A DNA stretch of 64,000 bases from positions 2,655 to 66,654 of the forward strand of contig CASEQD010000005.1 of NCBI GenBank assembly GCA_949289935.1, read 5' to 3'. The notes beneath the pieces are model-generated. The model did no database searches and had not been told where the DNA came from. It was given only the letters and a program-made list of their open reading frames with translations. This DNA is from an uncultured Pseudomonadota bacterium (GTDB taxonomy: Bacteria; Pseudomonadota; Alphaproteobacteria; RF32; CAG-239). This document shows positions 1-64,000 of this stretch, piece by piece. The stretch's first letter is position 1. Each line of letters starts with the position of its first letter. Position numbers and translations under genes: made by a program.

Positions 1-1285
1 GGTTGTTTTTGGGCGTATTTTCAATCAGTTTTATTTTGCAATAAGCAGCCAGCTCCCGCACGTCGTCAATCACATATGTCGGGCAGTGAGTCGGAATAAA
101 GACGGGACGTTGTCCCAGCAGATTGTTTAATGCCTCATAGTCGCCGAAAAAGCCGTGGCCGTATCCTTGGAGTTCCGGATAATCATCAACCGTTGCAAAC
201 GGAATATTTCTGAGATTTAGCTGTCCCTTCAACGGATTAAAAAATGTCTTGGCCGTAATAATGCCATAGCTGTTTTGCCTGTTTGCGGAAAAGACTTCGG
301 GAATATGGTTAAAAGTGCCGATAACGACATAGTTGTTTTCAAGCGCGTCAATTTCTTCCCGGTTATGCGAATAAGAAACCTCTATTTTTCCCTGCGCCAT
401 TTTTTCAAAAGAAATGCCGTACTCAATAATCATTTTCAAATAATTGAAAAAATCCGAATTTCCGTAAAACACCACATTTTTTCTAAGTTTGAGCGCTGCC
501 AGAAAAGCGGTAATGTACATTTCCGGATGCGTCGGATAAACCGGCAGAAATATTTTTTGTTTGCGGCTTTTTTTTATAAGACGAACCAGTTGCTCAAAAG
601 TCTCGGTTTCTCTGACGGCAAAACCATCGGCATAAATACCGCAAAAATCGGCAACCACGGCGTCAATTTCCGCGGCGCGTTCTTTCAGTCGGCGCAGGTT
701 TGTCGGCTTGCGAAAGTAAGTTGTCTGGTCGAGCTTCATGTCGCCGCTGTGATATACAACGGCATTGGGTGATTTTATAATAAAACCGAAACTGTCAAAA
801 CATGTATGGGAAGAAGCCAAAACCTCTATTTCCAGAGAACCTTTTTTAACAAAGTTTCCGTCTTCGATAACATTAAATTTCGGCCACAAATCCTGCCCGA
901 TTTGAAAATCTTTCAGCAGGTCGTACAAAATCATGAAAGTATATTTCCCGGCATACAGAGGCGGAAGTCTGTATCCTGCTTTCAGATAATGGACGATGCC
1001 GTTTAAATGGTCGGGATGTGAATGGGTTAAAAAAAGCGCCTGAGGAGGATTCTTTCTGTCGGATAAAATATCCCGGATATCGGGAACGGCCGCTGCAGAA
1101 TTTCTGATACCCAAAGCCTGATGGTTGTCAAATTTTCCCAAATCAACCAAAACCGATGTTGTCGACAATTTTTTGCCTTGCCGCGCAACATCGGTATAAC
1201 AATAACAATGTCCGCTGATTTGGTCGGCATTATTTCCGCCCAACGGCTGCCAATACAGCCCGCTTTTTTTCAGTGCATCATTCAT
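1..1285 (-). CDS. MBL-fold metallo-hydrolase (RNase J / beta-CASP-like); C-terminus runs off the window start
   Basis: Not in the ORF track because it is open to the window edge. Hand translation of the minus strand from the ATG at 1285..1283 gives MNDALKKSGLYWQPLGG...ALFLTHSHPDHLNGIVHYLKAG, which carries the HxHxDH motif. The frame stays open to base 1. The + strand ORFs 275..772 and 806..1006 look like antisense shadows. Confidence 0.75.
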   Translation of the reverse strand, partial: MNDALKKSGLYWQPLGGNNADQISGHCYCYTDVARQGKKLSTTSVLVDLGKFDNHQALGIRNSAAAVPDIRDILSDRKNPPQALFLTHSHPDHLNGIVHYLKAGYRLPPLYAGKYTFMILYDLLKDFQIGQDLWPKFNVIEDGNFVKKGSLEIEVLASSHTCFDSFGFIIKSPNAVVYHSGDMKLDQTTYFRKPTNLRRLKERAAEIDAVVADFCGIYADGFAVRETETFEQLVRLIKKSRKQKIFLPVYPTHPEMYITAFLAALKLRKNVVFYGNSDFFNYLKMIIEYGISFEKMAQGKIEVSYSHNREEIDALENNYVVIGTFNHIPEVFSANRQNSYGIITAKTFFNPLKGQLNLRNIPFATVDDYPELQGYGHGFFGDYEALNNLLGQRPVFIPTHCPTYVIDDVRELAAYCKIKLIENTPKNN

Positions 1286-1325
1286 AGCAGCCGGTCAAAC
1301 AGGCATCCTCCTTGCTGACAGATGC

Positions 1326-2009
1326 TTAATTAAGCTTCCCCTGCCGGTACTCGGCCAGCTTCTGCTCGCGCCATTGTTTGGCCGCCTGAGCTGTTTTGCT
1401 TTTTTCTGAATGTAAAGCCGCGGCCTGAGGCTTCGGTGCCGGCCGGATATTGGCCAAAGCCAGTGAAGCATTCTGTTTTTTGACTTTTTCATAAGCCACA
1501 ACCAGCTTTTTCTTGTAACGCAAAGCCTTTTTCCGCACATTGGAATGATAAGCCATTGCCGCTTTAAACCAGTCGTTTCCCTTTGCCTTGTACAGACGCT
1601 TCAAAAACTTGGCGCCGTATTCCACGTTTTTATACGGATCCAAAGCTTCTTCCACCGAGGCAAAATGATGCCCGTGAAATTTCAGATTAATCTGCATACA
1701 GCCGACATCAATGCTTTTAACGCCTTTAGCCTGTAGTTCCTTAACGGCTCTGACCGCCTCCGCCTTTGTTTTGAAAAAGCGTCCTTTGCCTTGGGCGTTA
1801 ATAGTCCACGGCCAGCCCAGCGTCTGTTTCTTTTCTTTATTCCAGCGGCCTGTCTCAACATTGGAAATCGTTGTTAACAAATGTTCCTTAATCTGATATT
1901 CCTGCTCATATTTCAACGCGGCATTTCTGCAGACAAGAGCATCGTCCATATAAGAATAAGTTCTAGCCTCGGCCGGCTGAAACAGCATCAGCAATAATAA
2001 AAATAACAT
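1326..2009 (-). CDS. lytic transglycosylase (SLT domain), secreted
   Basis: 227 aa with an N-terminal hydrophobic signal (MLFLLLLMLFQPAEA). Carries SNVETG (catalytic Glu), GCMQIN and AYHS motifs typical of SLT family transglycosylases. Confidence 0.8.
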   Translation of the reverse strand: MLFLLLLMLFQPAEARTYSYMDDALVCRNAALKYEQEYQIKEHLLTTISNVETGRWNKEKKQTLGWPWTINAQGKGRFFKTKAEAVRAVKELQAKGVKSIDVGCMQINLKFHGHHFASVEEALDPYKNVEYGAKFLKRLYKAKGNDWFKAAMAYHSNVRKKALRYKKKLVVAYEKVKKQNASLALANIRPAPKPQAAALHSEKSKTAQAAKQWREQKLAEYRQGKLN

Positions 2010-2259
2010 TAAAACGTTTGATACGAAATCGCATCCCTCTCAAGCTTCAAGACAGCCACAAAAATCCCTCGGTAAAATCTTACAAATTTCATTTTGCTTA
2101 ACGGCTTAATCTCGTCAAATAGCAAGATTCATAAATCTTGAAGCGGTCTCCATTTCAGCTGCAAACACACTCTTAAATCCAAAGTTCGCAGCCGGTTCAA
2201 ACCAATTTTAAGGTTAAAAATTAACCAATTATTAACAAAACAAAAGACTTATAACATAT

Positions 2260-3177
2260 TTATTTTCTAAAATCCAGCAAAAATTTTGCAAAAGCCTCGG
2301 CTGAACGGCACAAATCAAGGCTAGTCTTTTGAAAAGCTTTATTTTTTTTATGCACATTTTCATCCATATACAGGGCTCTGTTCATCTCCAGCTGCATGGT
2401 GTAAATCTTTTTTCGCGGCTGGCAATAGTTAAAAGTAATAAAAGCGCCGGAATAGGGGCAGTTCATTGAAATTTTATATCCGCCGGATTCCAGCGAATTT
2501 TTCATAAAATCGCTCATCTCTGCCGGACAGCTTTGGTCAAACAGCGTACCGAGACAAAAATCAATCGGCTTGTCTTCCTGCATGACGGAACAGATTCTTG
2601 ACGGCATGGAATGGCAGTCCAAAACAAAACAAAATCCGAATTTTTTCAAAATCCGGTCAATAAGCTGCTGCAAACGCTTGTGATAGACGTCATAGACGCA
2701 GCTGATGCGCTCCTGAACTTCGTTATAATCAAGCAAACCGTCATAAATATTCTGCCGCTGGGCGTTAATCCTGTGCACCACGCCCAACCCCACCCGGCAG
2801 CGGATGCCGTTTTGGATGTCGTTTCCGGCAGGATAGTTATAATACATTTGCGGGTCGATTTCGATTTTGTCGCGGTTGACGTCGATAAACGCCCGTGAAA
2901 TATTCATGCCGATAAGCGGAATTCCTTTATCGGAAGCCGGCCGGACAAGCTCGTCGACAAAACTGTCTTCATTGCTGCGCAGCTCGTTCAAAGGCATGGA
3001 AACCGCGTTCAAAAATTCTTCGGGAAAAACTTGCCCGCTGTGGGGAGAAGACAAAACCAGCGGATAAAGAATATCTTTGGTATTATATTCTTCAAAAATT
3101 TTTATTTTAGTATAATCGACTTTGAAATCGAAATTTTTTTCTGCCAATTTTTTGCCTTTCCTTGCAGATATCATCAA
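2260..3177 (-). CDS. N-formylglutamate amidohydrolase family protein
   Basis: 305 aa. The motifs SSPHSG, DVNRD and LDCHSMP match the FGase (HutG-like) zinc hydrolase family pattern. Confidence 0.75.
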   Translation of the reverse strand: MMISARKGKKLAEKNFDFKVDYTKIKIFEEYNTKDILYPLVLSSPHSGQVFPEEFLNAVSMPLNELRSNEDSFVDELVRPASDKGIPLIGMNISRAFIDVNRDKIEIDPQMYYNYPAGNDIQNGIRCRVGLGVVHRINAQRQNIYDGLLDYNEVQERISCVYDVYHKRLQQLIDRILKKFGFCFVLDCHSMPSRICSVMQEDKPIDFCLGTLFDQSCPAEMSDFMKNSLESGGYKISMNCPYSGAFITFNYCQPRKKIYTMQLEMNRALYMDENVHKKNKAFQKTSLDLCRSAEAFAKFLLDFRK

Positions 3178-3307
3178 AAGCGGAACTTAGTATACAAAAA
3201 AAAGATTAACTTTTCAATAACGCATTTGTTGAAACAAAAGGCCTGAATATAATCTTAAAAAAGTCAATACAAAAATTGACAAAATAAGCGATATCGGAAT
3301 TTAAAGC

Positions 3308-3331
3308 AAAAAAAAATCCTGCAAAGCAGGA
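3308..3331 (-). terminator. rho-independent terminator downstream of tRNA-Val
   Basis: Stem TCCTGC/GCAGGA (3317-3322 / 3326-3331). A-run on the + strand at 3308-3316 is a U-run on the minus-strand transcript. Confidence 0.6.
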
Positions 3332-3342
3332 ATTCATAAAAC

Positions 3343-3419
<77 letters not shown>

Positions 3420-3560
3420 TTAAAACAAAAAACACTATATTGGTTTTTCCGTGAAATGCAAGCATTTTTTTTATAAAAATGAAAAAAATACGGCAGCCTT
3501 TACTTTTTGAGGAAAAGATGCTAATAAAAAAACAGTTTTTTATTATTAAAAGAGTTTATT

Positions 3561-4109
3561 ATGGAAAATAACAAAACAAAAGTATTAAGCCGTCGCTACC
3601 TTTTCAATGAGCCGTGGCTGACTGTGCGTGATGAAAAAATCGAACTTTCCAACGGAAAAATCATTCCGCACTATTATGTGCAGGAATATCCCGATTGGGT
3701 AAACACGCTGGCTGTAACCAAAGACAAAAAGTTTGTCATGGTGAGGCAATACCGTCATGCAATCGGACGGGAAAATTATGAGTTTTGCGGTGGTTGTGTG
3801 GAAAAGGGGGAAAGCCCCGTTTCGGCGGCGCAGCGGGAACTGCTTGAAGAAACCGGTTACGGAAAAGGCCGCTGGCGCCTGAATCTGCGCTTGTCATCCA
3901 ATCCCAGTACCAACACCAACTGGGTGTACAGCTTCATTGCGGAAGATGTCGAGCTTGTTTCAACGCCACATTTGGATGATGGTGAAGATTTAAGTTGTCA
4001 TTTGCTGACGTTGGAAGAAATTAAATCTTTGTTGGCCTCGGACGGAATTATCCAGTCTGTCCACGCCTGTGCCTTGTGGAAATTTATGGCGGAACGGCAT
4101 CTTTTATAA
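3561..4109 (+). CDS. NUDIX hydrolase (ADP-ribose pyrophosphatase-like)
   Basis: 182 aa. Nudix box GGCVEKGESPVSAAQRELLEETGY matches GX5EX7REUXEEXGU. Confidence 0.85.
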   Translation: MENNKTKVLSRRYLFNEPWLTVRDEKIELSNGKIIPHYYVQEYPDWVNTLAVTKDKKFVMVRQYRHAIGRENYEFCGGCVEKGESPVSAAQRELLEETGYGKGRWRLNLRLSSNPSTNTNWVYSFIAEDVELVSTPHLDDGEDLSCHLLTLEEIKSLLASDGIIQSVHACALWKFMAERHLL

Positions 4110-4206
4110 GCTTTTTGAGCTGGCATTGATGAGCTTTGTTTTCCGAACGCATTTTTTGTTCTGCTCTTAAGGCTGGCGCGCTTAACTTACCCGGCGCGTT
4201 TAAAAG

Positions 4207-4228
4207 CTTCCCGTAAAGGAAGTTTTTT
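4207..4228 (+). terminator. rho-independent terminator after the NUDIX gene
   Basis: CTTCC-gtaaa-GGAAG hairpin followed by TTTTTT. Confidence 0.55.
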
Positions 4229-4305
4229 ACAAAACTATTGACAAAATTTCGAAATTATTTATAATGAATGCGTTAACATTATTATTAATTTAAATTTATA
4301 TCATT

Positions 4306-5226
4306 ATGAAAAGTATTATTTTAATTTCGGGAGCAGTTATCTTTCTGGTGATTCTGTTCTTTGCAATGGGTTATCTGAAGAAACTGCGCAAAGCTTTTGA
4401 CCACGCCGATGTGAAAAACTTCAGCGGATCGGATGCCGAACGGATTGTGAATGCCTACCGGACGGAAGATGGTTATCTCAAACGGCGGACAAGAGTCTGG
4501 CTGTTAACAATTGCGTTGGAAGCGGCGGTTGTGCTGACGACATTCGGAAGCGTCTATTATCTGGCCAACAAAGACCGTTGGACGACTGAAAGAGAATTGA
4601 CGCAGGCTCAGAAACAGGAAGAACAGTTAAAAGCCTTGCTGGCTGAAAAACAGGCTCTGGCGGAAGGCGTTCCCCTGAAAATCTTTCGTTACAAGCAAAA
4701 GAGGCTGAAAAAAGCGCAGGAAAAAGTTGATGAAGCTTTGGCAGATTACCGGAAAGCTGAAAAGAAACTGGCTGAGGCTCAAAAACAAAATGCGGAGAAT
4801 GACAAACTTCTGAAAAAAGCAGATTCTCTGCTGGCTCAGAAAAATGACGTCAGCAAATCTCAGGCTGTTTCTTTGAAAAATAAACTGGAGAACATCGCTT
4901 ATGCCGATATCCCGGCTTTGCAAAAAGAATTTGCCGAGGCTGAAAATGTGTTGAATGCTGCCAGAAAAAACGTGGAAATCATAAACAACATGTCGGTTGA
5001 TGAGCTGGAAAGGCAAAAAAAAGATGAAAAACAATGGTGTAAAAAAACAGATTCTACCGCACCTATTATGCTTTTATTGTCGTATGTTATCTTGTTGTCA
5101 CTCATGTTGCTCTCACCATACTCTTTTTGGAAAAAGTATGGTAAATATATTGAGTATATATGTTTACTTTCAGTATTTCTGGCTCTCCTTTGGTATCCAT
5201 TTTTATACTACTTAGATTGGCTCTAA
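4306..5226 (+). CDS. hypothetical membrane-anchored coiled-coil protein
   Basis: 306 aa. N-terminal TM segment (IILISGAVIFLVILFF), a long K/E/Q/A-rich central region and C-terminal hydrophobic segments. No recognisable catalytic motif. Confidence 0.6.
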   Translation: MKSIILISGAVIFLVILFFAMGYLKKLRKAFDHADVKNFSGSDAERIVNAYRTEDGYLKRRTRVWLLTIALEAAVVLTTFGSVYYLANKDRWTTERELTQAQKQEEQLKALLAEKQALAEGVPLKIFRYKQKRLKKAQEKVDEALADYRKAEKKLAEAQKQNAENDKLLKKADSLLAQKNDVSKSQAVSLKNKLENIAYADIPALQKEFAEAENVLNAARKNVEIINNMSVDELERQKKDEKQWCKKTDSTAPIMLLLSYVILLSLMLLSPYSFWKKYGKYIEYICLLSVFLALLWYPFLYYLDWL

Positions 5227-5231
5227 ATTAA

Positions 5232-5264
5232 TATCCCGGAAATTGTCAATGCAATTTCCGGGAT
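5232..5264. terminator. bidirectional hairpin between convergent genes
   Basis: TATCCCGGAAATTG / CAATTTCCGGGATA, a 14-bp perfect inverted repeat with a 5-nt loop. It lies between the 3' ends of 4306..5226(+) and 5307..5834(-). Confidence 0.6.
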
Positions 5265-5306
5265 AACGTTTCTGAACGCTGATTTGCAAAATCTGAAACG
5301 ATTCTT

Positions 5307-5834
5307 TTATCTGCCCTTTGAGTTCAAATGATTGTATAGATTTTGCAAATTTTCCGCCGCATCTCGTTTTCCGCCTTTTTTCTTATGGGCGGCAATATTC
5401 TCGTTATAATGTTTAGCGCGGCGGGTTGTCGCATGAGGAATCGATACTTCCTCGGAGGTAATGGCATCAATGTTTTGCCGATGGGTTGCTTCGCTGTCTG
5501 CGCGGAGCAGGGCTGCAAATTTATTGCCCGGATTGTGCGGATTTTTCTTTTCTTCCATATTGCCGACATGGGCAAAATATTCGCACAAAGCATTATGCAG
5601 CTTTTGAGCTTCTTTTCCGTCTTCCGCATTCAAAATATCGGCATAGCCCTCAGTTTGCGACAGGGTTTTAACATGAAATTCTGCTTCACGATTGATGGCT
5701 CGTTGCAAATTTCCCGGCAGAGCGGAAAATTCGCTCTCTTTTTTGTGATCTGAATAATAAAGATTTTTGCTGGCAATAAGCTTTGCTTTTTCGGCATCCA
5801 TTTTGAAGACAGATTGTTCTTTCTGATTTTCCAT
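5307..5834 (-). CDS. hypothetical protein
   Basis: 175-aa hydrophilic ORF, the longest in its region. An AAGGGGAGAA-like purine tract lies upstream of the ATG. No family recognised. Confidence 0.5.
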   Translation of the reverse strand: MENQKEQSVFKMDAEKAKLIASKNLYYSDHKKESEFSALPGNLQRAINREAEFHVKTLSQTEGYADILNAEDGKEAQKLHNALCEYFAHVGNMEEKKNPHNPGNKFAALLRADSEATHRQNIDAITSEEVSIPHATTRRAKHYNENIAAHKKKGGKRDAAENLQNLYNHLNSKGR

Positions 5835-6241
5835 AAGTTTTCTCCCCTTAATTTCTTAATAACTGAATTATATCAGATTTGTAAAATTTTGTCAAATATA
5901 TAAATTTTTTTCAGGGAAAAACTAAAAAATGAGCGAAACAAAGCTGTTGAGCCTGTTTCGCCGGATCCGGAAAACATTTTTTTTTGAAGTTAATTTGTTG
6001 ACAGTCCTGGATTTTTATGCCGGAATTGAAAAAGAACATCCGAAAAATAATGCAAAATAAATGATAATGTTTAATTTGTTCATTTTTTATCTCCTTTGTT
6101 CTTGTTTTGTTCTGATATGGACATTATGTTCGGATAAAATTAAAAGTCAAGCGAAAATGTTCTTGTTTTGTTCTTTTTTTTCTTTCTTTCTTGCAAAACG
6201 CCGGACAATGGCTTAATATCGGCAATTGAAAGGAAATATTA

Positions 6242-7030
6242 ATGAAAATAGGCATTTTTGATTCCGGATTGGGCGGACTGGTTATAACCAAAACTTTTAT
6301 AAACATCCTTCCTGAATATGATTATTTATATTTGGGCGATACGGCGCATTTGCCTTACGGCGAAAAAACTTCGGGGCGGATTCTGAAATATACGCTCGAT
6401 TCGGTAAAATACCTTGCAGAGCAAAATTGCCGCCTGATTATCATTGCCTGCAACACGGCAACCTCTGTTGCACTGCGTTATATCCAGCAAAAATTTGCGC
6501 CGCTCTGCATGCCGGGCGTCAAAGTGCTCGGAGTCGTTATTCCGACGGCCGAAACGGCAGTTTCCGCCGGCGCAAAACGCATCGGGGTTATAGCCACTTC
6601 GGCCACGGTTGCATCGCATATTTATGCGGCGGAACTGCAAAAACTCGATTCGTCCGTTGTGGTAAAGGAGGTGGCGGCGCCGCAGCTGGTGCCGTTGATA
6701 GAAGCCGGAAATTTTCAAAATATGAATAATGTTCTGAAAGATTATTTATCCGCTTTTCCGGAGATGGACAGTCTGATTTTGGGTTGTACGCACTATCCTC
6801 TGATTAAGGAAAACTGCCGGCGTCTGCTCTCGGATTCGGTAAAAGTCATTTCGCAGGATGAATTAATGGGAAAAAAATTGGCGGATTATCTGCGCCGTCA
6901 TCCCGAAATCGAGTCGGATTTAACCCATAACTGTTCCCGTCGTTTTTGTGTAACAAAAATCAACCCGGAAGCATCCCGGATTGCCGCCCGCCTAATTCCG
7001 GATATTTTTATGGAAGAAGTCGTTTTTTAA
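6242..7030 (+). CDS. murI: glutamate racemase
   Basis: IGIFDSGLGGL, IIACNTAT and LGCTHYP motifs, including the two catalytic Cys contexts. Confidence 0.9.
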   Translation: MKIGIFDSGLGGLVITKTFINILPEYDYLYLGDTAHLPYGEKTSGRILKYTLDSVKYLAEQNCRLIIIACNTATSVALRYIQQKFAPLCMPGVKVLGVVIPTAETAVSAGAKRIGVIATSATVASHIYAAELQKLDSSVVVKEVAAPQLVPLIEAGNFQNMNNVLKDYLSAFPEMDSLILGCTHYPLIKENCRRLLSDSVKVISQDELMGKKLADYLRRHPEIESDLTHNCSRRFCVTKINPEASRIAARLIPDIFMEEVVF

Positions 7031-7632
7031 TATGAACGGCCTTTAATTTTTTGTATTAACTGAGCCGTCGAAAGTTTTTGCATATCTCTTGCCGTAACGG
7101 TATTGGCGGCAGAATTCTCCTTTGCAGCAGAATGAGACGCGTTTTTATTGGATTTTTTAATGTTTTTCGACAAAAGCTCATAGGAGGACGGCGCAAAAGA
7201 GTCATTAAGAGAGACATAAATAGCTGAGGAATAAAATTTTATTTTGGCCTTTAGTTTTTCGGATAATTTCATTTTTCTCCCTTCTTTGCAGGCTTTTTCA
7301 TAACTTTCTTTATAATAGGGATTAGACAACAGGGAATGTTTATGACTTATCTGTCTCCGTTTTTCTTTGGCTGTCGCAAATCCGTAAGATACAGCATTTC
7401 GAAATCTCAACAATTTTGCTTTCAGGGTTAAAGAATGTCCGCTTTCCCTGCGCCATTTTTTCAAGGCAGCTTGAAAACCGGAAGATAAATGTTTTCTGTT
7501 GGAAACAATCAAATATCCGGCGATTAGCCCGCCGGCTCCGGCAATCATAGCGCCGCCCAACATTCCGCCGGAATAAATAGCTGCTTCTTTTACGGCTTTT
7601 GCTGCTTGAATAACCTGTTTCTTTTGGTCCAT
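7027..7632 (-). CDS. hypothetical membrane protein (glycine-zipper-like segment)
   Basis: The ORF is open from 7755, but I chose the internal start MDQKKQV at 7632 because the longer form overlaps the pgpA 3' end. Contains GGMLGGAMIAGAGGLIAGYLIV. Confidence 0.5.
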   Translation of the reverse strand: MDQKKQVIQAAKAVKEAAIYSGGMLGGAMIAGAGGLIAGYLIVSNRKHLSSGFQAALKKWRRESGHSLTLKAKLLRFRNAVSYGFATAKEKRRQISHKHSLLSNPYYKESYEKACKEGRKMKLSEKLKAKIKFYSSAIYVSLNDSFAPSSYELLSKNIKKSNKNASHSAAKENSAANTVTARDMQKLSTAQLIQKIKGRSY

Positions 7633-7687
7633 TTTTCTTACTCCATGATATATAATATATATTATTATATCATAATAGACAAATAAA

Positions 7688-8155
7688 TCAACAAAAAAAC
7701 AGATAAACAAAATACAAAACGATTGCCGCCAGAATACCGGCGCATACATCGTCAAGCATCACGCCCCAGGCATTATGAACGCGGGAATCAAAAAATTTGA
7801 CCGGCCCCATTTTGCAAATATCAAAAAAACGAAACAAAACAAAACCGAGAACATAAACTCTCCAATCGGCAAGCGCGGGCCAGACCAGCGTAAAACTCAG
7901 GCATTGCCCCACAACTTCGTCAATTACCACGACGGACGGATCTTTATCCTCTCTTGTTCGGATAATTTGCTGTGTTGCCCACACGCCTGCAAAAAACAAC
8001 ACAACCGCCGTCGCCAGCATAACAGTCGGAGAACCATATGCGGCCAATAACCAAACCAGAGGCAAAGCGCCGAGAGAGCCGAATGTCCCGGAGGCTTTGG
8101 GCGAAAAACCCAGCCCAAACCACGAAGCCGTCAGATTAACTATAACATTTTTCAT
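7688..8155 (-). CDS. pgpA: phosphatidylglycerophosphatase A
   Basis: WFGLGFSPKASGTFGSLGALP, VVIDEVVGQ and FRFFDI motifs. I chose start MKNVIV at 8155, just downstream of the gpsA stop at 8163. Confidence 0.8.
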   Translation of the reverse strand: MKNVIVNLTASWFGLGFSPKASGTFGSLGALPLVWLLAAYGSPTVMLATAVVLFFAGVWATQQIIRTREDKDPSVVVIDEVVGQCLSFTLVWPALADWRVYVLGFVLFRFFDICKMGPVKFFDSRVHNAWGVMLDDVCAGILAAIVLYFVYLFFC

Positions 8156-8162
8156 TTGTTTC

Positions 8163-9143
8163 TTACAACCAGTCTTCAAATTCCTGTTTGACATCGCGGG
8201 TAAACATACCCCGAATGGTCGATTTGATATCCGCTTTGTCATAAATCACTTTATACAGAGCCTGACAGATTGGCATATCAATATTCTCTTTATCGGCAAT
8301 CAGCTTAACCGCCTTAAGCGTGGGAACGCCTTCCGCCAGTTTGCCGAAATCTTCGCCGCGGGCGAATTTCTCGCCGAAAGTCCGGTTATGGCTGTACTTG
8401 GAAAACAAAGTTGCTTCATAATCACCGAGATGAGCCAGCCCGTAAGCCGTACGGGGATTTCCGCCGAAATGCTGGATAAAACGGCCGACCTCAATCGGTG
8501 CGCGTGCCATTAAAGCGCCTTTTAGTCCGTACCATTCCAAACCATCAAGAATTCCGGCCGCCAGCCCGATAACATTTTTGAGCGCCGCACCGATCTGGTT
8601 GCCGATAAGATCAGCGCCGTAATAAAAACGGATGAGCTCGCTGGAAAGCATTTTGATAACCCGCTCTTTTGTTTCGTCTTCATCAGAATCAACCACCACG
8701 CAGGATGGAACCCCTTTGGTATAATCCTGAACATGTCCCGGCCCGGCCAAAACGGCAATGTGAATATTTTGTTTGACTTCCTCGCGCATAATCTGATGCA
8801 TATATTTGGCAGAAGGCTCTTCCAGACCTTTCATTGCCAGCAGAAAAGTTTTGCCGGCCAGATTATATTGGGCAAGTTCCCGACATAAACCGCGAAAATA
8901 CTGACAGCCGATGGAAATAATGACAAAATCGTTTTTCAGCACGGCGGGCAGATTGTCAAACAACTGCATGTTGTTCTCCAGCGACAAATAAGAATTTTTG
9001 CGGCTGTCTCTGAGCTCAATAAAGTTGGGAGATGTCGGAATGTCATACATATCGATGTCAAATCCGCAATATTTTGAAGCATACCAGCCCAGAAAAGTTC
9101 CCCAGCGTCCGCACCCGATAAGCGATATTTTTTTCATGTTCAA
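8163..9143 (-). CDS. gpsA: NAD(P)H-dependent glycerol-3-phosphate dehydrogenase
   Basis: 326 aa. N-terminal Rossmann motif KISLIGCGRWGT and overall GpsA-like layout. Forms a gpsA-pgpA operon arrangement. Confidence 0.8.
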   Translation of the reverse strand: MNMKKISLIGCGRWGTFLGWYASKYCGFDIDMYDIPTSPNFIELRDSRKNSYLSLENNMQLFDNLPAVLKNDFVIISIGCQYFRGLCRELAQYNLAGKTFLLAMKGLEEPSAKYMHQIMREEVKQNIHIAVLAGPGHVQDYTKGVPSCVVVDSDEDETKERVIKMLSSELIRFYYGADLIGNQIGAALKNVIGLAAGILDGLEWYGLKGALMARAPIEVGRFIQHFGGNPRTAYGLAHLGDYEATLFSKYSHNRTFGEKFARGEDFGKLAEGVPTLKAVKLIADKENIDMPICQALYKVIYDKADIKSTIRGMFTRDVKQEFEDWL

Positions 9144-9234
9144 ACCTTCCGCAAATAAAACACATACCTCTTTAATAGCTTATTTATGCAAAAAAAGCAA
9201 TCATGCAATACGTGGCTATGCATAATATAAAGAA

Positions 9235-9636
9235 TTAGGCGGAAATTTTGTCTTTTTTCAAATGCTGGCGCCCGACAATGGCATTGATATGGTCAAATTC
9301 TTCAAAAGAATGATAAGCATAGTCGAAGCTTTTTTTGTCATAGTCGTAAAAAACCTTGTGAGCCATTGTCTCAATGGCATTGTCAATTTTTTTAAATGCT
9401 TCGTTATAATCCGAATTAAAATTGTTTTTGGTTTTTTTGCGCACAATATCATGATAGGCGGCAATAACCTTTGCTGTCTCGTCGGCAGAATTTGCATACC
9501 CCTTTGCCTCAAAATCGTGCATGATTTGGGCGGTAGTCTGATAAAAACATTTATTGGTTAAAATGCTTCTTTGTTTCTTATTGCTTCCGTCAATAACCAT
9601 GATATCCAAACCACAATGTTGACTTCTGATTTCCAT
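9235..9636 (-). CDS. hypothetical protein
   Basis: 133-aa ORF with no recognisable motif. Confidence 0.4.
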   Translation of the reverse strand: MEIRSQHCGLDIMVIDGSNKKQRSILTNKCFYQTTAQIMHDFEAKGYANSADETAKVIAAYHDIVRKKTKNNFNSDYNEAFKKIDNAIETMAHKVFYDYDKKSFDYAYHSFEEFDHINAIVGRQHLKKDKISA

Positions 9637-9724
9637 TTAACATACAAAAAAACAATTTTCAAGTTTTTTATAAGCTTTACCCGCCGTATATCGTATATTC
9701 CCGGCCGCTTAAACAAAATTTAAG

Positions 9725-10042
9725 CTAATCGACGATTTCGGCTTCATAAGCATTAACGATTTCCGTATCGTCTTCGTTTTCGGTCCGGCTCAGTTCGCAC
9801 ACCAGAAGTTTGTCGGCTTCCGCCAGACTGTCAAAAATATCGCTGCCGATATCGCTGAGCTCAATAATATCTTCGTCGTTGCGGTAAAGAACGGCGGTTC
9901 CTTCGGCCGGAGACATGCTGAACGACGGATGATTGGGTTCTCCTTCTCTTTCATAAAGCAGAAGCATAACCTCGTCTTCGTCATTGACAACAAAGTCAAA
10001 AGTTTCAAAATCTTCCTTTTCTGTCATATCTTCGTCAGTCAT
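9725..10042 (-). CDS. hypothetical highly acidic small protein
   Basis: 105 aa, very D/E rich (MTDEDMTEKEDFETFDFVVNDEDE...). GGAGAAAT lies upstream of the start. Confidence 0.5.
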   Translation of the reverse strand: MTDEDMTEKEDFETFDFVVNDEDEVMLLLYEREGEPNHPSFSMSPAEGTAVLYRNDEDIIELSDIGSDIFDSLAEADKLLVCELSRTENEDDTEIVNAYEAEIVD

Positions 10043-10137
10043 AATATTTCTCCGAACATAAGCTTTATGTTAATATTTCTTCCATAATAGGTGCAAAAAG
10101 TTTTTTTTAGGTTAATATTTCTCATAACGGAGACAAT

Positions 10138-10821
10138 ATGAGAATTTTAATTGATCGTTTTATTGAGCTTTTAAAATGGCCGGTAGCCATATATATGTTG
10201 GTATCGCTGCCGGCTTACATACAATCTTTTTATTACTTTCGGCTGATGACTTGGAAATACATTGCGCTGGCCGGAGGCATTGCGGTTTTTTTTATTTCCC
10301 GCAATATGTCCGATTCCGGGGTGCGTTCCAATATTCAAACCATTGCTCATGAGTGCACGCATGCTTTTTTTGCTTTGCTGACGCTTCACAAAGTAACCGG
10401 AATTCGGCTGGAAGGAGACAACAGCGGCGGGCACATGGAGTTTAAGGGAAAGGGCAATTGGCTGATAACCGTTGCGCCTTATTTTTTTCCGTTGTTTTGT
10501 TTGTTTTGCATGATAGGCATTTCCGTTTATACGATGTTTGCACCGATGAATCTTTTCTTAAACGGCATTCTCGGCTATTTTGTCGGCTATCATATTGACA
10601 CGGTGGTATCGCAGATTCACGAAAAACAAACCGATTTGCCCAAAGTAGGATATAAGTTTTGCCTGATATTTCTGCCCGGTGCGAATTTTTGGATGATAGG
10701 GACGATTTTGGCGTTTAACAGCCGCGGCTGGGACGGCGTGGTAATTTACCAGCATTTAATAAAAATGCTCAACGCGCATAATTATCAGCTTGCCGTAAAA
10801 TATATTAGTTCGTTGTTTTAA
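10138..10821 (+). CDS. integral membrane metallopeptidase-like protein (M50-like, HExxH)
   Basis: 227 aa with multiple TM segments and an HECTH motif inside a hydrophobic context. Confidence 0.6.
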   Translation: MRILIDRFIELLKWPVAIYMLVSLPAYIQSFYYFRLMTWKYIALAGGIAVFFISRNMSDSGVRSNIQTIAHECTHAFFALLTLHKVTGIRLEGDNSGGHMEFKGKGNWLITVAPYFFPLFCLFCMIGISVYTMFAPMNLFLNGILGYFVGYHIDTVVSQIHEKQTDLPKVGYKFCLIFLPGANFWMIGTILAFNSRGWDGVVIYQHLIKMLNAHNYQLAVKYISSLF

Positions 10822-10832
10822 GCTCCGCCCCC

Positions 10833-12257
10833 TCAGGCTTGTTCGCAGGGAAAATAAACGGTAAAAGTCGTCCCGCCGTAGCTGGTAGACGTAACGGTGA
10901 TATTGCCGTGGTGGCGGAGAATAATCTGCTTGGCGATGGACAATCCCAGTCCTGTGCCGCGGATGTTCATGTCCTTGTGCTCTTGCATACGGTAAAAGCG
11001 TTCGGTCAGACGCGCCATATTTTCGGGAGAAATTTTCGGCCCTTTGTTGTTGATGGCAACGGCGACGGCTTTTCCTTCCGCGACATTGACGCTTTTAGAA
11101 CCGGGAATTTGTTCGCTTATGCGGGCTGAAATGGTAACATCGCTGTTGCTCAGGCCGTATTTGACGGCATTATCGGTCAGGTTCTGGATAACCTGTTTAA
11201 CCTGATGAACGTCGGCGGTAATGATGCCGACGTCTTCGTCAACGGCGGTTTTGAGTGTAATGTTTCTTTCCGAGGCATGCAGAGACAATGCCTGCCTGAC
11301 GTCTTCGATAATTTTGCCGATATCGGCCTTTTCATCGGGCTTTTGGTCTTGCGTCAGTTCAATTTTTGACAGAGAAAGCAAATTTTCAATAAGGGCAGAC
11401 ATATAAGCAGCCTGATCCTGCATAATTTTCAAAAAATGTTCCTGTGCTGCTTCGTCGCCTTTGGCGGTTGTCAGCAGAGTCTCGATAAAACCTGAAATAA
11501 TGGCAAGCGGGGTGCGGAGTTCATGGCTGGCATTGGCAACAAAATCCGATTGCATTTTTTCGATTTTCATGGCTTTGGTCAGATCATAAAGGGAAATCAC
11601 CGCCACGGCTCGTCCTTTTGATTGCCAGGGCAGCTGCTTGATGTGGGCATAAAGCTTCTGGTTGACGGGCTCTTTAACATAAAAAATAAGGTTTTCGGCC
11701 TCGCTTTCTTTTTTGAGAACTTTCGAAACGGCTTCAATAAAATTGTTGGAATCAAAAAGCATTTCAACATTTTTGTCCGTAATATTATCACCGAACAGGG
11801 TGCGTGAAGACAGGTTTGCCCCCAGAATATTTCCCGAACGGTCTATCATCATAATCGGGTCGGGCAGGGTGTCCAAAACTGCCGTGTCCGAAATGGACTG
11901 TGCTTCAAGGCTGTCCGCTTTCTGAGCCCAGAAACGGTGCATGGCGTTGACGGCTTCGACAATCTCCCGTGTTTCTTTTTCCGATAATTTCATATTTTGC
12001 TCGTCGACGGCCTCGCCCTGCGCCAGCGACGAAATATAACGCCGGAGCTGTTGCAGTTCAAAAGTAATCGGAAACAGCAAAATGGTATTAAATACAATAA
12101 TAACGGCATAAGAGACGATGGCCAGCATCGGAGAAATCAGGTTCAACACGGCCAGCATAATAAAAACCAACGCCGACGGAAGCGATAAAAACAAAATCCT
12201 GTCGACAAATTTGTTGCTCTTTTCAATATCAAAAACGGCATAATGACGCTTAAACAT
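10833..12257 (-). CDS. sensor histidine kinase (PhoR-like, TM + PAS + HisKA + HATPase)
   Basis: H-box ASHELRTPL and G-box GTGLGLSIAKQI. Two N-terminal TM segments and a PAS-like PDPIMMIDRSGNILGAN region. Confidence 0.85.
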   Translation of the reverse strand: MFKRHYAVFDIEKSNKFVDRILFLSLPSALVFIMLAVLNLISPMLAIVSYAVIIVFNTILLFPITFELQQLRRYISSLAQGEAVDEQNMKLSEKETREIVEAVNAMHRFWAQKADSLEAQSISDTAVLDTLPDPIMMIDRSGNILGANLSSRTLFGDNITDKNVEMLFDSNNFIEAVSKVLKKESEAENLIFYVKEPVNQKLYAHIKQLPWQSKGRAVAVISLYDLTKAMKIEKMQSDFVANASHELRTPLAIISGFIETLLTTAKGDEAAQEHFLKIMQDQAAYMSALIENLLSLSKIELTQDQKPDEKADIGKIIEDVRQALSLHASERNITLKTAVDEDVGIITADVHQVKQVIQNLTDNAVKYGLSNSDVTISARISEQIPGSKSVNVAEGKAVAVAINNKGPKISPENMARLTERFYRMQEHKDMNIRGTGLGLSIAKQIILRHHGNITVTSTSYGGTTFTVYFPCEQA

Positions 12258-12355
12258 CTAAAATACACCCTGCCTTGCAAAAACATCTGGACTGAACAAT
12301 AAATTATATTATGATACAAGAAGTTTAAATAGCATTAAGAACAGACAGAAAATAA

Positions 12356-15058
12356 ATGAGTGAAACAAAAGCAGCTGCGGCCATGACGCCGATGATGGCG
12401 CAATATCAGGAAATCAAAAGCAGGCATAAAGATTATCTCCTGTTTTACCGGATGGGGGATTTTTACGAAATGTTTTTTGACGATGCCGTCACGGCTTCCA
12501 AAGCGCTTGACATAGCTCTGACCAAGCGCGGGCAGTTTGAAGGGGAGGACGTCCCCATGTGCGGTGTTCCGTTTCATGCTTATGAAAGCTACTTGGCAAG
12601 GCTCATCAGGCAAGGCTACAAAGTCGCTATTTGCGAACAGATGGAAGATCCAAAGGAAGCCAAAAAAAGAGGTTGCAAATCTGTCGTTAAAAGAGAAGTC
12701 ATCCGCCTGGTAACGCCGGGTACGCTGACGGAAGACAATCTGCTCGATTCCAAAAAAAACAATTTTATGCTGGCGCTTTCCAAACAAAACGACCGCTTGG
12801 GGGCTGCCTGGATAGATGTATCAACCGGTGATTTTTATACGCAGCTCATATCCTTGAAAGACAAAACGGAACCGGTGGTTTTATCGTCTGTTTTAGCGCG
12901 ATTGAATCCGGTGGAAATAATTATTTCCGATTCTTATTTACAAAACCCGGATATCTTTGCGGTTTTAAACGAATATCGCGAAAAGCTCACAGTTCTTCCT
13001 CAGGCAAGGTTCAACTCCGAAAATGCCAGAAAACGCCTGCAGGAAGTATTTAAAGTCTCCACTCTGGATTCTTTCGGCAGTTTTGACCGCTCGGAAATCG
13101 CTTCGGCCGGCATTCTCGTGGATTACATTGAAAATACGCAGAAAGGAAAGCTGCCCCGCATAGAGCCGCCGGTAAAACTTTATGAAAACAAGGTGATGGA
13201 AATCGACGGCGCCACCCGCCGCAGTTTGGAGTTATTGGAGTCGGCGAACGGCGACAAAAACAATTCTCTGCTCGGAGTGATGGATCGGACGATAACTGGG
13301 GCGGCCGGGCGTTTGCTGGCATCAAGAATATCTACGCCTCTTTTGGATGTGGCTGAAATCAACAACAGATTAAATATTGTCGGCTTTTTCATTGATAATC
13401 CGCAGACAAGAAAAGATTTTCGCGAACTTTTGCGCCGTTGTCCCGATATGGAACGGGCGCTCAGCCGGCTGAGCCTTGGCCGTGGCGGCCCCCGCGATTT
13501 GGCCGCGGTGCGCGATGCCTTAAATATTATTCCGGCCGTAAAGAATTTGTTGCTTGGTTCCTTGGGCGGGGCAGGTGATGAAGAAATGCTTGTCATCCGC
13601 CCGGAAGCCTTGCAAAATGTTGCAAAACGCCTAGGTTATCATGACAGCCTGGTAAATGAACTGACCGGAGCGCTGGCCGATGATTTACCTTTGCTGCCCC
13701 GTGACGGCGGTTTCATCCGCCCCGGCTATCATCCGGCGCTGGACGAAGTCAAGGCGTTAAAAGAAGACAGCCACAAAGTAATTGCCGGTTTGCAGGGAAA
13801 ATATGCGGAAGAAACCGGAATTGCCAATTTGAAAGTCAAGTTTAACAATGTCATCGGCTATTTTATAGAAGTTCAAAGCAAATATGCGGCGGAAATGCTT
13901 GAAAACAAAAATTTTATTCACCGCCAGTCCGTATTGAATGCTGCGCGTTTTACCACGGTTGAACTGACCGAACTTGAAAACAAAATCCGCGGAGCGGCAG
14001 ATAAAGCGTTGGCCATGGAGCTGGAACTTTACAATAATCTGGTACGCGAAATAATTATGGAAGCCGAAGACATTTCCCGCACGGCCAAAGCTTTGGCGGA
14101 ATTGGATGTCGGTGCCGCTTTGGCCGAACTGGCGGTTGAAAAAAACTATTGCCGGCCGGTTGTTGACGACAGCCTGATATTTGACGTTTGCGACGGCCGC
14201 CATCCTGTTGTCGAGGCGGCAATAGAAAAAGAGCATGGCAGTGCTTTTGTCGGCAACAATTGTCGTTTGGGAGACGATGCATCGCTTATCTGGTTGATTA
14301 CCGGGCCGAACATGGCCGGCAAATCAACATTTTTGCGTCAAAATGCGCTCATCGCCGTTATGGCTCAGATGGGCTCTTATGTTCCATGCCGTTCGGCGCA
14401 TATCGGCATAGTTGATAAATTGTTTTCCCGCGTCGGAGCGTCGGATGATTTGGCGCGGGGTCGTTCGACGTTTATGGTTGAAATGGTTGAAACAGCCGGA
14501 ATTTTAAACCAGGCCGGCGAAAGATCTTTTGTCATTCTGGATGAAATCGGACGGGGAACGGCGACTTTTGATGGTTTGTCAATCGCTTGGGCTGTTGTGG
14601 AACATCTGCACGAAGTAAACAAATGCCGGGCGCTTTTTGCCACGCATTATCATGAACTGACCAGTCTTGTAAACAAATTGCCGAACATGTCGCTTCATTG
14701 CATGCGCATTAAAGAATATAACGGTGATGTTATCTTTTTGCATGAAGTGATTGACGGGGCGGCCGATCGCAGTTACGGCATCCATGTGGCCAAACTGGCC
14801 GGGCTGCCGAAAACGGTTTTGAAACGGGCTGCGGAAGTGTTAAAACTTTTGGAAAATGACGGAAAATCAAAAAGCATTTCCCATCTTGCCGACGATTTGC
14901 CTTTGTTTGCGCTGGCGCATGCCTGTGCGGAAAAGGAAGAAACTGAAGAAAAATATGCCCCGTTGCTGGAAGCTCTGGAAAATATAAATCCTGACGAATT
15001 AACGCCGAAACAGGCGCTTGAAAAATTTTATGAATTAAAAAGCAAAATCAAAACCTGA
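12356..15058 (+). CDS. mutS: DNA mismatch repair protein MutS
   Basis: 900 aa. TPMMAQYQEIK...FYRMGDFYEMFFDDA N-terminus, Walker A GPNMAGKST, and DEIGRGT/THYHEL motifs. Confidence 0.95.
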   Translation: MSETKAAAAMTPMMAQYQEIKSRHKDYLLFYRMGDFYEMFFDDAVTASKALDIALTKRGQFEGEDVPMCGVPFHAYESYLARLIRQGYKVAICEQMEDPKEAKKRGCKSVVKREVIRLVTPGTLTEDNLLDSKKNNFMLALSKQNDRLGAAWIDVSTGDFYTQLISLKDKTEPVVLSSVLARLNPVEIIISDSYLQNPDIFAVLNEYREKLTVLPQARFNSENARKRLQEVFKVSTLDSFGSFDRSEIASAGILVDYIENTQKGKLPRIEPPVKLYENKVMEIDGATRRSLELLESANGDKNNSLLGVMDRTITGAAGRLLASRISTPLLDVAEINNRLNIVGFFIDNPQTRKDFRELLRRCPDMERALSRLSLGRGGPRDLAAVRDALNIIPAVKNLLLGSLGGAGDEEMLVIRPEALQNVAKRLGYHDSLVNELTGALADDLPLLPRDGGFIRPGYHPALDEVKALKEDSHKVIAGLQGKYAEETGIANLKVKFNNVIGYFIEVQSKYAAEMLENKNFIHRQSVLNAARFTTVELTELENKIRGAADKALAMELELYNNLVREIIMEAEDISRTAKALAELDVGAALAELAVEKNYCRPVVDDSLIFDVCDGRHPVVEAAIEKEHGSAFVGNNCRLGDDASLIWLITGPNMAGKSTFLRQNALIAVMAQMGSYVPCRSAHIGIVDKLFSRVGASDDLARGRSTFMVEMVETAGILNQAGERSFVILDEIGRGTATFDGLSIAWAVVEHLHEVNKCRALFATHYHELTSLVNKLPNMSLHCMRIKEYNGDVIFLHEVIDGAADRSYGIHVAKLAGLPKTVLKRAAEVLKLLENDGKSKSISHLADDLPLFALAHACAEKEETEEKYAPLLEALENINPDELTPKQALEKFYELKSKIKT

Positions 15059-15086
15059 AAAAAGCGGAAATTATTTCCGCTTTTTT
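15058..15086. terminator. bidirectional terminator between mutS and the convergent 734-aa gene
   Basis: AGCGGAAA-tta-TTTCCGCT hairpin flanked by an A-run and a T-run. Confidence 0.65.
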
Positions 15087-15104
15087 CAGAAATGTAGTCA
15101 GGTT

Positions 15105-17309
15105 TCATTCTTTTTGAGAAAGCTTATCATACATTTTTTTGTCTCGCATCATGCGCAAAACTTTGTCTGCGCTTTTTTTGCTGATTTTTTGGCCTTTTTT
15201 GCCGTCATCTTCAACGGCGGGTTTTTCATAAACGCCCCGGTCGGACATTTCTTCCTTAACGGCGTCGTTCATTTTGTGCCGTAACTCTTCGGCTTTCTTC
15301 TTATAAGCTTTATGAACGGACTTTTTCTGTTCGGCAAAAACCGATTCGCCGGTAAATTCCTGACCTTTATAAGCAAAAGAAAGTCCTTCTCTTGCCTTGC
15401 CTTTCAGCTCTTTTGTCCGGTCGACAAAGTTTTTTGATACTTTTGCCAGTTTATCTGCCGGGCTGTTTCGTTCATAATCTGAAACAAAATTCCAAGTCCA
15501 TTCTGAGACGGAATTCTTAGCGTTGAACCATTCTTTGACGACAGCACTTTGTTTATCCAGGGCTGCTTCGCGTAAAGAACGGAGAGACTGAAAAGCCTCA
15601 TCGGAAAAGAGCATTGGTTTTACCTGAATAAAAATATTTTTATAAGCTTTCAGCTCGGGTAAAAGAGCGTTAATCTGTTCTACTTGATATTCAATTCTCT
15701 GCTGGCGTTCTTTTTCTTTTTTACCGCTGAACAGGGAAGACAAGCCGCTTTGTCTGGCATAGACGATTTTGTTTGGTCCTTTTCCGGCAATATTGTTGCG
15801 GACGATTTCTTCAATCGATTGATCGGAAAGCTGCGTTTCCTTATCCGTCCGGAGGCTTGCAATTTGTTTGTAAATCTCCTCCAAAGCATTCCGTCGGGAC
15901 AGAGCTTCTTCATGTTTGACGATGTTGATGTCAGCCTTGTTTTTTTGTTCTTGTTTTTGCGAAAACAATTCCAGATTTTTTTTATTCTGTTCATATCTTG
16001 CGGTTTGTTCGTCAACCAGAGGCGCAACGGTTTGAATGAATTTTTTCATTTCCGGAGAAATGCTTTTCATCTTCAAGGCCGCATCCAGCATAAAATTGAT
16101 TCCTTCTGACGTAAAAAAGGCTCTGCCGTTTTCTTTTGCGGCTTTTTCCTGTACGGCTGTAATGTATTGCGTCATCAGCTTCAGGCGTTTGTCTTCCGAA
16201 ATGCCGTAATCAAGCGCCCACAGCCGGGCAGCTTGCCCGTCAGGAGACAAATATTTATATTCGGACAATTCTTGAGGACGATATTTTGCCAGTAGCTGCA
16301 TCATATCACTGGAAAAATTGCTTTGCCGGAATTTTTGTGCATAATCAAGCTCTCTTTGTGCTCTGACTTCTCCTCTGGCGTTTTGATACGCTCTGAAATT
16401 AGCGGAATTATAAGGAAAATTGCTTTGTTCCGGAAGCTTGAGTTTATACAGACATGTATAAAAAAGTTTTTGAGTCTCATCACAGTACGGCACCTGTTCT
16501 GCCCAATTTTCCGGAAAATATTTTTTCACTCCGGTGGAATTATTAGAAAAATCAAAACTCTTGGAAATTTTTTCTGCCAGATTCGTAAGCTTTTTCATGC
16601 GTCCCGAAAGAGAAAAATCACCATAATCCGAAGAATGGATATCTTTCATAAGGCTTGCAAAAGTCGGCAGCATAACAGAGTTCTGTCCGTAAGCCTGAGT
16701 ATAAAAATCAAGAATGGCCGCTTTGAGCTCCCAAGGCAATTGGCGGCGTTGGTCGCGGCTGGCTTCCTTATCCCGAGCCAAAAGACGGGTGCAGATATCA
16801 CCCGCGTGGGCAAGAGTACGATCATCTTTGGAAATGTCAAAAGTTGTGTTTTTCAGAAGGCTTGCCGTGCTAAAATCTCCTCTTGCCAGAGAGGCGTCAA
16901 GCAAAGACAGTTTTGCGACATTGTCAAGTTCGTTAAACTTTTGGGAATCGTTCATGATGGTATTTTGAGCCGCCTGTAAAACATCTGTCATGCCAAAGCT
17001 CGAAATCAGACGGCTGTTTAAATCGGCGTTTCCTTGTACAAAGCTTGTCTGAAGAGTACGCTGCAGCACGAGATGATAAGCTTTTTGTTTGGCAGGTTCA
17101 TAATTTCGTGTGACAGGATCAAAACCGAAATCAATCATGTCTCTGATATTGTCCAACGTCAGTTTGTTTATATCTTTGGACATGGGAAGAAATGTCATAC
17201 CGTAAGGGCCTTCTTTACTTAATTCTTCAGCGGCCTGTGTAAAATAAGCATGAAAATTCTGCTCGTTTATTTCTGTAAATTTTTTTCCATCAAGAGAATA
17301 TTCTGTCAT
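15105..17309 (-). CDS. large hypothetical protein (734 aa, no TM segment, K/E-rich C-terminal part)
   Basis: Single uninterrupted 2.2-kb ORF; the overlapping ORFs are short shadows. No motif recognised. Confidence 0.65.
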   Translation of the reverse strand: MTEYSLDGKKFTEINEQNFHAYFTQAAEELSKEGPYGMTFLPMSKDINKLTLDNIRDMIDFGFDPVTRNYEPAKQKAYHLVLQRTLQTSFVQGNADLNSRLISSFGMTDVLQAAQNTIMNDSQKFNELDNVAKLSLLDASLARGDFSTASLLKNTTFDISKDDRTLAHAGDICTRLLARDKEASRDQRRQLPWELKAAILDFYTQAYGQNSVMLPTFASLMKDIHSSDYGDFSLSGRMKKLTNLAEKISKSFDFSNNSTGVKKYFPENWAEQVPYCDETQKLFYTCLYKLKLPEQSNFPYNSANFRAYQNARGEVRAQRELDYAQKFRQSNFSSDMMQLLAKYRPQELSEYKYLSPDGQAARLWALDYGISEDKRLKLMTQYITAVQEKAAKENGRAFFTSEGINFMLDAALKMKSISPEMKKFIQTVAPLVDEQTARYEQNKKNLELFSQKQEQKNKADINIVKHEEALSRRNALEEIYKQIASLRTDKETQLSDQSIEEIVRNNIAGKGPNKIVYARQSGLSSLFSGKKEKERQQRIEYQVEQINALLPELKAYKNIFIQVKPMLFSDEAFQSLRSLREAALDKQSAVVKEWFNAKNSVSEWTWNFVSDYERNSPADKLAKVSKNFVDRTKELKGKAREGLSFAYKGQEFTGESVFAEQKKSVHKAYKKKAEELRHKMNDAVKEEMSDRGVYEKPAVEDDGKKGQKISKKSADKVLRMMRDKKMYDKLSQKE

Positions 17310-17412
17310 TGATAACGTCCTCTGTTAATAATCATAAACTGATTATAACGCCGGACGATCTTAATTTCAATTATTTTTTTCGAAATTTTGTACAAATAGT
17401 AAAATCCCGGTG

Positions 17413-17441
17413 TTGACAAAAAATATCAGGAAAAACATAAT
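17413..17441 (+). promoter_or_regulatory. candidate sigma70-type promoter upstream of rplM-rpsI
   Basis: TTGACA (17413-17418), 17-nt spacer, CATAAT (17436-17441). Confidence 0.35.
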
Positions 17442-17503
17442 GTTGCATTGCGGTATTATCATACCGTACAATTAACGCTATGAAAATTATGCAAAAAATC
17501 ATA

Positions 17504-17531
17504 TTGACAATAAAAAACTTTCCTGTATATT
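17504..17531 (+). promoter_or_regulatory. candidate sigma70-type promoter upstream of rplM-rpsI (proximal)
   Basis: TTGACA (17504-17509), 16-nt spacer, TATATT (17526-17531), about 43 nt before the rplM ATG. Confidence 0.4.
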
Positions 17532-17573
17532 TCACTACGAATTTAACCTTTAACCAATTTAAAGTGAGTTACA

Positions 17574-18041
17574 ATGAATACATACGCAACAAAACCGTCA
17601 GACATTAAAAGAAAATGGTATGTCGTTGACGCTGAAGGTGTTGTGCTCGGACGTTTGGCGGCTCAGGTTGCCAAAATCCTCCGCGGCAAACACAAACCGT
17701 CGTTTGTTCCGAACCTGGACTGCGGCGACTATGTCGTTGTCATCAATGCCGACAAAGTAAAGCTGACCGGCAAAAAACTGACCCATAAAAAATATTTTAA
17801 ACACACCGGTTGGATCGGTGGAATCAAAGAAACAACCGCGGCGAAGATTTTAGCCGGACGTTTTCCTGAAAGGGTTGTCATCAAAGCTGTTGAACGTATG
17901 ATTTCCCGCAATCCCCTCGGCCGTCAGCAGATGACAAAGCTGCGGGTTTATGCCGGTTCTGAAAATCCGCATGCAGCGCAGAATCCCGAGGTTTTGGATA
18001 TTGCGTCTATGAACGAAAAGAATAAGAGGAGCGCATTATAA
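17574..18041 (+). CDS. rplM: 50S ribosomal protein L13
   Basis: [18 protein letters not shown]...[17 protein letters not shown] is a classical L13 sequence. Confidence 0.95.
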
Positions 18042-18514
18042 TGGCTGAAAAAATTGAATCATTGCAGGATATCAAAACTGCGGCAGCCGCAACGGAAGTT
18101 AAGGTTCGCAAACCCAATAGAGACAAACAGGGACGTTCTTATGCCACCGGAAAAAGAAAAGACGCCGTTGCCCGCGTTTGGATTAAGCCGGGAAAAGGTA
18201 ACATCACCATCAATGAAAAATCCATTGACGAATATTTTGCCCGTCCGGTTTTAAAAATGCTCATTAACCAACCTTTTGAAATTACGAACCGTGTTAACGA
18301 ATTTGATGTTGTCTGCACGGTAAAAGGCGGTGGATTGTCCGGCCAGGCAGGCGCTATCAAACACGGCATTTCCATTGCTCTGAACGAGTATGAGCCTGAA
18401 TTGAGAGCCGTTTTGAAAAAAGCCGGCTTCCTGACCCGTGATGACCGTGTCGTTGAACGTAAAAAATACGGCAAAGCCAAAGCACGTCGTTCTTACCAGT
18501 TCTCCAAACGTTAA
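18041..18514 (+). CDS. rpsI: 30S ribosomal protein S9
   Basis: [18 protein letters not shown] and the C-terminal [11 protein letters not shown]. The start overlaps the rplM stop (ATAATG). Confidence 0.95.
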
Positions 18515-18546
18515 TTGGTATCAGGAAAATATCAAATATTTTCAAT

Positions 18547-18574
18547 GGGTTGCAAGAAATTGCAACCCATTTTT
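18547..18574 (+). terminator. rho-independent terminator after rpsI
   Basis: GGGTTGCA-agaaat-TGCAACCC followed by ATTTTT. Confidence 0.7.
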
Positions 18575-18605
18575 CATTGGTATTTATCTGAAAGAAAGTA
18601 TCCGC

Positions 18606-19130
18606 TTATCCGGGAAGTTTTTCGTTAAAAACAATATCTTCAATTTTTTTACGTTCGGTATCAAAACGGTCGGATGGTTTTAATGCACCGTCAGGATACC
18701 CGATAGCCAGAATGTTTACAATATCCCATTCGGCGGGAATGTTAAATTCCATCCGCAAAACCGATGGTTCAAAATTGCAAATCCAAACTGTTCCTAGTCC
18801 CAGATTAACGGCTTCCAGCATCATATGCGTCGTAACAATGCCGGCATCCGTTTCGGCCAGATCTTTACCGTCATATTTTCTTGTCCAGGCGCTTGATTTA
18901 TCGCCGCAGACAACAATGGCCAAAGGTGCCTGAAATATATTGGCTGCTTTGGCAATTTTTTGCATTCCGTCATTTTCCTGAATCACAATCAGTCTCTGGG
19001 ACTGACGGTTGCCGCCGGTCGGGGCGATGCGTCCGGCCTCCAGAATTTTTTGCAGCTTCTCAGCCTCCACCTTTTGGGATTTATATTTTCTGACGGCGCA
19101 CCGACATCTGATAAGTTCTTCAAATTCCAT
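18606..19130 (-). CDS. nitroreductase family protein
   Basis: RCAVRKY...I.EAGRIAPTGGNRQ motif typical of the NfsB/FRase family. I chose start MEFEEL; the ORF is open from 19154. Confidence 0.8.
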   Translation of the reverse strand: MEFEELIRCRCAVRKYKSQKVEAEKLQKILEAGRIAPTGGNRQSQRLIVIQENDGMQKIAKAANIFQAPLAIVVCGDKSSAWTRKYDGKDLAETDAGIVTTHMMLEAVNLGLGTVWICNFEPSVLRMEFNIPAEWDIVNILAIGYPDGALKPSDRFDTERKKIEDIVFNEKLPG

Positions 19131-19250
19131 AAAAACCTCCTGTATAAAAAACACAATGCCATTATAGACATAAATTTTGGTTGTTATAAATAAAAAAATG
19201 TGATATGAACAATACGTTAACTTTTATTATTAATCTAAAATTTATTATGT

Positions 19251-19727
19251 ATGAAAATTTTTGTAAAACTGCTGATTTGCGTGTTAGGTATCGCGTCGGC
19301 AAGCGTGCAGATAAGCGCGCAGGGTATCAAAAAAATTACTCATTCGCAGTATGGCACGGTAACTTATTATCTTTACTTGAATGAAGAAAAGCCTCCGGTT
19401 ATAATTAATGTAGTGGAAAATCATTTCCTTATATATCAGGATGCCGACCGACGGGTAATGAAAGTAAACCTCTTGCACCATCAGGGAAACAAAACTCAGA
19501 CGGTAGGCATTGCTGAAATCAAATATGATGGGGATAATTTTTACTACATCAATTCGGAAAAACGTCAGGGCTATTACGTTATGAATAACGGTTTTAACGG
19601 ATTGATAATGACGCCGGAAATGAATATTATCCGCAACATCCGCCTGACGGTTTCTCCTAAAGACCGCCTTGGAAGAAAAGTATATCTGGAAACCGGAAAC
19701 GATACGATAGCAACTTATTTGTGGTAA
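19251..19727 (+). CDS. hypothetical secreted protein
   Basis: 158 aa with signal peptide MKIFVKLLICVLGIASASVQISA. Confidence 0.55.
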   Translation: MKIFVKLLICVLGIASASVQISAQGIKKITHSQYGTVTYYLYLNEEKPPVIINVVENHFLIYQDADRRVMKVNLLHHQGNKTQTVGIAEIKYDGDNFYYINSEKRQGYYVMNNGFNGLIMTPEMNIIRNIRLTVSPKDRLGRKVYLETGNDTIATYLW

Positions 19728-19731
19728 TTGG

Positions 19732-19768
19732 AAAGCAGGATATGCATGAAAGAGGCATATCCTGCTTT
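19732..19768 (+). terminator. rho-independent terminator
   Basis: AAAGCAGGATATGC / GCATATCCTGCTTT, a 14-bp stem followed by ATTGTTG. Confidence 0.6.
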
Positions 19769-19851
19769 ATTGTTGTGTCAAAATTTTGACAAAAAAACGG
19801 TTGTCTGAAAAAAATTTTTATGTTAAACTGACTGATATAAAATTTATAATT

Positions 19852-20313
19852 ATGAAAAAGATATTATGTTTAAGCATGGTTTTGCTCTTATGTTCCTGTT
19901 ACAGTTCCGGACAGGGATGGGGAAGATTTGAAAGGACGCTTCAGCTGATTGAATTTCATCATCAGAAAGTTCAGGAAATTAAAAACCGCTCCCTGTATCA
20001 AAAGACAAAAAACGGAACAGAACTTTTGTATGCGCATAACCGCTCCACGGTTCGTTGGCTGGAATGGGAAGACACCCGTCTCGAAAACCGGGAGGGATAT
20101 GTCTGGATATATGCCCGGCGGCGGAATGACTGGATTTTGGAAAAGAAAATCCGCAAAGGCGTACACAGCGCATATAAGCGAAAAGTGCGGGTGCGAGATC
20201 CGTACGAAGGCAGCATTGATTTGCTGAATTTGGAAATAGTAACCATCCCCGGAAATGTCTTTATTTACCTCAAACAGGGCTTGGTAAGGGTGGAAGACTA
20301 TAGCATGCGTTAA
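19852..20313 (+). CDS. hypothetical lipoprotein
   Basis: Start chosen at MKKILCLSMVLLLCSC (lipobox LLCSC). The ORF is open from 19786. Confidence 0.55.
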   Translation: MKKILCLSMVLLLCSCYSSGQGWGRFERTLQLIEFHHQKVQEIKNRSLYQKTKNGTELLYAHNRSTVRWLEWEDTRLENREGYVWIYARRRNDWILEKKIRKGVHSAYKRKVRVRDPYEGSIDLLNLEIVTIPGNVFIYLKQGLVRVEDYSMR

Positions 20314-20320
20314 TAAAAAA

Positions 20321-20351
20321 ATGCCTTACGGAAAATGTAAGGCATTTTTTT
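20321..20351 (+). terminator. rho-independent terminator
   Basis: ATGCCTTAC-ggaaaat-GTAAGGCAT followed by TTTTTTT. Confidence 0.65.
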
Positions 20352-20403
20352 ATTATCCGTTAAGTTCTTTGTGTTATGCTGTAAAAAAACAACGGAACAA
20401 GCA

Positions 20404-22044
20404 ATGCAGAATGAGTTTAAAATACACGACGCCGCCGGGGTGGTTTTGTTTGATAACATCAACGTAAACGGAGAAACTTATCCGAAAGGATATTGCCTGA
20501 CGACGGAAGATATTAAGGTATGGGAAGATGCCGGCATAAAATTTGTTTCCGGCATGCGGCCGGAAGAAAGTGATATCGGTTTTGATTTGGCTTTGGGAAT
20601 TATAGGAACGAAGCTTTCCGGAAATGACATCGCTTATATACTGGATGACAACGGCATATTAAAATTAGCGGCGCAGAAAGATGGAATTTTTATGGCATCT
20701 GAAGAACGCATTGCAAAGTTTAATAAAATGTCGGAGGCATTCGTCCTGAATACCATTCCGCCGTATAGTCTGGTAGAAGCGGGAGACGTCGTAGCTCGGT
20801 TGGAAATGCTGCCGCCGCGTCTGCCTCAGGAAAAAATAGATGATTTGAGTCTTCGTCTGTCGGGAAATTTGCCCTTGTTGTCGGTGGCGGAATTTCACCG
20901 GCTCAAAGTGGCATTGCTTTACGGAAAATTTTATAAAACGGCGGCGGAAGCTGCTTATTTTACCAGACAGGTAAAAAAACTGATAAAAAATTTCAGCCGT
21001 CATAATCTTGAATTTTCCGGAGAATTTGAAGCGGAATATAACACGCAGGCAATGGCTGATGCAATTGAACAGGCTGTTGGTTCGGGCTATGACATCGTTT
21101 TTATATTGTCCGGATTAAAAAGCGCGTCGTCACGGGATATTGTTCCGTCAGCCATGAAAAGTTTTGTGGACGATTTCATTCCCTGCCGAATGGCGCGTGT
21201 AAACGGTTCAGACATGTATGTGGGCATAAAACGCCAATGCCGGATAGTCAGCCTGCCGCATAATTATTGTAATGATGAAAACCCGGTTGTTGACGAAATG
21301 ATAACCAAAGTTCTGGTCAACGAAAAGATAATGGCGTCTGATTTCTTTTATGATCAAAATATTCCGTTGCCTTTAGGCGAAAGACTGACTGAAACTGAAA
21401 ACCTTCTTTTGGCGGATCATCTGCCTCATCCGGTTGAAAAAGGCAAAGCGGACATAGCCGTGGTTATTTTGGCGGCGGGAAGTTCGTCGCGGGTCAAACG
21501 CAACAAACTTCTGATTGCCGGAATAGACGGACATCCGTTGTTTATGAATGCCGTAAAGGCGGCTGTGTCATCAGATGCCGGTCCGGTTTTTGTTATAACG
21601 GGATATCAACATGAAGAAATAGAAGAGTACCTTGACGGCATCGACGTTAATGTAATTTACAATCCTTCTTTCCGGCATGGCGTAAAAACGTCAATAAATC
21701 TGGGGTTAAAGCTGGTGCCGAACATTTGTTCGGGAGCGCTTCTTCTTCCTGCCGATATGCCGAATATTACGGCAAAACACTTAAACAAAATGATTGCCGC
21801 CTTCAGGCCGGAAAAGGACAAACAGTTAATTCTGACAAATTTCAAAGGCATCCGCCGCAATCCCGTACTTTGGAGCCGCAGTCTGTTTGATGTCGCTGAT
21901 CTTGTGCCGGAAAATGCCGATGTCCGGGCAGTTTTCATGGAGCATGAAGATTATACAACCCTCATTAATGCCGGAAGTGAAAAGCTTGTTCTGGATGTTA
22001 ACTACCCGGCCGATGTTGATATTGTTGAACAAAAAGAAGAATAA
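20404..22044 (+). CDS. molybdopterin-binding domain / MobA-like NTP-transferase fusion protein
   Basis: The C-terminal third has VVILAAGSSSR...LPADMP, typical of MobA/MocA nucleotidyltransferases. The N-terminal ~340 aa resembles the MoeA/CinA-type molybdopterin-binding fold. An alternative GTG start lies at 20371. Confidence 0.65.
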   Translation: MQNEFKIHDAAGVVLFDNINVNGETYPKGYCLTTEDIKVWEDAGIKFVSGMRPEESDIGFDLALGIIGTKLSGNDIAYILDDNGILKLAAQKDGIFMASEERIAKFNKMSEAFVLNTIPPYSLVEAGDVVARLEMLPPRLPQEKIDDLSLRLSGNLPLLSVAEFHRLKVALLYGKFYKTAAEAAYFTRQVKKLIKNFSRHNLEFSGEFEAEYNTQAMADAIEQAVGSGYDIVFILSGLKSASSRDIVPSAMKSFVDDFIPCRMARVNGSDMYVGIKRQCRIVSLPHNYCNDENPVVDEMITKVLVNEKIMASDFFYDQNIPLPLGERLTETENLLLADHLPHPVEKGKADIAVVILAAGSSSRVKRNKLLIAGIDGHPLFMNAVKAAVSSDAGPVFVITGYQHEEIEEYLDGIDVNVIYNPSFRHGVKTSINLGLKLVPNICSGALLLPADMPNITAKHLNKMIAAFRPEKDKQLILTNFKGIRRNPVLWSRSLFDVADLVPENADVRAVFMEHEDYTTLINAGSEKLVLDVNYPADVDIVEQKEE

Positions 22045-23406
22045 TCATTTTTCCAGCGCAGCAACCACTTCCTCCGTTACCTTTTTTGCATCACCGTAAA
22101 GCATGTAGGTGTTATCTGCAAAAAACAGCGGATTTTCCACGCCTGAATATCCGGCAGCCAGCGAACGTTTTACAAAAAATACGGTTTTGGCTTTATCCAC
22201 GTCGAGCACAGGCATGCCGTAAAGCGGGGACGAACTGTCTGTTCTTGCCAGCGGATTTGTAACATCATTGGCGCCGATGACATAGGCGGCATCGGCTGTG
22301 CCGAATTCCCGGTTAATTTCATCCAGCTCAAAAACATCTTCATAAGGAACGCCTGCTTCTGCCAGCAATACGTTCATATGTCCGGGCATGCGTCCGGCAA
22401 CCGGATGAATGGCGTATTTAACATCAACGCCATATTTTTTGTGTAAATCATCGCCCATTTCTTTCAAAATATGCTGAGCCTGTGCAACCGCCATGCCATA
22501 TCCGGGAACGATGATAACTTTACTGGCGTTTTTCATGATAAAAGCGGCATCTGCGGGATTCCCGGCTTTTGCGGTTTTACCGCCGTTTTCGTGTTTTGTT
22601 TCGGAACCGCTGTCAGAGCCGAAACCGCCGAGCATAACGCTGATAAGAGAACGATTCATGGCTTTTGTCATGATATAAGACAGGATTGCACCGCTGGCGC
22701 CGACGATTGAGCCGACAATAATCAAAAGCACATTGTTGACGGAAAAACCGATTCCGACGGCGGCCCATCCCGAATAAGCATTGAGAATGGAAATAACAAC
22801 CGGCATATCGGCGCCTCCGATGGGAAGCACCAGCGTAATGCCGAGAACAATGGTTAAAGCTGCCAGCATATAAAAAACATTAATGTCTTTACCGATAATA
22901 AAATAAACACAAAGCGCAATGCTTGCCAGTCCCAAAACCAGATTAAAAAACTGCTGCAGCGGAAAAACAATGGCCTTTGACGGCATCAGTCCCTGGAGTT
23001 TGGCAAAAGCAACCGCCGAACCGGAAAACGCAACGGCGCCGATAATCAGCCCCAAAGCATTTTCCAGCAGCATTTCCGAACCGGCGGTAATTTCGGCGGC
23101 GGAAATAAAAACCGAAGACAAACCGCCCAAACCGTTAAAAGCGGCAATCATCTGCGGCAGAGATGTCATTTTGACTTTCAGGGCAAAATAAACACCGGCG
23201 GCGCCGCCCAAAATAATAACGGCAATTACCGAAACATAATCTGAAACATAAGGAGAAAAGACCGTAGCCCCGACAGCCAGCATCATGCCGCACATTCCGA
23301 GCAGGTTGCCGCGTCGCGCCGTTTCCGGCGAAGCCAGTCCCCGGATGGATAAAATAAACAAAATACTGGCAGCCAGATAAATAAACATAAGCAGATTGTT
23401 GGTCAT
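22045..23406 (-). CDS. pntB: NAD(P) transhydrogenase subunit beta
   Basis: 453 aa with about 9 TM segments plus a C-terminal dIII domain (VPGYGMAVAQAQH, GANDVTNP). Confidence 0.9.
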   Translation of the reverse strand: MTNNLLMFIYLAASILFILSIRGLASPETARRGNLLGMCGMMLAVGATVFSPYVSDYVSVIAVIILGGAAGVYFALKVKMTSLPQMIAAFNGLGGLSSVFISAAEITAGSEMLLENALGLIIGAVAFSGSAVAFAKLQGLMPSKAIVFPLQQFFNLVLGLASIALCVYFIIGKDINVFYMLAALTIVLGITLVLPIGGADMPVVISILNAYSGWAAVGIGFSVNNVLLIIVGSIVGASGAILSYIMTKAMNRSLISVMLGGFGSDSGSETKHENGGKTAKAGNPADAAFIMKNASKVIIVPGYGMAVAQAQHILKEMGDDLHKKYGVDVKYAIHPVAGRMPGHMNVLLAEAGVPYEDVFELDEINREFGTADAAYVIGANDVTNPLARTDSSSPLYGMPVLDVDKAKTVFFVKRSLAAGYSGVENPLFFADNTYMLYGDAKKVTEEVVAALEK

Positions 23407-23711
23407 AATTTTTTCTCCTCTTTGACGGATGTGTTTTTCTTTTTAAACATCAGCAGCATCCGGTGAGAAACGGCAAACCCGCCGAAAATATTAACCGAAG
23501 CCAGAAAAACCGCAATCAGTCCCATGGTTTTTGCGCTTCCGGCATAATCGACGCCGGCAGTAATCAGAGCGCCGACAACCACGATTCCCGAAATGGCATT
23601 GGACACGCTCATCAAAGGAGAGTGCAGGGCGGGCGTAACGCCCCAGACGACGAAATAACCGATAAAACATGACAATAGCAAAATTGTAAACAGGCTCCAC
23701 AAATCCATCAT
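23403..23711 (-). CDS. pntAB: NAD(P) transhydrogenase subunit alpha part 2 (membrane)
   Basis: 102-aa hydrophobic protein between pntAA and pntB, with 4-nt overlaps on both sides. HSPLMSVSNAISGI motif. Confidence 0.85.
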   Translation of the reverse strand: MMDLWSLFTILLLSCFIGYFVVWGVTPALHSPLMSVSNAISGIVVVGALITAGVDYAGSAKTMGLIAVFLASVNIFGGFAVSHRMLLMFKKKNTSVKEEKKL

Positions 23712-24814
23712 AAAACATCTCCTTCTTTAATGACGCAAACGCCTTTCACCAATTCGTCGTCAAAATCAAAAACAATTTTTTTGCTTTCGGCATGATACAT
23801 GGCAAACAGAAAATTATAAATATTTTTGGCAAACGAGGCGCTGGCCGAAGCCGGAATTTTTGTGGCGGGCATACTGTCGCCGATGAGGGTAATTCCCTCA
23901 AACTGAACAATTTCTTTGTCTTTTGTTCCCTCAACATTGCCGCCGCTTTCTGCTGCCATATCAATAACAATGCCGCCGGCGGGCATGTTTTTCAACATTT
24001 TTTTATTAACCAGGCGGGGCGCTTTTTTGCCCGGAATAAGAGCTGTCGTAATCAGAATATCCGTTTGCGCCAGCCTGTCGGCAATGAGTTCGGCCTGTTT
24101 CTTTTGATAAGAAGCTGAAGTTTCCTTGGCATATCCGCCGTCTGTTTCAAAAGATTCGTCTTCACCGACTTCCAAAAATTTTCCACCGAGCGATTCGACC
24201 TGTTCTTTTACCTGTGGACGGACATCTGAAGCATAAACCTGAGCGCCGAGGCGTTTGGCCGTGGCAATAGCCTGAAGTCCGGCCACGCCGGCGCCAAGCA
24301 CCAGAAATCTGGCCGGCGGAATTGTACCGGCTGCCGTCATCATCAGGGGAACGGCTTTGTTCAGACGATTGACCGCCTCTAACACGGCGGCATAACCGGA
24401 TAGGCTGCTTTGTGAAGACAAAATGTCCATATTCTGGGCGCGGGAAATTCTCGGCATCAGGTCAAGAGCAAAACAGGTAATGCCTCTTTTGCTCATTTCC
24501 CTGATTCTTTCCGGTGCGGCTTTGGCCTGACAATGGGCGATAAGCACCTGTCCTTTCTGCAAAAAATGATCTTCGCTTTTTTCCGGAGCCCTGACTTTAA
24601 GAATAATATCAGCGCCTTGATAAACAGCGGCGGTATCGGAAACGATTTCGGCACCGGCTTCGGTAAAATCTCTGTCGCTGAACCCCGAAGCTTCTCCGGC
24701 ACCGCTTTCAATACGAACCGTCATTCCCATATCTGCATATTTTTTGACGGTTTCAGGGCTGGCGGCCGTTCTTGTTTCTCCGAGGCTGTTTTCTTTGGGA
24801 ATGGAAATAATCAT
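23708..24814 (-). CDS. pntAA: NAD(P) transhydrogenase subunit alpha part 1
   Basis: Alanine-dehydrogenase-like dI domain: MIISIPKE..GETR and the Rossmann motif LVLGAGVAGLQAI. I chose start MIISIPKE at 24814; the ORF is open from 24877. Confidence 0.9.
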   Translation of the reverse strand: MIISIPKENSLGETRTAASPETVKKYADMGMTVRIESGAGEASGFSDRDFTEAGAEIVSDTAAVYQGADIILKVRAPEKSEDHFLQKGQVLIAHCQAKAAPERIREMSKRGITCFALDLMPRISRAQNMDILSSQSSLSGYAAVLEAVNRLNKAVPLMMTAAGTIPPARFLVLGAGVAGLQAIATAKRLGAQVYASDVRPQVKEQVESLGGKFLEVGEDESFETDGGYAKETSASYQKKQAELIADRLAQTDILITTALIPGKKAPRLVNKKMLKNMPAGGIVIDMAAESGGNVEGTKDKEIVQFEGITLIGDSMPATKIPASASASFAKNIYNFLFAMYHAESKKIVFDFDDELVKGVCVIKEGDVL

Positions 24815-24919
24815 AAAAACCTCTGAATTTATTTTGACTCTTTTTATAATGATAATAATATAACAGCATATTTTCAAACCAACAGAATAAATTTCTTATA
24901 AACAGGATAACCGGTTCAA

Positions 24920-25456
24920 ATGCTGCAGCTTTTTCTAAGCTTTTTTAAAATAGGGCTTTTCACTTTCGGCGGAGGATATGCCATGTTGCCGCTTTTGCAG
25001 GACGAAATTGTCCGGCGCCGCCGGTGGGCAACGGATGAAGAACTGATGGATTATTATTCGATAGGACAGTGTACGCCGGGAATAATCGCCGTCAATGTGG
25101 CAACCTTTATCGGAACGCGCCATTATGGAAAAGCGGGGGGCTGTCTGGCAACATTGGCAATCGTTCTGCCGTCAATGATTATTATCACGCTGATTGCCGC
25201 TGTTCTGGCCCGTTATATGCACAATGAATATCTGACTCATGCGTTTGCCGGCATCCGCATTGCCGTGACGGCGCTTATTCTCAATACGTTTTTTGATATG
25301 TGGAAAAAAGGCGTAAAGGGATATTTCGGCTATACAGTGTTTGCGCTTGCCGCGGTCATATTGTTTTTCTTTAACCTGTCGGCGGTTTTGATAGTCATTG
25401 CGGCGGCGCTGACCGGGTTATTGCCGGGAATTGCCCGGAGGAAAAAAACAAAATGA
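24920..25456 (+). CDS. chrA: chromate transporter family protein (half-size, first of a pair)
   Basis: FTFGGGYAMLPLLQ motif, with about 5 TM segments. Confidence 0.8.
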   Translation: MLQLFLSFFKIGLFTFGGGYAMLPLLQDEIVRRRRWATDEELMDYYSIGQCTPGIIAVNVATFIGTRHYGKAGGCLATLAIVLPSMIIITLIAAVLARYMHNEYLTHAFAGIRIAVTALILNTFFDMWKKGVKGYFGYTVFALAAVILFFFNLSAVLIVIAAALTGLLPGIARRKKTK

Positions 25457-25971
25457 TATATTGGTTGTTGTTTTATGAATTTTTTAAGGTAGGGCTTTTT
25501 GCCATCGGCGGCGGGCTGGTAACGGTTCCTTTTTTGTTCGATTTATCAGAGCATTATGCGTGGTTTAGCACCAAAGAACTCGCGGATATGATTGCCATAG
25601 CCGAGTCGACGCCCGGCCCTCTGGGCGTAAATATGGCCACGTTTGCCGGATACAAAACGGCAGGTATTCCCGGTGCCGTCGCCGCCACCTTTGGCCTGGT
25701 TTTGCCTTCGCTTGTTATTATCATGATTATTGCCGGCCTGTTGAAAAAATTTAAGGATAATCCTTATGTCCGGCAAGTTCTTTCGGGAATTCGCCCGGCG
25801 GTAATGGCATTGATACTGATGGCCGGGTACGAAATTGCCCGCTTAGCGATTCTGTCTTTTGAAAATTTCATATTATTTGTATTGTTTGCACTGTCCATCC
25901 GGTTTTATAAAGCCAGCCCGGTTTTTTATATGATTGTGGCGGCGGTTGTCGGAATCATTTTTAAATTATAG
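25453..25971 (+). CDS. chrA: chromate transporter family protein (half-size, second of a pair)
   Basis: FAIGGGLVTVPFL motif. Has a 4-nt overlap with the upstream half. Confidence 0.8.
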   Translation: MIYWLLFYEFFKVGLFAIGGGLVTVPFLFDLSEHYAWFSTKELADMIAIAESTPGPLGVNMATFAGYKTAGIPGAVAATFGLVLPSLVIIMIIAGLLKKFKDNPYVRQVLSGIRPAVMALILMAGYEIARLAILSFENFILFVLFALSIRFYKASPVFYMIVAAVVGIIFKL

Positions 25972-25980
25972 GAGACGAGG

Positions 25981-26472
25981 ATGAAAAAAACGATAGCGTT
26001 TGTTTCGGCTCTGGCGGCGCTATGCGGTCTGTCTGTTTATTGCAGCATGCACGGAGGACTTTACGGCCGTTGGAAAAATTCCAATCCGCAGCCGGGAAAC
26101 ATTTTTGACGGGGATATTATGATAGAAAAAGTAAAAAACGTCAAAGAAGGGGCGCAAAACAAATTTCTTGTTATTTTTTCAGATCGTCAAAATCATGCTC
26201 TGTCTTGTTCCAAGGCTGAAGGACGGCGGGATATAATGCTTTGTCTGCCGTTTTTAAAACGTCCTGTCCCGATAACGCCGGATACGACTTACGGGCAGAT
26301 AGTTGAAGAAACATCCCTGACGCCGCTTTTCCTGCATCTGAAACGGCAGGGATATTTTGTTTATCATGTCCTGAATATGGAAATGAGCTATATCACGCCG
26401 GACTGCCCGGAGTTTGGAGAAAGCGGCTGCAATTACATGAAATTTCCCCAATACACCCGCTGGGGTTTTTAA
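25981..26472 (+). CDS. hypothetical secreted protein
   Basis: 163 aa with signal-like N-terminus MKKTIAFVSALAALCGLSVYCS. Confidence 0.5.
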   Translation: MKKTIAFVSALAALCGLSVYCSMHGGLYGRWKNSNPQPGNIFDGDIMIEKVKNVKEGAQNKFLVIFSDRQNHALSCSKAEGRRDIMLCLPFLKRPVPITPDTTYGQIVEETSLTPLFLHLKRQGYFVYHVLNMEMSYITPDCPEFGESGCNYMKFPQYTRWGF

Positions 26473-26492
26473 GGTTTTTCTTTCAACAAAAA

Positions 26493-26513
26493 AAGCCGCC
26501 GGACGGGCGGCTT
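26493..26513. terminator. bidirectional terminator hairpin
   Basis: AAGCCGCC-ggac-GGGCGGCTT preceded by AAAAAAA. It lies between convergent genes. Confidence 0.6.
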
Positions 26514-26531
26514 TGCAGATTCCCGGATAAT

Positions 26532-26783
26532 TTAAATATCAAGGGCTTTGCGGTATGTTTCCAGCAAAATTTCCTGTTCGTCGCGGTCGGCGGCGTTCAT
26601 TTTACGCAGTTTCAAAACGGCGCGCATGATTTTGACGTCAAATCCGGCGCCTTTTGCTTCGGCGAAAATATCGCGGATATCCGAAGCTATGGCGGCTTTT
26701 TCTTCCTCCAGGTGCTCAATTCTTTCAATCAGCGAAGCCAGTCTGGTGCTGTCGATTCCTCCAACGTCTGTCATCTTTTTCAC
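26532..26783 (-). CDS. DUF2312 (UPF0335) family protein, GapR-like nucleoid-associated protein
   Basis: 83 aa. L.S.IERIE.LEEEK..I..DI+D+FAEAKG.GFD.KI+R.VLKLRKM...R.EQE pattern characteristic of alphaproteobacterial DUF2312. Confidence 0.8.
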   Translation of the reverse strand: MKKMTDVGGIDSTRLASLIERIEHLEEEKAAIASDIRDIFAEAKGAGFDVKIMRAVLKLRKMNAADRDEQEILLETYRKALDI

Positions 26784-26942
26784 TCCTTAAAACATGTTGA
26801 ACATTGAAGAGAATTTAACAAAACTCATCTGATTTTACAAGCAATAAATTTTGTGGGATTATCTGTTCAATATAATAGCTTGTTAACTTATTTGAGAGTA
26901 GAATGAGCCCAAAATGAGATAATTTTGCTAAAGGAAAAGCTA

Positions 26943-28373
26943 ATGCCTAAAGAAACAAAAACACACATCTTGGCCACCATCGGCCCCTCTTCGGCAACAA
27001 AGGAAGTCATAGAAAAACTGATTGATGCCGGCGCCGATGCTTTTCGTTTTAATTTCAGCCACGGCACGCACGCCGAGCATAAAGAACGTTACGAAATTGT
27101 CCGCGGTTTGTCTGAACAAAAAGGCCGGCACATTACCCTGATTGCCGATATGCAGGGGCCGAAACTCCGTGTCGGAGAGTTTAAAAACGAAAAAGTTATA
27201 CTGAAAGAACGTCAGGCTTTCAAGCTGGACATGAGAGATGAGCTTGGCGACGAAACACGGGTAACGCTGCCTCATCCGGAAATCTTCCAGGCTGTAAAAT
27301 CCGGAGACGAACTTTTGCTCAATGACGGCAACATCAGGCTTCATGTTGATAAAGCCGATGCGCACAATATCTGGACAACCGTAACCGTCGGCGGCGAACT
27401 TTCAAGCCACAAAGGCGTTAACCTGCCAAACATCACGTTGCCGATTTCAGCCATCACAAAAAAAGACGAAGATGATTTAAAATTTGCGCTTAAACTCGGT
27501 TTTGATTGGATTTGCCTCTCTTTTGTGCAAAAAGCCGATGATGTCCGCATGGCCAAAAAACTCATCGGCGACAAAGCCTGGGTCATCTCCAAGCTGGAAA
27601 AACCCAATGCCATCAACGAGCTGGATGAAATTATTGATTTGTCCGACGGCATTATGGTTGCCCGCGGCGATTTGGGAGTCGAATGTCCGATTCAAACCGT
27701 CCCGGTTTTGCAGAAAAAAATTGTGTCAGCCTGCCGTCGTCATTCCAAGCCGGTTATTGTTGCGACGCAAATGCTGGAGTCGATGATAAACAACCCCACG
27801 CCGACCCGGGCGGAAGCTTCGGACGTGGCCACGGCGGTTTATGACGGTGCCGATACGGTTATGCTCTCGGCCGAAAGTGCTGCCGGAAAATATCCGGTTG
27901 AAGCGGTCAGAATGATGCATAACATCATCAGCGAAGTCGAAGCCGATCCGTTGTTCTATCGTTTGATGGAAAGTTCGCGCATTCATCCCTGCTGCGTCGG
28001 CGAGTCCGATTCGATAACTTTCGCCGCCAGCGATATTTCCGGTGTATTAAAAAACGTTGCCTGCATCGTAACCTATACTTCTTCGGGGCTGACAACTTTT
28101 CTGACGGCGCGTGAACGTCCGAATTTGCCGATTCTTGCCATTACGCCCGATATCATTGTTGCCCGCCGGTTGGGAATTGTCTGGGGGGCAAAAAGTTTTG
28201 TCAATAAGGCAGGTTTTAAGAGCTTTGACAAGATAGAAGATATTGCCGTTAAAATTGCGGTAGAAAACGGCTTTGCCAAACCCGGCGAGCACATCATCAT
28301 TACGGCGGGATTCCCTCTGGGCAAAAAAGGCCGCACCAATATGCTCCATACGGTCTATATCCCTGAAAAATAA
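26943..28373 (+). CDS. pyk: pyruvate kinase
   Basis: TKI.ATIGPSS, FNFSHG, GPKLR and MVARGDLGVE motifs. I chose the ATG at 26943; the ORF is open from the TTG at 26925. Confidence 0.9.
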   Translation: MPKETKTHILATIGPSSATKEVIEKLIDAGADAFRFNFSHGTHAEHKERYEIVRGLSEQKGRHITLIADMQGPKLRVGEFKNEKVILKERQAFKLDMRDELGDETRVTLPHPEIFQAVKSGDELLLNDGNIRLHVDKADAHNIWTTVTVGGELSSHKGVNLPNITLPISAITKKDEDDLKFALKLGFDWICLSFVQKADDVRMAKKLIGDKAWVISKLEKPNAINELDEIIDLSDGIMVARGDLGVECPIQTVPVLQKKIVSACRRHSKPVIVATQMLESMINNPTPTRAEASDVATAVYDGADTVMLSAESAAGKYPVEAVRMMHNIISEVEADPLFYRLMESSRIHPCCVGESDSITFAASDISGVLKNVACIVTYTSSGLTTFLTARERPNLPILAITPDIIVARRLGIVWGAKSFVNKAGFKSFDKIEDIAVKIAVENGFAKPGEHIIITAGFPLGKKGRTNMLHTVYIPEK

Positions 28374-28425
28374 ATTTCCGCCGGCTAAAAAATGCCGTTA
28401 ATTGTTCCAGACAGCGTCCGCCCGG

Positions 28426-29304
28426 TTAAAACTCAATCACCGGGCGAACGATGAATAAGTCCATCTTAAGGTAAGAGAGGCTGTATAATTCACCCGAAGA
28501 CGGGTCCCAACTCCACGCAACCTGAGCATTATGGTTCTCGGACGATGACCACCACACATTCTTACTGTATTTATTACTATAGATATTTTCTTTGTTACTT
28601 TTTGTTAAGCTTTGATCAATAGCCCTTTTGTTCTGGTAAATACTGTTTAACACGCCGCCGGAAGGTAAACACCATTTGCCTTTGGTTTCCGGTATGGTTG
28701 ACGGGGCGTAGTTGTATACTGCCCAGAATGCAGGGTAATATTCAGAGGCACTGTTTCCGTATTGCTTGGAACTGTAATCAATAACAATCTTCGTATTCTC
28801 ACAACTGGAAAAATCATTTATCGGAACACTGGGGTAATCCGGCAAATCAGGAATATTAACATCTTTCATTGACCAATAAAAAAATCCCAGACTTTCCAGC
28901 GCCAGAGCCTGGCCGCAGCCGTCCCAGCCGATGTAAACCACAACGCCGATTGGTGTTTTGCCGGAAACAACATCGGCGGAACAGGTACCGTCAGAATAAA
29001 GGATATCTGCGATTTTGCAGTTTTTGGCATAACCTGTGCACTGTCCGAGAACAGCGCCTTCCGGTTCTTCGGGTTGACAGGCGCCGTCTTTCCATTCATA
29101 ACCGTCTTCACAGTCTTTCGGACACCAGTAATATTCTCCGAACGGACATTTTAACCCCGGCGTTTTGCAGGAAGTCTTATTATAACCCAAACTCACACAA
29201 TCTTCATTGTCCACGCACTGAGCAAAAGCGGAAATCGGGAACATAAAAGAAGAAGCCAGCAGGGTAAAATATACCTTTTTGCCGGCGGAAAGAATCACAC
29301 GCAT
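28426..29304 (-). CDS. secreted Cys-rich protein with DUF1566-like (Lcl C-terminal-like) domain
   Basis: I chose start MRVILSAGKKVYFTLLASSFMFPISAFA (signal peptide); the ORF is open from 29373. Has a Cys-rich N-terminal part. The C-terminal WCLPSGGVL....VWWSSSE....VRPVIEF resembles the DUF1566 pattern. Confidence 0.6.
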   Translation of the reverse strand: MRVILSAGKKVYFTLLASSFMFPISAFAQCVDNEDCVSLGYNKTSCKTPGLKCPFGEYYWCPKDCEDGYEWKDGACQPEEPEGAVLGQCTGYAKNCKIADILYSDGTCSADVVSGKTPIGVVVYIGWDGCGQALALESLGFFYWSMKDVNIPDLPDYPSVPINDFSSCENTKIVIDYSSKQYGNSASEYYPAFWAVYNYAPSTIPETKGKWCLPSGGVLNSIYQNKRAIDQSLTKSNKENIYSNKYSKNVWWSSSENHNAQVAWSWDPSSGELYSLSYLKMDLFIVRPVIEF

Positions 29305-29373
29305 TTCATCCTCCACACTTCTAATTTCATGCGGAAGTGAAAAAAATGAAGATGATTTTTTTGTCAGACTCAT

Positions 29374-29630
29374 CCCCCTACCTCAGGGAGGAAAACAGAG
29401 CTGCCTCAGAGAGGAAATTTCTCTCTTCTCTCCCCCTGAGTAACCCCCGTTTTTCCCTCCCTGAGTAGGGAGGGTCAGGGAGGGTATGAGTCAAAACCAA
29501 TCATCTGAATCTTTTTCGCCGACAGAGTCTGAATTGTTAGATTGTGAACAGGCGGCAGCCTAAGGAAACAATCGTTACAATTCAGTTGACCGAAGCAGCT
29601 TCGCTGCAAGAGGTTAGGCCGCCTTTGTTT
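29374..29630. repeat. structured GC-rich intergenic element, copy A (homologous to 59056..59340)
   Basis: Hairpin CCCTCCCT-GAGT-AGGGAGGG (29455-29474), a second AGGGAGGG (29477-29484) and TATGAGTC. CTCAGRGAGGAAA repeats start at 29382 and 29405. Further nested inverted repeats include 29529-29537/29577-29585. Confidence 0.7.
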
Positions 29631-30368
29631 CTAATTTTTCAGAGTACGGGCGACGGTGAGGGTGTCAACGGATTTTGCCCCGGCTTTTTTCAAGGCCAGA
29701 GCACATTCTTTTAATGTGGCGCCGGTTGTCATAACATCATCGATCAACACAATCCGTTTTCCCTTAATTTTTCCGGGATGTTTGACGGAAAAGGCATTTC
29801 TGACATTTTTGAGCCGCGCATGCCCCGAAAAACTGACTTGAGGTTTGGTGCGTCGATTGCGGATAAGCGAAGTATAATCGGCTTTGATGCCGGTCATTTG
29901 GGAAAGTTCGGCCGTTAACAGCGCCGACTGGTTATAATGCCTTTTCAGCAGCCGGGTATAATGCAGCGGTGTCGGCACTATAACGTCAACGCCGGCCTCA
30001 AAAATATCTTTTCCGGCCAGTTTCAGCCATTTGGCCAGCAGACGGCTGTTATCCGTCCGGTCAAAAAATTTCAACCCCAGCAGCAGATTTTTCGAATTAT
30101 CGTCATAACATACGGCCGCACGGTTAAAACGGAAGGGAGACTTTTTTTTCCCGGCGCATGAGGCGCACAACAAATTTTTTCCTCTGTATCCCGGAGCTTC
30201 AAGCGGCAACCCGCATCTTTGGCAATAAGGTGCCGAAATAAAATTAATTTTACTAAAACATTCGGCGCATAAACTGTCATCATCAGAAATAATTTTACCG
30301 CAGTTTTTACAGCGGGGCGGCAGTAGCAGATTAAGAATTTTACGCAAAATTTCAGGCATGGGGGGCAA
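29631..30368 (-). CDS. comF: ComF family protein (phosphoribosyltransferase domain)
   Basis: N-terminal CxxC...CxxC zinc-finger-like pairs (CKNCG, CAEC, CQRCG). C-terminal PRPP-binding motif IVLIDDVMTTGATL. Confidence 0.8.
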   Translation of the reverse strand: MPPMPEILRKILNLLLPPRCKNCGKIISDDDSLCAECFSKINFISAPYCQRCGLPLEAPGYRGKNLLCASCAGKKKSPFRFNRAAVCYDDNSKNLLLGLKFFDRTDNSRLLAKWLKLAGKDIFEAGVDVIVPTPLHYTRLLKRHYNQSALLTAELSQMTGIKADYTSLIRNRRTKPQVSFSGHARLKNVRNAFSVKHPGKIKGKRIVLIDDVMTTGATLKECALALKKAGAKSVDTLTVARTLKN

Positions 30369-31233
30369 AAAGCTTCTGCAGCTCTTTGTGAATGGAGTTG
30401 ATTTCGTCGACCACGGTCATTCCGGCAGCCCGCATGGCTTCTTTTTTATCTTCGGCGGTAACTTTACCCTGAGCCAGAACATCTCCGGCATACCCCATCT
30501 TATGCCCGAAAGGAATGGTGTTTCCGGCCACAAAGCCGATAACGGGTTTGCGTCGAGGCATCGAGGCATAATATCTGGCGGCGGCTTCTTCAAAAGCGCC
30601 TTCCAGTTGTCCGATAAAAACAATGGCCTCTGTTTCTTCATCATCGGTAAACAACCGCAGCGGATCAATAAAATCCATGCCGATAACCATATCGTCGCCC
30701 AGTCCGATGACGGTAGATTCGCCGAGCCTGGCGCGGTTTATTTCCAAAACGGCTTCATAAGTAAGGGTAGATGAGCGGGAAACAACGCCGACTTTGCCTT
30801 TTTTTAAAATATTTTCGGGAAAAATGCCGAGCCTGGACTCTCCGGGGGTAATAACGCCGGGGGTGTTCGGTCCGACAAATTTTGTGTTTGAACCTTTGAG
30901 AATATTTTTTATTTCAAGCATATCTTTAATCGGTACGCCGTCGGCAATGCAGACAACCAGAGACAATTCTGCCTCAACGGCTTCTTTGACGGCGCTTTTG
31001 ACAGCCCGCGCCGGAACGAACATGACGGAAGCATTGGCGCCGGTTTCATCAACGGCTTCTTTAACGGCGTTAAAAACCGGAATATCCATATAAGTTATGC
31101 CGCCCTTGCCGGGAGTAACGCCGGCCACGACGTTTGTGCCATAGTCAACGGAGCGTCTGATATGAAAAGAAGCCTGCGTTCCCGTAATTCCCTGAACCAG
31201 AACTTTTGTGTTTTTATCAACGAGAATGGACAT
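30352..31233 (-). CDS. sucD: succinate--CoA ligase subunit alpha
   Basis: MSILVDKNTKVLVQGITG...GPNTPGVITPG...GHKMGYAGD; the last segment is the region expected to carry the phosphohistidine. Confidence 0.9.
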   Translation of the reverse strand: MSILVDKNTKVLVQGITGTQASFHIRRSVDYGTNVVAGVTPGKGGITYMDIPVFNAVKEAVDETGANASVMFVPARAVKSAVKEAVEAELSLVVCIADGVPIKDMLEIKNILKGSNTKFVGPNTPGVITPGESRLGIFPENILKKGKVGVVSRSSTLTYEAVLEINRARLGESTVIGLGDDMVIGMDFIDPLRLFTDDEETEAIVFIGQLEGAFEEAAARYYASMPRRKPVIGFVAGNTIPFGHKMGYAGDVLAQGKVTAEDKKEAMRAAGMTVVDEINSIHKELQKLFAPHA

Positions 31234-32442
31234 TTAATAGCTCTCCTTTACCGCCCTTACCAGCTTGTCGATGGAATCTTCCATATCATAAGCCACAATA
31301 ATCGGCAGTTTGGCATTATGCAGAATATCCTTTGCTTCATCTTTGTTAATGCCTTCAAAACGAACCACCAGAGGCACGTTCAGCCCCACTTCCGAAGCTG
31401 CGGCGACAATTCCTTCGGCCAGCAGGTTGCAGCGCAAAAAACCGCCGAGAATATTGATAAGAATTCCCTCAACTTTGGGATTGGTCATAATAATTTTAAT
31501 TCCCGCGGCGATTTTGTCTTTATCAACGCCGCCTTTGACATTCAAAAAACACGAAGTATCAAGCCCGTTGCGGCGGATAAGATCCATGGCGGTAAGGGCG
31601 ATTCCGTCTCCGTTGACAATACAGCCGATGCTCCCGTCATCAAAGTCGCGGTATTGAAAGCCGAATTTTGCTGCCTTGATTTCCCTTTCTTCCGATTCAT
31701 ATTCATCCTGCAAAAGGGCAATATCCGGATGACGGTATAAAGCATTGTTGTCAAAAGACATTTTGGCGTCAAGAGCAACAATTCTGCCCCGGCGCGTAAC
31801 GCCTGCCGGATTTATTTCTATCATCGTGGCGTCATAATCAATAAAAGCCTTATACATTCCCTTGATAAATTCACGGAGAAAATGAAAACTTCTTTCCGGC
31901 AAATCAAGATATCGGCGCACTTCTTCAATCTGGGTTTTGCGGGCGCCGCGTTCAAGATCAAGTTTAAGCCTGAGAATTTTGTCCGGCCGGTTGACGGCTG
32001 TCGCCATAATATCCTGCCGTTCGTCAAGTTTGCACACCAGAAGGGTCAACGCCGGTGTAACCCGGTCAATAACCAGCCCGGCATAAAATTTTGCCCGGAC
32101 TTTGGCAAAAGCCTCCACATAAATCCGTCCGACAGTCTTTCCTTTAGGGCCGGTTTGCAGAGTTTGCAAAGTTGAACCCAGCATTTTTTCGGCTTCGGCG
32201 ACAATGTCCCTGCGGCGGTGAATAAGCCTGATACCGCCGCCTTTCCCGGCTTTTTCTTCAATAAAATGTCCTTTTTCCCGGGCGCCGGACTGAATCTGAG
32301 CCTTTAACATCCACGGCCCGCGCAGGGAAACATGCAAAGCTGCATTTTTAGCCTCATTGGGAGTATAGGCGATTTTTCCCCGGGGAATGGTAACGCCGTA
32401 ACGGCTCAAAATTTTTTTTGCCTGATACTCATGAATGTTCAT
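31234..32442 (-). CDS. sucC: succinate--CoA ligase subunit beta
   Basis: MNIHEYQAKKILSRYGV N-terminus, ATP-grasp layout, and NINPAG/NILGG-type motifs. Lies directly upstream of sucD. Confidence 0.88.
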   Translation of the reverse strand: MNIHEYQAKKILSRYGVTIPRGKIAYTPNEAKNAALHVSLRGPWMLKAQIQSGAREKGHFIEEKAGKGGGIRLIHRRRDIVAEAEKMLGSTLQTLQTGPKGKTVGRIYVEAFAKVRAKFYAGLVIDRVTPALTLLVCKLDERQDIMATAVNRPDKILRLKLDLERGARKTQIEEVRRYLDLPERSFHFLREFIKGMYKAFIDYDATMIEINPAGVTRRGRIVALDAKMSFDNNALYRHPDIALLQDEYESEEREIKAAKFGFQYRDFDDGSIGCIVNGDGIALTAMDLIRRNGLDTSCFLNVKGGVDKDKIAAGIKIIMTNPKVEGILINILGGFLRCNLLAEGIVAAASEVGLNVPLVVRFEGINKDEAKDILHNAKLPIIVAYDMEDSIDKLVRAVKESY

Positions 32443-32444
32443 GT

Positions 32445-32876
32445 TTATGCCAGCTCCTCTGCATAATGTCTGATTTTTTGCACCATTGAAAACAATCCGT
32501 TCCGGCGGTTGGGGCTGAGATGCTCTTCAAGGCCGATTTTATTAAAAATGTCATCGACATTGATTCGTAAAATTTCTTCAGCGGTTTTTCCGGAATAGAC
32601 GGCAAGTACAATGGCAATAATGCCCTTGACGATAATGGCATCGCTGTCTCCCCTGAAGAAAATGATTTTTCCGTTTTCCACGGCTTCAACTTGAGGCACC
32701 AGCCACACCTGCGATTGACAGCCTTTCACTTTCCATTCCGGTGTATGCAGTTCGTCCGGAAGAGGCGGAAGCTTTTCGCCCAGTTCAATAATGTAACGGT
32801 AGCGGTCTTCCCAGTCATCCAGCAATTCAAAATTTTCTTCCAGTTCTTCAATATTCATTTCAAGCCCCTGTTGCAA
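32445..32876 (-). CDS. sufE: SufE-family cysteine desulfuration protein
   Basis: DWEDRYRYIIELG..LP.L and KVKGCQSQVWL, which carries the conserved Cys. Confidence 0.8.
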   Translation of the reverse strand: MQQGLEMNIEELEENFELLDDWEDRYRYIIELGEKLPPLPDELHTPEWKVKGCQSQVWLVPQVEAVENGKIIFFRGDSDAIIVKGIIAIVLAVYSGKTAEEILRINVDDIFNKIGLEEHLSPNRRNGLFSMVQKIRHYAEELA

Positions 32877-32903
32877 CAGTATATAATCCGAAAACGACGC
32901 TTG

Positions 32904-33764
32904 TCAAATTTTCTTCCGGCGGTATCTTTCAGCCTCATCGGTCAGCCGCTGATACAAACGGCGGGAAATTTCTTCCCCCTGAACGGCCATTCTTTCTGGG
33001 TGCCATTGCACGCCGAGGGCAAACCCGTTGTAACCGGATGGTTCAATCCCTTCAATCACGCCGTCTTCGGCTCTGGCGGAAATTTTTATTTTATCATCGG
33101 CAACAACGGCGACAGCTTCCCGGTGCATGGAATTAACCGCAAATTTTTTATCGCCGCAGATTTCTGCCAGCACGCTTCCCGAAACAGCCGTAACCCAATG
33201 GGCATATTCATTGGCATTAATGCCGTGATGCCGGGCTGAGGCAAGAATGTCTTTATTGATAAAACCTGTTTTAGCCCCCAAATACCCGGCGATCATCTGC
33301 ATTCCCCCGCAGATGCCGAGCATTGGCAGATTATGTTTAAAGGCATAGCCGACAATTGCTTGATAAGCCAGCGTACGGGGCGGAAGTTTTGTTATCTTTT
33401 CTGCCGGCGGACTGACCGACCATTCGTCGGGTGTCGGAAAACAGCCTCCTGTCAGCAAAACACCATCCGTATTTTCCATTTGTTTTTCAATATTATGGTA
33501 AGAAATCAGCCGTATGTTGGCGCCGGTAGCGGCAACAGCCCGGGCATAAGGTTCGTCAATGGAATAATATTCTCCCTCCAAAGCCAGCAAAATTCCGATA
33601 ACCGGCGCATTTTTACCGTTTGGGAAATCTTTTTCCGGCAACAGAAATTCCGGTGTCCCGGGCAGAGAGTCAATTTCAGCGGCTGACAAACCGGTGGCTG
33701 TATAAGTCATACAACTGCTATTGGGGTATTGTCGTTTTTCAAAATAAATTTTTTCAACCGTCAT
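32904..33764 (-). CDS. class I glutamine amidotransferase / gamma-glutamyl-GABA hydrolase-like (peptidase C26)
   Basis: GICGGMQ (nucleophile Cys) and VQWHPE motifs. Confidence 0.75.
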   Translation of the reverse strand: MTVEKIYFEKRQYPNSSCMTYTATGLSAAEIDSLPGTPEFLLPEKDFPNGKNAPVIGILLALEGEYYSIDEPYARAVAATGANIRLISYHNIEKQMENTDGVLLTGGCFPTPDEWSVSPPAEKITKLPPRTLAYQAIVGYAFKHNLPMLGICGGMQMIAGYLGAKTGFINKDILASARHHGINANEYAHWVTAVSGSVLAEICGDKKFAVNSMHREAVAVVADDKIKISARAEDGVIEGIEPSGYNGFALGVQWHPERMAVQGEEISRRLYQRLTDEAERYRRKKI

Positions 33765-33775
33765 CTTCCGCCCTT

Positions 33776-34240
33776 TCAGAAGACATCAAGCACGGCGCGG
33801 GCTTCATCGCTGAGCCGGTCCAAAGTCCAAGCCGGTTCCCAGACAACTTTGACTTCAACTTTTCCTGTGCCTTCGACCAGAGCTGCGGCATCGGCCGTTT
33901 GTTGGGGAAGAATTCCGGCAACGGGGCATCCGGGAGCAGTCAAAGTCATTTCAATATAAACATCGCCGTTGTCTTTAATTTCCAGTTTGTAAATCAGCCC
34001 CATATCATAAATATTTATCATGATTTCCGGATCAGAAACCGTTTTCAGGGCTTCAATCACATCTTCTCTGGAAGCGGTTTTTTCTCCTTCCGGCTTAGGA
34101 AAGCCGGCATAAGCGCTGTATTCCGCAGCGGCTTCAGCCTCCTGCATGGCAAGAGCCTGCAAAAGAGAAGCTTCAATATCGTCTGTATTATCTTTATTAT
34201 GCATTGCCAATCCGTCAATCAGGTTCTTTAATGCGTTCAA
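33776..34240 (-). CDS. DUF59 (MIP18/SufT-like) Fe-S cluster assembly protein
   Basis: DPEI.INIYD+GLIY...MTLTAPGCP motif. Confidence 0.75.
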   Translation of the reverse strand: MNALKNLIDGLAMHNKDNTDDIEASLLQALAMQEAEAAAEYSAYAGFPKPEGEKTASREDVIEALKTVSDPEIMINIYDMGLIYKLEIKDNGDVYIEMTLTAPGCPVAGILPQQTADAAALVEGTGKVEVKVVWEPAWTLDRLSDEARAVLDVF

Positions 34241-35510
34241 TATCGGCGCCGACGCCTTTTAGTTTTTCTTCCAAAAGTTCATACCCTCGGTCAAGGTGAT
34301 AAACACGGTTAACAATTGTTTCGCCTTCGGCGGCCAACCCGGCAAGAACCAAAGCAAACGAAGCCCGCAAATCTGTTGCCATAACCGGAGCGCCGTAAAG
34401 TTTGTCCACGCCGCGCACAATGGCGGATGCATGCCCGTGTACATTAATATTTGCCCCCATCCGCAACAGTTCGGGCACATGCATAAACCGGTTTTCAAAA
34501 ATAGTTTCCGAGATCATGGAGGCGCCTTTGGAAGTCAGCATAAGTGCCAGAAACTGAGCCTGCAAATCAGTCGGAAATCCGGGATACACATCGGTCATAA
34601 TATCCTGTCCGGTCAGTTCTTTGTTGCGTGCATCGACAATAAGCGCATTTTCTTTTTCTTCAACCGCAACACCCATCTTGCGTAAAACATTAATCGGGGT
34701 TTGCAAGGTTGAAGCATCAGCGTTCAGCAGTTCAATTCGACCACGGGTGATGGCGGCGGCCACGGCATAAGAACCGGCTTCGATTCTGTCTGAAATAACT
34801 TTATGCCGGGCGCCGTGCAGCTTTTTCACACCTTCAATTGTCAAAACAGAAGAATCCCGCCCGCTGATTTTGGCGCCCATTTCATTAAGCAGGTCAATAA
34901 GGTCTCCGATTTCCGGTTCTTTGGCGGCATTTTCGATTTTCGTGGTTCCGCTGGCTAAAACGGCCGCCATCAAAATATTGCAAGTAGCGCCGACCGAGGC
35001 AAAACGGAAAATGATGTGGGCGCCTTTCAGTCCTTCGCCGGCATCAGCATGAACATAACCGTTTTTGATTTCGATTTTTGCGCCCATCTGTTCCAGTGCC
35101 GACAAATGAATATCCATCGGACGGGCGCCGATGGCGCAGCCGCCGGGCAGGGAAAGTTCAACGCGTTTTTCCCGTGCCAGCAGCGGACCGAGCACATAAT
35201 ATGATGCACGCATTTTCCGGACATAATCATACGGTGCGACAAGGCTGGTCAGTTTAGGCGTGCGGTAAGAATAGGTTTTGGTTTTATGCCCGTCAATAAA
35301 ATCGTCAAACGCGTCAATTTGCGTTCCGAGTTGTTTCAACAAAGCATTCATGGCATTAATGTCCGAAAGCATGGGCATATTGGTGAGCGTAACGGTTTCG
35401 TCCGTCAGCAGGCTGGCGCAGATAAGCGGCAAGGCTGCATTTTTTGCGCCGCTGATATAAATTTTTCCGATAAGTTGTTTTCCACCTTTGATTTTTATTT
35501 TATCCATCAT
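34215..35510 (-). CDS. murA: UDP-N-acetylglucosamine 1-carboxyvinyltransferase
   Basis: KIKGG..L.G...ISGAKNAALP, LPGGCAIGARP (catalytic Cys) and FPTDLQAQ motifs. Confidence 0.95.
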   Translation of the reverse strand: MMDKIKIKGGKQLIGKIYISGAKNAALPLICASLLTDETVTLTNMPMLSDINAMNALLKQLGTQIDAFDDFIDGHKTKTYSYRTPKLTSLVAPYDYVRKMRASYYVLGPLLAREKRVELSLPGGCAIGARPMDIHLSALEQMGAKIEIKNGYVHADAGEGLKGAHIIFRFASVGATCNILMAAVLASGTTKIENAAKEPEIGDLIDLLNEMGAKISGRDSSVLTIEGVKKLHGARHKVISDRIEAGSYAVAAAITRGRIELLNADASTLQTPINVLRKMGVAVEEKENALIVDARNKELTGQDIMTDVYPGFPTDLQAQFLALMLTSKGASMISETIFENRFMHVPELLRMGANINVHGHASAIVRGVDKLYGAPVMATDLRASFALVLAGLAAEGETIVNRVYHLDRGYELLEEKLKGVGADIERIKEPD

Positions 35511-35524
35511 AAAACTCCTTCAAA

Positions 35525-35680
35525 TCAATTGTCGGAAGACAATCTTTTTGCCGCGTTTAGTTTTTCTCTGGCTTCTTTTTGTTTTTTGCGTTTTTCCATA
35601 TTTTTTTGCAAAGCTTTTGCTTCTTTTTCAAAGCGGATGTCGCTTCTTTTTTTCTGGGGCGCAGCGTTGGTTTTGTTCAT
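35525..35680 (-). CDS. small basic protein (51 aa), hypothetical
   Basis: Below the ORF-track threshold. Hand translation gives MNKTNAAPQKKRSDIRFEKEAKALQKNMEKRKKQKEAREKLNAAKRLSSDN. It is in-frame at 156 nt, with a GGAACTCCAAAC purine patch upstream, and sits immediately 5' of murA. Confidence 0.4.
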   Translation of the reverse strand: MNKTNAAPQKKRSDIRFEKEAKALQKNMEKRKKQKEAREKLNAAKRLSSDN

Positions 35681-35798
35681 GTTTGGAGTTCCTCATTTTG
35701 AAAATACAAATATCATACAGTATGATATTTAAAAAAACGATAAAAATCTTACTCCAATGGAAATATCCGTTAAAAAATCACAAAATAAAAAATAATGC

Positions 35799-35827
35799 TT
35801 GATTTTTATTTTAAGAATAGGTATGTT
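35799..35827 (+). promoter_or_regulatory. candidate promoter for the tRNA-Thr locus
   Basis: TTGATT (35799-35804), 17-nt spacer, TATGTT (35822-35827). Confidence 0.3.
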
Positions 35828-35857
35828 CACATTCAGTTCAAAGCTGTTGTTCATTAT

Positions 35858-35928
35858 GCCTCTATAGTTCAGATGCCGAAGGTGCGTCATTGGTCAGTGA
35901 TGTTGAACCGAAGGTGAAAGAGACGCAC
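35858..35928 (+). pseudogene. decayed tRNA-Thr-like copy (pseudo-tRNA)
   Basis: GCCTCTATAGTTCAG matches the tRNA-Thr 5' end GCCGCTATAGCTCAG at 13/15 positions. GCGTCATTGGTCAGTGATG resembles its anticodon arm. The D-arm is replaced by ATGCCGAAGGT, there is no T-arm or complementary acceptor 3' strand, and no CCA. Confidence 0.45.
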
Positions 35929-35941
35929 TTTTAATTATTAT

Positions 35942-36016
35942 GCCGCTATAGCTCAGTGGTAGAGCACGTCATTGGTAATGACGGGGTCGTAAGTCCGATT
36001 CTTACTAGCGGCACCA
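35942..36016 (+). tRNA. tRNA-Thr (anticodon GGU), non-canonical T-loop
   Basis: GCCGCTA/TAGCGGC acceptor, D-arm GCTC-AGTGGTA-GAGC, anticodon arm CGTCA-TTGGTAA-TGACG, T-arm GTAAG-TCCGATT-CTTAC and an encoded CCA. The T-loop has C where the near-universal U55 is expected. Confidence 0.75.
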
Positions 36017-36126
36017 TTTTTGATAATGCACCGTTAAAGGTGCTTTTTTTGTATCTATTCCAAGCCTTTCAGCCAGTCCGATTTTGAGAATTTTTAAAAG
36101 AACAAATTTTAGCAACTTATCGGACT
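35995..36126 (+). repeat. cassette-boundary module, copy 0 (includes the tRNA-Thr 3' end)
   Basis: AGTCCGAT...GGCACCA (tRNA T-arm to CCA), a terminator hairpin, then AGTCCGAT (36075-36082), 36 nt, and ATCGGACT (36119-36126). Confidence 0.8.
36028..36050 (+). terminator. rho-independent terminator after tRNA-Thr (part of module 0)
   Basis: GCACC-gttaaa-GGTGC followed by TTTTTTT. Confidence 0.7.
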
Positions 36127-36167
36127 TTTTTATAAAAAATTAATATCTCTGCATTTTAACAAAACTA

Positions 36168-36196
36168 TTTTCTTTTAACGAGAAGCATGATAAAAT
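36168..36196 (+). promoter_or_regulatory. candidate extended -10 promoter of cassette 1
   Basis: TG-A-TAAAAT (36188-36196), about 28 nt upstream of the ATG. The -35 is weak (TTTTCT). Confidence 0.3.
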
Positions 36197-36223
36197 AAGA
36201 TGAGATTATTGAAAGGGACATAA

Positions 36224-37021
36224 ATGGCAGATACTCTTGATATTAGCAATATGTTTGCATATGACATGTTTGAGGGAGATACAAAAGTTGGAACTTGTAA
36301 TATTTCAATCCATCCTCAATATAGTGGTTTTCAGTGTCCAGATACTTGGAAAGATAAATCTGTGTTAGAAATTGATGGCTTTGGAACCTTCCAAAGAAAT
36401 GGTTACGGACGCGCCGGATTACAAAAATGCTATGAGTTATCACAACAAATGGGATGTGAAGGACGTATAGTCGTTCATGCTACATGGGATGCGGGCTCTT
36501 TTTATGAACATTGTGGCTTTAACAGTAATAATCAAGGAAAACCAGGAATAAAATATTTTGAACCGACCTTTGAAAATTTGGAAAAATTATTTAAAGGTGG
36601 AAAAAAAGATAATTTCTTATTTAGAGAAAGTACACCTGATTTTAATGCTTTTGCGAACTTTAATTTTGATGATTTTGAGCTGCAAAAATCAAATCAAAAG
36701 AGATGCGATGATAATAAAAAGCCCGAACTAGACTTTAATCCTGAAGCAGGTTTAATTGAATATGCTGATAAGAACTTACAAAAAATTGCAGAGCTAAGAA
36801 AGAGAATAAAAAACAATAATATTGATCCGTTAGAACTTAAAGCCAAATCACTAGCTTCGAGCCTTGAAGAAATTGGCTTATCTAGAGATGATTTAGGCAA
36901 AACAGGGAATAGCAGGACAGGCGAAATAACTGAAAAGAATAGGAAAATTGCAAAAAGCCAAACGGAAGATGCTAAAGAGGCAATGTTACGAAATAAAAAA
37001 TTAAAGGAAGATTGTCGGTAA
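36224..37021 (+). CDS. GNAT-like N-acetyltransferase domain protein with charged C-terminal extension (cassette 1)
   Basis: FQRNGYGRAGLQKCYELS matches the R/Q-x-x-G-x-G/A acetyl-CoA loop, and FYEHCGF is present. The C-terminal ~130 aa are K/E/N-rich low complexity. The region is very AT-rich. Confidence 0.55.
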   Translation: MADTLDISNMFAYDMFEGDTKVGTCNISIHPQYSGFQCPDTWKDKSVLEIDGFGTFQRNGYGRAGLQKCYELSQQMGCEGRIVVHATWDAGSFYEHCGFNSNNQGKPGIKYFEPTFENLEKLFKGGKKDNFLFRESTPDFNAFANFNFDDFELQKSNQKRCDDNKKPELDFNPEAGLIEYADKNLQKIAELRKRIKNNNIDPLELKAKSLASSLEEIGLSRDDLGKTGNSRTGEITEKNRKIAKSQTEDAKEAMLRNKKLKEDCR

Positions 37022-37188
37022 TTTTTACCTAAAAAAATTACAACTTTTTATTTTTGAGAAAATTTAATGATTTTATACTAGAAGATGACATTTCTAAAGA
37101 ATAGCTTTTGACTTGATTTTTATACAAATTCTTTACTGTCAAACATATCAATTTTCTTACTCAAAAGCTTAAAATTATCATAAAATTT

Positions 37189-37326
37189 AGTCCGATAATT
37201 GCATAGTATCTCGCACCATTTTTAAGAATTCCGCCCAAGTGGCGGATTTTTTATTTTTAAACAAGAGATTATTTAGTCCGATTTTGTGAGTTTTGAAAAT
37301 GCCATTTTGGGCAAAGTTATCGGACT
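37189..37326 (+). repeat. cassette-boundary module, copy 1
   Basis: AGTCCGATAATTGCATAGTATCTCGCACCA (37189-37218). Hairpin CCGCC-caagt-GGCGG plus a T-run. AGTCCGAT (37275-37282), 36 nt, ATCGGACT (37319-37326). Confidence 0.8.
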
Positions 37327-37332
37327 TTTATC

Positions 37333-37361
37333 TTTACTTTACTTATTGCATCCTATATAAT
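37333..37361 (+). promoter_or_regulatory. candidate promoter of cassette 2
   Basis: TTTACT (37333-37338), 17-nt spacer, TATAAT (37356-37361), about 33 nt before the ATG at 37394. Confidence 0.4.
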
Positions 37362-37393
37362 CCTCACACAAATTGAAATAAGGATATGCATAA

Positions 37394-38158
37394 ATGGACT
37401 TATCAGTCAAAATAATGAGTAAAATTGACACATTATCAAGTATTTTGAATTTTCAAACGGATGATACATCTGTTTACTGGCGAGGAGCTTTATTCAAAGC
37501 TTATCCTTTTTTGGACGAAAAAAAATGTTTAAATATGGCTTGGAATGAAAGAAAAGAATATTTAACGGCAGAATTATCAAAAATCTATGATAAAATTGAA
37601 ATAGACTTACAAAAAAAATGTTTTATTTTCCAAAAAAGTTGGAAAGAAAACAAAGAAAAAATAAATCATATTTACACAAAAGTTTTTGGTATTGATTGCG
37701 ACAATCTTTTTAATACTATGATTGCAGAAGTTTCTCTTAATCCCATATGTCCCAGAAATCTCAGGCATCAAAGTTATTCTGTTACTTGGGCAGGAGATGA
37801 ACTTGACTTTCTAAAAACATCTCTTCATGAAATGGTTCATTTTGTTTGGTTTTATATATGGAAACAACATTTTAAAGATGATTGGTCTGAATATGAAGCA
37901 CCAAATTTAAAATGGATTTTAAGCGAAATGGTCATAGATACCTTTGTGAAAAATACAGATATCGGAAATATGTATCCTGAAAAGTATAAAAACAAACCAG
38001 CTTATAAATATTTTTATGATATGAAAATAAATAATCAAATTATTCTTGAAGAATTAACCTCTCTCTATATAAAGTCTAAAAATATAATACAATTTATGGT
38101 GGAAGCTTACTTATATTGTCAAATAAATGAAAAAGACATTAGACGGCAAATATTATAG
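37394..38158 (+). CDS. hypothetical HExxH protein (possible zincin-like) (cassette 2)
   Basis: 254 aa. SLHEMVHFVW has the HExxH motif, with a downstream Glu in LSEMVID 29 residues after the second His. No signal peptide. AT-rich. Confidence 0.5.
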   Translation: MDLSVKIMSKIDTLSSILNFQTDDTSVYWRGALFKAYPFLDEKKCLNMAWNERKEYLTAELSKIYDKIEIDLQKKCFIFQKSWKENKEKINHIYTKVFGIDCDNLFNTMIAEVSLNPICPRNLRHQSYSVTWAGDELDFLKTSLHEMVHFVWFYIWKQHFKDDWSEYEAPNLKWILSEMVIDTFVKNTDIGNMYPEKYKNKPAYKYFYDMKINNQIILEELTSLYIKSKNIIQFMVEAYLYCQINEKDIRRQIL

Positions 38159-38190
38159 TTAATTTTCCTATTTTAAGCCTCATACTCACT

Positions 38191-38330
38191 AGTCCGATAA
38201 CTGCACAGTATCGCGCACCATTTTTAAGAATGCACCCTTTGAGGTGCTTTTTTGTATGTGTTCCAAAGCCTTGCAAAGAGTCCGATTTTGGAAATTTTTA
38301 ATTTAGCATTTTTTACAAAGTTATCGGACT
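38191..38330 (+). repeat. cassette-boundary module, copy 2
   Basis: AGTCCGATAACTGCACAGTATCGCGCACCA (38191-38220). Hairpin GCACC-ctttga-GGTGC plus a T-run. AGTCCGAT (38279-38286), 36 nt, ATCGGACT (38323-38330). An extra AGTCCGATAA box lies at 38379-38388. Confidence 0.8.
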
Positions 38331-38557
38331 TTTTGATGAAAAGCCAATAAATTTAAGCATTTTATCTTCTAAAATTCTAGTCCGATAAAAATGATTGAAA
38401 ATTTAATTTATTCAGCATAACATTTTGACTATGGATATTTTAATTATAATCATAGCAGTAACTTTTTATGCCACTTGTAAAACGTGGCGAAATCTGTTTA
38501 ACCAAGAACAAAATCCGATTTATACTTGCAAAACTCTGCCGGGTGAGGAGATAAAAC

Positions 38558-39373
38558 ATGAACAAAAATTTAACATTTGCTGGTGCGGCGATTGTTATTC
38601 TTGGATTGTCGATGAGCATAGACTCTTTGTGTGCAAATACGCTTTCTGAAAAGAATGAGAATTTATCTATCGGCGAGGAAGTATTTTTTAATCCCTATAC
38701 TGGTTTACCATGTCATGAAACGGATGCTTGGAATCAAAGCAATCATACCAGCGAATGCTACCGCTGGCATGTTATCAAAGACAACGGCGACAGTTGTGAT
38801 TTGTTGCTCGATCACAACCTCGGTGCCAGAGTGCCGTGGTTAAGTTACGAAGATTTTATTTCGGCCGGCGGTACTCCTGACAAATACGGCGCCTCGGGCA
38901 ATAATCGCTACGGGCCGTTGACCGCGTTAAAAGAGCTGCAAAAGACTACCGGGTCGTTTAAAAATGTTGAAATCTTGACTGCTGATGACAATGTATCGCG
39001 TTCCGTCGGCGGCGCAGGCTATACCGTTGATTACACCGGTTATAAAGCACGGTTGATAAGCGCGGCAGAGCTGGCTGCTCTGTCTGCTAGCAAACCAATG
39101 AAAGATGGCAATGCTTGGCAAGCCTCAAGCGGCAGTTATATTCACGCTTTGCCTCAATGGCTTTATACAAATCTCGGCCGTCCGGATATAGCGCAGCCCG
39201 AGATTCATGTCGCCTACTATACCGATACTGCGCACGCCGTCAAATCGGATACTGTCTGGGTAGTTTGTCTGGGCAGCAATCTTGGCAAAGCTTCCGTAAC
39301 CACAATGAGCCGTTATGGACAGGAACTTTTGGGTATTCGTCCGGTCATCAAAGTAAAGAAAAACAAGCTATGA
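38558..39373 (+). CDS. secreted protein, DUF1566-like C-terminus (cassette 3)
   Basis: Signal peptide MNKNLTFAGAAIVILGLSMSIDSLCA, with a GAGGAG RBS 7 nt upstream. The ARLISAAELAAL and C-terminal GIRPVIKV motifs parallel WCLPSGGVL and VRPVIEF in 28426..29304. Confidence 0.55.
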   Translation: MNKNLTFAGAAIVILGLSMSIDSLCANTLSEKNENLSIGEEVFFNPYTGLPCHETDAWNQSNHTSECYRWHVIKDNGDSCDLLLDHNLGARVPWLSYEDFISAGGTPDKYGASGNNRYGPLTALKELQKTTGSFKNVEILTADDNVSRSVGGAGYTVDYTGYKARLISAAELAALSASKPMKDGNAWQASSGSYIHALPQWLYTNLGRPDIAQPEIHVAYYTDTAHAVKSDTVWVVCLGSNLGKASVTTMSRYGQELLGIRPVIKVKKNKL

Positions 39374-39445
39374 TAAGCGAAGATTGTTTGCAACATATGA
39401 TATTGAATAATATTTGTATTTACTCCTGTTGTACTAACAAAATAA

Positions 39446-39730
39446 CCATCCAAAGTCCTGGCCTTTGCTTTCAGTCTGGCGGCGGAAATAGAAAGAAACT
39501 TAATCTCCCAAAGGACTAAATCATCTCTTGCTAATCTTAAAGCGTCTGGCAAGAAACTCGGACGCCCGTTTTCCGCAGAGTCAAAAAAGCTCAAACTCTC
39601 AAAAAATGCTAAAAAGGTACGGAATTTATTATCTAAAGGCATCTCCAAGTCCCAAATTGCTAAAATCCTCGGCGTCCAGCGCAGCACATTGAGGCGGTTT
39701 ATTGAAAGAATATCTGAAACAAAGGCTTAA
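39446..39730 (+). pseudogene. serine recombinase (resolvase/invertase) remnant; C-terminal half only
   Basis: Hand translation gives PSKVLAFAFSLAAEIERNLISQRTKSSLANLKASGKKLGRPFS...SKSQIAKILGVQRSTLRRFIERI. This matches the resolvase E-helix (AE.ER.LI..RT) plus the GRP linker and HTH. An in-frame stop at 39443 leaves no catalytic Ser domain. Confidence 0.7.
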
Positions 39731-39754
39731 CATCTCTTCAAACTTACTAAGAAA

Positions 39755-41008
39755 TTATATATCCAAGCAATTAGGATTTAGCAAAAATTCTTTTAACCCT
39801 AAAATTAAAATACCGTCATCATCTTGATAGGTCGCCACATCATCCTTTACAATAATTATTTTTTTAAATGAATCACCTATTTTTAATAAAGAGCGTTTTT
39901 CTTGAGTTTCTTTTGCTTTTGTTGGCATTTGTAAGGCTGATTGAATATAATATTTTTTATAACCGCAGTTTACTACAAAATCAACTTCTGTTTTTTTGTT
40001 AATGTATGTATTATTGGCTTGTTTTTCTTTAATAAGAACCTCTCCAACGTCAACATCACAGCCACGAATTTTCAATTCATTATAGATTATATTTTCCATG
40101 ATATGGCTTTCTTCTGTTTGCCTAAATCGTAAACGCGAATTTCGTAATCCTAAATCAGTAAAATAGTATTTAGATGGAGTGTTTATATATTTTTTACCTT
40201 TAATGTCATAACGCAACGCATTACTAATTAAAAAAGAATCTTGCAAATAATCAATATAGTTTTTAATTGTAGGCGCTGAAATATCTAGTTTTTTTACGCT
40301 CTTAAAAGTATTGGTTAATATTAACGGATTTACTAAGCAACCAATATCTGAAGCTAAAATATTTATTAATTCTTCTAGTTCTTCATCATTGCGGATATTA
40401 TGCCGGTCTTTGATATCTTGAATATATGTTTCAGTAAATAAAGACTGTAAATACTTCCGTTTTTCTTCATCTGTTTGACGAGATAAAATCATAGGCATAC
40501 CACCATAAGTATAATATTCTTTCCATGCATCAATCCAAGATCCTTCATAAACAGAAAAGAATTCTGCAAAACTGAGAGGATAAACCCTGATTTCATCTCC
40601 TCTACCTCTAAATTCCGTTACAATGTCGGTAGATAAAAATTTAGAATTGCTTCCGGTTACATATACATCTAAATTTTCAATGTGTAAAAAGCCATTTAAA
40701 ACATCTGAAAAATTATCCATTAGCTGAACTTCATCTAATAACAAATAATGCATTTCAGAATCAATGATATGTGATTTGACATAGTTATAACATTCATCTG
40801 GTTGACGATATTTCATATTTGGATAGTCATCTAAAGCCAAAGTAATGATTCTTTTTTCAGAAACCCCTTCATCCAGCAAATGTTGCTTGAAAAGTTGAAA
40901 CAATAAATAGGATTTACCACAGCGTCTTATTCCACTAACTATTTTAACTAATCCGTTGTGTTTTTTGTTGATTAGTTGAGTAAGGTAATTTGTTCTTTCA
41001 ATTTTCAC
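39755..41008 (-). CDS. AAA+ ATPase, DUF4143-type ATP-binding protein
   Basis: 417 aa. N-terminal R.NYL..LI......VKIVSGIRRCGKSYLL (Walker A) and a LLLDEVQ Walker B-like motif. The layout is typical of the AAA_14/DUF4143 family. Confidence 0.75.
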   Translation of the reverse strand: MKIERTNYLTQLINKKHNGLVKIVSGIRRCGKSYLLFQLFKQHLLDEGVSEKRIITLALDDYPNMKYRQPDECYNYVKSHIIDSEMHYLLLDEVQLMDNFSDVLNGFLHIENLDVYVTGSNSKFLSTDIVTEFRGRGDEIRVYPLSFAEFFSVYEGSWIDAWKEYYTYGGMPMILSRQTDEEKRKYLQSLFTETYIQDIKDRHNIRNDEELEELINILASDIGCLVNPLILTNTFKSVKKLDISAPTIKNYIDYLQDSFLISNALRYDIKGKKYINTPSKYYFTDLGLRNSRLRFRQTEESHIMENIIYNELKIRGCDVDVGEVLIKEKQANNTYINKKTEVDFVVNCGYKKYYIQSALQMPTKAKETQEKRSLLKIGDSFKKIIIVKDDVATYQDDDGILILGLKEFLLNPNCLDI

Positions 41009-41235
41009 AACACCCTCCTATTTTAAATAATTGTACACATGTCAAGTTTTATAAAATATACTGTTAAAAGTTTTTGTTGTCAATGTTTATTTTAAAAATT
41101 CATACAACTGTTCAGTTTTATAAAATAAGATGCAGCTGTCTGAAAATATTATGCCAGTAGTAAATTTGATTTGGTAATGCCACAATCAAACAACTCAATT
41201 TTCCTACCCAAGTCTTTAAATTCCTCATATTCGTT

Positions 41236-41397
41236 AGTCCGATAATCGCATAGTATCGCGCACCATTTGTTAATTTCTGGCGTTTTTAGCAGCTTATCGA
41301 ACGGTCTAGCTATTGAAAAAGCTATATTTTTTCCATCAGTTTTGCAGTCCGATAATATTAGTTTTAAAATGTCTCTTTTTTGTGAAATAATCGAACT
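41236..41397 (+). repeat. cassette-boundary module, copy 3 (degenerate, terminal)
   Basis: AGTCCGATAATCGCATAGTATCGCGCACCA (41236-41265). Hairpin TAGCT-attgaaaa-AGCTA plus T-rich sequence. AGTCCGAT (41346-41353), 36 nt, ATCGAACT (41390-41397, one G>A change). Confidence 0.7.
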
Positions 41398-41528
41398 TTT
41401 TAAGAATTTTTCAACATTTGCAGATGCCTTCTTAATTTGGAGGTTTTTAAAACGGATGATATTGCAAAAAAAACAATGAGGCGTAAAAAAGGGATTGTAA
41501 AATTGTCTTACAATCCCTTTTCTTTTTA

Positions 41529-42395
41529 CTATTCAAGTGGATCAAAGTCACTGCTAATTAATGAACCGGACTTTGAACGCCTCTCATAATCCGTGGATAT
41601 ATTAATACCGCGAAGATACAAGAGCAAAAGCAACAAGCCAAAAATTCCTGTATAAATCCAGGCGGCGTTGTCAACTTTTTTATTTATGATTTCAGCAAAT
41701 ACTTCTGGCTCTGAAGCATTGCGAAAACCGGAATCCGAATCAATAAAATAATATCTATCGCCGAAACCATAAATGTAATAACTCTTTCCGGCTTTAACAG
41801 CGATTCCCGAACCACTGATTTTTCCTTGAGGATAATTCTGTCCGGAAATGGTAACGAGTTGTGCGGTAGCTTTATCTACTGTCTTATAACCATCGTATTC
41901 AACCGAAGGGGCAAAAAGACTCACAACCGACGTACCAAACAAAGCAAGAGCCATACATCGTACCGTACATACAATAGTCCACCACCAAATCTCTTCATCG
42001 TCATCTTTTCCAAATAACCAGACTAAGATAAGAGATAGAACGAAGCCTGCTACAGGAGACAAAACAATAACTTTCCAGTAAATTCCGCCCGCTCCTTGAT
42101 AGGAAAAAGATAACTTTCTGATTAAAGAGAGAGCCTGAAAACAATCACTTTTTGAAAGAAAAACTTCGTCACTGTTAGAATAAACGCCGACAGAATCTCC
42201 AACGTGTAACTCTTCGCCGGAAAGCCAATCTTCAACGCCGCCATCAATCAGATAGCTGTTTCCATTAATGACAACGCTTTTCGAATTTTCAATTCTTTCA
42301 ATTCTTCCGCTGTTTTCCAAATGAAAATTGCCTTTTATTCCATGGCAGGAACTCAAAGTGAGGACGGCAAACAATAAAAATAGTAAATTTTTCAT
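41529..42395 (-). CDS. hypothetical lipoprotein / multi-pass membrane protein
   Basis: 288 aa. Lipobox LTLSSC, three internal TM segments and repeated soluble segments. Confidence 0.5.
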   Translation of the reverse strand: MKNLLFLLFAVLTLSSCHGIKGNFHLENSGRIERIENSKSVVINGNSYLIDGGVEDWLSGEELHVGDSVGVYSNSDEVFLSKSDCFQALSLIRKLSFSYQGAGGIYWKVIVLSPVAGFVLSLILVWLFGKDDDEEIWWWTIVCTVRCMALALFGTSVVSLFAPSVEYDGYKTVDKATAQLVTISGQNYPQGKISGSGIAVKAGKSYYIYGFGDRYYFIDSDSGFRNASEPEVFAEIINKKVDNAAWIYTGIFGLLLLLLYLRGINISTDYERRSKSGSLISSDFDPLE

Positions 42396-42603
42396 AATAA
42401 ATAAAGTTTAGATTAATAATACAATTTGCTGAACATAATACAAAAAAACGCAATTTTGTCAAGAAAAAATGAAAAAAAGTTCCAAAACACAAATATTTTA
42501 TTGGTTGATGCTTGAACATCATCCATAAAAAAACAATTTCTTCAGCAAAATTTTAGACAATAAAAAATCCCCGCAACAATTATGTTGTCGGGGAAACGTT
42601 TTT

Positions 42604-42891
42604 TTACGAAATAAGCATTTTTGCCACAATTGATAAAACCAGAATGCTTAAAATAACTGTCAGCCAGGTGAATTTTTCTCTCTTTTGCGGCTTTGTTTTG
42701 GGCAATATAAACAGCATAAAAAATGCCATGCCGAAACAATAAATAAAAAAGAGCAGCGATAAATCTTCTGCCATTGCAATCATCGGTGTTTGCAGTTTTT
42801 TGATATCCAATAAATGCAAAACGATCAGAAACAACAACAAACCGGTACAGACCGGAAACTTTCTGAATAAATCAATGATAAATTTCTTCAT
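42604..42891 (-). CDS. small hypothetical membrane protein
   Basis: 95 aa with three hydrophobic segments. Confidence 0.4.
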   Translation of the reverse strand: MKKFIIDLFRKFPVCTGLLLFLIVLHLLDIKKLQTPMIAMAEDLSLLFFIYCFGMAFFMLFILPKTKPQKREKFTWLTVILSILVLSIVAKMLIS

Positions 42892-43110
42892 AAAAACAAG
42901 TTGTTAAATGTAAGAATAATAACGGATAAAAACACAATAATTAACTTATAAATTACATATATACATAATATCAAAAATGTAAACAATTATTTTCAGAGAT
43001 GCTTCTCTTGGATTTACGGGAACACAGCGAAGGTTGATTGGCTGAGTGGATAAAAAGCAACCGCTTCCCGTAACGCCGTATTTTGTAGTTTTGAAAATGA
43101 CGTTATAAAA

Positions 43111-44091
43111 TTAAAAATCTTTTACCGCCTGTTTGTTTGCAAATTTTTGTGCAACCAGATTGGATTTACATTGTTTTTGCATCTTATCAGCAAATTTCAA
43201 TAAACTTTCCATCCGGGCAATATCTTCCGCTTCCATAAAATTAGTATACAAACCGCCGTCTTTATAAATGTGGATGACTTTTTGTTGAAAAGCATAAACT
43301 TTATCTATTTCTTCAGATGTTGCAGCTTTCCTTAAATTATACTCCACAGCCCCTTTTAACAGTTCATCAGATTTTTGTGTGTCTTCTTCGGATCCAAGAA
43401 TTCTAAAGCTTTGCAGATAATCCGAAAATTTAACTTTGGATGTTTTTAATGTTTTATCAAAATCTTCGGCAAACTTTTTGCTTTTCCCGAAATATACATC
43501 TTGTATAAAAGCATTGTTTTCTACTTTTTCTCCCATGAGCAAATCTGCTACAATAACTTGTGAAGCATATCCTGCATTTGCTCCCGGGCCGACACGGCCG
43601 TTGGCTCTGCTTGCCAAAGCATCTGTTATGGCTTCATTTAAATCGGCGCTTGTTGTCGTAACAATATTTCCTCGTCCGTCAAATTCTGTATATCTTGATC
43701 CGATTTTTATATAGCCTCCGCCATTTTCGGTTTTGCCGCTGTTGGAAGAGAAAGCGTGCAAAACTTCGTGTGTTATAATATGGTTGCTTGCTTGAGAACA
43801 TATTGCAATACCTTGAGTCGTTTTGTATGATCTGCTGTCAGAGCTTGCAAAAAACTTATATGCAGCAGCGCCTGCCGGAACTTTAACATCACAAAGTTTA
43901 CCATTTTCAAGTCTTTTGCAACTTCGATTATTATCACATAAAACAACCGTCAGATCTTTGTATATTTCATCAACTTTATCTTTCCAGTCGTCAGGAGAAA
44001 TTTTTCGTGCAAAATCTTTCGCAGATTTTAATATTCCGGCGATTTTAGGATCCTCTTGCGTTTCAGAATAATCTGATTTTCTGAAAATCAT
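43111..44091 (-). CDS. hypothetical zincin-like metalloprotease (HExxH + NEAxTD)
   Basis: 326 aa. IITHEVLHAF (HExxH) is followed 41 residues later by LNEAITD, which resembles the gluzincin NEAxSD third-ligand motif. No signal peptide. Confidence 0.5.
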   Translation of the reverse strand: MIFRKSDYSETQEDPKIAGILKSAKDFARKISPDDWKDKVDEIYKDLTVVLCDNNRSCKRLENGKLCDVKVPAGAAAYKFFASSDSRSYKTTQGIAICSQASNHIITHEVLHAFSSNSGKTENGGGYIKIGSRYTEFDGRGNIVTTTSADLNEAITDALASRANGRVGPGANAGYASQVIVADLLMGEKVENNAFIQDVYFGKSKKFAEDFDKTLKTSKVKFSDYLQSFRILGSEEDTQKSDELLKGAVEYNLRKAATSEEIDKVYAFQQKVIHIYKDGGLYTNFMEAEDIARMESLLKFADKMQKQCKSNLVAQKFANKQAVKDF

Positions 44092-44668
44092 ATTATTTCT
44101 CCAATATTTTAATTGATTTTATCGTATCATTTTTTCTTGGTTAATGCAATATCTTAACCAACAACCGTATCCCATGTGTTCATTTTAAATGACAGAATCT
44201 GTTTTTTTATCGCACACTGCCGCAGCGGTATAAAATGTGCATAAACGGAATTTTTTATCTTGATTTAGAGTAAACTCTAAAATTTATAATCAAAACAAAA
44301 AACACGGAAAACAACAGGGATAAAATGAAAAAAATGGTTTTGATTGTTTTGTACGCAACAGGCCGGCAAACTGGCGGCGTTTTCTGAGCCGTTCGCCGTT
44401 GCGCCGGAACATGAGCTGCCGGTGGTTAAGCTGTCGAAAAAAAAGTCTTGCCGGACAAGCGGATGATCTGGCTTTGCATCCGTGGTATGAATCAATAGAT
44501 ATGCTTTTGACAGAAGCAGAATCCGCCGGCATAAAAATCTTAACGCCTCAGATGGGCGAAAAGCTCATTCCCGGAATTTCCCAAACCGGAAAATGGTGGA
44601 AAAAGCTTGCAATAGACAAAAAATAATGCTAACTTAACAAAGAATATAAATTATTAAATATTATAATT

Positions 44669-45205
44669 ATGGAAAACAAAAGTTTTTTAAAGTTGCTTCT
44701 GCAAGCGAAGCAAAAAAGAGATGTTATGCCGCAAATGCTGTTGGATGCTTTTTGCCGTGAGTGTTGGATCAGCCGCCGCAATTGGAATTTGTCAGAAGAT
44801 AGAAAATTGTGGGAAGACTGTTTTACGGAATTCGGCGATGTGCTCAAATCTTTGCCTGCCGATGAAAAAATGCGAATAATTCCGCAGCTCGTTTCTAAAA
44901 GCAAAATCTGGCCGTCTTTTATGTTTTTAGCCAGAGAGCTTTTTGACCAGCTGTCTCCGGAAGAGCAAAAGAGCCTTGAAATTCCGGTGGTCAGGTGGAC
45001 GCGGAATGACAAAGAAAGAATCATTTCCCAAGAGGAATTCCTTTGGTTGAAAGCCAATGGATTTCGTTGCTGGGAAAATAAAGAACATCCGGGAATATAT
45101 CTGCGGCCGGCCCGGTTTGAAGATTTTGAATGCTTTTACAAACTCTTGAGCATGATACAAGATTCGGAAACCGAGGCCTATATGTATTTTCCCGGAGATG
45201 AATAG
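44669..45205 (+). CDS. hypothetical protein
   Basis: 178-aa ORF. The last ~40 aa (IYLRPARFEDFECFYKLL) resemble the start of a RimJ/RimL-type GNAT domain that is then cut off. Confidence 0.45.
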   Translation: MENKSFLKLLLQAKQKRDVMPQMLLDAFCRECWISRRNWNLSEDRKLWEDCFTEFGDVLKSLPADEKMRIIPQLVSKSKIWPSFMFLARELFDQLSPEEQKSLEIPVVRWTRNDKERIISQEEFLWLKANGFRCWENKEHPGIYLRPARFEDFECFYKLLSMIQDSETEAYMYFPGDE

Positions 45206-45248
45206 GAAATTTTCGACCAAAAAAGCATTGCTTCATGCAATGCTTTTT

Positions 45249-46073
45249 TTAATACCAGTCATGTTTTTCTTTGCGATCCAGCCGGCTGATTTTTTCCATA
45301 TCTTCGTCAGTCAATTCAAAATCAAATATATTCGTATTTTCTTTTATATGAGCCGGATTGCCGGAGCCGGGAATAACCACGATGTTCCGCTGCAGGTTCC
45401 AGCGTAAGATAACCTGTGCGGCAGTCTTACCATATTTTGCGCCGATTTCCTGCAAAGTTTTGTTTCCGAGCAGTTCTTTTGTATAGCCTCTGCCGCCCAA
45501 CGGATACCAACCTTCAACAACAATCCCCTTTTGCCGGATGTATGCAACAACATCAGTATCCTGATAATAAGGATGAATCTCATTTTGCACGACGGCTGGA
45601 ACTGTTTCAATCCCGGGCAAAAATGCATCCAGTTCCCGGATATAATAGCAGGACACGCCGATGGAACGGATTTTCCCTTTTTGAACGGCCTGTTCCATCA
45701 TCCGGTAGGCTTCTGTCTCATATCGGCCGGGATGATGGAGCAGCATTAAATCAATATAGCCGGAATCAAGTTTTCCGAGAGCCTCGTCAATTGCTTGTTC
45801 GGCACAGGCATATTGATTTGGATAAAGTTTTGTCGTAATAAAAATTTCATCTCTCGGAATACCTGAGGCTTTGACTGCAGCGCCGATATCTCTTTCGTTT
45901 CCGTAAAAAGAGGCGGAATCAATCAGGCGGTAACCGGATTGCAAAGCGCTTAAAACCGCATTAAAGCAGTTTTTTCCGGTTAAGCCGTATGTTCCCAATC
46001 CGATAACAGGCATTTTGCAGCCGTTGTTAAGGGTTACCAGTTTATTTTTCAAATCAAAAAAAATATCAAACAA
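45249..46073 (-). CDS. aldo/keto reductase
   Basis: MPVIGLGTY, IDSASFYGNE, LLHHP and NQ.E.HPY motifs of the AKR superfamily. Confidence 0.85.
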   Translation of the reverse strand: MFDIFFDLKNKLVTLNNGCKMPVIGLGTYGLTGKNCFNAVLSALQSGYRLIDSASFYGNERDIGAAVKASGIPRDEIFITTKLYPNQYACAEQAIDEALGKLDSGYIDLMLLHHPGRYETEAYRMMEQAVQKGKIRSIGVSCYYIRELDAFLPGIETVPAVVQNEIHPYYQDTDVVAYIRQKGIVVEGWYPLGGRGYTKELLGNKTLQEIGAKYGKTAAQVILRWNLQRNIVVIPGSGNPAHIKENTNIFDFELTDEDMEKISRLDRKEKHDWY

Positions 46074-46153
46074 TTTTTTCCTTTTTCATCCAAACATCCG
46101 CCTTCCGGCATCCGGAAGGCGGAATTTTTATAACACAAAACCGAATTCCTTTT

Positions 46154-47254
46154 TTACTTCAGATTTGTTTTAAAAAAGTTTTCAATCTTATCGAAAGGAA
46201 TTTTATCCGTTTGATCATATAAATCAACATGATTGGCGCCGGGAATAATCATCAGTTCTTTATTGTTGCCTTTAAGCTTTTTATAGGCATCTTCGCTAAA
46301 ATAACGGCTGTGGGCTTTTTCGCCGTGAATCATCAGCACCGCGTTTTTAATTTCGCTGCTGTAAGCCAGAATTGGCATGTTCATAAACGAAAGAGCGGAG
46401 GTTGTGTTCCAGTTTCCGTTTGAGTTGATGGAGCGTTTGTGAAAACCGCGTGGTGTTTTGTAATATCCCCAATAATCCTGAACAAACTGCGGTTCGTTTC
46501 CGGTCAGCTTTTCCGGAAGTCCGGGGGCTTTGGCATAAGTTCCGTTTTTGAAGTCGGCTGTGCGCTGCCTGTTTAGTTCTTCGCGCAATTTATAACGTTG
46601 TGCAACGTCGTTTGAATCAAAATAACCATTGGCGTTGACCCGGCTCATATCATACATGGTAGATGTTACCGTGGCTTTGATTCTCGGATCGTTTGCCGCA
46701 GCGTTGAGGGCAAATCCGCCAAAACCGCAAATACCGATAATTCCGATTTTGTCCGGGGCGACATCCGGCAGATTGCTCAAAAAATCAACCGCGGCGCTGA
46801 AGTCTTCCGTGTTAATATCGGGGGAAGCGACATTGCGTGGTTCGCCGCTGCTTTCACCTGTATAAGACGGATCAAAGGCCAGAGCGATAAAGCCGCGTTC
46901 AGCCATTGTTTGCGCATACAACCCGGAAGCTTGTTCTTTGACCGCGCCGAACGGCCCGGCAACCGCAATCGCCGGAAGTTTGTCTGCTGTTTTTTCTTTG
47001 GGAGTGTATAAATCTCCGGTCAGCATAATCCCATAACGGTTTTTAAATGTTACTTTTTGGATGTCGGTCTTGTCGCTCTTGGCAAAAACCTTATCCCATC
47101 CGCTGTCGTTTTCCTGTCGGGTGTCGGATGCCGGATTATTTTTTGTCTGAATCATTGTTTTCTCTGCTCCCGATGAAATTGAAGGTAAAAACAACAGTCC
47201 GGTTAAAACGCTGAAAATCAGCCGGAATGTTTTTAATTGAATTTTTGTACTCAT
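46154..47254 (-). CDS. secreted alpha/beta hydrolase
   Basis: Signal peptide, and the IGICGFGG nucleophile elbow variant (G-x-C/S-x-G). A C-terminal H in PGANHVDLY completes a dienelactone hydrolase-like layout. Confidence 0.75.
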   Translation of the reverse strand: MSTKIQLKTFRLIFSVLTGLLFLPSISSGAEKTMIQTKNNPASDTRQENDSGWDKVFAKSDKTDIQKVTFKNRYGIMLTGDLYTPKEKTADKLPAIAVAGPFGAVKEQASGLYAQTMAERGFIALAFDPSYTGESSGEPRNVASPDINTEDFSAAVDFLSNLPDVAPDKIGIIGICGFGGFALNAAANDPRIKATVTSTMYDMSRVNANGYFDSNDVAQRYKLREELNRQRTADFKNGTYAKAPGLPEKLTGNEPQFVQDYWGYYKTPRGFHKRSINSNGNWNTTSALSFMNMPILAYSSEIKNAVLMIHGEKAHSRYFSEDAYKKLKGNNKELMIIPGANHVDLYDQTDKIPFDKIENFFKTNLK

Positions 47255-47269
47255 TATAATATTTGCTCC

Positions 47270-47815
47270 TCAGATTCTTTGGCCTGCTTCATAAGCTTCC
47301 TGAAGCGCTGGCATACCTTTGATATCGCCGGCTTCGGACGCACCGGTGCCATAAACAACTCCTTTAAGCAAGCATTGGGGAAAACATTCAATCCATCCGC
47401 CCAGTCCGTTGATTGCCCGTTCCAGAGCGGAATGCGCTTCATCCGCGGCAGTGGCCAGCAAATAAATGTCCCTGAATTTATAATCGGCGGCAAACAGCGG
47501 GTTGGAACGGTCAAGCAGCGTTTTCATCTGTCCGCTCATTTCGTAATAATAAATCGGTGTGGCAAAAACCAAAACGTCTGCTTCTTTCATCTTTTCCACG
47601 ATTATTCCGGCATCGTCTTTGATAACGCATTTTTGCGTTTTCTGACAGGCCAGACACCCCCGGCAGAAAGAAATTTGTTTGTCTTTCAAGGAAATTTGTT
47701 CAACCTGATGGCCTTTTTCTACGGCTCCTCTGGCAAATTCGTCGGCCAGTGTGTCGGAATTACTGCCGTGGCGTAGCGAAGTGGAAATAATTAAAACCTT
47801 TTTACTCATTTTCAT
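47270..47815 (-). CDS. flavodoxin-like fold NAD(P)H-dependent FMN reductase family protein
   Basis: KVLIISTSLRHGSNS N-terminus, a CRGCLAC motif, and PIYYYEMSGQMK (FMN-binding region). Confidence 0.8.
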   Translation of the reverse strand: MKMSKKVLIISTSLRHGSNSDTLADEFARGAVEKGHQVEQISLKDKQISFCRGCLACQKTQKCVIKDDAGIIVEKMKEADVLVFATPIYYYEMSGQMKTLLDRSNPLFAADYKFRDIYLLATAADEAHSALERAINGLGGWIECFPQCLLKGVVYGTGASEAGDIKGMPALQEAYEAGQRI

Positions 47816-47935
47816 ACTCCGGTTAATAAATTAACACCGGTTATTAAAGTAGAAAATTTTTTGCCAGATGGCAAATATTATTATCATAAAAAACAAAAAA
47901 ATCCGCAGTTATGAAACCGCAGATTTTTTTAATTT

Positions 47936-48370
47936 CTAATCATCTTCATCGGCATCGGTCTTCGCCGTCGGATATTTTTGACAAAGGCTGTTTATGTTGG
48001 CAATTTGCAGAAGGATAAATCCGCATCCTCCGGAAAACAGCAAAATTGCCAAATTCAGAATCAATCCCGTAAAAAATGCAAAATCGTCGGATATTGAAAC
48101 CTTGCAGGATAAAATAACCAGAGATACGACAAAAAATAAAAAGCAGACGACATAAGTCTGAAAATATTTTTTAGGGACAAAGTTACGCCCGGCGCATCCG
48201 CAGGCAATTCCTGCCATTCCTTCCAAAAAAGCGGCAATTGCAACAATCGGTAAATTCTTTAAAGGATCGTCCGAAAACAAAAAAACCGACAAACTGATGA
48301 AAAAGGTTGTAATAATCACAAAAACAATTTCCCTGAAATTCTTTTTGCAGCAATAAAATAATGTTAACAT
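47936..48370 (-). CDS. hypothetical membrane protein
   Basis: 144 aa with four TM segments. Confidence 0.45.
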   Translation of the reverse strand: MLTLFYCCKKNFREIVFVIITTFFISLSVFLFSDDPLKNLPIVAIAAFLEGMAGIACGCAGRNFVPKKYFQTYVVCFLFFVVSLVILSCKVSISDDFAFFTGLILNLAILLFSGGCGFILLQIANINSLCQKYPTAKTDADEDD

Positions 48371-48538
48371 AACGATATTTTTTTAATAATATTTTTTCGC
48401 AATAATTATATGGTTGTCTCAAATTTTGTCAATAAAAAAATAATGCGGAGAAACAGGAACAGTTTTAAAATTTTTCTGGAATTTTATTCCTGAAGCGGAT
48501 ATCTTAAATACAGGTTAATTTTTTTATAAGGAGGAAAA

Positions 48539-48943
48539 ATGAAAAAGCTTTTGTCTTTGTTTGCGGCGTTATTTATGCTTTCGGGGTGTTTTGAAACATC
48601 GGAAAATACGTTTAAGGGAAAAGAATACCGTTTGGTCTCATCTCCTGAAAATATGGAAATTACCATTGGTTTTGCCGCAGATGAAAACCGTTTTTTCGGT
48701 AAAGCGCTGAACAACTACATGGGAAGTTACCAAACGGATGGAAACGAACTTGTTTTCAGTCAGGCTGCGAGCACCATGATGGCCGGCCCGCAGGAAATGA
48801 TGAAGGCGGAAAGCGACTATCTGGCGGCATTTCCGAAAATTAACGCTTTTGAACTGAACGGCAAAAAACTTATTCTGAAAACTTCAGACGGCAAAGAACT
48901 GGTTTTTGAAGAAAAAGGAACAATCGACGCCGCAAAGGAATAA
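48539..48943 (+). CDS. META-domain (HslJ-like) lipoprotein
   Basis: Lipobox MLSGC. The NNYMGSYQTDGNELVFSQAASTMMAGP......Y..A......F.L.G..L.L pattern is typical of META domains. Confidence 0.7.
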   Translation: MKKLLSLFAALFMLSGCFETSENTFKGKEYRLVSSPENMEITIGFAADENRFFGKALNNYMGSYQTDGNELVFSQAASTMMAGPQEMMKAESDYLAAFPKINAFELNGKKLILKTSDGKELVFEEKGTIDAAKE

Positions 48944-48985
48944 AGAATAAAAAAATCCCGGAAAAGAAAAATTCCGGGATTTTCA

Positions 48986-50002
48986 TTATCTTCCAAAAAC
49001 GGCGTCTTTCAAACGTTTCAGTGTTGCCTGAGCCGCGGGGCGGGCTTTTGCCGCACCGTCTTCCAGCATTTTTTCAACTTCGTCAAAATGCGCCATGTAA
49101 TAATTATACTTTTCCCGGGCATCTTTAATTTCAGAGACAACCGCGTCAAGCAGCATGTTTTTGATATGCCCGTATCCCAGCTTTCCCTGCCGCAATCCGT
49201 CTCCCATTTCTTTGAGCTGTTCCGGTGTGGCGATGGCTTTGTAAATCTGATAAACCAGAATACTTTCCGGATCTTTGGGCTCTTCCATCGGGCGGGAATC
49301 TGTTTTAATGGAAAAAACAGCCTTTTTGATGGCTTTGTCATCTTCAAACAAAGGAATGACGTTGCCGTAGGATTTGCTCATTTTACGTCCGTCAATGCCG
49401 GGAATAACGGCAATATTCTCATCCGTATAATAATCCGGCAGATGCAGCAGTTCACGGCCGTAATGTGCGTTAATGGCGCCGGCAATGTCCCGGGCGATTT
49501 CCACATGCTGCACCTGATCTTTGCCGACCGGCACGATATCCGTATCATAAGCCAGAATATCGGCGGCCATCAAAGTCGGATAAGTATAAAGCCCCATGTT
49601 GATGCCGTCGTCATCCGGCTTTCCGGCCGCGCGGTTCTTGTCGACGGCGGCTTTGTAGGCATGAGCCTTGTTCATAAAGCCTTTCGGCGTATAGGCATAC
49701 AAAATGGTTGTGATTTCCGGAATTTCCGGAATATCCGACTGCCGGTAAAAAAACGATTTCTCCGGGTTTAGTCCGCCGGCCAGATAAATACAGGCAATTT
49801 CCTTCATCTTCTGGTTTAAAACCGCCGGATCTTTTTCTGCATTAATGGCGTGATAATCGGCAATAAACATATAGTGTTTTCCGCCGCCTGTCGTTGCTTC
49901 GTGTCCAAGGCGGATGGCCGGTTTTATGGCGCCGAGATAATTGCCGAGATGCGGGGTTCCGGTAGGCTTGACGCCGGTCAGAATTGTTTTGTTTTCAAAC
50001 AT
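48986..50002 (-). CDS. trpS: tryptophan--tRNA ligase
   Basis: ILTGVKPTGTPHLGNYLGA (HIGH-type motif) and KMSKS. I chose start MFENK at 50002; the ORF is open from 50074. Confidence 0.9.
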   Translation of the reverse strand: MFENKTILTGVKPTGTPHLGNYLGAIKPAIRLGHEATTGGGKHYMFIADYHAINAEKDPAVLNQKMKEIACIYLAGGLNPEKSFFYRQSDIPEIPEITTILYAYTPKGFMNKAHAYKAAVDKNRAAGKPDDDGINMGLYTYPTLMAADILAYDTDIVPVGKDQVQHVEIARDIAGAINAHYGRELLHLPDYYTDENIAVIPGIDGRKMSKSYGNVIPLFEDDKAIKKAVFSIKTDSRPMEEPKDPESILVYQIYKAIATPEQLKEMGDGLRQGKLGYGHIKNMLLDAVVSEIKDAREKYNYYMAHFDEVEKMLEDGAAKARPAAQATLKRLKDAVFGR

Positions 50003-50104
50003 TTTATTGCATTTCCTGATTTTTATATTGAATTTATCTGTAAAATTGATACTCTTAACGGCAATTAAAATCAATCAAAAATTAAACAATTGGGACAATA
50101 AAAT

Positions 50105-51388
50105 ATGCTGGATATTAAATTTATTATTGAAAACAGAGAACAAATTCAGGACGGCCTCAATAAAAAAGGATATGCCGCGGTTATAAATCTGGATGAATTG
50201 ATATCCCTTCACGCTTCAATTAATAAATTAAAAACGTCGTCCCAGGCCAAAGCCGAAGAAAAAAACAAGCTCAGCAACTCCATTAAATCGGCGTCTGCGG
50301 AAGAACGTCCGGCCATCATAGCCAAAAGCAGAGCCTTGGGGGATGAACTCAAAAAAGAACTTGATGAACTAGATGCCGAACAGAAAAATTTTGATGAAAT
50401 CATGCTGCGCATGCCCAACATGCCGAGCCCGGATTGTCCGGTTGGACCGGATGAAAGCGGCAACGTCGTCCTTCGCAAAGTCGGGGAAATTCCTCATTTC
50501 GATTTCAAACCCCGCGACCATGTTGAGTTGATGGAACTGAATGATTGGGGGGAAATGGAGCGCATAGCAAAAGTCAGCGGTTCCCGTACCTATGCCATTA
50601 AAAACGATTTGGCCAAACTGGAGCTGGCCATGCATATGATGGTGCTTGACAAGCTGCGCGGCCATGGGTTTACGGTTATAACCGTACCGTCGATTTCCAA
50701 GGAAAAACCTCTTTACGGACAGGGATATCTGCCTTTTTCCCGTGACGAAATTTATTATATGCCGGCAGATGATGTTTATTTGTCGGGAACGGCAGAGCTG
50801 ATTTTGAATTCACTGCGTGCGGATGAAATTCTGAGTGAAGCGGAACTGCCGATTCTCTATGCCGGATTTTCGCCCTGCTTCCGCCGTGAAGCCGGTGCAG
50901 CCGGAAAAGATACCCGGGGGTTGGTCCGTGTTCATCAGTTCATGAAAACCGAACAGTTTGTAATCTGCAAAAATGACGTGGAAGAAAGCGACAAATGGCA
51001 CAAAAAGCTGCTGGCAATTTCTGAAGAAGTTTTGCAGGATTTGGAACTGCCTTATCAGGTGCTGGACATTTGTACCGGCGATATGGGCGCGCCGAAATTC
51101 CGCCAATATGACCTGGAAGCCTGGGTTCCTTCTCAAAATTGCTATCGTGAAACGCACTCCTGTTCCAACATTACAGACTGGCAGGCGCGTCGCACCAACC
51201 TGCGTTATCGGGGCAACGCCGACAATAAAGTCAGGTTTGTTCACACGTTGAACAACACGGGCATTGCTACGCCCCGGGCTTTGGTGCCGTTTATTGAGTG
51301 CCATCAGAATGCCGACGGATCGGTAAATATTCCAGAAAAACTCAGACCCTATATGGGCGGCAAAAGCAAAATTGGGAAAAATTTGTAA
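50105..51388 (+). CDS. serS: serine--tRNA ligase
   Basis: MLDIKFI.EN N-terminal coiled-coil arm. Class II motifs FRRE.G..G.DTRGL.RVHQF and TLNNTG.ATPR. Confidence 0.95.
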   Translation: MLDIKFIIENREQIQDGLNKKGYAAVINLDELISLHASINKLKTSSQAKAEEKNKLSNSIKSASAEERPAIIAKSRALGDELKKELDELDAEQKNFDEIMLRMPNMPSPDCPVGPDESGNVVLRKVGEIPHFDFKPRDHVELMELNDWGEMERIAKVSGSRTYAIKNDLAKLELAMHMMVLDKLRGHGFTVITVPSISKEKPLYGQGYLPFSRDEIYYMPADDVYLSGTAELILNSLRADEILSEAELPILYAGFSPCFRREAGAAGKDTRGLVRVHQFMKTEQFVICKNDVEESDKWHKKLLAISEEVLQDLELPYQVLDICTGDMGAPKFRQYDLEAWVPSQNCYRETHSCSNITDWQARRTNLRYRGNADNKVRFVHTLNNTGIATPRALVPFIECHQNADGSVNIPEKLRPYMGGKSKIGKNL

Positions 51389-51404
51389 AATCCGGCAAAA
51401 ACAA

Positions 51405-52082
51405 ATGCAGTTGGATGTTTCGCAACTGAAATATGTTTTGTTTGATTGGGACAATACGCTGGCGGAAAGCCGGCCGTCCTTGGTTTGTGCCATAGACAAA
51501 GTGTTGGCGGAATATCATCTGCCCTGTTGGGAAGTCAGCAAAGAAAAAAGAGACCGTAATTTGTCGTTTAAAGACAATTTCCCGCGCATTTTTGGAAATG
51601 CCGCCGACGAAGCTTATAAAAAATACCGTGAAATTTACAAAAAAATTGTCAGAGGCAGAATCCGAACTTTTGATTATGCCAAAGAAGTTCTCGGTTTTTT
51701 TTCCGCCCGTCAAACCGGGTTGATTATCATGACCAACAAAGAACGCTGCCTGCTGGAATATGAACTGCCTTTTCTTTTTGACAAAAGCCTTTTCTGCCGG
51801 ATTGTTTGCGGCCATGAAGCGCCCGCAGACAAACCGTCCGGACAGCATGCGCTTTATGCGCTGCGGGGACTGATGCGTCCGGAAGAAATAAACCGGAAAA
51901 ATGTATGGATAGTCGGAGACAGCCCGCAAGACAGTGCCGTTGCATTGGAAATCGGCGCCTTGCCGGTACGCATAAACAAATCCATTTGGGGCGATGGCGG
52001 AGAACCTGAAAAAAATAAAAAAATTGTCTGTTTCAAAAATTTTGCAGATTTCTACGCCGCATTGAAATTAGCGAAAAATTAA
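51405..52082 (+). CDS. HAD-superfamily hydrolase (phosphoglycolate phosphatase-like)
   Basis: Motif I LFDWDNTL, and motifs MTNK, K-P and VGDSPQD. I chose the ATG at 51405; the ORF is open from 51372 and overlaps the serS end. Confidence 0.75.
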   Translation: MQLDVSQLKYVLFDWDNTLAESRPSLVCAIDKVLAEYHLPCWEVSKEKRDRNLSFKDNFPRIFGNAADEAYKKYREIYKKIVRGRIRTFDYAKEVLGFFSARQTGLIIMTNKERCLLEYELPFLFDKSLFCRIVCGHEAPADKPSGQHALYALRGLMRPEEINRKNVWIVGDSPQDSAVALEIGALPVRINKSIWGDGGEPEKNKKIVCFKNFADFYAALKLAKN

Positions 52083-52129
52083 AAAATTAAAGGTTAAAAT
52101 TCAAAAACGCTCAACAGACAGAGGATAAT

Positions 52130-53584
52130 ATGGGCTTAAAATTCAGTGCCGTTTATGGAAATATAATACGCTGGGGAACAATCGGGATAGCCGCCGTCTT
52201 GCTTCTGATTCTGAATTATTGCAGCCTGAGTGAACATCTGGCTTCAAACAACCGTTATATTACGGATTACGCCTTGCCGGATGATTATGAAGAACGCAAT
52301 CGTCCGACGGTCGTTGCCGGGTTGTTTTATGATTTGAATAAAAAACAGGAACAGCCGGTGCTGAAAATATTGCAGGTTCCCGTTCCTGAAAATCAATATG
52401 CATTCCGGGTGGCGGAAGAGGCATATCTCAGCCTGAAGCCGGACGCCGGAAAAATCAAAAACATCATTTTGGTCGTGTCCGGAGCTGATTTATCTTTTGA
52501 AGGCGCAGGCATTATAACCGGATATGCGTCAATGCCGGAAAAAACAAAAATTAACCGTGAAATAAGCGCCGCTTTGGCAAAAGATAAAAATTTCAGCTCG
52601 CTGGAAATTGAAAACGGTGTTTTGTTTGATAAACATTTACGTCTTTTGCAAAAAGCGCTTCCGTCTTTTAAAGCCGTATTAATCGCGGTCAAAGGCATTT
52701 CTGCAAAAACTTTGGCAAAAGCTTTGGAACCTTATGTTTCCCGTTCTGATACAGTTGTTGTTTTAGCAGAAGGTTTGGCTGCCGGTGAAAGCGCCGAACC
52801 GGACAAAACAGCGCATCAAACAGTTCTTTACGACGGATTGATGACGGAAACGGCATCGTTTCTTGCCGAAAAATATAATTATACGCCGGAAGTGATAGAC
52901 TTTGTCCAGACAGTACGTTCCGGAAAAAAAGGTGTATATTGGGAATGGAAAGGAAATACCGGAGAAAATAAAAATAATGCTGAAAACCGTCTGATAAATA
53001 ATGTCGAATCTTTAAAAAATTTCAAAAAGATATACGCGTCGGATTTGCAAAACATAGCGGAAGAAGCTCTGAACCGGGCTTTGTTTGACGCATCGGATTA
53101 TAAACCGTCGCGCAAAGACTATGATGACCGCCTGTTTGACAGGGGGGCGGCATACATATCTCTTTTTGTAGACGGAAAATTGCGCGGCCGTTCCGGTTCT
53201 GTCGTTGCCGCGCAGGGCATTGCCCGCAATGTCGCCGAAAATGTTTACAATGCGGTTTTTGATAAAAGAGAAACGCCGCCTCTTTCTCCGGATGAAATAA
53301 AAAAAATAAAAATTAATATTTCGCTGTTGAGCGGTTTTGAAAAAATTCCCTATAAAAATGAAAAAGATTTGCTGAATAAAATTGTTCCCGGAAAAGACGG
53401 GCTGGTTATTCGCTCCGGAAATCGGCAGGCTGTCTTTCTACCCTCTGTCTGGCAAAAGATTGCCGACAGGCGTGAGTTTTTGAATCAGTTGAAATTTAAA
53501 GCCGGAATGAACCCAAACTATTGGTCAAATGAAATAAATGTTTATCGTTTTTATACAGTGGAGATAAAAGAAAATGAAAATTAA
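52130..53584 (+). CDS. membrane-anchored AMMECR1-domain protein with N-terminal Memo-like(?) region
   Basis: The C-terminal ~190 aa carry LRGRSGS......N.AENVYNAVF.D.R..PL and GKDGLVI..G.RQAVFLPSVW, typical of AMMECR1. There is an N-terminal TM helix. The central ~250 aa are only loosely Memo-like. Confidence 0.65.
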   Translation: MGLKFSAVYGNIIRWGTIGIAAVLLLILNYCSLSEHLASNNRYITDYALPDDYEERNRPTVVAGLFYDLNKKQEQPVLKILQVPVPENQYAFRVAEEAYLSLKPDAGKIKNIILVVSGADLSFEGAGIITGYASMPEKTKINREISAALAKDKNFSSLEIENGVLFDKHLRLLQKALPSFKAVLIAVKGISAKTLAKALEPYVSRSDTVVVLAEGLAAGESAEPDKTAHQTVLYDGLMTETASFLAEKYNYTPEVIDFVQTVRSGKKGVYWEWKGNTGENKNNAENRLINNVESLKNFKKIYASDLQNIAEEALNRALFDASDYKPSRKDYDDRLFDRGAAYISLFVDGKLRGRSGSVVAAQGIARNVAENVYNAVFDKRETPPLSPDEIKKIKINISLLSGFEKIPYKNEKDLLNKIVPGKDGLVIRSGNRQAVFLPSVWQKIADRREFLNQLKFKAGMNPNYWSNEINVYRFYTVEIKENEN

Positions 53585-55280
53585 CGGATATGAAATTGCC
53601 TTGTCTGAAGAAGATCTGGATAAAATTCTCACGGAACAGACTGTTCCGGTAGAGCTGATTGATAAAAATTTTCCCGGATATCTTAATTTGAGCGAAGGAG
53701 ATAAAAAGGCGCTTCAATATCTGGTTAATGCCGGAAAAATAATCAACGATGTTTCTCTGGAACAGGATCATGCCCTGAACCGCCGAATGAAAGCCGGGCT
53801 TGAAGAAGCAGCCAAAACGAGCAGCCATGCGGCCAAAGCGCTTTGTTTGTTCAATTCCCTCAACGGCGTTGAAGGCAGCAACGGCATAGATGAAAAACAT
53901 GTTGAAATTTTCAAGGGCATAAGCGGCCGTCCCGGACGGAATTTTTATCCGGAAGATTTAACCGTTGAAGAATTTCACCGCATAATAAAAAAAATGCTGA
54001 TGAAAGGTAAAGACGATGAAGTCCGTAAAATTTTAAGCGTCCGGACAATGGTCAGAAGGTCGGGAGATGAACTTAAGGCGGTTGATTATACCGAGTATTT
54101 TTCCAAAGAATTTTCGGCAGCTGCCAACCAGCTGGAACTGGCCGCCCATTATACCTCGGACAATCTGCTGAAAGAATATCTCGGCTGGCAGGCGCAGGCG
54201 CTTCTGCAAAACAACGAAGAAATGGACAGGCTGGCAGACAGCCATTGGGCCATGTTGCAGGAAACAGATTTGGAATTTACGTTAAGTCGTGAAAATTACG
54301 ATGATGCCATGAGTCCCACTGTCTGCGAAAATGAAGAGCTGGCATCGCTGCTGGCGGAGCGTGGTATTGAAGTCAATTCCAAAGACATGCTCGGCGTCAG
54401 AGTGGGCATTGTTAATAAAGAAGGAACGGCGCTGCTGTTAAAATTTAAAGATCATATGAAAAAACTGGCGTCTTTAATGCCTTTCGCCGACAAATATAAT
54501 CAAAACATTGCTGCCGGCGGCAGCTTAAAACAAACCATGGTTGATGTCGATTTGGCTGCGCTGACCGGTGATTATGCCCAATGCCGCGGCGCCATCACCA
54601 CAGCGCAGAATTTACCCAACAATGATAAATTATCAGTCAAAACCGGAGGAGGACGGCGTAATGTCTATCATCGCCAGGTGCGGATGAGCCGCGACAAAAA
54701 ACGTGATGCGGCATTGCTTCAGGCTTTGGTTCGCGCTGATTTTCATCAGTATTTTAATCCCGAAGCCGAACATATTTTTGTCATCGGTCACGAAAACGGC
54801 CATTCTCTCGGCCCCGACAGTTCATATCAAAATGCCTTGGGGCTTTACAAACATACCATTGAAGAAAACAAAGCCGATGTTGTGTCAATTACGTTTATGC
54901 CGGAATATGTCAAAGCGGGCATCATCGACGAACAGACACTCAAAGAAGTTTATACGACATGGATAATCCGGCTTTTCCTGAAAGCAAAATCCGAAGAGCC
55001 GCACCGGCAGGGAGACCTGATACATTTTAATTTTCTGCTTGAAAACGGCGCCATCGAATTTGATGCCGATCATCGGCTGATTATTCATTTTGACCGTTTG
55101 CCAGATGTAATGCATAAAATTCTGGAAGAAACAATCCGCATTCAGTTGTCTAAATCTCCGGAAGAAGCGCGGAATTTTATTGCCCGTTATACGCAATGGG
55201 GCGATTTGCACCGCTATATTGCTTCGGTACACAAGCAGTTGGGATTGAAGCCTTACAAACAGATAAAAATGTATTTTTAA
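53574..55280 (+). CDS. zinc metallopeptidase-like protein (DPP3/M49-like HExxH + EExxAD)
   Basis: 568 aa. VIGHENGHSLGP is followed by IEENKADV, recalling the bacterial DPP III motifs HExxGH and EExxAD, but the spacing is shorter. Has an 11-nt overlap with the upstream gene. Confidence 0.5.
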   Translation: MKINGYEIALSEEDLDKILTEQTVPVELIDKNFPGYLNLSEGDKKALQYLVNAGKIINDVSLEQDHALNRRMKAGLEEAAKTSSHAAKALCLFNSLNGVEGSNGIDEKHVEIFKGISGRPGRNFYPEDLTVEEFHRIIKKMLMKGKDDEVRKILSVRTMVRRSGDELKAVDYTEYFSKEFSAAANQLELAAHYTSDNLLKEYLGWQAQALLQNNEEMDRLADSHWAMLQETDLEFTLSRENYDDAMSPTVCENEELASLLAERGIEVNSKDMLGVRVGIVNKEGTALLLKFKDHMKKLASLMPFADKYNQNIAAGGSLKQTMVDVDLAALTGDYAQCRGAITTAQNLPNNDKLSVKTGGGRRNVYHRQVRMSRDKKRDAALLQALVRADFHQYFNPEAEHIFVIGHENGHSLGPDSSYQNALGLYKHTIEENKADVVSITFMPEYVKAGIIDEQTLKEVYTTWIIRLFLKAKSEEPHRQGDLIHFNFLLENGAIEFDADHRLIIHFDRLPDVMHKILEETIRIQLSKSPEEARNFIARYTQWGDLHRYIASVHKQLGLKPYKQIKMYF

Positions 55281-55372
55281 AATCAAAGTTCTGTTGATTT
55301 CAATTTGATTTTGCTTGCTTTCGGAAGATAATTGCGTCAAAATTCCTACAACAAAACAAAAGGATTGGGTTA

Positions 55373-55741
55373 ATGTTAAAAAAATTAATGGCCGGCGGCT
55401 TCAGTTTGACGGACACTTTTTGGAAGTTTGGCGTTCTGGGGTTATTTGTCGTCATCTGCGTCGTCCGTTTTTTCGGAAGCCTTTTGGCTCAAAAGTTGGC
55501 GGGCATAAGCCTGTGGACTTACTTTACCCGTTATTTTCATCCGTTAAACATGAATACGGGTATATTGATTTTAACTTTGTGCTATCTGGGGTGTCTGGCT
55601 GCGTTTATCATTTACAGCGCCGTCTTGCTGAGCGGTACATGGAAGAGTTCTGCCGAATATGATAAAAGTGTTTGGCTGCGCTATGTTTCCCGTGTTGTTA
55701 TGCTGCTGATGCTTTTTGTTTGTTACAAAATTGTGTTCTGA
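55373..55741 (+). CDS. hypothetical membrane protein
   Basis: 122 aa with three or four TM segments. Confidence 0.5.
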   Translation: MLKKLMAGGFSLTDTFWKFGVLGLFVVICVVRFFGSLLAQKLAGISLWTYFTRYFHPLNMNTGILILTLCYLGCLAAFIIYSAVLLSGTWKSSAEYDKSVWLRYVSRVVMLLMLFVCYKIVF

Positions 55742-55746
55742 GGAAA

Positions 55747-55926
55747 ATGAAAATGAAAAAATTGGTTGTTTTTGCAATATTATTGGTTTTATCCGGCTGT
55801 GTCATTGTCGGAGATTTTCCCGAAAACCGCCAGCGTTTGCATAACCAGGGTTTTAATACGGATGAATATTGCCGCGAACACCCGCAACATTGCCGGGAAC
55901 TGTTGGCGGAGCCGGAAGAAGATTAA
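55747..55926 (+). CDS. small lipoprotein (59 aa)
   Basis: MKMKKLVVFAILLVLSGC lipobox, with an AGGAAA RBS directly upstream. The ORF-track version starting at 55672 overlaps the previous gene. Confidence 0.5.
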   Translation: MKMKKLVVFAILLVLSGCVIVGDFPENRQRLHNQGFNTDEYCREHPQHCRELLAEPEED

Positions 55927-55955
55927 TAAATGCATGCCGGAAAACAAAAAAATAA

Positions 55956-55980
55956 AACCCGCTTAAACACGGCGGGTTTT
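55956..55980. terminator. bidirectional terminator
   Basis: AAACCCGC-ttaaacac-GGCGGGTTTT preceded by an A-run. It lies between the convergent lipoprotein gene and rpmJ. Confidence 0.65.
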
Positions 55981-56011
55981 AATCACATATCAAAAAAACG
56001 ACCTTCAACAA

Positions 56012-56137
56012 CTATCCCTGACGGGCTTTCATCTTCGGATTTTTCTTGTTGATGATATAAACGCGGCCTTTCCGGCGTACAACTTTGCAGTCCTTATCGC
56101 GCGTTTTCTTTGATTTCAAAGAGCTGTAAACTTTCAT
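56012..56137 (-). CDS. rpmJ: 50S ribosomal protein L36 (41-aa form)
   Basis: Below the ORF-track cutoff. Hand translation gives [41 protein letters not shown], in-frame at 126 nt. This matches the L36 family pattern MKV..SLK......C.+V+R+GR+YVI.K.NP+.K.RQG. Confidence 0.85.
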
Positions 56138-56282
56138 TTTCTTTCCTTTTCAAGCTGTTTGCTCCGAAACTTAAGCTAAAACACCGGCTTTGTCAACCAT
56201 ATTTTTTTCAAGTTGAGCAAAAAACTTGCTATTTTGTACGAAATTATTATAATCTGCACTGTCGAAAGCAGGGAGGATAAGC

Positions 56283-56939
56283 ATGAACAAAACATTATGG
56301 GCCGTTTTTCTGTCGCTCGTTTTTTATGCGTCATCATCGCGGGCCCAGCTGCCCTATCTTGATGAAGTCAGAGCGCTGGGGGCGGTTGCGGGGCAGGGAT
56401 TGGCCTGCGGTGCTTCAAAATATGACACGTTTGAACTTCTGGCCCGGGCAATTCTCATTTCAAAGGCGCCGACGGACGAAGTTCAGGCTCAGGGAATGTA
56501 TGCCTATAACGAAGAAAAAGCCAATGCCTATGTTTCCAAACAATATGACGGTTTTTTCGAATGCCCGCAAATCAATCGTCGTTTCGATGCCCAGCCGATA
56601 TTTCAGGCAACGCTTTATGCCGACGGTACGATAAAAATGCCGGACGGACAAATAATCACGCCCCGCCGTCCCTATGATGCAACAAAAATTTACGAGAAAA
56701 AAGCAGGCGTTCGGGATGATATGCAGGCAATTTATGACAAAGCCGGAAACAAAAAACTGAAAGAACTGAAAATTCAGGCAGCAGGAGACGAAGGCGGCGT
56801 CCAGATTGTGCATGCGCCCCGGGAAAATGAAAAAGCTTCAGCAGCTTTGCCGGCAGTCAGGGATGTGGTTCCGTCGCCGGGCGTGCGGGAAACCGGAGAG
56901 GATTTGGGAGGCATCCGCCATATCTCCCGCAAAAAATAA
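56283..56939 (+). CDS. hypothetical secreted protein
   Basis: 218 aa with signal peptide MNKTLWAVFLSLVFYASSSRA and a GGGAGGATAA RBS. Confidence 0.55.
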   Translation: MNKTLWAVFLSLVFYASSSRAQLPYLDEVRALGAVAGQGLACGASKYDTFELLARAILISKAPTDEVQAQGMYAYNEEKANAYVSKQYDGFFECPQINRRFDAQPIFQATLYADGTIKMPDGQIITPRRPYDATKIYEKKAGVRDDMQAIYDKAGNKKLKELKIQAAGDEGGVQIVHAPRENEKASAALPAVRDVVPSPGVRETGEDLGGIRHISRKK

Positions 56940-57029
56940 GTCTCAAAAAGATTGCAACTTCAAAAGAATCCGCTATACTCGCAACACCATATAATTTTTT
57001 ATATCTCATTTTAAGGAGTTGAAAACAAC

Positions 57030-58709
57030 ATGGCGTCTTACCAGTATGTCTATGTAATGCAAAATCTGACCAAAGTTTTTCCGGGCGGCAGGGAGCTGTT
57101 CAAAGGAATAACCCTTTCTTTTCTGCCAGGTGCAAAAATCGGCGTTTTAGGCGTTAACGGCGCCGGAAAATCAACTTTGTTGAAAATCATGGCCGGCGTT
57201 GACAAAGATTTTAACGGCGAGGCCTGGGCGGCGGACGGCGTCCGTGTTGGCTATCTGGAACAGGAACCGAAACTCAATCCTGACAAAAATGTAATGGAAA
57301 ACATCATGGACGGCATGGGCGAAGTGCGTGATTTGCTGAAACGTTACGAAGAAGTCTCCATGAAGTTTGCCGAACCGATGTCGGATGACGAAATGAACGC
57401 CCTTATTGAAGAACAGGCTGCCCTGCAGGAAAAAATAGACGCCTGTGACGGATGGGATATAGAACGGACGATTCAAATTGCGATGGATGCCTTGCGTTGT
57501 CCGCCGGCCGAAGCAGATGTTACCAGACTTTCCGGCGGCGAAAAACGCCGTGTCGCCCTTTGCCGTCTGCTGTTGCAAAAACCGGATATGCTTCTGCTTG
57601 ACGAGCCGACCAACCACTTGGATGCAGAATCCGTAGCCTGGCTGGAAAAACATCTGCAGGATTACAAAGGAACGGTGGTAATGGTCACCCATGACCGTTA
57701 TTTTCTGGATAATGTTACCGGCTGGATTCTTGAAATAGACCGCGGGCAGGGCATTCCTTATGAAGGCAATTACAGCTCCTGGCTTGAACAAAAACAAAAA
57801 CGCCTGGAACAGGAAGCAAGAGAAGAAAGCGCCCGCCAGAAGACGCTGGCAAATGAGCTGGAATGGATTCGCAAAAATCCCAAAGCCCGCCAGGCCAAAT
57901 CAAAAGCGCGTATCAATGCCTATGATGAATTGTTGTCTGCGGCGTCCAAAGAAAAAATTACGCAGGCGCATATCAACATTCCCATGACCGAACGTCTGGG
58001 CGATCTGGTGATAGAGGCCGAGCATATCAGCAAAGGTTATGGCGACCGCCTGTTGATTGACGATTTGTCTTTTAAAATTCCCCGGGGGGCTATTGTTGGT
58101 ATTATCGGACCGAACGGCGCCGGAAAAACAACCCTGTTTCGCATGATAACCGGACAGGAAGAACCGGATTCCGGAAAGATTCGCATCGGTGAAACCGTTG
58201 ATCTGGGGTATGTCGACCAAAGCCGTGATGAACTCAATCCCGACAAAACGGTTTGGGAAGAAATCTCCGACGGACTGGACATTATCAGGCTTGGCAAAAA
58301 AGAAATGCCTTCGCGGGCTTATGTCGGTCAATTCAACTTTAAAGGCGGCGACCAGCAGAAAAAAGTCGGACAACTTTCCGGCGGCGAACGCAATCGTGTT
58401 CATCTGGCAAAAATGCTGAAAAAAGGCGCCAATGTCATTCTGCTGGATGAGCCGACCAACGATTTGGATGTCGACACGCTGCGTTCTTTGGAAGAGGGCA
58501 TTATGGAGTATCCCGGATGTGTTTTGGTAACTTCGCACGACCGTTGGTTTTTGGATCGTCTGGCCACGCATATTCTGGCCTATGAAGGAGACAGCCGGGT
58601 TGTCTGGTTTGAAGGCAATTTTGAAGAATACGAAAAAGACAAACGCCGCCGTCTGGGCGACGATGCCTGCAATCCTCATGCCATCAAATATAAACCCCTG
58701 GTCAGGTAA
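57030..58709 (+). CDS. ettA: energy-dependent translational throttle protein EttA (ABC-F)
   Basis: 559 aa with two ABC cassettes ([34 protein letters not shown]). N-terminus [28 protein letters not shown] and a GEAW...G..VGYLEQEP pattern. Confidence 0.9.
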
Positions 58710-58721
58710 AAATTAAAGTAA

Positions 58722-58767
58722 CAAAAAATGAATTGTTCTCTGAAAGGAGAACAATTCATTTTTTTTT
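58722..58767. terminator. bidirectional terminator after ettA
   Basis: AATGAATTGTTCTC-tgaaag-GAGAACAATTCATT, a 14-bp stem flanked by AAAAA and TTTTTTT. Confidence 0.75.
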
Positions 58768-58785
58768 GAATAAGGTATATAAAGG

Positions 58786-59055
58786 CTAAGGACAAGAGAG
58801 AGAATAACTTCTTTCAGTATGTCCGTCACAATCTCCTCCGTTTACCGAAGGTATTGCTGCTTCGCAATCTGACAGGCTTGAATAGGGAGTGCCTATATAA
58901 CGGTTTGTTTCACTGCAATCAGCTCCGTTATCGCAAGTACAATTTTCATCAAAAAAAACATAATAGAAAGAACCGGAACCTCTGGTATCACAATGGCAAT
59001 TTATTACAGAGGATGTCCGCCATTGATAAACGGTAATAAAACATACCGATGCCAC
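58786..59055 (-). CDS. small Cys-rich hypothetical protein (89 aa, GTG start)
   Basis: An ORF with 9 Cys. It lies between the bidirectional terminator and structured element B. No clear signal peptide or RBS, so coding status is uncertain. Confidence 0.3.
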   Translation of the reverse strand: MASVCFITVYQWRTSSVINCHCDTRGSGSFYYVFFDENCTCDNGADCSETNRYIGTPYSSLSDCEAAIPSVNGGDCDGHTERSYSLSCP

Positions 59056-59340
59056 CCGGATTTTGTCTTTGAGAACTTCTCCGCTTTCGCTTTCGGAGGC
59101 CTCTCCCTTTTTCTCCTCCCCTGAGTAGGGGAGGCGGGAGGGGTATGAATCTAAAACGAATTATCTAATTTCCTCGCCAAAAGCAACGTCAGTTGCTTTT
59201 GACTTCGGCCGTCTCCCCTATCTCAGGGGAGGAGAAGAAAGAGTTTTCTATCTCAGAGAAGGAGAAAAAGGAGAGGCCTATCTCAGGGAGGAAATTAGAT
59301 AAGAGAGTAACCTCAGGAGAGGAAATAAACCAATTTTTCC
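59056..59340. repeat. structured GC-rich intergenic element, copy B (homologous to 29374..29630)
   Basis: Hairpin CCTCCCCT-GAGT-AGGGGAGG (59114-59133), GGAGGGG and TATGAATC. A second hairpin CTCCCCT-atctc-AGGGGAG lies at 59212-59230. Four CTCAGRGRAGGA repeats start at 59221, 59251, 59281 and 59311. Confidence 0.7.
59177..59200. terminator. hairpin with flanking A/T runs inside element B (possible bidirectional terminator)
   Basis: AAAA-AGCAAC-gtca-GTTGCT-TTTG. Confidence 0.45.
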
Positions 59341-59441
59341 GCCACCCGAAAAATATGGACATAAAAGCAGGATAAAATAGGCTCTTGTCAAAAAAAGAGT
59401 TTGAGTGCATTATCTAACACATCGGTATAATTTTTTTTTAG

Positions 59442-60575
<1,134 letters not shown>

Positions 60576-60576
60576 A

Positions 60577-61524
60577 ATGACCGAAGAAAAAAATGCAGCG
60601 AACCAAAAAGTTGTCGATTCTTTTATTGTTGAAAACAAAAAAGAAGGGATGCGTGTGTTTGTAGCCGGCGGACATCGCGGTGGAAACGACCCTGTTTATG
60701 AAAATGAAGCTTACAATCTCGGCAGACAGATAATTAAAATGGATTTCCGGCTTGATTTTGGCTTGTCAAATTCCGGCATTATGGGGGCTGTTGCCCGAGG
60801 GGTTCTTGATGGTTGGAACAAAAAACAGAGCAAATTGGAAGGACTGCCGATTCAGGCTGTAACCACAAAAGAATATTACAGCCTCTATCCGCAGGATGAT
60901 GAATTGGTCAAGCAGATAGAAAACGTTATTTTGGCCAAAACGCTGGAAGAACGAAAGCAAAAGCTGCTGGAATCCGATTTTGTCGTTTTTGCGCCCGGCG
61001 GTGTCGGCACGCTTGACGAACTGGCTTACGATTGTGTGGCCATGCAGGACGGATTGCTGCCGGTTAAACCTTTCATTATGTATAATATAAACGGATTTTT
61101 TCATCATATTCTTGAATTTTTAAAGGAAATTGCCGGAAAAGGTTTTTCCGATCCGATTCCTTTTATTGTTGTAGACAACAGCAACGATTTGTCGGTTGTT
61201 TTTCGTTTGTTAAAGCTTCGTTATAACAAAAGCCACAATACGGCGGAGGCCTATGCCAATGCTCGTCAGCTGGCTTATGAACTGCCGTATTTCATTAAAA
61301 AGAAAACGGACAGTTCCGTGCATGTGGAAGATTTGATTGCCGAAATGGACAGGATTAATATGAGGGGAACGGAAGAAGAAAAAAGCAATCTGTCCGGAGA
61401 AATTGAACAGGCTTATCTTGAGCGGGAAATTGAACGGATGTACGAACGTTTGGCCAAAACCGGACGTGATACCGCAAATGTCAGCGATAAACTGACGGCA
61501 CTGAAACAAAGATTTAAAAAATGA
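60577..61524 (+). CDS. LOG-family (TIGR00730-type) protein with long C-terminal extension
   Basis: The PGGVGTLDEL motif and preceding Rossmann-like region occupy about the first 200 aa. The last ~100 aa are charged and coiled-coil-like. I chose the ATG at 60577, one nt after the tgt stop. Confidence 0.7.
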   Translation: MTEEKNAANQKVVDSFIVENKKEGMRVFVAGGHRGGNDPVYENEAYNLGRQIIKMDFRLDFGLSNSGIMGAVARGVLDGWNKKQSKLEGLPIQAVTTKEYYSLYPQDDELVKQIENVILAKTLEERKQKLLESDFVVFAPGGVGTLDELAYDCVAMQDGLLPVKPFIMYNINGFFHHILEFLKEIAGKGFSDPIPFIVVDNSNDLSVVFRLLKLRYNKSHNTAEAYANARQLAYELPYFIKKKTDSSVHVEDLIAEMDRINMRGTEEEKSNLSGEIEQAYLEREIERMYERLAKTGRDTANVSDKLTALKQRFKK

Positions 61525-61627
61525 AAACGTCGGAATAAAAATAGTCTTACAACTTGCACGCTGTCATTGACTCAGGCAATAGCCGCTGTTAACAATAAAT
61601 AAAGAAGGATTTTGCAAGAGGTATGGT

Positions 61628-62701
61628 ATGATGATCAAAAAGATGGATATATGGCTGGAAAAATGTGCGGTTTGGCTGGCGCCTTTATTTGAATTTCTGT
61701 CCCCGCTTGGCCGGAAAGGTCAGGCTCTTTCTGATAAATTCATATCCTGGCTGGAGCTGCGTTTTCCCCGCGTCTTTGAACCGGCGCAATCGGAACGGCT
61801 TAAAATTATTGCCGGAAAAAAGACGGCCCTTTATCATGGAGCCGTTGCGGCTGCTGCAATTGCGGAAGTTTTGTTGCTGGCGTTTGTTTCCCCGGTGCTC
61901 TTCTGGATTTTTGCAATCATCGGGTTGCCGCTGGCCTGGTTGGTCTGGAGAGAATATCGCATGGCGGCATTCTGGCTGTCTGCTTTTCAAATCATCTGTA
62001 TGGCCGGAAGCCTTGTTGTCCGTCCGGAATATTTTCTTCTTGAAATTTTGTTCGGACTTCTGTTTTTTCTGGTTTGTTTTATATGCTTCAGATATGATAA
62101 CGCCAAGGCAAAACTTTTGGGAAAAAGTGTTTCTGACGAAAAAAATAAAAAATATAAAGATGCCTCTGCCGTTTTAATTTCGGCATGTATGTTGTTTGTT
62201 GCCTTTCTGCTGACGGAGCTTGTTTCTCCCGGCGCAAAAATGCCGGTTCCGGAAGTTCCCGTTGGCAATCATGTTTTTAACCGCCGGGCGGGAGTAATTT
62301 CGCGCAGCCTCTTCGGCTATACCGAATTTTGCCGCAAACAAAATTATGAATTGAAAATATATCCGCAGGCTTTTGCCAAACGGTATGCCGGAGAAATTGC
62401 CGAAGTGGAAAAAGAATTGTCCCGGGATGGTTTAACTCTTTCGGATTATTATAACAATGCAAAACGCATTTATGGCAGAAGGCTGGATGAAAGCATTGCT
62501 TCCGAAATGGATATTCTGCGGCGGCAGGCAATCGTCGAACTGGTTGCGCTCAATCGCAACATTCGTCCGTCCCAGGTCCGCTGGCTTCCGGAAATGGACG
62601 GATATATCAGCATGACCGAAGCCTGCGTCCTGTTTGATGAAATTGCCGAAAATACCTTAAATGCCGTTAAGAAAGATATGATGACGCCTGACGGAAAATA
62701 A
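61628..62701 (+). CDS. hypothetical membrane protein
   Basis: 357 aa. The N-terminal half has about 5 TM segments and the C-terminal half is soluble. Confidence 0.55.
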   Translation: MMIKKMDIWLEKCAVWLAPLFEFLSPLGRKGQALSDKFISWLELRFPRVFEPAQSERLKIIAGKKTALYHGAVAAAAIAEVLLLAFVSPVLFWIFAIIGLPLAWLVWREYRMAAFWLSAFQIICMAGSLVVRPEYFLLEILFGLLFFLVCFICFRYDNAKAKLLGKSVSDEKNKKYKDASAVLISACMLFVAFLLTELVSPGAKMPVPEVPVGNHVFNRRAGVISRSLFGYTEFCRKQNYELKIYPQAFAKRYAGEIAEVEKELSRDGLTLSDYYNNAKRIYGRRLDESIASEMDILRRQAIVELVALNRNIRPSQVRWLPEMDGYISMTEACVLFDEIAENTLNAVKKDMMTPDGK

Positions 62702-62703
62702 AA

Positions 62704-63927
62704 ATGCTTAATTTTCTCTGGGCTGCCTTTTTTATTGTAGCATTTTGTGCCGCTGTTTTGCAAACCGTTCAGGGAAACGCGGAAATTTGGACATCTTTAA
62801 CGGACAGTCTGTTTGCATCCTCCAAAACAGCCTTTTCTCTGGCTTTGAATTTAACCGGCATTTTGTGCCTGTGGATGGGGCTTCTGAAAATTGCCGAAAA
62901 ATCGGGTCTGACGGAGCTTATGGCTAAAGGATTGCGTCCTCTTTTCCGCCGGATATTTCCGGGTGTTCCGGGAGAATCGCCGGCGCTCGGCTCCATGATT
63001 ATGAATATGGCCGCCAATTTTCTCGGACTGGATAACGCGGCTACGCCGATGGGACTGAAGGCAATGGAGCAGCTCCAGGAACTGAATCCGAAAAAAGACA
63101 CGGCTTCCGATGCCGAAATTTTGTTTATGGTCATAAATTCTTCTGCCGTAACCTTGGTTCCGATAACGATTTTAATGTACCGGGCCGAGTTGGGAGCATC
63201 AAGTCCGGGCGCTGTTTTTATACCGATTCTTTTTGCGACTTCGGCTTCGACGCTGGTCGGTTTTCTGAGCGTGGCTCTGGTGCAGAAGCTGAATATTTTT
63301 AACCGTGTGGTTATGGCGTATCTGTTGGGCTTTACAGCTGTTATTCTGGGAGCTGCTCTTTTTTTTGTTTCTCTGCCTGAAGCTCGGCGCCTGCATTGGT
63401 CGGCGGTTTGCAGCAACGGCTTGTTGTTCGGCATTGTGGTTATTTTTATTGTTTCGGGACTGCTGAAAAAACTGAATGTTTATGAAACTTTTATTGAAGG
63501 CGCCAAAGAAGGATTTGGAGTAGCAATCGGCATAATCCCGTATCTGGTGGCAATGTTGGTTGGTATAGCTGTGTTCAGAGCCTCGGGAGCTCTGGATTAT
63601 GTCGTCGAAGCCTTGGCGTCTTTTTTTGCCGCCTGCGGTTTTGATACCGGTTTTGTTCCGGCGCTGCCGACGGCGTTGCTGAAACCATTGTCAGGCAGCG
63701 GAGCCCGAGCCATGATGATTGAAACCATGACAACTTACGGTGCCGACAGTTTTCCCGCTTTTGTTGCCTGCATTGTTCAGGGATCGACGGAAACCACGTT
63801 TTATGTTTTGGCTGTTTATTTCGGCGCCGTTAAAGTTACGAAAACGCGTTCGGCGCTGCCTTGCGCCCTGTTGGCGGATTTTGCCGGAATTTGCGCCGCC
63901 GTATATTGTGCTTATTGTTTTTATTAA
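62704..63927 (+). CDS. nucleoside-recognition (SpmA/SpmB-like) domain membrane protein
   Basis: 407 aa, polytopic. The LNLTGILCLWMGLLKIAE.SGL and N.LGLDNAATP.GLKAM motifs are typical of Gate/nucleoside recognition domains. Confidence 0.7.
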   Translation: MLNFLWAAFFIVAFCAAVLQTVQGNAEIWTSLTDSLFASSKTAFSLALNLTGILCLWMGLLKIAEKSGLTELMAKGLRPLFRRIFPGVPGESPALGSMIMNMAANFLGLDNAATPMGLKAMEQLQELNPKKDTASDAEILFMVINSSAVTLVPITILMYRAELGASSPGAVFIPILFATSASTLVGFLSVALVQKLNIFNRVVMAYLLGFTAVILGAALFFVSLPEARRLHWSAVCSNGLLFGIVVIFIVSGLLKKLNVYETFIEGAKEGFGVAIGIIPYLVAMLVGIAVFRASGALDYVVEALASFFAACGFDTGFVPALPTALLKPLSGSGARAMMIETMTTYGADSFPAFVACIVQGSTETTFYVLAVYFGAVKVTKTRSALPCALLADFAGICAAVYCAYCFY

Positions 63928-64000
63928 AACCAGCGTAATCTTTTCATCAGAAAAACCAGCAAAAAGGTAATTGCCAGCATAAGCAGACAAACCACCCCGA

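What the first reader, a model, noticed from the sequence alone, without database searches (positions are those of the whole stretch)
29374..29630. Two homologous structured elements with a covarying 8-bp hairpin, both 5' of Cys-rich protein genes
**What the sequence shows**
- Copy A runs 29374-29630 and copy B 59056-59340.
- They share a core of about 75 nt.
  - A: TTTTCCCTCCCTGAGTAGGGAGGGTCAGGGAGGGTATGAGTCAAAACCAATCATCTGAATCT.
  - B: TTCTCCTCCCCTGAGTAGGGGAGGCGGGAGGGGTATGAATCTAAAACGAATTATCTAATTT.
- The hairpin is CCCTCCCT-GAGT-AGGGAGGG in A and CCTCCCCT-GAGT-AGGGGAGG in B.
- Pairs 5 and 6 counted from the loop are T-A/C-G in A and C-G/T-A in B, so two base pairs change while pairing is kept.
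- In both copies a second near-copy of the 3' arm follows 2 nt later, allowing alternative pairing.
- Both copies also carry CTCAGRGAGGA words in direct and inverted orientation, plus extra nested stems.
  - A has 29378-29390 pairing with 29430-29442, AGAGAG/CTCTCT inside that, and 29529-29537 pairing with 29577-29585.
- Both lie immediately upstream, in the sense of the minus strand, of ORFs encoding Cys-rich proteins: 28426-29304 and 58786-59055.
- On the minus strand (the mRNA sense) the element is rich in CCUCC-type anti-Shine-Dalgarno words.

**Interpretation**
Possibilities include a cis-regulatory leader, a small RNA, or a structured mobile or REP-like element. I do not recognise it as a known riboswitch or RNA family.
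Basis: partly seen in the sequence, partly recalled or inferred. Interest (0 to 1): 0.75.

Follow-up and report, generated by a model that had tools for sequence, protein, structure and literature searches.

The report
Dispersed triplex-forming DNA repeat units
The two "structured elements" are copies of a short repeat scattered through gut-bacterial genomes; its three segments co-vary as a single-stranded DNA triple helix would require, making it a relative in kind of E. coli BoxC/TMECO repeats rather than a regulator of the neighbouring genes.

Summary
A (29447-29520) and B (59105-59178) share a ~74-nt core (score 61 against 17±2 for shuffles), and its 8-bp hairpin differs by two compensated pairs. 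The RNA-leader reading does not hold.

Pattern scans found the same unit in 27 further stretches: 12 contigs of one Pseudomonadota MAG, a gut "Azospirillum" MAG, a Xylanibacter isolate, gut metagenome contigs and one viral contig. Units lie between ORFs, on either strand, upstream or downstream of unrelated genes, singly or as inverted pairs.

The unit is Y-arm(8) – GAGT – R-arm(8) – 2-3 nt – third segment(8) – NTGA. The third segment is the mirror image of the R-arm, neither a copy nor a complement. In all 50 distinct units the internal A sits at the same mirrored place in both (positions 4, 5, 6, 7, or 2+7). The base opposite it is A (40) or T (10), never G or C. These are the G•GC, A•AT and T•AT triads of a class II purine-motif intrastrand DNA triplex.

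That kind is known: BoxC/PIT/TMECO (Holder 2015, PMC4666352). This family fails the TMECO sequence pattern, so it is a new member of a known kind. The natural three-strand covariation is the most useful new point. No folding experiment was possible.

The parts
29455..29462 (+). Unit A, pyrimidine (Y) arm CCCTCCCT
   Evidence: Read directly. It pairs 8/8 with 29467-29474.
29463..29466 (+). Unit A, first loop GAGT
   Evidence: GAGT is the first loop in 34 of 50 distinct family units.
29467..29474 (+). Unit A, purine (R) arm AGGGAGGG
   Evidence: The internal A is at position 5 (subfamily 'type 1').
29475..29477 (+). Unit A, second loop TCA
   Evidence: Across the family the second loop is 2-3 nt, most often TTA (24 of 50).
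29478..29485 (+). Unit A, third (reverse-Hoogsteen) segment GGGAGGGT, the mirror image of the R arm
   Evidence: 8 of 8 legal purine-motif triads in antiparallel register.
29486..29520 (+). Conserved tail ATGA GTCAAAACCAATCATCTGAAT..., shared with copy B and with other loci
   Evidence: TGA follows the third segment in 50 of 50 distinct units. The tail aligns with B and with L001, L010 and L012.
29373..29449 (.). Three decayed partial units: TCCCCCT-ACCTC-AGGGAGGA (29373-92); CCTC-AGAGAGGA (29404-15); CTCCCCCT-GAGT with no R arm (29430-41)
Evidence: Read directly. The predicted fold is no better than shuffles (z = -1.3).
29529..29585 (.). Imperfect palindrome TCTGAATTGT...ACAATTCAG, built from a second repeated module
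   Evidence: The stem is predicted. The TCTGAATTGT module recurs next to units in L001, L007, L011, L012, L015 and L027.
59115..59122 (+). Unit B, Y arm CCTCCCCT
59123..59126 (+). Unit B, first loop GAGT
59127..59134 (+). Unit B, R arm AGGGGAGG (internal A at position 6)
59135..59136 (+). Unit B, second loop CG
59137..59144 (+). Unit B, third segment GGAGGGGT, the mirror image of the R arm and not a copy of it
   Evidence: 8 of 8 legal triads.
59145..59178 (+). Conserved tail ATGA ATCTAAAACGAATTATCTAAT...
   Evidence: Aligns with A. It is identical in a third copy in the same organism, at L001 10622-10690.
59212..59232 (.). Hairpin-only partial unit TCTCCCCT-ATCTC-AGGGGAGG. It is inverted relative to unit B and lacks a third segment.
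   Evidence: 59221-35 is complementary to 59109-23 (read directly).
59217..59325 (+). Tandem ~30-nt duplications of loop + R arm + purine tail (ATCTCAGGGGAGGAGAA...)
   Evidence: Tandem Repeats Finder reports 59217-59292, period 30, 2.6 copies. A fourth degenerate copy reaches about 59325 (read).
28426..29304 (-). Neighbouring gene: secreted Cys-rich DUF1566/Lcl_C-like protein. It is a neighbour, not part of the element.
   Evidence: Translation shows a signal peptide. Weak Lcl_C Pfam hit, E = 0.007. Paralogues occur in 10 of 26 motif-fetched loci.
58786..59055 (-). Uncertain 89-aa Cys-rich ORF next to unit B
   Evidence: No Pfam hit and no homologue in the held DNA. It was called in the Logan contig but not in the ENA contig.

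Best explanation
**What it is.** Both loci are clusters of one intact unit plus decayed fragments of a dispersed, non-coding DNA repeat.

**The intact unit (about 31 nt plus a conserved tail), read on the G-rich strand:**
- an 8-nt pyrimidine arm;
- a 4-5-nt loop, usually GAGT;
- the complementary 8-nt purine arm;
- a 2-3-nt loop, usually TTA;
- a third G-rich segment that is the mirror image of the purine arm;
- an invariant N-TGA.

**How it most likely works.**
- When this strand is single-stranded, the first two segments form a hairpin.
- The third segment then folds back antiparallel to the purine arm in the major groove, forming G•G-C, A•A-T and T•A-T reverse-Hoogsteen triads.
- The result is a class II purine-motif intrastrand DNA triplex.
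- The strand could be single-stranded as lagging-strand template, in a transcription bubble, or as a recombination or transposition intermediate.

**Shown here:**
- the repeat is multi-copy and scattered, with no significant gene association or strand bias;
- triplex compatibility is preserved through coordinated changes in all three segments.

**Inferred:**
- That the triplex actually folds. This rests on analogy with E. coli TMECO/BoxC, which forms a stable triplex in vitro.
- That the structure is what selection keeps.
- That the local consequences are polymerase pausing and sequence instability. Both window loci show partial units and tandem duplications, and short-read assemblies break there.
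- How copies spread is unknown. The options are gene conversion between copies or an unidentified structure-specific enzyme.
For: **1. Multi-copy and scattered.**
- A pattern that did not fix the variable positions found 14 stretches among GTDB species genomes and 12 among metagenome contigs.
- A third copy lies about 10.7 kb beyond B in the same organism (L001).
- Two independent short-read assemblies of this organism break inside both loci, at window positions of about 29516, 29579, 59074, 59170 and 59255.

**2. Three-strand covariation.**
- Of 131 hairpin-strand instances, 59 have at least 7 of 8 legal triads. These give 50 distinct units.
- The internal A of the R arm is at position 4, 5, 6, 7 or 2+7. 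In all 50 units the third segment has a non-G base at the mirrored position; three units carry one extra non-G.
- 47 of 50 units have 8/8 legal triads. When third segments are shuffled among units, the mean is 14.6 and the maximum 28 in 5000 permutations.
- The base opposite the internal A-T pair is A in 40 units and T in 10, never G or C. The base opposite the first A is T in all 50.
- Only 3 of 65 hairpin strands with a G-rich 3' flank fail the rule.

**3. Subfamily swap at an orthologous site.**
- Downstream of a conserved DUF559 gene, L010 has CCCTCCC-TAA-CCCTCCCT-ACTC-AGGGAGGG.
- L018, L019 and L024 have CCCCCTC-TAA-CTCCCCCT-ACTC-AGGGGGAG at the same site.
- Loops, the TCATA tail and nearby flanks are conserved; L024's second loop reads TAG.

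**4. The kind is described.** Holder et al. 2015 (PMC4666352) report for BoxC/PIT/TMECO:
- a class II motif, with second loop TTA or CCG;
- always intergenic, with no strand bias;
- singles or inverted pairs of unlike types;
- a stable triplex by CD and NMR;
- no promoter or terminator activity;
- association with local genome instability.

**5. Matching pair architecture.** All 5 convergent pairs here combine unlike subfamilies, as in E. coli.
Against: - No triplex was measured. No tool here models triple helices.
- For E. coli TMECO, in vivo DMS footprinting did not detect a stable triplex (PMC4666352).
- The covariation rests on four or five subfamily classes, each amplified, so the number of independent events is small. 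A rough chance estimate is (1/7)^4, my calculation from the classes.
- The invariant N-TGA tail and the conserved flanking modules are not explained by a triplex.
- Type 1 units, including unit A, are mirror-symmetric. They fit a triplex, a canonical G-quadruplex and alternative Watson-Crick pairing equally well.
Confidence: 0.8

Rival explanations
1. A REP/REPIN- or MITE-type mobile element. The hairpin and the conserved tail are the recognition and cleavage structure for a dedicated transposase, such as a RAYT/IS200-like HUH enzyme acting on single-stranded DNA. The triplex rule would be part of that recognition or incidental to it. This overlaps with the best explanation rather than excluding it.
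For: - The repeat is multi-copy and intergenic, with subfamilies of near-identical copies.
- Inverted doublets resemble REPINs. Divergent same-type doublets share a conserved ~52-nt AT-rich spacer and look like a ~125-nt element with terminal inverted repeats.
- The TGA tail is invariant in 50 of 50 units.
- The family crosses phyla and includes one viral contig.
- A GTAG tetranucleotide lies at the junction of the first loop and the 3' arm.
Against: - No homologue of E. coli RAYT was found by tblastn or phmmer in the window plus about 270 kb of fetched loci.
- No target-site duplication is visible at the doublets inspected (by eye).
- Holder et al. found no link between TMECO and mobile elements.
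- A hairpin-only recognition model does not predict mirror covariation of a third segment.
Confidence: 0.3
2. A cis-regulatory RNA leader or small RNA tied to secreted Cys-rich (DUF1566-like) genes. CCUCC words in the minus-strand transcript would sequester the Shine-Dalgarno sequence.
For: - Unit A lies about 150 nt upstream of the start of a DUF1566-like gene, whose ribosome-binding site is GGAGG.
- Paralogues of that gene occur in 10 of 26 motif-fetched loci, and four are directly adjacent to units.
Against: - Units are found upstream of genes, downstream of genes, between convergent genes and between divergent genes, on either strand.
- The enrichment next to the gene family is not significant (4/52 against 4/164, p = 0.10).
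- No promoter-like or terminator-like sites are found in A.
- Rfam gives only far-sub-threshold matches to eukaryotic miRNA precursors.
- Purine-motif triplexes are reported not to form in RNA (PMC4666352).
- The ORF next to B is unverified.
Confidence: 0.04
3. A G-quadruplex motif. The two G-rich segments would form an intramolecular quadruplex in competition with the hairpin.
For: Type 1 units, including A, read GGGAGGG-TTA/TCA-GGGAGGG. That is a canonical 4 × G3 motif with 1-3-1 loops.
Against: - Only 14 of 50 distinct units, all type 1, keep four G3 tracts. Unit B and the AGGGGGAG and AGGAGGGG subfamilies do not.
- A quadruplex requires neither a complementary C-rich arm nor mirror placement of the A.
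- NMR of E. coli TMECO showed a triplex, not a quadruplex.
Confidence: 0.05
4. A pyrimidine-motif triplex (C+•G-C, T/U•A-T) formed by the complementary C-rich strand as DNA or RNA. For A, that strand is the mRNA sense.
For: For units with A in the third segment (40 of 50, including A and B), the complementary strand has the order and register needed for a pyrimidine-motif triplex (the general point is made in PMC4666352). Such triplexes can form in RNA.
Against: - The 10 units with T in the third segment would place A opposite an A-T pair on the complementary strand. That is not a pyrimidine-motif triad.
- Runs of six or seven C+ need acidic pH.
Confidence: 0.05
5. An array of binding sites for a sequence-specific double-stranded-DNA-binding protein that recognises CTCAGGGAGG words.
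For: The words recur in direct and inverted orientation at both loci, spaced about 30 nt apart in B.
Against: - The words are the loop + R-arm halves of decayed units.
- The variable A moves between subfamilies, so there is no fixed word.
- Mirror symmetry is not a symmetry that duplex-DNA-binding dimers read (inference).
Confidence: 0.05

Closest known systems
BoxC / PIT element / TMECO of E. coli and other Proteobacteria (Hoyne and Maher 2000, as cited in Holder et al. 2015; NAR 43:10126, PMC4666352)
   Same: - Class II order of segments: Y arm, loop, R arm, short loop (often TTA), then a reverse-Hoogsteen G-rich arm using G•GC, A•AT and T•AT triads.
- G/C-rich, about 31-36 nt, and multi-copy.
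- Strictly between genes, with no strand bias and no link to gene function.
- Found singly or as inverted pairs that combine unlike types.

Sources; the E. coli pair at MG1655 164547-164631 was read directly; this family.
   Different: - Arms are 8 nt rather than 9 nt, and the units do not match the TMECO pattern CCCTCNCCC-N3-6-GGGNGAGGG-N3-GGGNGAGGG.
- The hosts differ: gut Alphaproteobacteria-like MAGs, Xylanibacter (Bacteroidota) and one viral contig.
- There is an invariant N-TGA tail and further conserved flanking modules.
- The TMECO R arm is mirror-symmetric, so it cannot show positional covariation. Here four asymmetric subfamilies do.
- Sequence homology to BoxC is not shown.
REP / BIME / REPIN elements mobilised by RAYT transposases
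   Same: - Short GC-rich imperfect palindromes, present in many intergenic copies.
- Found singly, in inverted doublets and in mosaic clusters with other modules.
- Hairpin pairing is kept through compensatory changes.
   Different: - A third, co-varying, non-Watson-Crick segment is present.
- No RAYT was found in the held DNA.
- GTAG sits at the loop/stem junction rather than 5' of the hairpin foot.
H-DNA (mirror-repeat homopurine/homopyrimidine tracts)
   Same: - A mirror repeat of a purine tract.
- The same reverse-Hoogsteen triads.
   Different: H-DNA takes its pyrimidine strand from the duplex partner and needs supercoiling. Here the pyrimidine arm is supplied in cis on the same strand, so one strand alone can fold (for the definitions).

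Membership tests
Class II purine-motif intrastrand triplex motif (definitions of Hoyne 2000 and ITxF in Holder 2015) | Three consecutive blocks on one strand, in the order 5' pyrimidine arm, purine arm, reverse-Hoogsteen arm 3' | tested here: met
   Units A (29455-29485) and B (59115-59144) and all 50 distinct family units have this order.
Class II purine-motif intrastrand triplex motif (definitions of Hoyne 2000 and ITxF in Holder 2015) | Stem of 6-15 triplets with at most one mismatch, and loops of 1-6 nt | tested here: met
   There are 8 triplets. 47 of 50 units are perfect and 3 have one mismatch. Loops are 4-5 nt and 2-3 nt.
Class II purine-motif intrastrand triplex motif (definitions of Hoyne 2000 and ITxF in Holder 2015) | Third strand antiparallel to the purine arm, using only G•GC, A•AT and T•AT triads | tested here: met
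   The mirror register holds in 50 of 50 units. The base opposite the internal A-T pair is A in 40 and T in 10. The permutation control is and the negative control.
Class II purine-motif intrastrand triplex motif (definitions of Hoyne 2000 and ITxF in Holder 2015) | The isolated strand actually folds into a triplex (CD, NMR, melting) | not testable with these tools
   It was shown for E. coli TMECO only.
TMECO / BoxC / PIT sequence family | Matches 5'-CCCTCNCCC N3-6 GGGNGAGGG N3 GGGNGAGGG | tested here: not met
   Arms are 8 nt (CCCTCCCT, CCTCCCCT, CTCCCCCT, CCCCTCCT). None contains CCCTCNCCC.
TMECO / BoxC / PIT sequence family | Always intergenic, with no strand or gene-class bias | tested here: met
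   with the caveat that ORFs were called naively. Compare.
TMECO / BoxC / PIT sequence family | Close inverted pairs combine two different unit types | tested here: met
   All 5 convergent pairs (L002, L008, L009, L013, L022) combine unlike types. Divergent pairs with the 52-nt spacer are same-type, which has no E. coli counterpart reported.
REP / REPIN with RAYT | A cognate RAYT (Y1 HUH transposase) gene in the genome, typically flanked by the repeats | tested here: inconclusive
   No hit to E. coli RayT in the window plus about 270 kb of loci. Whole genomes were not available.
REP / REPIN with RAYT | A conserved GTAG tetranucleotide 5' of the hairpin foot | tested here: not met
   GTAG occurs inside the unit, spanning the first loop and the R arm (GA-GTAG-GG), not 5' of the stem. 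The criterion comes from my own knowledge of REP/RAYT.
MITE | Terminal inverted repeats together with target-site duplications | tested here: inconclusive
   Divergent doublets have inverted ends. No duplication was seen by eye at L004, L011 or L015, and no empty site was available for comparison.
Known structured RNA family (Rfam) or gene-specific leader | A match at gathering score, or a fixed position and orientation relative to one gene family | tested here: not met
   Searches gave only sub-threshold miRNA-precursor matches.
Canonical G-quadruplex motif | Four G3+ tracts separated by loops of 1-7 nt, conserved across the family | tested here: not met
   14 of 50 units only, all of one subfamily.

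The most novel reading that the evidence does not exclude
The three-way covariation would be the first comparative-genomic evidence that folding of an intrastrand DNA triple helix is under selection in living bacteria. The evidence has three parts: four asymmetric subfamilies, A/T interchange in the third strand, and a full subfamily swap at an orthologous site. On this reading the triplex, together with the invariant N-TGA tail, is the recognition structure of a still-unknown copying or conversion machinery. That machinery would move the unit between Alphaproteobacteria, Bacteroidota and phage.
Probability: 0.3. Interest if true: 0.75.

Novelty: new member of a known kind. Interest (0 to 1): 0.5.

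Why it matters
Whether intrastrand DNA triplexes ever matter in vivo is unresolved. E. coli BoxC/TMECO folds in vitro, but no in vivo triplex or function has been shown (PMC4666352). TMECO arms are mirror-symmetric, so their sequences cannot separate selection for a triplex from simple repetition.

This family has asymmetric arms in several subfamilies. The sequences alone therefore show that the third strand tracks the hairpin in the reverse-Hoogsteen register. That gives a natural mutational series for biophysics and a clear prediction for genome-wide tests.

In practice it also explains why assemblies of these gut bacteria break at such loci. It warns against annotating the units as riboregulators, G-quadruplexes or Shine-Dalgarno/anti-Shine-Dalgarno elements.

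Tried and rejected
- **Rfam.** Searches at gathering and at permissive thresholds, on the window and on three loci, found only two tRNAs and sub-threshold eukaryotic miRNA-precursor hairpins. A known RNA family is rejected.
- **Promoter and terminator scans of A and B.** Nothing above the shuffle expectation.
It holds only for the mirror-symmetric subfamily. None of the 35 asymmetric units has a direct copy.
- **G-quadruplex as the conserved feature.** Present in 14 of 50 units only.
- **RAYT or another mobiliser.**
  - E. coli rayT was fetched and searched with tblastn and phmmer against all held DNA, with no hit.
  - A DUF559 gene flanked by inverted units looked like a candidate, but it occurs at only one orthologous locus.
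- **Association with Cys-rich/DUF1566-like genes.** Paralogues are frequent in the fetched loci, but adjacency is not significant.
- **The 89-aa ORF next to B.** No homologue was found by relaxed blastp or tblastn in the held DNA.
- **Exact-protein look-ups.** Three of these, run to get other assemblies of locus A, failed, probably because of start-codon choice. The succinyl-CoA ligase gene worked.
- **GC skew of the window.** It follows gene orientation and gives no replication direction.
- **Literature search for the exact unit sequences.** Nothing found.
Full report
**1. Checking the observation**

The quoted sequences are present at the stated coordinates.
- The best local alignment between the two regions is A 29447-29520 against B 59105-59178, about 74 nt. 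It scores 61, against 17.2 ± 2.2 (maximum 26) for 300 shuffles.
- The hairpins are CCCTCCCT-GAGT-AGGGAGGG (29455-29474) and CCTCCCCT-GAGT-AGGGGAGG (59115-59134). Two pairs are exchanged and pairing is kept.
- Folded as single-stranded DNA they give z = -5.3 and -2.9.
- The CTCAGRGAGGA words occur four times in the 64-kb window, only at these loci, against 0.51 expected.
- The stem 29529-37 / 29577-85 is predicted (z = -2.7). The nested stems at 29378-29442 are predicted but are no better than shuffles (z = -1.3).
- The gene left of A (28426-29304, minus strand) encodes a signal-peptide, Cys-rich protein with a weak Lcl_C/DUF1566 hit.
- The 89-aa ORF left of B has a GTG start, no Pfam hit and no homologue in any held DNA. 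It was called in one public assembly but not in another.

**2. The elements are copies of a dispersed repeat**

Scan results:
- A scan of one genome per GTDB species with CCCTGAGTAGGG-N8-16-GGTATGA returned 14 stretches. Twelve are contigs of one MAG (Pseudomonadota bacterium S36M_St_32), one is from "uncultured Azospirillum sp. UMGS63", and one is from the isolate Xylanibacter ruminicola KHT3.
- A metagenome scan left the four variable positions of each arm and the whole third segment free. It returned 12 more stretches, several labelled human gut.
- A viral scan returned one stretch.

Evidence from the window's own organism:
- A third copy, identical to B's core, lies about 10.7 kb to the right of B (L001 10622).
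- Two independent short-read assemblies break inside both loci, at window positions of about 29516, 29579, 59074, 59170 and 59255.

Genomic context:
- Mapping units against ORFs gives about 35 independent clusters.
- All lie between ORFs. Some of my over-extended ORF calls overlap them.
- They occur upstream of genes, downstream of genes, between convergent genes and between divergent genes, with the G-rich strand in either orientation.
- Homologues of the DUF1566-like protein are frequent in the fetched loci. However, they make up only 4 of 52 flanking ORFs against 4 of 164 others (p = 0.10).

**3.

On the G-rich strand every intact unit reads:
- Y arm (8 nt);
- loop (GAGT in 34 of 50; otherwise AAGGT and similar);
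- R arm (8 nt);
- loop (TTA in 24 of 50; also CTA, TGA, CAG, CG and others);
- third segment (8 nt, ending in T);
- N-TGA.

The R arm is A followed by G's with one internal A. The position of that A defines the subfamilies:

| R arm | Position of internal A |
|---|---|
| AGGAGGGG | 4 |
| AGGGAGGG | 5 |
| AGGGGAGG | 6 |
| AGGGGGAG | 7 |
| AAGGGGAG | 2 and 7 |

The Y arm is always the Watson-Crick complement. The third segment is neither a copy nor a complement of the R arm. It is its mirror image: GGGGTGG, GGGAGGG or GGGTGGG, GGAGGGG or GGTGGGG, GAGGGGG, and GAGGGGTT respectively.

The hairpin finder ignored the third segment. Its results:
- 131 hairpin-strand instances split cleanly. 59 had at least 7 of 8 legal triads. 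The rest scored 1-6; most are the opposite strands of the same hairpins.
- Among the 50 distinct units, the third segment has a non-G base at the mirrored place of the internal A in all 50. Three units carry one extra non-G.
- 47 of 50 have 8/8 legal triads. Permuting third segments among units gives a mean of 14.6 and a maximum of 28 in 5000 trials.
- No unit with an asymmetric arm (0 of 35) carries a direct copy.
- The base opposite the internal A-T pair is A in 40 units and T in 10, never G or C. The base opposite the first A is T in all 50.
- Only 3 of 65 hairpin strands with a G-rich 3' flank fail the rule.

G•G-C, A•A-T and T•A-T with an antiparallel third strand are the triads of the purine-motif triple helix. 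The order Y-R-H on one strand is the "class II intrastrand triplex" (definitions quoted).

**4. A swap at an orthologous site**

Downstream of a conserved DUF559 gene, four related contigs align well across the gene and the unit's immediate flanks.
- L010 carries ...TCATA-CCCTCCC-TAA-CCCTCCCT-ACTC-AGGGAGGG...
- L018, L019 and L024 carry ...TCATA-CCCCCTC-TAA-CTCCCCCT-ACTC-AGGGGGAG...
- All three segments differ in concert. Loops, tail and nearby flanks are conserved, apart from TAG in L024's second loop.

Whether this arose by gene conversion from another copy or by stepwise change, only triplex-compatible states are seen.

**5. What the rest of the two window loci are**

- Left of unit A there are three decayed partial units (29373-29449).
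- Right of unit A there is the conserved tail, then a palindrome built from a second repeated module, TCTGAATTGT. That module accompanies units in other loci.
- Right of unit B there is an inverted hairpin-only partial unit (59212-59232). There is also a tandem ~30-nt duplication of "loop + R arm + purine tail" (59217-59292, 2.6 copies), with a further degenerate copy.

Both loci are therefore mosaic clusters of one intact unit plus debris. This matches the small deletions and rearrangements reported around E. coli triplex motifs.

**6. Comparison with what is known**

The literature search led to Holder et al. 2015, NAR 43:10126 (PMC4666352). That paper reports the following.
- The E. coli repeat was first called BoxC. 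Hoyne and Maher rediscovered it in 2000 as the "potential intrastrand triplex" (PIT) element. It is called TMECO in the 2015 paper.
- Its pattern is CCCTCNCCC-N3-6-GGGNGAGGG-N3-GGGNGAGGG, a class II purine motif.
- The second loop is TTA (type A) or CCG (type B).
- There are 23 copies in MG1655. They are always intergenic, show no strand bias and have no link to gene function.
- Five inverted pairs always combine type A with type B.
- The triplex is stable in vitro by CD and NMR, with melting at 70-82 °C.
- No protection was seen by DMS footprinting in vivo.
- There is no promoter or terminator activity.
- The repeat is associated with local genomic variability.
- Purine-motif triplexes do not form in RNA.

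I read one E. coli pair directly (MG1655 164547-164631).

How this family compares:
- **Same:** the architecture, the common TTA loop, the intergenic scatter, and the unlike-type convergent pairs (5 of 5: L002, L008, L009, L013, L022).
- **Different:** 8-nt arms that fail the TMECO pattern, other hosts, an invariant N-TGA tail, same-type divergent doublets with a conserved 52-nt AT-rich spacer, and asymmetric arms.

I file it as a class II intrastrand triplex repeat, for which all sequence criteria are met. I do not file it as a member of the TMECO sequence family, because the pattern is not met. No paper in the library contains the unit sequences.

**7. Rivals**

- **REP/RAYT or MITE-like mobilisation.** This is compatible with the data and does not exclude a triplex. 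No RAYT homologue occurs in the window plus about 270 kb of loci, and no target-site duplication was seen. Whole genomes were not available.
- **G-quadruplex.** The motif is kept in only 14 of 50 units.
- **Pyrimidine-motif triplex on the complementary strand**, which could exist as RNA in the mRNA sense of locus A. It fits the 40 units with A in the third strand but not the 10 with T, and it needs protonated C runs.
- **Gene-specific RNA leader or small RNA.** The context data and Rfam contradict this.

**8. Mechanism, with shown and inferred steps marked**

*Shown:*
- The repeat is multi-copy.
- There is no significant gene association or strand bias.
- There is three-strand covariation in the reverse-Hoogsteen register.
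- There is a subfamily swap at an orthologous site.
- There is local debris, and assemblies break at these loci.

*Inferred:*
- The G-rich strand folds into a Y•R•R triplex when single-stranded.
- This fold, not just the hairpin, is what is maintained.
- Its local effects are polymerase pausing and instability, as argued for TMECO.

*Unknown:* how copies spread and what the N-TGA tail does.

**9. Verdict**

The thing is a new member of a known kind.

Interest is moderate (0.5). It is not a new class of element. However, its asymmetric subfamilies give sequence-level evidence for selection on an intrastrand DNA triplex, which the symmetric E. coli family cannot give. This makes the old question of in vivo relevance more testable.

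Noticed in passing
window 35942-44000: tRNA-Thr(ggt) at 35942-36016 is followed by a low-GC island (GC 0.33-0.34). It holds three tandem cassettes of about 1.0-1.2 kb. Each is bounded by a repeat of the tRNA 3' end plus a hairpin (36011, 37213, 38215) and by a 55-nt inverted-repeat element AGTCCGAT...ATCGGACTTTT (36075, 37275, 38279, 41346). The ORFs include a GNAT-like protein and an AAA_14/DUF4143 ATPase. This looks like serial integration at the tRNA.
   Followed up: partly
L007:185-560, L011:1-352, L012:2250-2721, L015:1-334, L015:3560-3900, L027:3077-3500: A composite repeat of about 330 nt lies downstream of triplex units. It contains several hairpins with compensatory changes between copies, for example ATGTTCGGAT..ATCCGGACAT against ATTGTCGGA..TCCGACAAT. 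No Rfam family matches it.
   Followed up: partly
L010:4118-4597, L018:2679-3159, L019:2950-3430, L024:1006-1486: A 113-aa DUF559 (Vsr-like endonuclease fold) gene is tightly flanked by two convergent triplex units of unlike subfamilies, 26 nt upstream and 53 nt downstream. Only this one orthologous locus shows it, so it is not a general mobiliser.
   Followed up: yes
L006 (Xylanibacter ruminicola KHT3) 3067-3138; L016, L022, L023, L026; L029 (IMG/VR contig) 2872-2901: The AGGAGGGG/GGGGTGG subfamily occurs in three settings: a Bacteroidota isolate, contigs carrying DUF6371/AAA_25 mobile-element-type genes, and one viral contig. The repeat family therefore crosses phyla.
   Followed up: partly
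All units, for example window 29486-29489 and 59145-59148: After the third strand every unit has N-TGA. TGA is present in 50 of 50 distinct units, including by-catch units that the search patterns did not select. A triplex does not explain this. It may be a recognition or cleavage site.
   Followed up: partly
window 28426-29304, plus L004, L008, L010, L012, L014, L017, L018, L019, L021, L027: A paralogous family of secreted Cys-rich DUF1566-like proteins (31-44% identity; about 25% for the partial match in L027) turns up in 10 of 26 loci that were fetched by the DNA motif alone. It seems to be an expanded family in these gut bacteria.
   Followed up: partly
window 58713-58770: A strong hairpin with A/T runs on both sides (AAAAAAAAATGAATTGTTCTC...GAGAACAATTCATTTTTTGT) lies between the ABC-F gene and the doubtful 89-aa ORF. 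It looks like a bidirectional terminator.
   Followed up: no

What the first reader, a model, noticed from the sequence alone, without database searches (positions are those of the whole stretch)
35942..41397. Integron-like array of gene cassettes anchored at the 3' end of tRNA-Thr, bounded by four copies of a composite ~135-160 bp module
**What the sequence shows**
- Starting inside the T-arm of tRNA-Thr, the same composite module occurs four times in direct orientation: 35995-36126, 37189-37326, 38191-38330 and 41236-41397.
- Each module has three parts: a box beginning AGTCCGAT and ending GCACCA, a rho-independent-type hairpin plus T-run, and an AGTCCGAT-N36-ATCGGACT palindrome.
- Modules 0 and 2 are alignable over about 130 bp beyond the tRNA end.
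- The modules bracket three very AT-rich inserts.
  - 36127-37188 carries one GNAT-like gene.
  - 37327-38190 carries one HExxH gene.
  - 38331-41235 carries a secreted DUF1566-like gene, a resolvase remnant and an AAA ATPase.
- The first two inserts each carry their own plausible promoter.
- The palindromes of modules 0 and 1 are exactly 1200 bp apart.
- AGTCCGAT occurs 9 times in these 5.4 kb. I noticed only one other copy in the remaining ~58 kb, inside pyk.

**Interpretation**
- Ordinary tRNA-targeting islands leave short direct repeats limited to the tRNA 3' end.
- Here the repeat extends well past the tRNA and is reiterated between single genes. That is more like a cassette array (superintegron VCR-like logic) than one island.
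- No IntI-type integrase is visible in the window.
- From memory, published surveys reported integrons as essentially absent from Alphaproteobacteria. A cassette system using a different site and recombinase would therefore be new.
Basis: partly seen in the sequence, partly recalled or inferred. Interest (0 to 1): 0.85.

Follow-up and report, generated by a model that had tools for sequence, protein, structure and literature searches.

The report
Serine-recombinase gene-cassette array at tRNA-Thr
Downstream of a tRNA-Thr gene, this gut alphaproteobacterium stacks small foreign gene cassettes, each ending in the same attachment-site module, and related genomes point to a large serine recombinase, not an integron integrase, as the enzyme that builds such arrays.

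Summary
Four composite modules follow tRNA-Thr(GGT) and bound three low-GC inserts.

A profile built only from modules of other genomes finds exactly these four sites in the 64 kb (E 8e-46 to 8e-27). More than 100 gut and rumen alphaproteobacterial MAGs carry the same modules. They form arrays of up to five ~1-kb cassettes after tRNA-Thr(GGT).

Identical cassettes sit at different array positions in different genomes. Homology breakpoints pile up inside an 8-bp core, GCACCATT, at the tRNA 3' end.

The likely recombinase is a 514-551 aa large serine recombinase (LSR). In relatives it abuts the tRNA on 8-10 kb elements that carry restriction-modification genes. Window module 3 is the 3' remnant of such a gene.

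The motif AGTCCGAT lies 11 nt from the core in the tRNA and 16 nt from it in cassettes. That 5-bp shift is the published attB/attP hallmark of serine integrases.

Each cassette's distal arm encodes a conserved about 30-aa C-terminal tail for the LSR, so attP lies inside the recombinase gene.

The 52-bp palindrome is not the crossover site and is not attC-like. Its role is unresolved.

This is integron-like logic with unrelated machinery. I found no published description.

The parts
35942..36016 (+). tRNA-Thr(GGT), the chromosomal anchor of the array
   Evidence: ARAGORN. Rfam tRNA, 70.8 bits. The murA to tRNA-Thr arrangement is conserved in many relatives.
35992..36016 (+). attB-type site: AGTCCGAT (in the T-loop), 11 nt, then GCACCA. 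The inferred crossover core GCACCATT spans 36011-36018.
   Evidence: The 11-nt spacing occurs in 73 tRNA sites. Homology breakpoints fall at offsets 0 to +7 from the G of GCACCA.
36028..36050 (+). Terminator hairpin plus T-run; first part of the proximal (P') arm of cassette 1
   Evidence: Stems differ between modules through compensatory changes (family D5).
36075..36126 (.). 52-bp palindrome 0 (AGTCCGAT-N36-ATCGGACT); part of the P' arm of cassette 1
   Evidence: It travels with the downstream gene in L105.
36224..37021 (+). Cassette 1 cargo: 265-aa protein with a weak GNAT match. The cassette unit is 36017-37218.
   Evidence: Pfam Acetyltransf_1, E 2.5e-5. It is 89-91% identical to the third cassette of L105.
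37120..37218 (-). Distal arm plus box A of cassette 1. Box A is 37189-37218 (AGTCCGAT-N16-GCACCA), an attP-type half-site. The minus strand encodes the tail peptide WCEILCNYRTKFYDNFKLLSKKIDMFDSKEFV*.
37230..37252 (+). Terminator hairpin (P' arm of cassette 2)
37275..37326 (.). Palindrome 1
37394..38158 (+). Cassette 2 cargo: 254-aa protein with an HEMVH motif and no Pfam family. The cassette unit is 37219-38220.
   Evidence: The same cassette is second in L105 (90%) and first in L069 and L106 (82-84%).
38191..38220 (+). Box A of cassette 2. Its tail-coding arm has decayed: a stop occurs after 15 codons.
38232..38253 (+). Terminator hairpin (P' arm of cassette 3)
38279..38330 (.). Palindrome 2
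38379..38386 (+). Solitary AGTCCGAT exactly 100 nt after the start of palindrome 2
   Evidence: The same +100 position recurs in about 17 cassettes of other genomes.
38558..39373 (+). Cassette 3 cargo: 271-aa protein with a signal-peptide-like N-terminus, about 50% GC, no Pfam family. The cassette unit is 38221-41265.
   Evidence: It is absent from the otherwise homologous cassettes of L105 and L184.
39446..39730 (+). C-terminal remnant of a small serine recombinase (resolvase/invertase type with an HTH); cargo debris, not the array's recombinase
   Evidence: Translation. The same fragment is a 120-aa ORF in L005 and L105.
39755..41008 (-). Cassette 3 cargo: AAA_14/DUF4143 ATPase
   Evidence: Pfam E 3e-31 and 3e-17. 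It is 98% identical in L105 and 98.8% identical in L184, where it directly follows tRNA-Thr.
41149..41265 (-). Distal arm plus box A (41236-41265) of cassette 3. Here it is read in frame as the C-terminal tail of the LSR remnant (…KWCAILCDYRTNEYEEFKDLGRKIELFDCGITKSNLLLA*).
41260..41445 (-). 3'-terminal remnant of a large serine recombinase gene (residues about 452-513). It contains palindrome 3 (41346-41397), which here encodes KSSIISQKRDILKLILSD.
   Evidence: tblastn, 76% identity to the L022 LSR. Open frame. Near-identical DNA abuts tRNA-Thr in L055 and L060.
41529..44091 (-). Further low-GC genes: a 288-aa membrane lipoprotein-like ORF, a 95-aa ORF, and a 326-aa ORF with an HEVLH motif. They are probably the rest of the decayed distal element. 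No terminal module was found.
   Evidence: Region 41486-42470 is 92% identical to L035, which has the same LSR truncation.

Best explanation
The region is a tandem array of three non-autonomous gene cassettes: 36017-37218, 37219-38220 and 38221-41265. They sit between the 3' end of tRNA-Thr(GGU) and the decayed remains of an element that encoded a large serine recombinase (LSR).

Proposed mechanism:
1. The LSR recombines a chromosomal attB-type site with an attP-type site carried by each cassette and by the LSR element itself. The attB-type site is AGTCCGAT in the T-loop, 11 nt, then GCACCA. The attP-type site is a distal arm, AGTCCGAT, 16 nt, then GCACCA.
2. Strand exchange occurs inside the shared core GCACCATT.
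3. The sequence to the right of the core is the same in both site types. Integration would therefore regenerate a B-type site at the tRNA and leave a P-type site distally. New cassettes can then stack next to the tRNA, as at an integron attI.
4. attP lies inside the LSR reading frame. Each cassette's distal arm encodes an alternative C-terminal tail of about 30 aa for the LSR.
5. The 52-bp palindrome, 55-60 nt to the right of the core, has the geometry of two P-type half-sites. It is most likely an accessory binding site for the same protein.

Shown:
- the anatomy of the modules and arrays;
- the lineage-wide distribution;
- the association with the LSR;
- cassette variation between genomes;
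- the position of the breakpoints;
- the 11/16-nt spacing.

Inferred:
- that the LSR is the catalyst;
- that AGTCCGAT is read by its zinc-ribbon domain;
- that cassettes move in trans;
- regeneration of attB;
- the role of the palindrome.

In this window the LSR is only a remnant. The array is therefore either frozen or dependent on an LSR copy elsewhere in the genome.
For: Module specificity:
- A profile of 47 foreign modules hits only the four window modules.
- AGTCCGAT is about 14-fold over-represented.

Distribution:
- The palindrome pattern gave at least 118 stretches, almost all in gut or rumen alphaproteobacterial MAGs.
- In about 70 loci the palindrome lies 60-330 nt after tRNA-Thr(GGT).
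- Arrays follow the regular pattern B11-PAL-(A16-PAL)n.

Cassettes:
- 86 complete units span 559-4692 bp, with a median of about 1 kb and GC of 0.25-0.37.
- Their 134 ORFs fall into 100 clusters.
- A sample of the cargo matches Fic, NUDIX, GNAT, HD, GDSL, Ham1, His_Phos_1, Peptidase_S51, Ank and Dcm.

Mobility:
- Between the window and L105 the cassette order differs, and homology starts exactly at GCACCA (36011) and ends 8 nt after the GCACCA at 41260-41265 (41273).
- L184 has the ATPase cassette directly after the tRNA.
- L089, L090 and L044 differ by whole cassettes.
- Across all pairs, left homology ends pile at offset 0 (19 cases, mostly tRNA-versus-box A pairs) and right ends at +5 to +15, with a peak at +7.
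- Cassettes are 82-98% identical between genomes whose murA is only 66-78% identical.

Recombinase:
- A 514-551 aa protein with Resolvase, Recombinase and Zn_ribbon_recom domains abuts tRNA-Thr.
- It is present in 35 genome loci and 62 metagenome loci.
- It forms units of 8.1-10.6 kb that end in arm plus box A and are followed or preceded by cassettes (L140, L141, L144, L154, L132).
- The window carries its 3' remnant.

Site geometry:
- The AGTCCGAT-to-GCACCA spacing is 11 nt (73 sites), 16 nt (80 sites) or 17 nt (6 sites), and nothing else.
- Rutherford et al. 2013 (PMC3783163) show that the zinc-ribbon-domain motif of serine integrases is shifted 5 bp toward the centre in attB relative to attP.

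Tail:
- The frame stays open for at least 23 codons in 115 of 124 distinct arms.
- Codon-position entropy in the arm is 1.47 at position 3, 1.17 at position 1 and 0.97 at position 2.
- Intact LSR ORFs read through box A in L126 and L132.

Ownership of the proximal arm:
- The last box A of an array is followed by a different, native terminator. The terminator-plus-palindrome arm therefore belongs to cassettes, not to the chromosome.
Against: - No experiment and no circular junction has been seen. Catalysis by the LSR is inferred from adjacency and geometry.
- No intact LSR lies in the window.
- In the genome loci, every LSR lying distal to a cassette was truncated. Intact ones after box A were found only in metagenome contigs (L126, L132).
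- To the right of the core there is no recognisable inverted AGTCCGAT within about 26 bp. The sites are therefore strongly asymmetric for a serine integrase.
- Canonical serine integrases do not recombine attP with attL. Repeated insertion requires the untested idea that the site type is set by the left half alone.
- Modules are 70-90% identical over 120-200 bp. Homologous recombination could therefore produce part of the presence/absence and order variation.
- The LSR has no detectable sequence match to any solved serine integrase.
- No function has been demonstrated for the palindrome.
- All related loci were fetched through the palindrome or the LSR. Truly empty tRNA-Thr sites were not sampled.
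Confidence: 0.75

Rival explanations
1. This is an ordinary composite genomic island. Several complete LSR elements integrated one after another at tRNA-Thr and then lost most of their DNA by deletion. The modules are att scars, and the small 'cassettes' never moved on their own.
For: - Module 3 is a truncated LSR gene.
- Many loci hold LSR remnants of various lengths.
- Tandem LSR remnants exist in L123, L147 and L148.
- Cassette 3 carries debris, a resolvase fragment.
- Successive integration at tRNAs with leftover fragments is known for tycheposons.
Against: - Proximal arms fall into discrete classes. The distance from GCACCA to the palindrome is 55-60 nt with a terminator (97 cases) or 79-81 nt within LSR coding sequence (69 cases). 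They do not form a continuum of decay.
- Cassettes as short as 559 bp keep complete arms on both sides.
- The same cassette with the same arms occurs at different positions and in different species, with breakpoints at the core.
- The ORFs fall into 100 families, which argues against derivation from one kind of 8-10 kb element.
Confidence: 0.12
2. The modules originated by site-specific insertion. The observed shuffling, loss and exchange of cassettes is driven mainly by homologous recombination between the repeated 120-200 bp modules, with no ongoing LSR activity on cassettes.
For: - Modules are 70-92% identical to each other.
- Some homology blocks end about 17 nt past the palindrome rather than at the core, for example L089 versus L090.
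- The LSR is absent or truncated next to many arrays.
Against: - Breakpoints between tRNA-context and box A-context copies fall sharply at offsets 0 to +7 of GCACCATT, where only 8 bp are shared.
- The strict conservation of the arms, the spacing and the tail-coding frame across 124 variants implies continued selection for site function.
- Cassettes are far more similar between species than housekeeping DNA. They are therefore imported, and importing a cassette into an array by homologous recombination alone would need two flanking matches.
Confidence: 0.15
3. The 52-bp palindrome, not GCACCATT, is the recombination site. It would be a symmetric attP-like site cut at its centre, analogous to attC/VCR.
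For: - Its arms are invariant and the spacer is fixed at 36 nt, giving 52 bp, the size of a serine-integrase attP.
- One palindrome is present per cassette.
Against: - The central dinucleotides differ between palindromes (GA, TG, TA and GT in the window), which is incompatible with serine-recombinase exchange between them.
- Homology breakpoints lie at GCACCA, 55-60 nt to the left.
- The four combinations tRNA|term-pal, tRNA|LSR 3' end, box A|term-pal and box A|LSR 3' end all join at GCACCA.
- As single-stranded DNA only the 8-bp arms pair, with at most 4 further base pairs. Free energy is -0.7 to -8.5 kcal/mol.
Confidence: 0.04
4. The module is a REP/BIME- or MITE-like repeat that spreads by transposition and happens to cluster here.
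For: - It is short, AT-rich, palindrome-containing, intergenic and present in many copies across the lineage.
Against: - There are no copies elsewhere in the 64 kb.
- In related genomes the copies lie in one orientation in arrays anchored at tRNA 3' ends.
- No target-site duplications and no transposase were found.
- It is joined to the tRNA at one fixed nucleotide position.
Confidence: 0.02
5. This is a true integron or a CALIN (a cluster of attC sites lacking an integrase).
For: - Array of mostly single-gene cassettes separated by a repeated element; very diverse cargo.
Against: - No tyrosine recombinase was found among the island ORFs or the flanking ORFs that were scanned.
- The palindrome lacks attC-type folding.
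- Cassette genes lie on both strands.
- The associated recombinase is a serine recombinase.
Confidence: 0.01

Closest known systems
Integrons (IntI, attI, attC; chromosomal cassette arrays)
   Same: - Arrays of short, mostly one- or two-gene cassettes.
- An extremely diverse, compositionally foreign gene pool.
- One fixed chromosomal entry site and one recombination site per cassette.
- The same cassettes found in different orders and in different hosts.
   Different: - The recombinase is a large serine recombinase, not a tyrosine IntI.
- The sites are double-stranded attB/attP-like with an 8-bp common core, not folded single-stranded attC.
- The entry site is the 3' end of a tRNA gene.
- Cassette genes lie on either strand and carry their own terminator, so there is no Pc logic.
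- The recombinase gene is itself a mobile unit of the array and spans attP.
SCCmec / SCC composite islands and the Enterococcus cassette chromosome (CcrAB/CcrC large serine recombinases at the 3' end of rlmH)
   Same: - LSR-driven integration at the 3' end of a conserved gene.
- Tandem accumulation of elements.
- Elements without recombinase genes (pseudo-SCC) sit in the same array and are thought to be moved in trans. This rests on established knowledge; the Enterococcus cassette chromosome paper PMC6222049 was listed but not read.
   Different: - The units here are 0.6-4.7 kb rather than about 3-60 kb.
- The target is a tRNA.
- Each unit carries a long structured module: a tail-coding arm, box A, a terminator and a 52-bp palindrome.
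- The LSR has no detectable similarity to solved LSRs. Orthology to Ccr was not tested.
CIMEs and site-specific accretion (ICESt1/ICESt3 of Streptococcus thermophilus); integrative mobilizable elements
   Same: - Non-autonomous elements bounded by att sites that rely on a related element's recombinase.
- Accretion in tandem at one att site.
   Different: - Those systems use tyrosine integrases and are few and large.
- Here there are dozens of families of minimal cassettes, arrays of up to five or more units, and an LSR.
Tycheposons of Prochlorococcus (bioRxiv 10.1101/2020.12.28.424599)
   Same: - tRNA-anchored islands built by successive integrations that push older elements inward.
- Remnants and cargo accumulate.
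- A minority of tycheposons use LSRs.
   Different: - Tycheposon junctions are partial tRNA copies, and the elements carry an integrase plus replication genes.
- Here the junction box is not a tRNA copy (it is 5 nt longer).
- Most units here lack any recombinase.
Phage serine integrases (A118/LI, Bxb1, phiC31): att-site architecture
   Same: - Domain architecture Resolvase + Recombinase + Zn_ribbon_recom.
- An 8-bp outer motif sits 5 bp closer to the centre in the bacterial site than in the element site.
- Implied site sizes are about 42 and about 52 bp.
   Different: - Only the left half-site shows the motif.
- There is an extra 52-bp palindrome 55-60 bp away; no accessory sites are known for LSRs.
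- Repeated integration at one site is not expected from the canonical attP x attB-only rule.
Recombinase or regulator genes that span attP (SSV-type archaeal integrases; mycobacteriophage integration-dependent immunity)
   Same: - Integration changes the 3' end of a gene that crosses the attachment site.
- For the SSV-type integrases, a review of archaeal tyrosine recombinases (PMC8371274) was listed but not read; the mycobacteriophage case rests on my own knowledge.
   Different: - Here the gene is an LSR.
- Only the last 27-38 codons are swapped.
- Every cassette carries a spare copy of that tail.

Membership tests
Integron | IntI-type tyrosine recombinase adjacent to the array | tested here: not met
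   Pfam scans of 7 island ORFs and 10 flanking ORFs found no Phage_integrase match. The associated recombinase in relatives is a serine recombinase. The rest of the window was read by eye only.
Integron | attC sites: imperfect palindromes that fold as single-stranded hairpins with R''/L''/L'/R' boxes | tested here: not met
   Folded as single-stranded DNA, only the 8-bp arms pair, with at most 4 further base pairs. Free energy is -0.7 to -8.5 kcal/mol. The interior is asymmetric, with phased T/A tracts. Breakpoints lie elsewhere.
Integron | Cassettes co-oriented, mostly promoterless, and expressed from Pc | tested here: not met
   ORFs lie on both strands in the 86 cassettes. Every module contains a terminator.
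Large serine recombinase integrative element | Recombinase with Resolvase catalytic domain, Recombinase domain and zinc-ribbon domain | tested here: met
   L022 and L030 proteins: PF00239, PF07508 and PF13408, all above the curated cut-offs. In the window only residues about 452-513 survive.
Large serine recombinase integrative element | attB about 40 bp and attP about 50 bp, with the zinc-ribbon-domain motif 5 bp closer to the centre in attB | tested here: met
   This holds for the left half-site. The spacing from AGTCCGAT to GCACCA is 11 nt in 73 tRNA sites and 16 nt in 80 cassette sites (17 nt in 6). The literature rule was read. No right-half motif was found.
Large serine recombinase integrative element | Strand exchange at a central dinucleotide shared by the partner sites | tested here: inconclusive
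   Breakpoints are confined to the shared GCACCATT. The dinucleotide itself cannot be resolved from sequence; CA is inferred from the geometry.
Large serine recombinase integrative element | Catalysis of integration and excision by the LSR, with or without a recombination directionality factor | not testable with these tools
   This needs recombination assays or junction reads.
SCC-type composite island | Ccr-family LSR and an rlmH (orfX) target | tested here: not met
   The target is tRNA-Thr. Orthology to Ccr was not tested. The shared property is tandem stacking with recombinase-less units.
CIME / accretion | Units bounded by att sites, lacking recombination genes, in tandem with an autonomous relative | tested here: met
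   Arrays with LSR elements plus LSR-less cassettes occur in L132, L140, L141, L144, L154 and L022+L065.
Tycheposon-like tRNA island | Junctions are partial copies of the target tRNA | tested here: not met
   Box A shares only AGTCCGAT and GCACCA with the tRNA and is 5 nt longer.
REP/BIME or MITE | Dispersed genome-wide copies unrelated to one locus | tested here: not met
   The profile finds only the four array copies in 64 kb. Foreign copies are anchored to tRNAs. The whole genome of this organism was not available.

The most novel reading that the evidence does not exclude
Gut and rumen Alphaproteobacteria may carry an active, independently evolved functional analogue of the integron.
- A large serine recombinase captures and stacks about 1-kb cassettes at the 3' end of tRNA-Thr(GGU). 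It reads the tRNA T-loop as the attB motif and a 5-bp-displaced copy as the attP motif.
- The recombinase gene spans attP. Each incoming cassette therefore donates a new C-terminal tail to the enzyme, which could act as a built-in switch between the integrated and the cassette-adjacent state.
- A 52-bp bent palindrome serves as an accessory site, of a kind not known for this enzyme class.
Probability: 0.45. Interest if true: 0.9.

Novelty: new variant of a known kind. Interest (0 to 1): 0.8.

Why it matters
- Gene-capture arrays are so far known mainly from integrons, which rely on a tyrosine recombinase and folded attC sites. An equivalent platform built on a serine recombinase would be convergent evolution of the cassette-array strategy.
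- It would explain how an abundant but uncultured group of gut bacteria exchanges accessory genes. The sampled cargo includes Fic, NUDIX, GNAT and methylase proteins, restriction-modification systems and secreted proteins.
- It offers a natural serine integrase with short, well-defined sites of about 42 and 52 bp, apparent site regeneration and many natural cassette donors. That makes it a possible tool for serial, multiplex insertion.
- It provides two mechanistic puzzles that can be tested directly: a recombinase whose C-terminus depends on what is integrated next to it, and a candidate accessory site for a large serine recombinase.

Tried and rejected
- attC/VCR-like folding of the palindrome. 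Folded as single-stranded DNA, only the arms pair.
- The palindrome as a promoter. There is no consistent -35/-10 pair, and promoter-like sites are not enriched (33 found against 25.4 +/- 5.6 in shuffles).
- Known RNA families. Rfam finds only the tRNAs in the window and in four related loci. ARAGORN, which also searches for tmRNA, reported only tRNA genes in the window and those four loci.
- A phage origin. The palindrome pattern gives 0 hits in IMG/VR. The box A pattern gives 2 chance hits inside an unrelated coding sequence.
- The small resolvase remnant as the array's recombinase. It is cargo that is shared with L005 and L105 inside a cassette.
- Crossover at AGTCCGAT. Rejected because module 3 and the terminal junctions keep box A and switch sequence only at GCACCA.
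- Capture of a host paralogue. The 50%-GC 271-aa gene shows no similarity to the chromosomal 315-aa secreted protein.
- Sequence similarity of the LSR to solved structures. Only spurious RecA matches were found.
- An exact-protein look-up of murA found nothing. Look-ups of cassette proteins returned only short contigs; one of them, L184, was informative.
- Literature searches for an LSR-based cassette array found no description.
- I did not run structure prediction or the large protein searches, because they would not bear on the mechanism.

Full report
**1. The observation**

tRNA-Thr(GGT) lies at 35942-36016. The octamer AGTCCGAT occurs 14 times in the window against 0.98 expected, and none of 100 shuffles reached 14. 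Twelve copies lie between 35992 and 41353. The other two, at 28003 and 30701, sit inside housekeeping genes.

Repeat finding recovers four direct copies of a composite module. Each module has these parts:
- A box starting with AGTCCGAT and ending with GCACCA.
- In modules 0-2, a G+C-rich hairpin followed by a T-run. The stems differ between modules through compensatory changes.
- A palindrome AGTCCGAT-N36-ATCGGACT with exactly 36 nt of spacer. Copy 3 has one mismatch.

The inserts have 26-36% GC against about 45-49% around them. The exception is the gene at 38558-39373, which has about 50% GC.

A profile HMM built from 47 modules of other genomes finds exactly these four places in the 64 kb (E 8e-46 to 8e-27) and nothing else. 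The module is therefore real, specific and confined to this locus.

**2. The module is lineage-wide and anchored to the tRNA**

I scanned one genome per species with a palindrome pattern for which I estimated about five chance matches. Almost all were in uncultured gut and rumen Alphaproteobacteria.

- In about 70 loci the palindrome lies 60-330 nt downstream of tRNA-Thr(GGT).
- A few loci have it after tRNA-Leu(TAA or CAA), tRNA-Thr(CGT) or tRNA-Gly(CCC). Those genes end in GCACCA or GCTCCA.
- Feature maps show regular arrays of tRNA box, palindrome, then repeated (box A, palindrome) units. L105 and L050 have up to five units within one 8-kb tile.

**3. Cassettes**

The 86 complete units are 559-4692 bp long with a median of about 1 kb. 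They hold one or two ORFs on either strand and have GC of 0.25-0.37. Their 134 ORFs fall into 100 clusters, of which 78 are singletons. A sample of the proteins matches Fic, NUDIX, GNAT, HD, GDSL, Ham1, histidine phosphatase, peptidase S51, ankyrin and Dcm families.

**4. Variation with breakpoints at one core**

- The window's first cassette (265-aa gene) is the third cassette in L105. Homology, 89-90% over about 1 kb, starts exactly at the G of GCACCA (36011). To the left lies the tRNA in the window and box A in L105.
- The ATPase block 39727-41273 is 98% identical in L105 and ends 8 nt past the GCACCA at 41260-41265.
- In L184 the same ATPase gene (98.8% identical) directly follows tRNA|terminator|palindrome.
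- The 254-aa cassette is second in the window and in L105 but first in L069 and L106.
- L089, L090 and L044 have flanks that are 91-98% identical. They differ by whole cassettes. The shared 192-aa cassette is next to the tRNA in one genome and next to box A in another, again with homology starting at GCACCA.
- Over all locus pairs, left homology ends pile at offset 0 of GCACCA (19 cases, mostly tRNA-versus-box A contexts). Right ends fall at +5 to +15, with a peak at +7.
- The last box A of an array is followed by a different, native-looking terminator and DNA of higher GC. The terminator-plus-palindrome arm therefore belongs to the cassette on its right.
- Cassettes are 82-98% identical between genomes whose murA DNA is 66-78% identical. 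This implies horizontal movement.

**5. The recombinase**

In many genomes the sequence of window module 3 follows the true tRNA directly. There it is the 3' end of a convergent gene of 515-546 aa. That gene has Resolvase, Recombinase and Zn_ribbon_recom domains, so it is a large serine recombinase.

- Homologues occur in 35 of the genome loci and in 62 human-gut metagenome loci.
- The gene is the tRNA-proximal end of units of 8.1-10.6 kb with about 31% GC. These units end in the same arm plus box A.
- In L140 the unit carries a DpnII-type restriction-modification system.
- Cassettes follow these units in L140, L141, L144, L154 and L022+L065. In L132 a cassette precedes an intact LSR.
- Window 41146-41445 (- strand) translates without stops into the last ~98 residues of such a protein.
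- No other LSR sequence is present in the window.
- No tyrosine recombinase was found among the island and flanking ORFs that were scanned.

**6. Site geometry**

Across all loci, the distance from AGTCCGAT to GCACCA is 11 nt in 73 sites (the tRNAs), 16 nt in 80 sites and 17 nt in 6 sites. No other distance occurs.

Rutherford et al. (PMC3783163) showed that serine integrases recognise an outer 8-9 bp motif with their zinc-ribbon domain. That motif sits 5 bp closer to the crossover in attB than in attP, and this makes attB about 10 bp shorter. The 5-bp difference seen here matches that rule.

If the central dinucleotide is the CA of GCACCA, the half-sites are 21 bp (B-type) and 26 bp (P-type). 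The 52-bp palindrome then equals two P-type half-sites. This last step is inference.

No inverted motif occurs within about 26 bp to the right of the core.

**7. attP lies inside the recombinase gene**

Next to the tRNA, the LSR ORF ends KWCR* or KWCRWQESDLRPRHYQ*. Next to a cassette it reads on through box A and the arm, for example …KWCAILCTYRTEYYEEFKQLEYNLEKCWKLRTIFVTYKKLI* in L132.

- Of 124 distinct arms, 115 keep this frame open for at least 23 codons. The median is 30 codons, against 18 and 9 in the other two frames.
- The consensus peptide is WCAILCNYRTNNYDDFKQLSRKIELFE.
- Codon-position entropy in the arm is 1.17, 0.97 and 1.47 for positions 1, 2 and 3.

Each cassette therefore carries a conserved coding tail for the recombinase. 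In the window the tail is intact in modules 1 and 3 and decayed in module 2.

**8. The palindrome**

- The arms are invariant in 142 distinct copies.
- The interior is not self-complementary. It has conserved T/A tracts spaced about 10-11 bp apart.
- As single-stranded DNA it folds only through its arms.
- In LSR genes it is embedded in coding sequence (KSPIISxKRDILxLILSD). In cassettes it is non-coding, yet it keeps the same DNA pattern.
- AGTCCGAT also occurs about 22 nt upstream of the LSR start codon in at least 12 loci. It occurs exactly 100 nt after the palindrome start in about 17 cassettes, including window 38379.

The simplest reading is that one protein domain binds all of these sites and that the palindrome is an accessory or regulatory site. 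This is not shown.

**9. Mechanism proposed, and its weak points**

The LSR would recombine the B-type tRNA site with P-type box A sites inside GCACCATT. The right half is common to both site types, so integration would restore a B-type site at the tRNA. Cassettes and LSR elements would then stack with the newest nearest the tRNA.

Weak points:
- There is no experimental evidence and no junction-read evidence.
- No intact LSR lies in this window.
- The sites are asymmetric.
- Canonical serine integrases would not use the attL-like tRNA|P' site.
- Homologous recombination between modules could account for part of the variation.
- All related loci were fetched through the palindrome or the LSR, so truly empty sites were not sampled.

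**10. Comparison and novelty**

The system works like an integron and like SCC composite islands or CIME accretion. It fails the defining tests for integrons: no IntI, no attC folding, no co-orientation. Its target differs from that of SCC elements. It differs from tycheposons because its junctions are not partial tRNA copies.

Four full-text searches found no description of such arrays. I classify it as a new variant of a known kind: cassette or accretion arrays built by site-specific recombination. It has several features without precedent that I know of:
- minimal cassettes that depend on an LSR;
- attP inside the LSR ORF, with a tail copy on every cassette;
- a palindromic extra site;
- a tRNA T-loop used as the recognition motif.

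Noticed in passing
window 35992-35999; all tRNA-Thr(GGT) genes in L003-L118: The T-loop of tRNA-Thr(GGT) reads TCCGATT, with C at position 55 where U (pseudouridine 55) is nearly universal. Most other tRNAs shown from these loci (Leu, Gly, Thr-CGT, Ala) have the usual GTTCGA; the tRNA-Asp of L116 also reads TCCGA. The unusual loop coincides with the recombinase recognition motif.
   Followed up: partly
L016, L018, L058, L069, L050 and others; absent from the window: A conserved G+C-rich element of about 190-210 nt follows tRNA-Thr or the last box A. It comprises a native-looking terminator and the sequence GAAGCGGACTTACG…GTCCGGAGCGG.TAGTTG…. It often ends in a second copy of the last 17-19 nt of the tRNA. 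It matches no Rfam family, and ARAGORN reported no tmRNA in those loci.
   Followed up: partly
window 38379-38386; about 17 cassettes in other loci: A solitary AGTCCGAT lies exactly 100 nt after the palindrome start in one subfamily of cassettes.
   Followed up: no
L123, L124, L126, L134, L135, L137, L140, L144, L150, L152, L154, L164: AGTCCGAT lies about 22 nt upstream of the LSR start codon, which suggests autoregulation by the same DNA-binding activity.
   Followed up: no
window 38558-39373: A 271-aa gene with a signal-peptide-like start has about 50% GC inside 28-30% GC cassette DNA. It is missing from the homologous cassettes of L105 and L184. It is not a paralogue of the chromosomal secreted protein at 28426-29373.
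   Followed up: partly
window 39446-39730: This is a C-terminal fragment of a small serine recombinase (resolvase/invertase with an HTH). The same fragment survives as a 120-aa ORF in cassettes of L005 and L105, so it predates the spread of this cassette.
   Followed up: partly
window 41529-44091 and 44669-45205: The low-GC island continues about 3 kb past module 3. It holds ORFs without Pfam matches, including a second HExxH-type protein (HEVLH) at 43111-44091. No terminal module was found. Region 41486-42470 is 92% identical to L035, which has the same LSR truncation point.
   Followed up: partly
L140 (complement of 9985-18500); L144; L123: LSR elements carry different restriction-modification systems. 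In L140 this is a DpnII endonuclease plus two methylases. They also carry conserved ORFs of about 269, 88 and 61 aa with no Pfam family, which are candidates for replication or directionality functions.
   Followed up: partly
L073, L076, L094, L095, L110, L033, L063, L114: Cassettes also follow tRNA-Leu(TAA or CAA), tRNA-Thr(CGT) and tRNA-Gly(CCC). These tRNAs end in GCACCA or GCTCCA and have T-loops one to three mismatches from AGTCCGAT, so they look like secondary attB sites.
   Followed up: partly
window 15105-17309, 4306-5226, 28426-29373, 61628-62701: Several large chromosomal ORFs have no Pfam family, including a 734-aa protein at 15105-17309.
   Followed up: no

What the first reader, a model, noticed from the sequence alone, without database searches (positions are those of the whole stretch)
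36075..41397. AGTCCGAT-N36-ATCGGACT palindromes: conserved geometry with a divergent interior (attC-like logic)
**What the sequence shows**
- Four palindromes lie at 36075-36126, 37275-37326, 38279-38330 and 41346-41397.
- All four have 8-nt arms separated by exactly 36 nt in every copy. I counted each spacer by hand.
- The 36-nt interiors differ substantially. Examples are TTTGAGAATTTTTAAAAGAACAAATTTTAGCAACTT and TTTGTGAGTTTTGAAAATGCCATTTTGGGCAAAGTT.
- The arm-proximal bases also pair (TTTG...CAAA), with a GTT bulge before the right arm in copies 1 and 2.
- The terminal copy has a single G>A change in its right arm.
- The left arm plus AA (AGTCCGATAA) is also the first 10 nt of the tRNA-like box in modules 1-3. 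It is the exact reverse complement of TTATCGGACT, so each module carries three phased copies of one recognition word.

**Interpretation**
Conservation of structure and spacing rather than sequence is the hallmark of sites recognised as folded hairpins (integron attC, some IS200/IS605 and HUH-enzyme ends). It could equally mark a dimeric DNA-binding protein with a fixed span.
Basis: seen in the sequence. Interest (0 to 1): 0.8.

Follow-up and report, generated by a model that had tools for sequence, protein, structure and literature searches.

The report
Recombinase-site palindromes in a tRNA-linked gene-cassette array
The four palindromes are real and strictly spaced, but they are not integron-like hairpins: each is the outer, protein-recognised edge of a ~200-bp attachment module, derived from the 3' end of a large serine recombinase gene, that separates single-gene cassettes stacked behind a tRNA-Thr gene in gut Alphaproteobacteria.

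Summary
AGTCCGAT-N36-ATCGGACT occurs three times exactly and once with G>A, against 0 expected. In 79 related loci from gut and rumen Alphaproteobacteria MAGs the spacing is 36 nt in 79 of 85 word pairs and 35 or 37 in the rest.

The attC/hairpin reading is not supported:
- The arms are conserved as sequence: 87 exact copies, 21 with one arm mutated, 2 with both mutated, 0 compensatory.
- The interior has no covarying pairs. It carries a conserved T/A-tract pattern instead.

The palindrome never stands alone. It lies 55-59 nt (cassette form) or 79-81 nt (recombinase-gene form) to the right of a GCACCA core, which is a tRNA 3' end or its surrogate "box". All four junction types occur: tRNA|terminator-PAL, box|terminator-PAL, box|recombinase, tRNA|recombinase. 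Homology between loci breaks exactly at GCACCATTT, so crossover is there and not in the palindrome.

Box and palindrome both lie inside the 3' coding end of a large serine recombinase (LSR) gene. Their codons stay invariant down to 41% protein identity. The fourth window copy is a relic of that gene.

Best reading, inferred: the palindrome is a double-stranded binding site, probably for the LSR zinc-ribbon domain in attP-type register, at the edge of an unusually long att module. That module lets recombinase-less cassettes accrete and shuffle at the tRNA.

The parts
35942..36016 (+). tRNA-Thr(GGU). The word AGTCCGAT lies in its T arm (35992-35999). Its 3' end GCACCA (36011-36016) is the recombination core, the attB-type left half.
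   Evidence: ARAGORN; Rfam, 70.8 bits; junction classes
36028..36050 (+). Intrinsic terminator between the core and palindrome 1.
   Evidence: Terminator scan. Stems differ between copies but stay paired.
36075..36126 (.). Palindrome 1. It starts 58 nt after GCACCA.
36224..37021 (+). Cargo gene 1 (GNAT-like, 265 aa). The same cassette sits at a different array position in L117.
   Evidence: Pfam; cluster c91
37139..37218 (+). Relic of the recombinase-gene tail (37139-37188) plus box 1 (37189-37218), which is AGTCCGAT, 16 nt, then GCACCA. This is the attP-type left half-site.
   Evidence: (D2, D3). The reverse complement reads KWCEILCNYRTKFYDNF, like the LSR C-terminus.
37230..37252 (+). Intrinsic terminator of module 2.
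37275..37326 (.). Palindrome 2. It starts 56 nt after GCACCA. Cargo-specific identity with L117 begins at its right arm.
37394..38158 (+). Cargo gene 2 (254 aa, HExxH motif). It is 97-100% identical to a cassette in L117 and is also present in L101 and L118.
38191..38220 (+). Box 2 with the GCACCA core (38215-38220).
38232..38253 (+). Intrinsic terminator of module 3.
38279..38330 (.). Palindrome 3. It starts 58 nt after GCACCA.
38379..38386 (+). Extra copy of the word, exactly 100 nt after the start of palindrome 3. The same +100 word recurs in at least 11 cassettes elsewhere.
38558..39373 (+). Cargo gene 3 (271 aa, N-terminal hydrophobic segment read by eye as a signal peptide, no family match).
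39440..39731 (+). Truncated small serine recombinase: only the C-terminal HTH_7 part remains.
   Evidence: Intact 198-aa homologues lie next to the LSR in L149 and L150.
39755..41008 (-). Cargo gene, an AAA_14/DUF4143 ATPase. The same segment in L117 is 97% identical up to GCACCATTT.
41185..41455 (-). Relic of the last ~85 codons of a large serine recombinase gene. It holds box 3 (41236-41265, reads KWCAILCDYRTN) and palindrome 4.
   Evidence: Translation; homologues P0001-P0098; Pfam Recombinase + Zn_ribbon_recom
41346..41397 (.). Palindrome 4, the recombinase-gene form. It starts 80 nt after GCACCA. On the minus strand its arms form the codons K-S-(P>S)-I and L-S-D.

Best explanation
**What it is**

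Each 52-bp palindrome is a double-stranded protein-recognition element. It forms the outer (right-hand) edge of a composite attachment module of about 200 bp.

The module reads: [~45-nt recombinase-tail relic] - [box: AGTCCGAT + 16 nt] - [GCACCA/TTT core] - [terminator, 55-59 nt] - [AGTCCGAT-N36-ATCGGACT] - TTT.

**Where it comes from**

The module is the 3' end of a large serine recombinase (LSR) gene. The LSR belongs to an element that integrates at tRNA 3' ends, mostly tRNA-Thr(GGU). In the intact gene the same box, core and palindrome are coding sequence, with 80 nt between core and palindrome.

**How it works**

- Strand exchange takes place at the GCACCA(TTT) core. This step is shown.
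- Recombinase-less single-gene cassettes keep only the module. They are inserted, lost and reordered at the core, which builds the array seen in the window. The pattern is shown. Catalysis by the LSR acting in trans is inferred.
- The palindrome itself is most likely bound by two LSR subunits through their zinc-ribbon domains. Its two words sit 19-26 bp from its centre. The box word has the same register relative to the CA of GCACCA, and it lies 5 bp further out than the word in the tRNA T arm. That is the attP-versus-attB rule known for serine integrases.
- The palindrome would therefore act as an accessory, attP-type docking site. It could help assemble or regulate the synapse at the nearby core. 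This step is inferred.
For: **Geometry under selection**
- Spacing is 36 nt in 79 of 85 pairs from box-selected loci.
- Distance from core to palindrome is 56-59 nt (40 units) or exactly 80 nt (7 units).
- In a palindrome-selected metagenome sample it is 55-59 nt (82 units) or 79-81 nt (24 units). The 25 remaining hits are 4 too near a contig end to judge, and 21 that by eye are about half unrelated GC-rich sequences and half module variants with a mutated core.

**Crossover at the core**
- All four junction classes exist.
- Window and L117 are 97% identical through the AAA gene, tail and box up to GCACCATTT, then unrelated.
- Intact LSR genes abut tRNA-Thr and end in KWC(R), which is the reverse complement of GCACCATTT.

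**DNA-level selection inside the gene**
- Across six LSR genes down to 41% identity, AGT CCG and TTA TCG GAC never vary, while neighbouring synonymous sites vary freely.
- The 41% homologue sits at a tRNA-Gly. It still has the palindrome 80 nt from GCACCA, with N36.

**Sequence recognition, not pairing**
-.

**The module ends at the palindrome**
- Conservation stops at position 55-56.
- Linkage between upstream and cargo sequence breaks across the right arm.
- L093/L135 and window/L117 diverge or converge exactly there.

**Not tied to the next gene**
- The next ORF is on the + strand in 44 cases and on the - strand in 26. For the + strand ORFs that begin after the palindrome the gap is 23-447 nt.

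**Cassettes move as units**
- Cassettes c91 and c24 are in swapped order in the window and L117. Cassette c24 stands alone in L101 and L118.

**The 5-bp rule**
- The gap from word to GCACCA is 16 nt in the box and 11 nt in tRNA-Thr.
- In serine integrases the ZD motif occupies attP half-site positions 16-24 and is shifted 5 bp inward in attB (PMC3783163).
Against: - No binding or recombination experiment exists. The identity of the binding protein is inference.
- The right half of the GCACCA core has no copy of the word in either register. A canonical LSR site would have one (sequences, read by eye).
- The inner 12-13 bp of the palindrome half-sites do not resemble the inner part of the box half-site. 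An LSR bound there would lack its usual recombinase-domain contacts.
- tRNA-Leu(UAA), tRNA-Thr(CGU) and tRNA-Gly(UCC) serve as targets without the word in their T arms. The word is therefore not required on the attB side.
- Accessory sites are not a known feature of large serine recombinases.
- Tandem insertion next to an occupied site does not fit the canonical attP x attB-only rule.
- No intact LSR is in the window. Intact LSR loci that were fetched show no cassette array.
- The word also resembles the Tn3 resolvase half-site TGTCTGATAATTT, and a small resolvase gene travels with some of the elements.
Confidence: 0.55

Rival explanations
1. The palindrome is bound not by the LSR but by another sequence-specific protein. 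The best candidate is the 198-aa small serine recombinase (Resolvase + HTH_7) carried by some of these elements. Alternatively a host factor binds it. In this reading it acts like a res-type accessory or regulatory site, for example for multimer or cointegrate resolution, directionality, or repression.
For: - AGTCCGATAAyTT matches 8 of the first 10 and 10-11 of all 13 bases of the Tn3 resolvase half-site TGTCTGATAATTT.
- A small resolvase gene lies next to the LSR in L149 and L150. Relics of it occur in the window (39440-39731) and in L077, L094, L106 and L133.
- The core's right half lacks the word, and the palindrome's inner bases do not look like the box. Both facts are awkward for LSR binding.
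Against: - The 24-28 bp between the 12-bp half-sites is far beyond the 25-34-bp total span of resolvase sites (recalled from knowledge of res sites).
- The small resolvase is absent from most loci, including the 41%-identity LSR element that still keeps the palindrome.
- The palindrome is embedded in the LSR gene and co-varies in presence with it.
- The 5-bp box/tRNA offset is specifically an LSR property.
Confidence: 0.2
2. The unit is recognised as a folded single-stranded hairpin, in the manner of an integron attC site or an IS200/IS605 or HUH-enzyme end.
For: - An 8-bp stem can form. The ssDNA folds of copies 2 and 3 beat shuffles, with z of -3.4 and -4.6.
- The geometry is fixed and the units separate cassettes.
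- One cargo family has a weak Rep (REP_ORF2-G2P) match.
Against: - There are 0 compensatory changes among 23 mutated copies.
- Helix 1 has no pair with changes on both sides. The inner helix is 64% paired, with covariation equal to slid controls.
- RNAalifold finds no consensus structure.
- The arm sequence is invariant over deep divergence, and the length is fixed, unlike attC.
- Recombination joints lie at GCACCA, not in the unit.
- The linked enzyme is a serine recombinase, which acts on duplex DNA.
- Pfam scans of 10 window ORFs and 5 cargo families gave no tyrosine recombinase and no strong HUH match.
Confidence: 0.06
3. The unit is a transcription signal for neighbouring genes. It could be an UP-element or operator for the downstream cargo promoter, or a back-up terminator or insulator (stem plus TTTT).
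For: - It lies between a terminator and the cargo promoter in window modules 1-3, for example TTTACT-17-TATAAT at 37333-37361.
- The T tracts are roughly phased, with a period of about 11 nt.
- The right arm is always followed by TTT.
Against: - The next gene is convergent in 26 of 70 cases, and the distance to the next start is variable.
- No -35 or -10 element lies at a fixed position.
- The same motif sits inside the LSR coding region, with synonymous sites frozen.
- Its distance to the GCACCA core, not to genes, is what is conserved.
- A 36-nt loop is atypical for an intrinsic terminator, and a good terminator already precedes the unit.
Confidence: 0.09
4. The units are functionless relics of recombinase coding sequence, or a 140-bp MITE bounded by AGTCCGATAAyT inverted repeats, copied along with duplicated intergenic DNA.
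For: - Palindrome 4 is a dead-gene relic.
- The box start and the reverse complement of the palindrome's right end share 12 nt.
- The modules are homologous to each other.
Against: - The arms and the spacing stay intact while the interiors, terminators and cargo diverge.
- There are 87 exact copies against 23 damaged ones, from roughly 70 genome-species representatives.
- Every genuine copy lies at the set distance from a GCACCA core. None is scattered in the genome, as MITE copies would be.
Confidence: 0.05

Closest known systems
Large serine recombinase (serine integrase) attP/attB sites (A118/LI, Bxb1, phiC31; Rutherford et al. 2013, PMC3783163)
   Same: - The linked enzyme has Resolvase + Recombinase + Zn_ribbon_recom domains.
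- The palindrome is about 50 bp, with a 7-9-bp recognition motif at the outer end of each half-site.
- The same motif lies 5 bp nearer the crossover on the bacterial (tRNA) side than on the element (box) side.
- The attachment site overlaps the end of the recombinase gene.
   Different: - The palindrome is not the crossover site. It lies 56-80 bp to one side of it.
- The crossover core has the motif on one half only.
- The conserved cis region is about 200 bp, against 40-50 bp.
- Several different tRNAs serve as targets.
- Arrays imply reactions beyond attP x attB.
- No solved structure matches the protein by sequence.
Tycheposons and other tRNA-targeting islands with tandem accretion (Hackl et al., bioRxiv 10.1101/2020.12.28.424599); CIME/IME accretion at att sites
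   Same: - Integration is at tRNA genes, including tRNA-Thr(GGU).
- The integrase can be an LSR.
- New arrivals push older ones into the island.
- Degraded integrases and att remnants litter the island.
- The cargo is defence- and niche-related.
   Different: - Units here are mostly single genes of about 1 kb. Each keeps a conserved ~200-bp module with a fixed-geometry palindrome.
- The repeated 'tRNA remnant' is not a tRNA fragment. It is the recombinase-gene tail.
- The host clade is gut Alphaproteobacteria.
Integron cassette arrays (attI/attC, IntI)
   Same: - An ordered array of promoter-proximal single-gene cassettes is separated by imperfect-palindrome-bearing sites.
- Cassettes are shared and reordered between genomes.
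   Different: - The linked enzyme is a serine recombinase, not a tyrosine recombinase.
- Sites are recognised by sequence as duplex DNA, with no covariation.
- The length is fixed.
- Each cassette has its own terminator and usually its own promoter.
- The array is anchored on a tRNA 3' end.
res sites of Tn3/gamma-delta resolvase (crossover site I plus accessory sites II and III)
   Same: - The word AGTCCGATAAyTT resembles TGTCTGATAATTT.
- The idea is the same: extra inverted-repeat binding sites at set distances from the crossover site organise the synapse.
   Different: - The spacing of the inverted words is 52 bp overall, against 25-34 bp.
- Only one accessory unit is present.
- The enzyme at the locus is a large, not a small, serine recombinase.

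Membership tests
Integron attC site | Pairing of the two arms is conserved by compensatory change while the sequence varies (structure over sequence). | tested here: not met
   The arms are invariant in sequence. There are 0 compensated variants among 23 mutated copies, and no pair in helix 1 has changes on both sides.
Integron attC site | Variable length (about 57-141 nt) with R''/L''-L'/R' boxes and a GTTRRRY core. | tested here: not met
   The length is fixed at 52 nt, within 1 nt. No GTTRRRY-type core is present. The GTT before the right arm occurs only in a subset.
Integron attC site | Associated IntI-type tyrosine recombinase, with recombination inside the site. | tested here: not met
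   The linked recombinase is a serine recombinase. Joints map to GCACCA, 56-80 nt away.
Large serine recombinase attP site (canonical) | [quoted passage not shown] | tested here: met
   The unit is 52 bp, with 8-bp words at positions 19-26 of each half. Compare positions 16-24 in LI integrase attP.
Large serine recombinase attP site (canonical) | Strand exchange at the central dinucleotide of the site, which must match the partner. | tested here: not met
   The central dinucleotide is not conserved; 12-13 different dinucleotides occur. Homology breakpoints lie at GCACCATTT, not at the palindrome centre.
Large serine recombinase attP/attB pair (applied to box versus tRNA-Thr at the GCACCA core) | [quoted passage not shown] | tested here: met
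   The gap from word to GCACCA is 16 nt in the box and 11 nt in tRNA-Thr. The rule comes from PMC3783163.
Large serine recombinase attP/attB pair (applied to the GCACCA core) | Both half-sites of each site carry the motif (dyad symmetry). | tested here: not met
   Neither right half has the word in either register. The right halves are the terminator side and the LSR-body side (sequences, read by eye).
Large serine recombinase attP/attB pair | The recombinase binds the sites and catalyses attP x attB. | not testable with these tools
   This needs EMSA or footprinting and in vivo or in vitro recombination assays.
tRNA-targeting integrative element with tandem accretion (tycheposon/CIME-like) | Integration at a tRNA 3' end with element-encoded integrase adjacent. 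All four att junction types are present. Degraded copies occur in tandem. | tested here: met
Resolvase res-type binding site | Inverted 12-bp half-sites of TGTCYGATAA type, spanning 25-34 bp overall. | tested here: not met
   The half-site sequence is similar, but the span is 52 bp. The 25-34 bp figure is recalled from knowledge of res sites.
Intrinsic (rho-independent) terminator | A GC-rich stem, a short loop and a U tract at the end of a transcription unit. | tested here: not met
   An 8-bp stem and TTT are present, but the loop is 36 nt. The terminator scan does not list the unit, and a canonical terminator lies 20-30 nt upstream. The motif also lies inside an ORF.
MITE | Terminal inverted repeats, target-site duplication and dispersed copies. 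| tested here: not met
   All genuine copies sit at a fixed distance from a tRNA or box core. Target-site duplications were not examined.

The most novel reading that the evidence does not exclude
Gut Alphaproteobacteria carry a serine-recombinase counterpart of the integron. A large serine recombinase has an attachment site about 200 bp long. The site holds three copies of one recognition word: one at the crossover half-site, and two forming an attP-geometry accessory palindrome 56-80 bp away. Recombinase-less single-gene cassettes that keep only this module are captured, stacked and shuffled at tRNA 3' ends in trans. The palindrome would be the first accessory (architectural or regulatory) binding site described for a large serine recombinase.
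Probability: 0.35. Interest if true: 0.8.

Novelty: new variant of a known kind. Interest (0 to 1): 0.62.

Why it matters
**Why it would matter**
- Large serine recombinases are prized genome-engineering tools because their sites are short and simple. A natural family with a long, multi-word site would widen the known mechanistic range. So would a fixed-geometry accessory palindrome.
- Apparent reactions beyond attP x attB (tandem stacking, cassette reordering) would widen that range too. They could suggest ways to control directionality or to build cassette arrays.

**Ecological relevance**
- The array is a hot spot where uncultured gut and rumen Alphaproteobacteria exchange genes of kinds often linked to defence and toxins. 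Examples are Fic, NERD, HNH, restriction-modification and AAA ATPases.
- The module (box + GCACCA + terminator + palindrome) is a simple sequence tag. It can be used to find such cassettes in metagenomes.

**Status**
- I found no description of this module in the searched literature. The search was limited.

Tried and rejected
- **Viral contig scan.** I scanned for the palindrome with a 26-46-nt gap. It gave 65 hits with a flat spacing distribution and unrelated GC-rich contexts, which is chance background.
- **LSR in viral contigs.** The LSR protein finds no relative there. The element is not evidently a phage.
- **Crossover at the palindrome centre (model B).** Rejected. It predicts tRNA-terminator-hybrid palindrome-LSR junctions, and these are not seen. 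The observed junctions fit crossover at GCACCA.
- **Crossover in the word or T loop (classical tRNA-integrase model).** Rejected. The box after AGTCCGAT is not the tRNA 3' end.
- **The 'tRNA-like box' as a tRNA fragment.** Rejected. It does not fit T-arm/acceptor geometry, and Rfam and ARAGORN do not call it. It is recombinase coding sequence.
- **Dyad symmetry around GCACCA, or a second word in the right half-sites.** None is convincing. TTATCGAACGG, 31 nt to the right in the gene form, is weak and not conserved.
- **Promoter inside the palindrome.** There is no conserved -10 at a fixed position.
- **IHF, DnaA or CtrA consensus in the interior.** No consistent match, by eye only.
- **Literature search for the word.** Only unrelated primers turned up.
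- **Structures and family libraries.** PDB sequence search with the LSR gave no hit. NCBIfam gave only a distant XisF-type match, well below its cut-off.
- **Cargo inversion between inverted words.** Considered because cargo occurs in both orientations. Not pursued to a result.

Full report
**1. The observation**

Reading 35500-42000 and pattern searches confirm three exact AGTCCGAT-N36-ATCGGACT units, at 36075, 37275 and 38279. None is expected in shuffles. A fourth unit at 41346 has right arm ATCGAACT.

The 8-mer occurs 14 times in the window against about 1 expected.

Small corrections to the description:
- The GTT before the right arm is in copies 2 and 3. Copy 1 has CTT.
- The left arm continues with TT while the reverse complement of the right arm continues with AA, so symmetry ends at 8 nt.

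**2. Context in the window**

- A tRNA-Thr(GGU) gene lies at 35942-36016. The word is part of its T arm.
- From 36 to about 44.5 kb, G+C falls from about 47% to about 30%.
- The stretches between genes are copies of one module. The module reads: a ~45-nt conserved stretch; a 'box' (AGTCCGAT + 16 nt + GCACCA); an intrinsic terminator; about 25 nt; the palindrome; then TTT.
- Behind the tRNA the same layout occurs, with the tRNA 3' end (…AGTCCGAT + 11 nt + GCACCA) in place of the box.
- The genes between modules are unrelated to one another: GNAT-like, an HExxH protein, a protein with an N-terminal hydrophobic segment (read by eye as a signal peptide), and an AAA_14/DUF4143 ATPase. A truncated small serine recombinase is also present.

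**3. Relatives**

A scan of one genome per species with the box pattern returned 79 loci. All are from gut or rumen Alphaproteobacteria MAGs.

These loci were not selected for the palindrome. In them, word pairs in inverted orientation are spaced 36 nt apart 79 times, 35 nt 3 times and 37 nt 3 times. The only other spacings within 120 nt are 77-112 nt (13 pairs).

Arrays start at tRNA-Thr(GGU) in most loci. They also start at tRNA-Leu(UAA) and tRNA-Thr(CGU), whose T arms lack the word.

Of 131 units:
- 106 lie 55-59 nt or 79-81 nt downstream of a GCACCA.
- 4 are too near a contig end to judge.
- Of the other 21, by eye about half are unrelated GC-rich chance hits and the rest are module variants with a mutated core.

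The unit is therefore never free-standing.

**4. Hairpin or sequence?**

- Among all copies, 87 have both arms exact, 21 have one arm mutated, 2 have both mutated, and none is compensated.
- On an 87-sequence alignment, the arm helix has no pair with changes on both sides.
- The proposed inner helix (9-12 with 38-41) is paired in 64% of cells. Its covariation score is 0.093, against 0.087-0.109 for structures slid by -2 or -3 columns.
- RNAalifold returns no consensus pairs.
- Single-strand DNA folds are weak.
- The interior is not free. T and A tracts at fixed positions are conserved and are roughly phased at about 11 nt.

This is the signature of a duplex site read by a protein. It is not an attC-type folded site.

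**5. What the box and the fourth palindrome are**

In several loci, the box and the 'AATATTA' form of the palindrome (the form of window copy 4) lie inside an ORF on the opposite strand. That ORF has Recombinase and Zn_ribbon_recom domains.

Full-length homologues of 514-548 aa add the Resolvase catalytic domain. It is a large serine recombinase (LSR).

Read on the LSR strand:
- The palindrome arms are the codons K-S-P-I (AAA AGT CCG AT.) and L-S-D (TTA TCG GAC).
- The core is K-W-C (AAA TGG TGC, the reverse complement of GCACCATTT).
- The box is …ILCDYRTN….

Window 41185-41455 translates to the last ~85 residues of this protein, and the G>A change gives Pro>Ser. The ~45 nt before the other boxes are relics of the same tail.

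**6. Where recombination happens**

Anchoring on GCACCA gives four junction classes:

| Junction | Count |
|---|---|
| tRNA\|terminator-palindrome | 13 |
| box\|terminator-palindrome | 27 |
| box\|80 nt-palindrome-LSR | 5 |
| tRNA\|80 nt-palindrome-LSR | 2 |

All eight LSR loci at tRNA-Thr fetched via intact homologues (L145-L152) also show the tRNA|80 nt-palindrome-LSR junction.

This is a complete attB/attR/attP/attL set for exchange at or next to GCACCA(TTT).

The clearest single case involves the window itself. Window 40950-41268 and L117 are 97% identical through the ATPase gene, its promoter, the tail and the box, up to GCACCATTT. The window then continues into the LSR relic, while L117 continues into terminator-palindrome.

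A crossover at the palindrome centre predicts other junctions, and these are not seen. The central dinucleotide of the palindrome is also not conserved.

**7. Selection on the palindrome inside the gene**

In a codon alignment of six LSR genes (41-95% identity), AGT CCG and TTA TCG GAC are invariant. Adjacent codons, including a nearby serine (TCT/TCG/AGC), vary synonymously.

The 41% homologue is integrated at a tRNA-Gly(UCC). It still has AGTCCGAT-N36-TTCGGACT exactly 80 nt from GCACCA. The arms are therefore a DNA-level signal that has travelled with this recombinase family.

**8. Extent of the module and behaviour of the cassettes**

- Conservation ends at position 55-56, just after the right arm + TTT.
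- Similarity upstream and downstream of the palindrome is uncoupled. The weakest link is across the right arm.
- L093 and L135 are identical up to ATCGGACTTTT and unrelated afterwards.
- The HExxH cassette of the window is 97-100% identical to that of L117 from the right arm of the palindrome to just past its stop codon. The modules around it differ.
- Cassettes c91 and c24 are in opposite order in the window and L117. Cassette c24 stands alone in L101 and L118.
- The next ORF after a palindrome is co-directional in 44 cases and convergent in 26. For co-directional ORFs that begin after the palindrome the gap is 23-447 nt.
- The distance from palindrome to core is held within about 2 nt, even though the terminator between them changes sequence with compensated stems.

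Hence the palindrome is tied to the core, not to the cargo gene. It marks the outer limit of the cis-acting region that recombinase-less cassettes retain.

**9. Mechanism (inference)**

In serine integrases the zinc-ribbon domain reads a 7-9-bp motif at positions 16-24 of each attP half-site. It reads the same motif 5 bp nearer the centre in attB (PMC3783163).

Here the word lies 16 nt from GCACCA in the box (the element side) and 11 nt from it in tRNA-Thr (the host side). That is a 5-bp shift.

Each half of the palindrome places the word at 19-26 bp from its centre. The box has the same register if the crossover is at the CA of GCACCA.

I therefore propose that the word is the zinc-ribbon motif of this LSR family. 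On this view the palindrome is a symmetric, attP-register docking site for an extra LSR dimer. It would lie two helical turns nearer the core in cassettes (58 nt against 80 nt). It would help assemble or gate the synapse at the core.

Weak points:
- The right halves of the core carry no word.
- The inner bases of the palindrome do not resemble the inner bases of the box.
- Targets without the word exist.
- Accessory sites are not known for LSRs.

A rival binder is the small resolvase found in some elements. The word resembles the Tn3 resolvase half-site TGTCTGATAATTT, although the 52-bp span does not fit a resolvase dimer.

**10. Comparison and novelty**

The system combines three things:
- tRNA-targeted integration by an LSR, with the att site overlapping the recombinase gene's 3' end.
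- Tandem accretion with decayed integrases, as in tycheposons.
- An integron-like array of single-gene cassettes.

What is unusual:
- The long conserved module with three copies of one word.
- A fixed-geometry palindrome that is not the crossover site.
- The use of a recombinase-tail relic as the repeated 'tRNA surrogate'.

No solved structure matches the LSR by sequence. The literature searches found no description of the motif.

I rate it a new variant of a known kind. The accessory-site mechanism is plausible but untested.

Noticed in passing
window 35942-36016 (T loop 35993-35999): tRNA-Thr(GGU) has the T loop TCCGATT, with C where U55 is almost universal. The same loop occurs in every tRNA-Thr(GGU) of the related loci, with compensatory T-stem changes (GTAAG/CTTAC, GCAAG/CTTGC, GTGAG/CTCAC). 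It is therefore a functional peculiarity of the clade, and the recombinase's word coincides with it.
   Followed up: partly
window 35858-35905: This is a duplicated 5' half of the tRNA-Thr gene, including its upstream ATTATGCC. It lies just upstream of the real gene (alignment A3) and is not called by ARAGORN or Rfam. It suggests an old rearrangement at the tRNA.
   Followed up: partly
L075 2614-2860 and 3908-4150; L082 7071-7260; L102 1081-1270; L125 230-640 (two in tandem); L095 1378-1575: Non-coding mini-inserts of 200-250 nt sit exactly after GCACCA of the tRNA or of a box. Each ends in a duplicated tRNA-Thr 3' end (for example cttgccagcgGCACCA). Each also holds a terminator and an inverted T-arm-like hairpin. 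They look like a second, tiny element that uses the same core.
   Followed up: no
window 39440-39731 (+): This is the C-terminal 93 residues (HTH_7) of a small serine recombinase, with the catalytic domain missing. Intact 198-aa copies lie beside the LSR in L149 and L150.
   Followed up: partly
window 38379-38386: An extra AGTCCGATAA lies exactly 100 nt after the start of palindrome 3. The same +100 word, in the context aaaatcccAGTCCGATaa, recurs in at least 11 cassettes of other genomes (L076, L082, L098, L099, L102, L111, L114, L120, L138).
   Followed up: no
window 41019-41058 and 41088-41127: Two 40-nt direct repeats (80% identical) lie in the promoter region of the AAA_14/DUF4143 gene. 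They are also conserved in L117 and may be an operator.
   Followed up: no
L072, L076, L084, L095, L113, L124, L135, L144 (cluster 0): A Fic-family gene cassette is bracketed by two direct copies of the recombinase tail + AGTCCGATAATTGC. The left copy is cut 6 nt after the word. This joint is a second kind, not at GCACCA, and it is shared by many species.
   Followed up: partly
L145 11655, L146 5882, L147/L148 11603 (LSR-minus orientation): A further copy of the word lies about 20 nt upstream of the LSR start codon (TTATCGGACTaattttAAGGAG..ATG on the gene strand). It occurs in one LSR lineage only and is absent from L149 and L151-L153. It may serve autoregulation.
   Followed up: no
window 35702-35728 and 39395-39421: A 27-nt inverted repeat (85% complementary) brackets the tRNA plus the first three cassettes.
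   Followed up: no
related loci L066-L144 (clusters): Cargo includes several families often linked to defence or toxins (my reading of the domain names). They are Fic, NERD + topoisomerase zinc finger, HNH endonuclease, restriction-modification (DpnII, methyltransferases), AAA_14 ATPase, and a weak Rep-like protein. The same cargo family can occur in either orientation relative to the module.
   Followed up: partly
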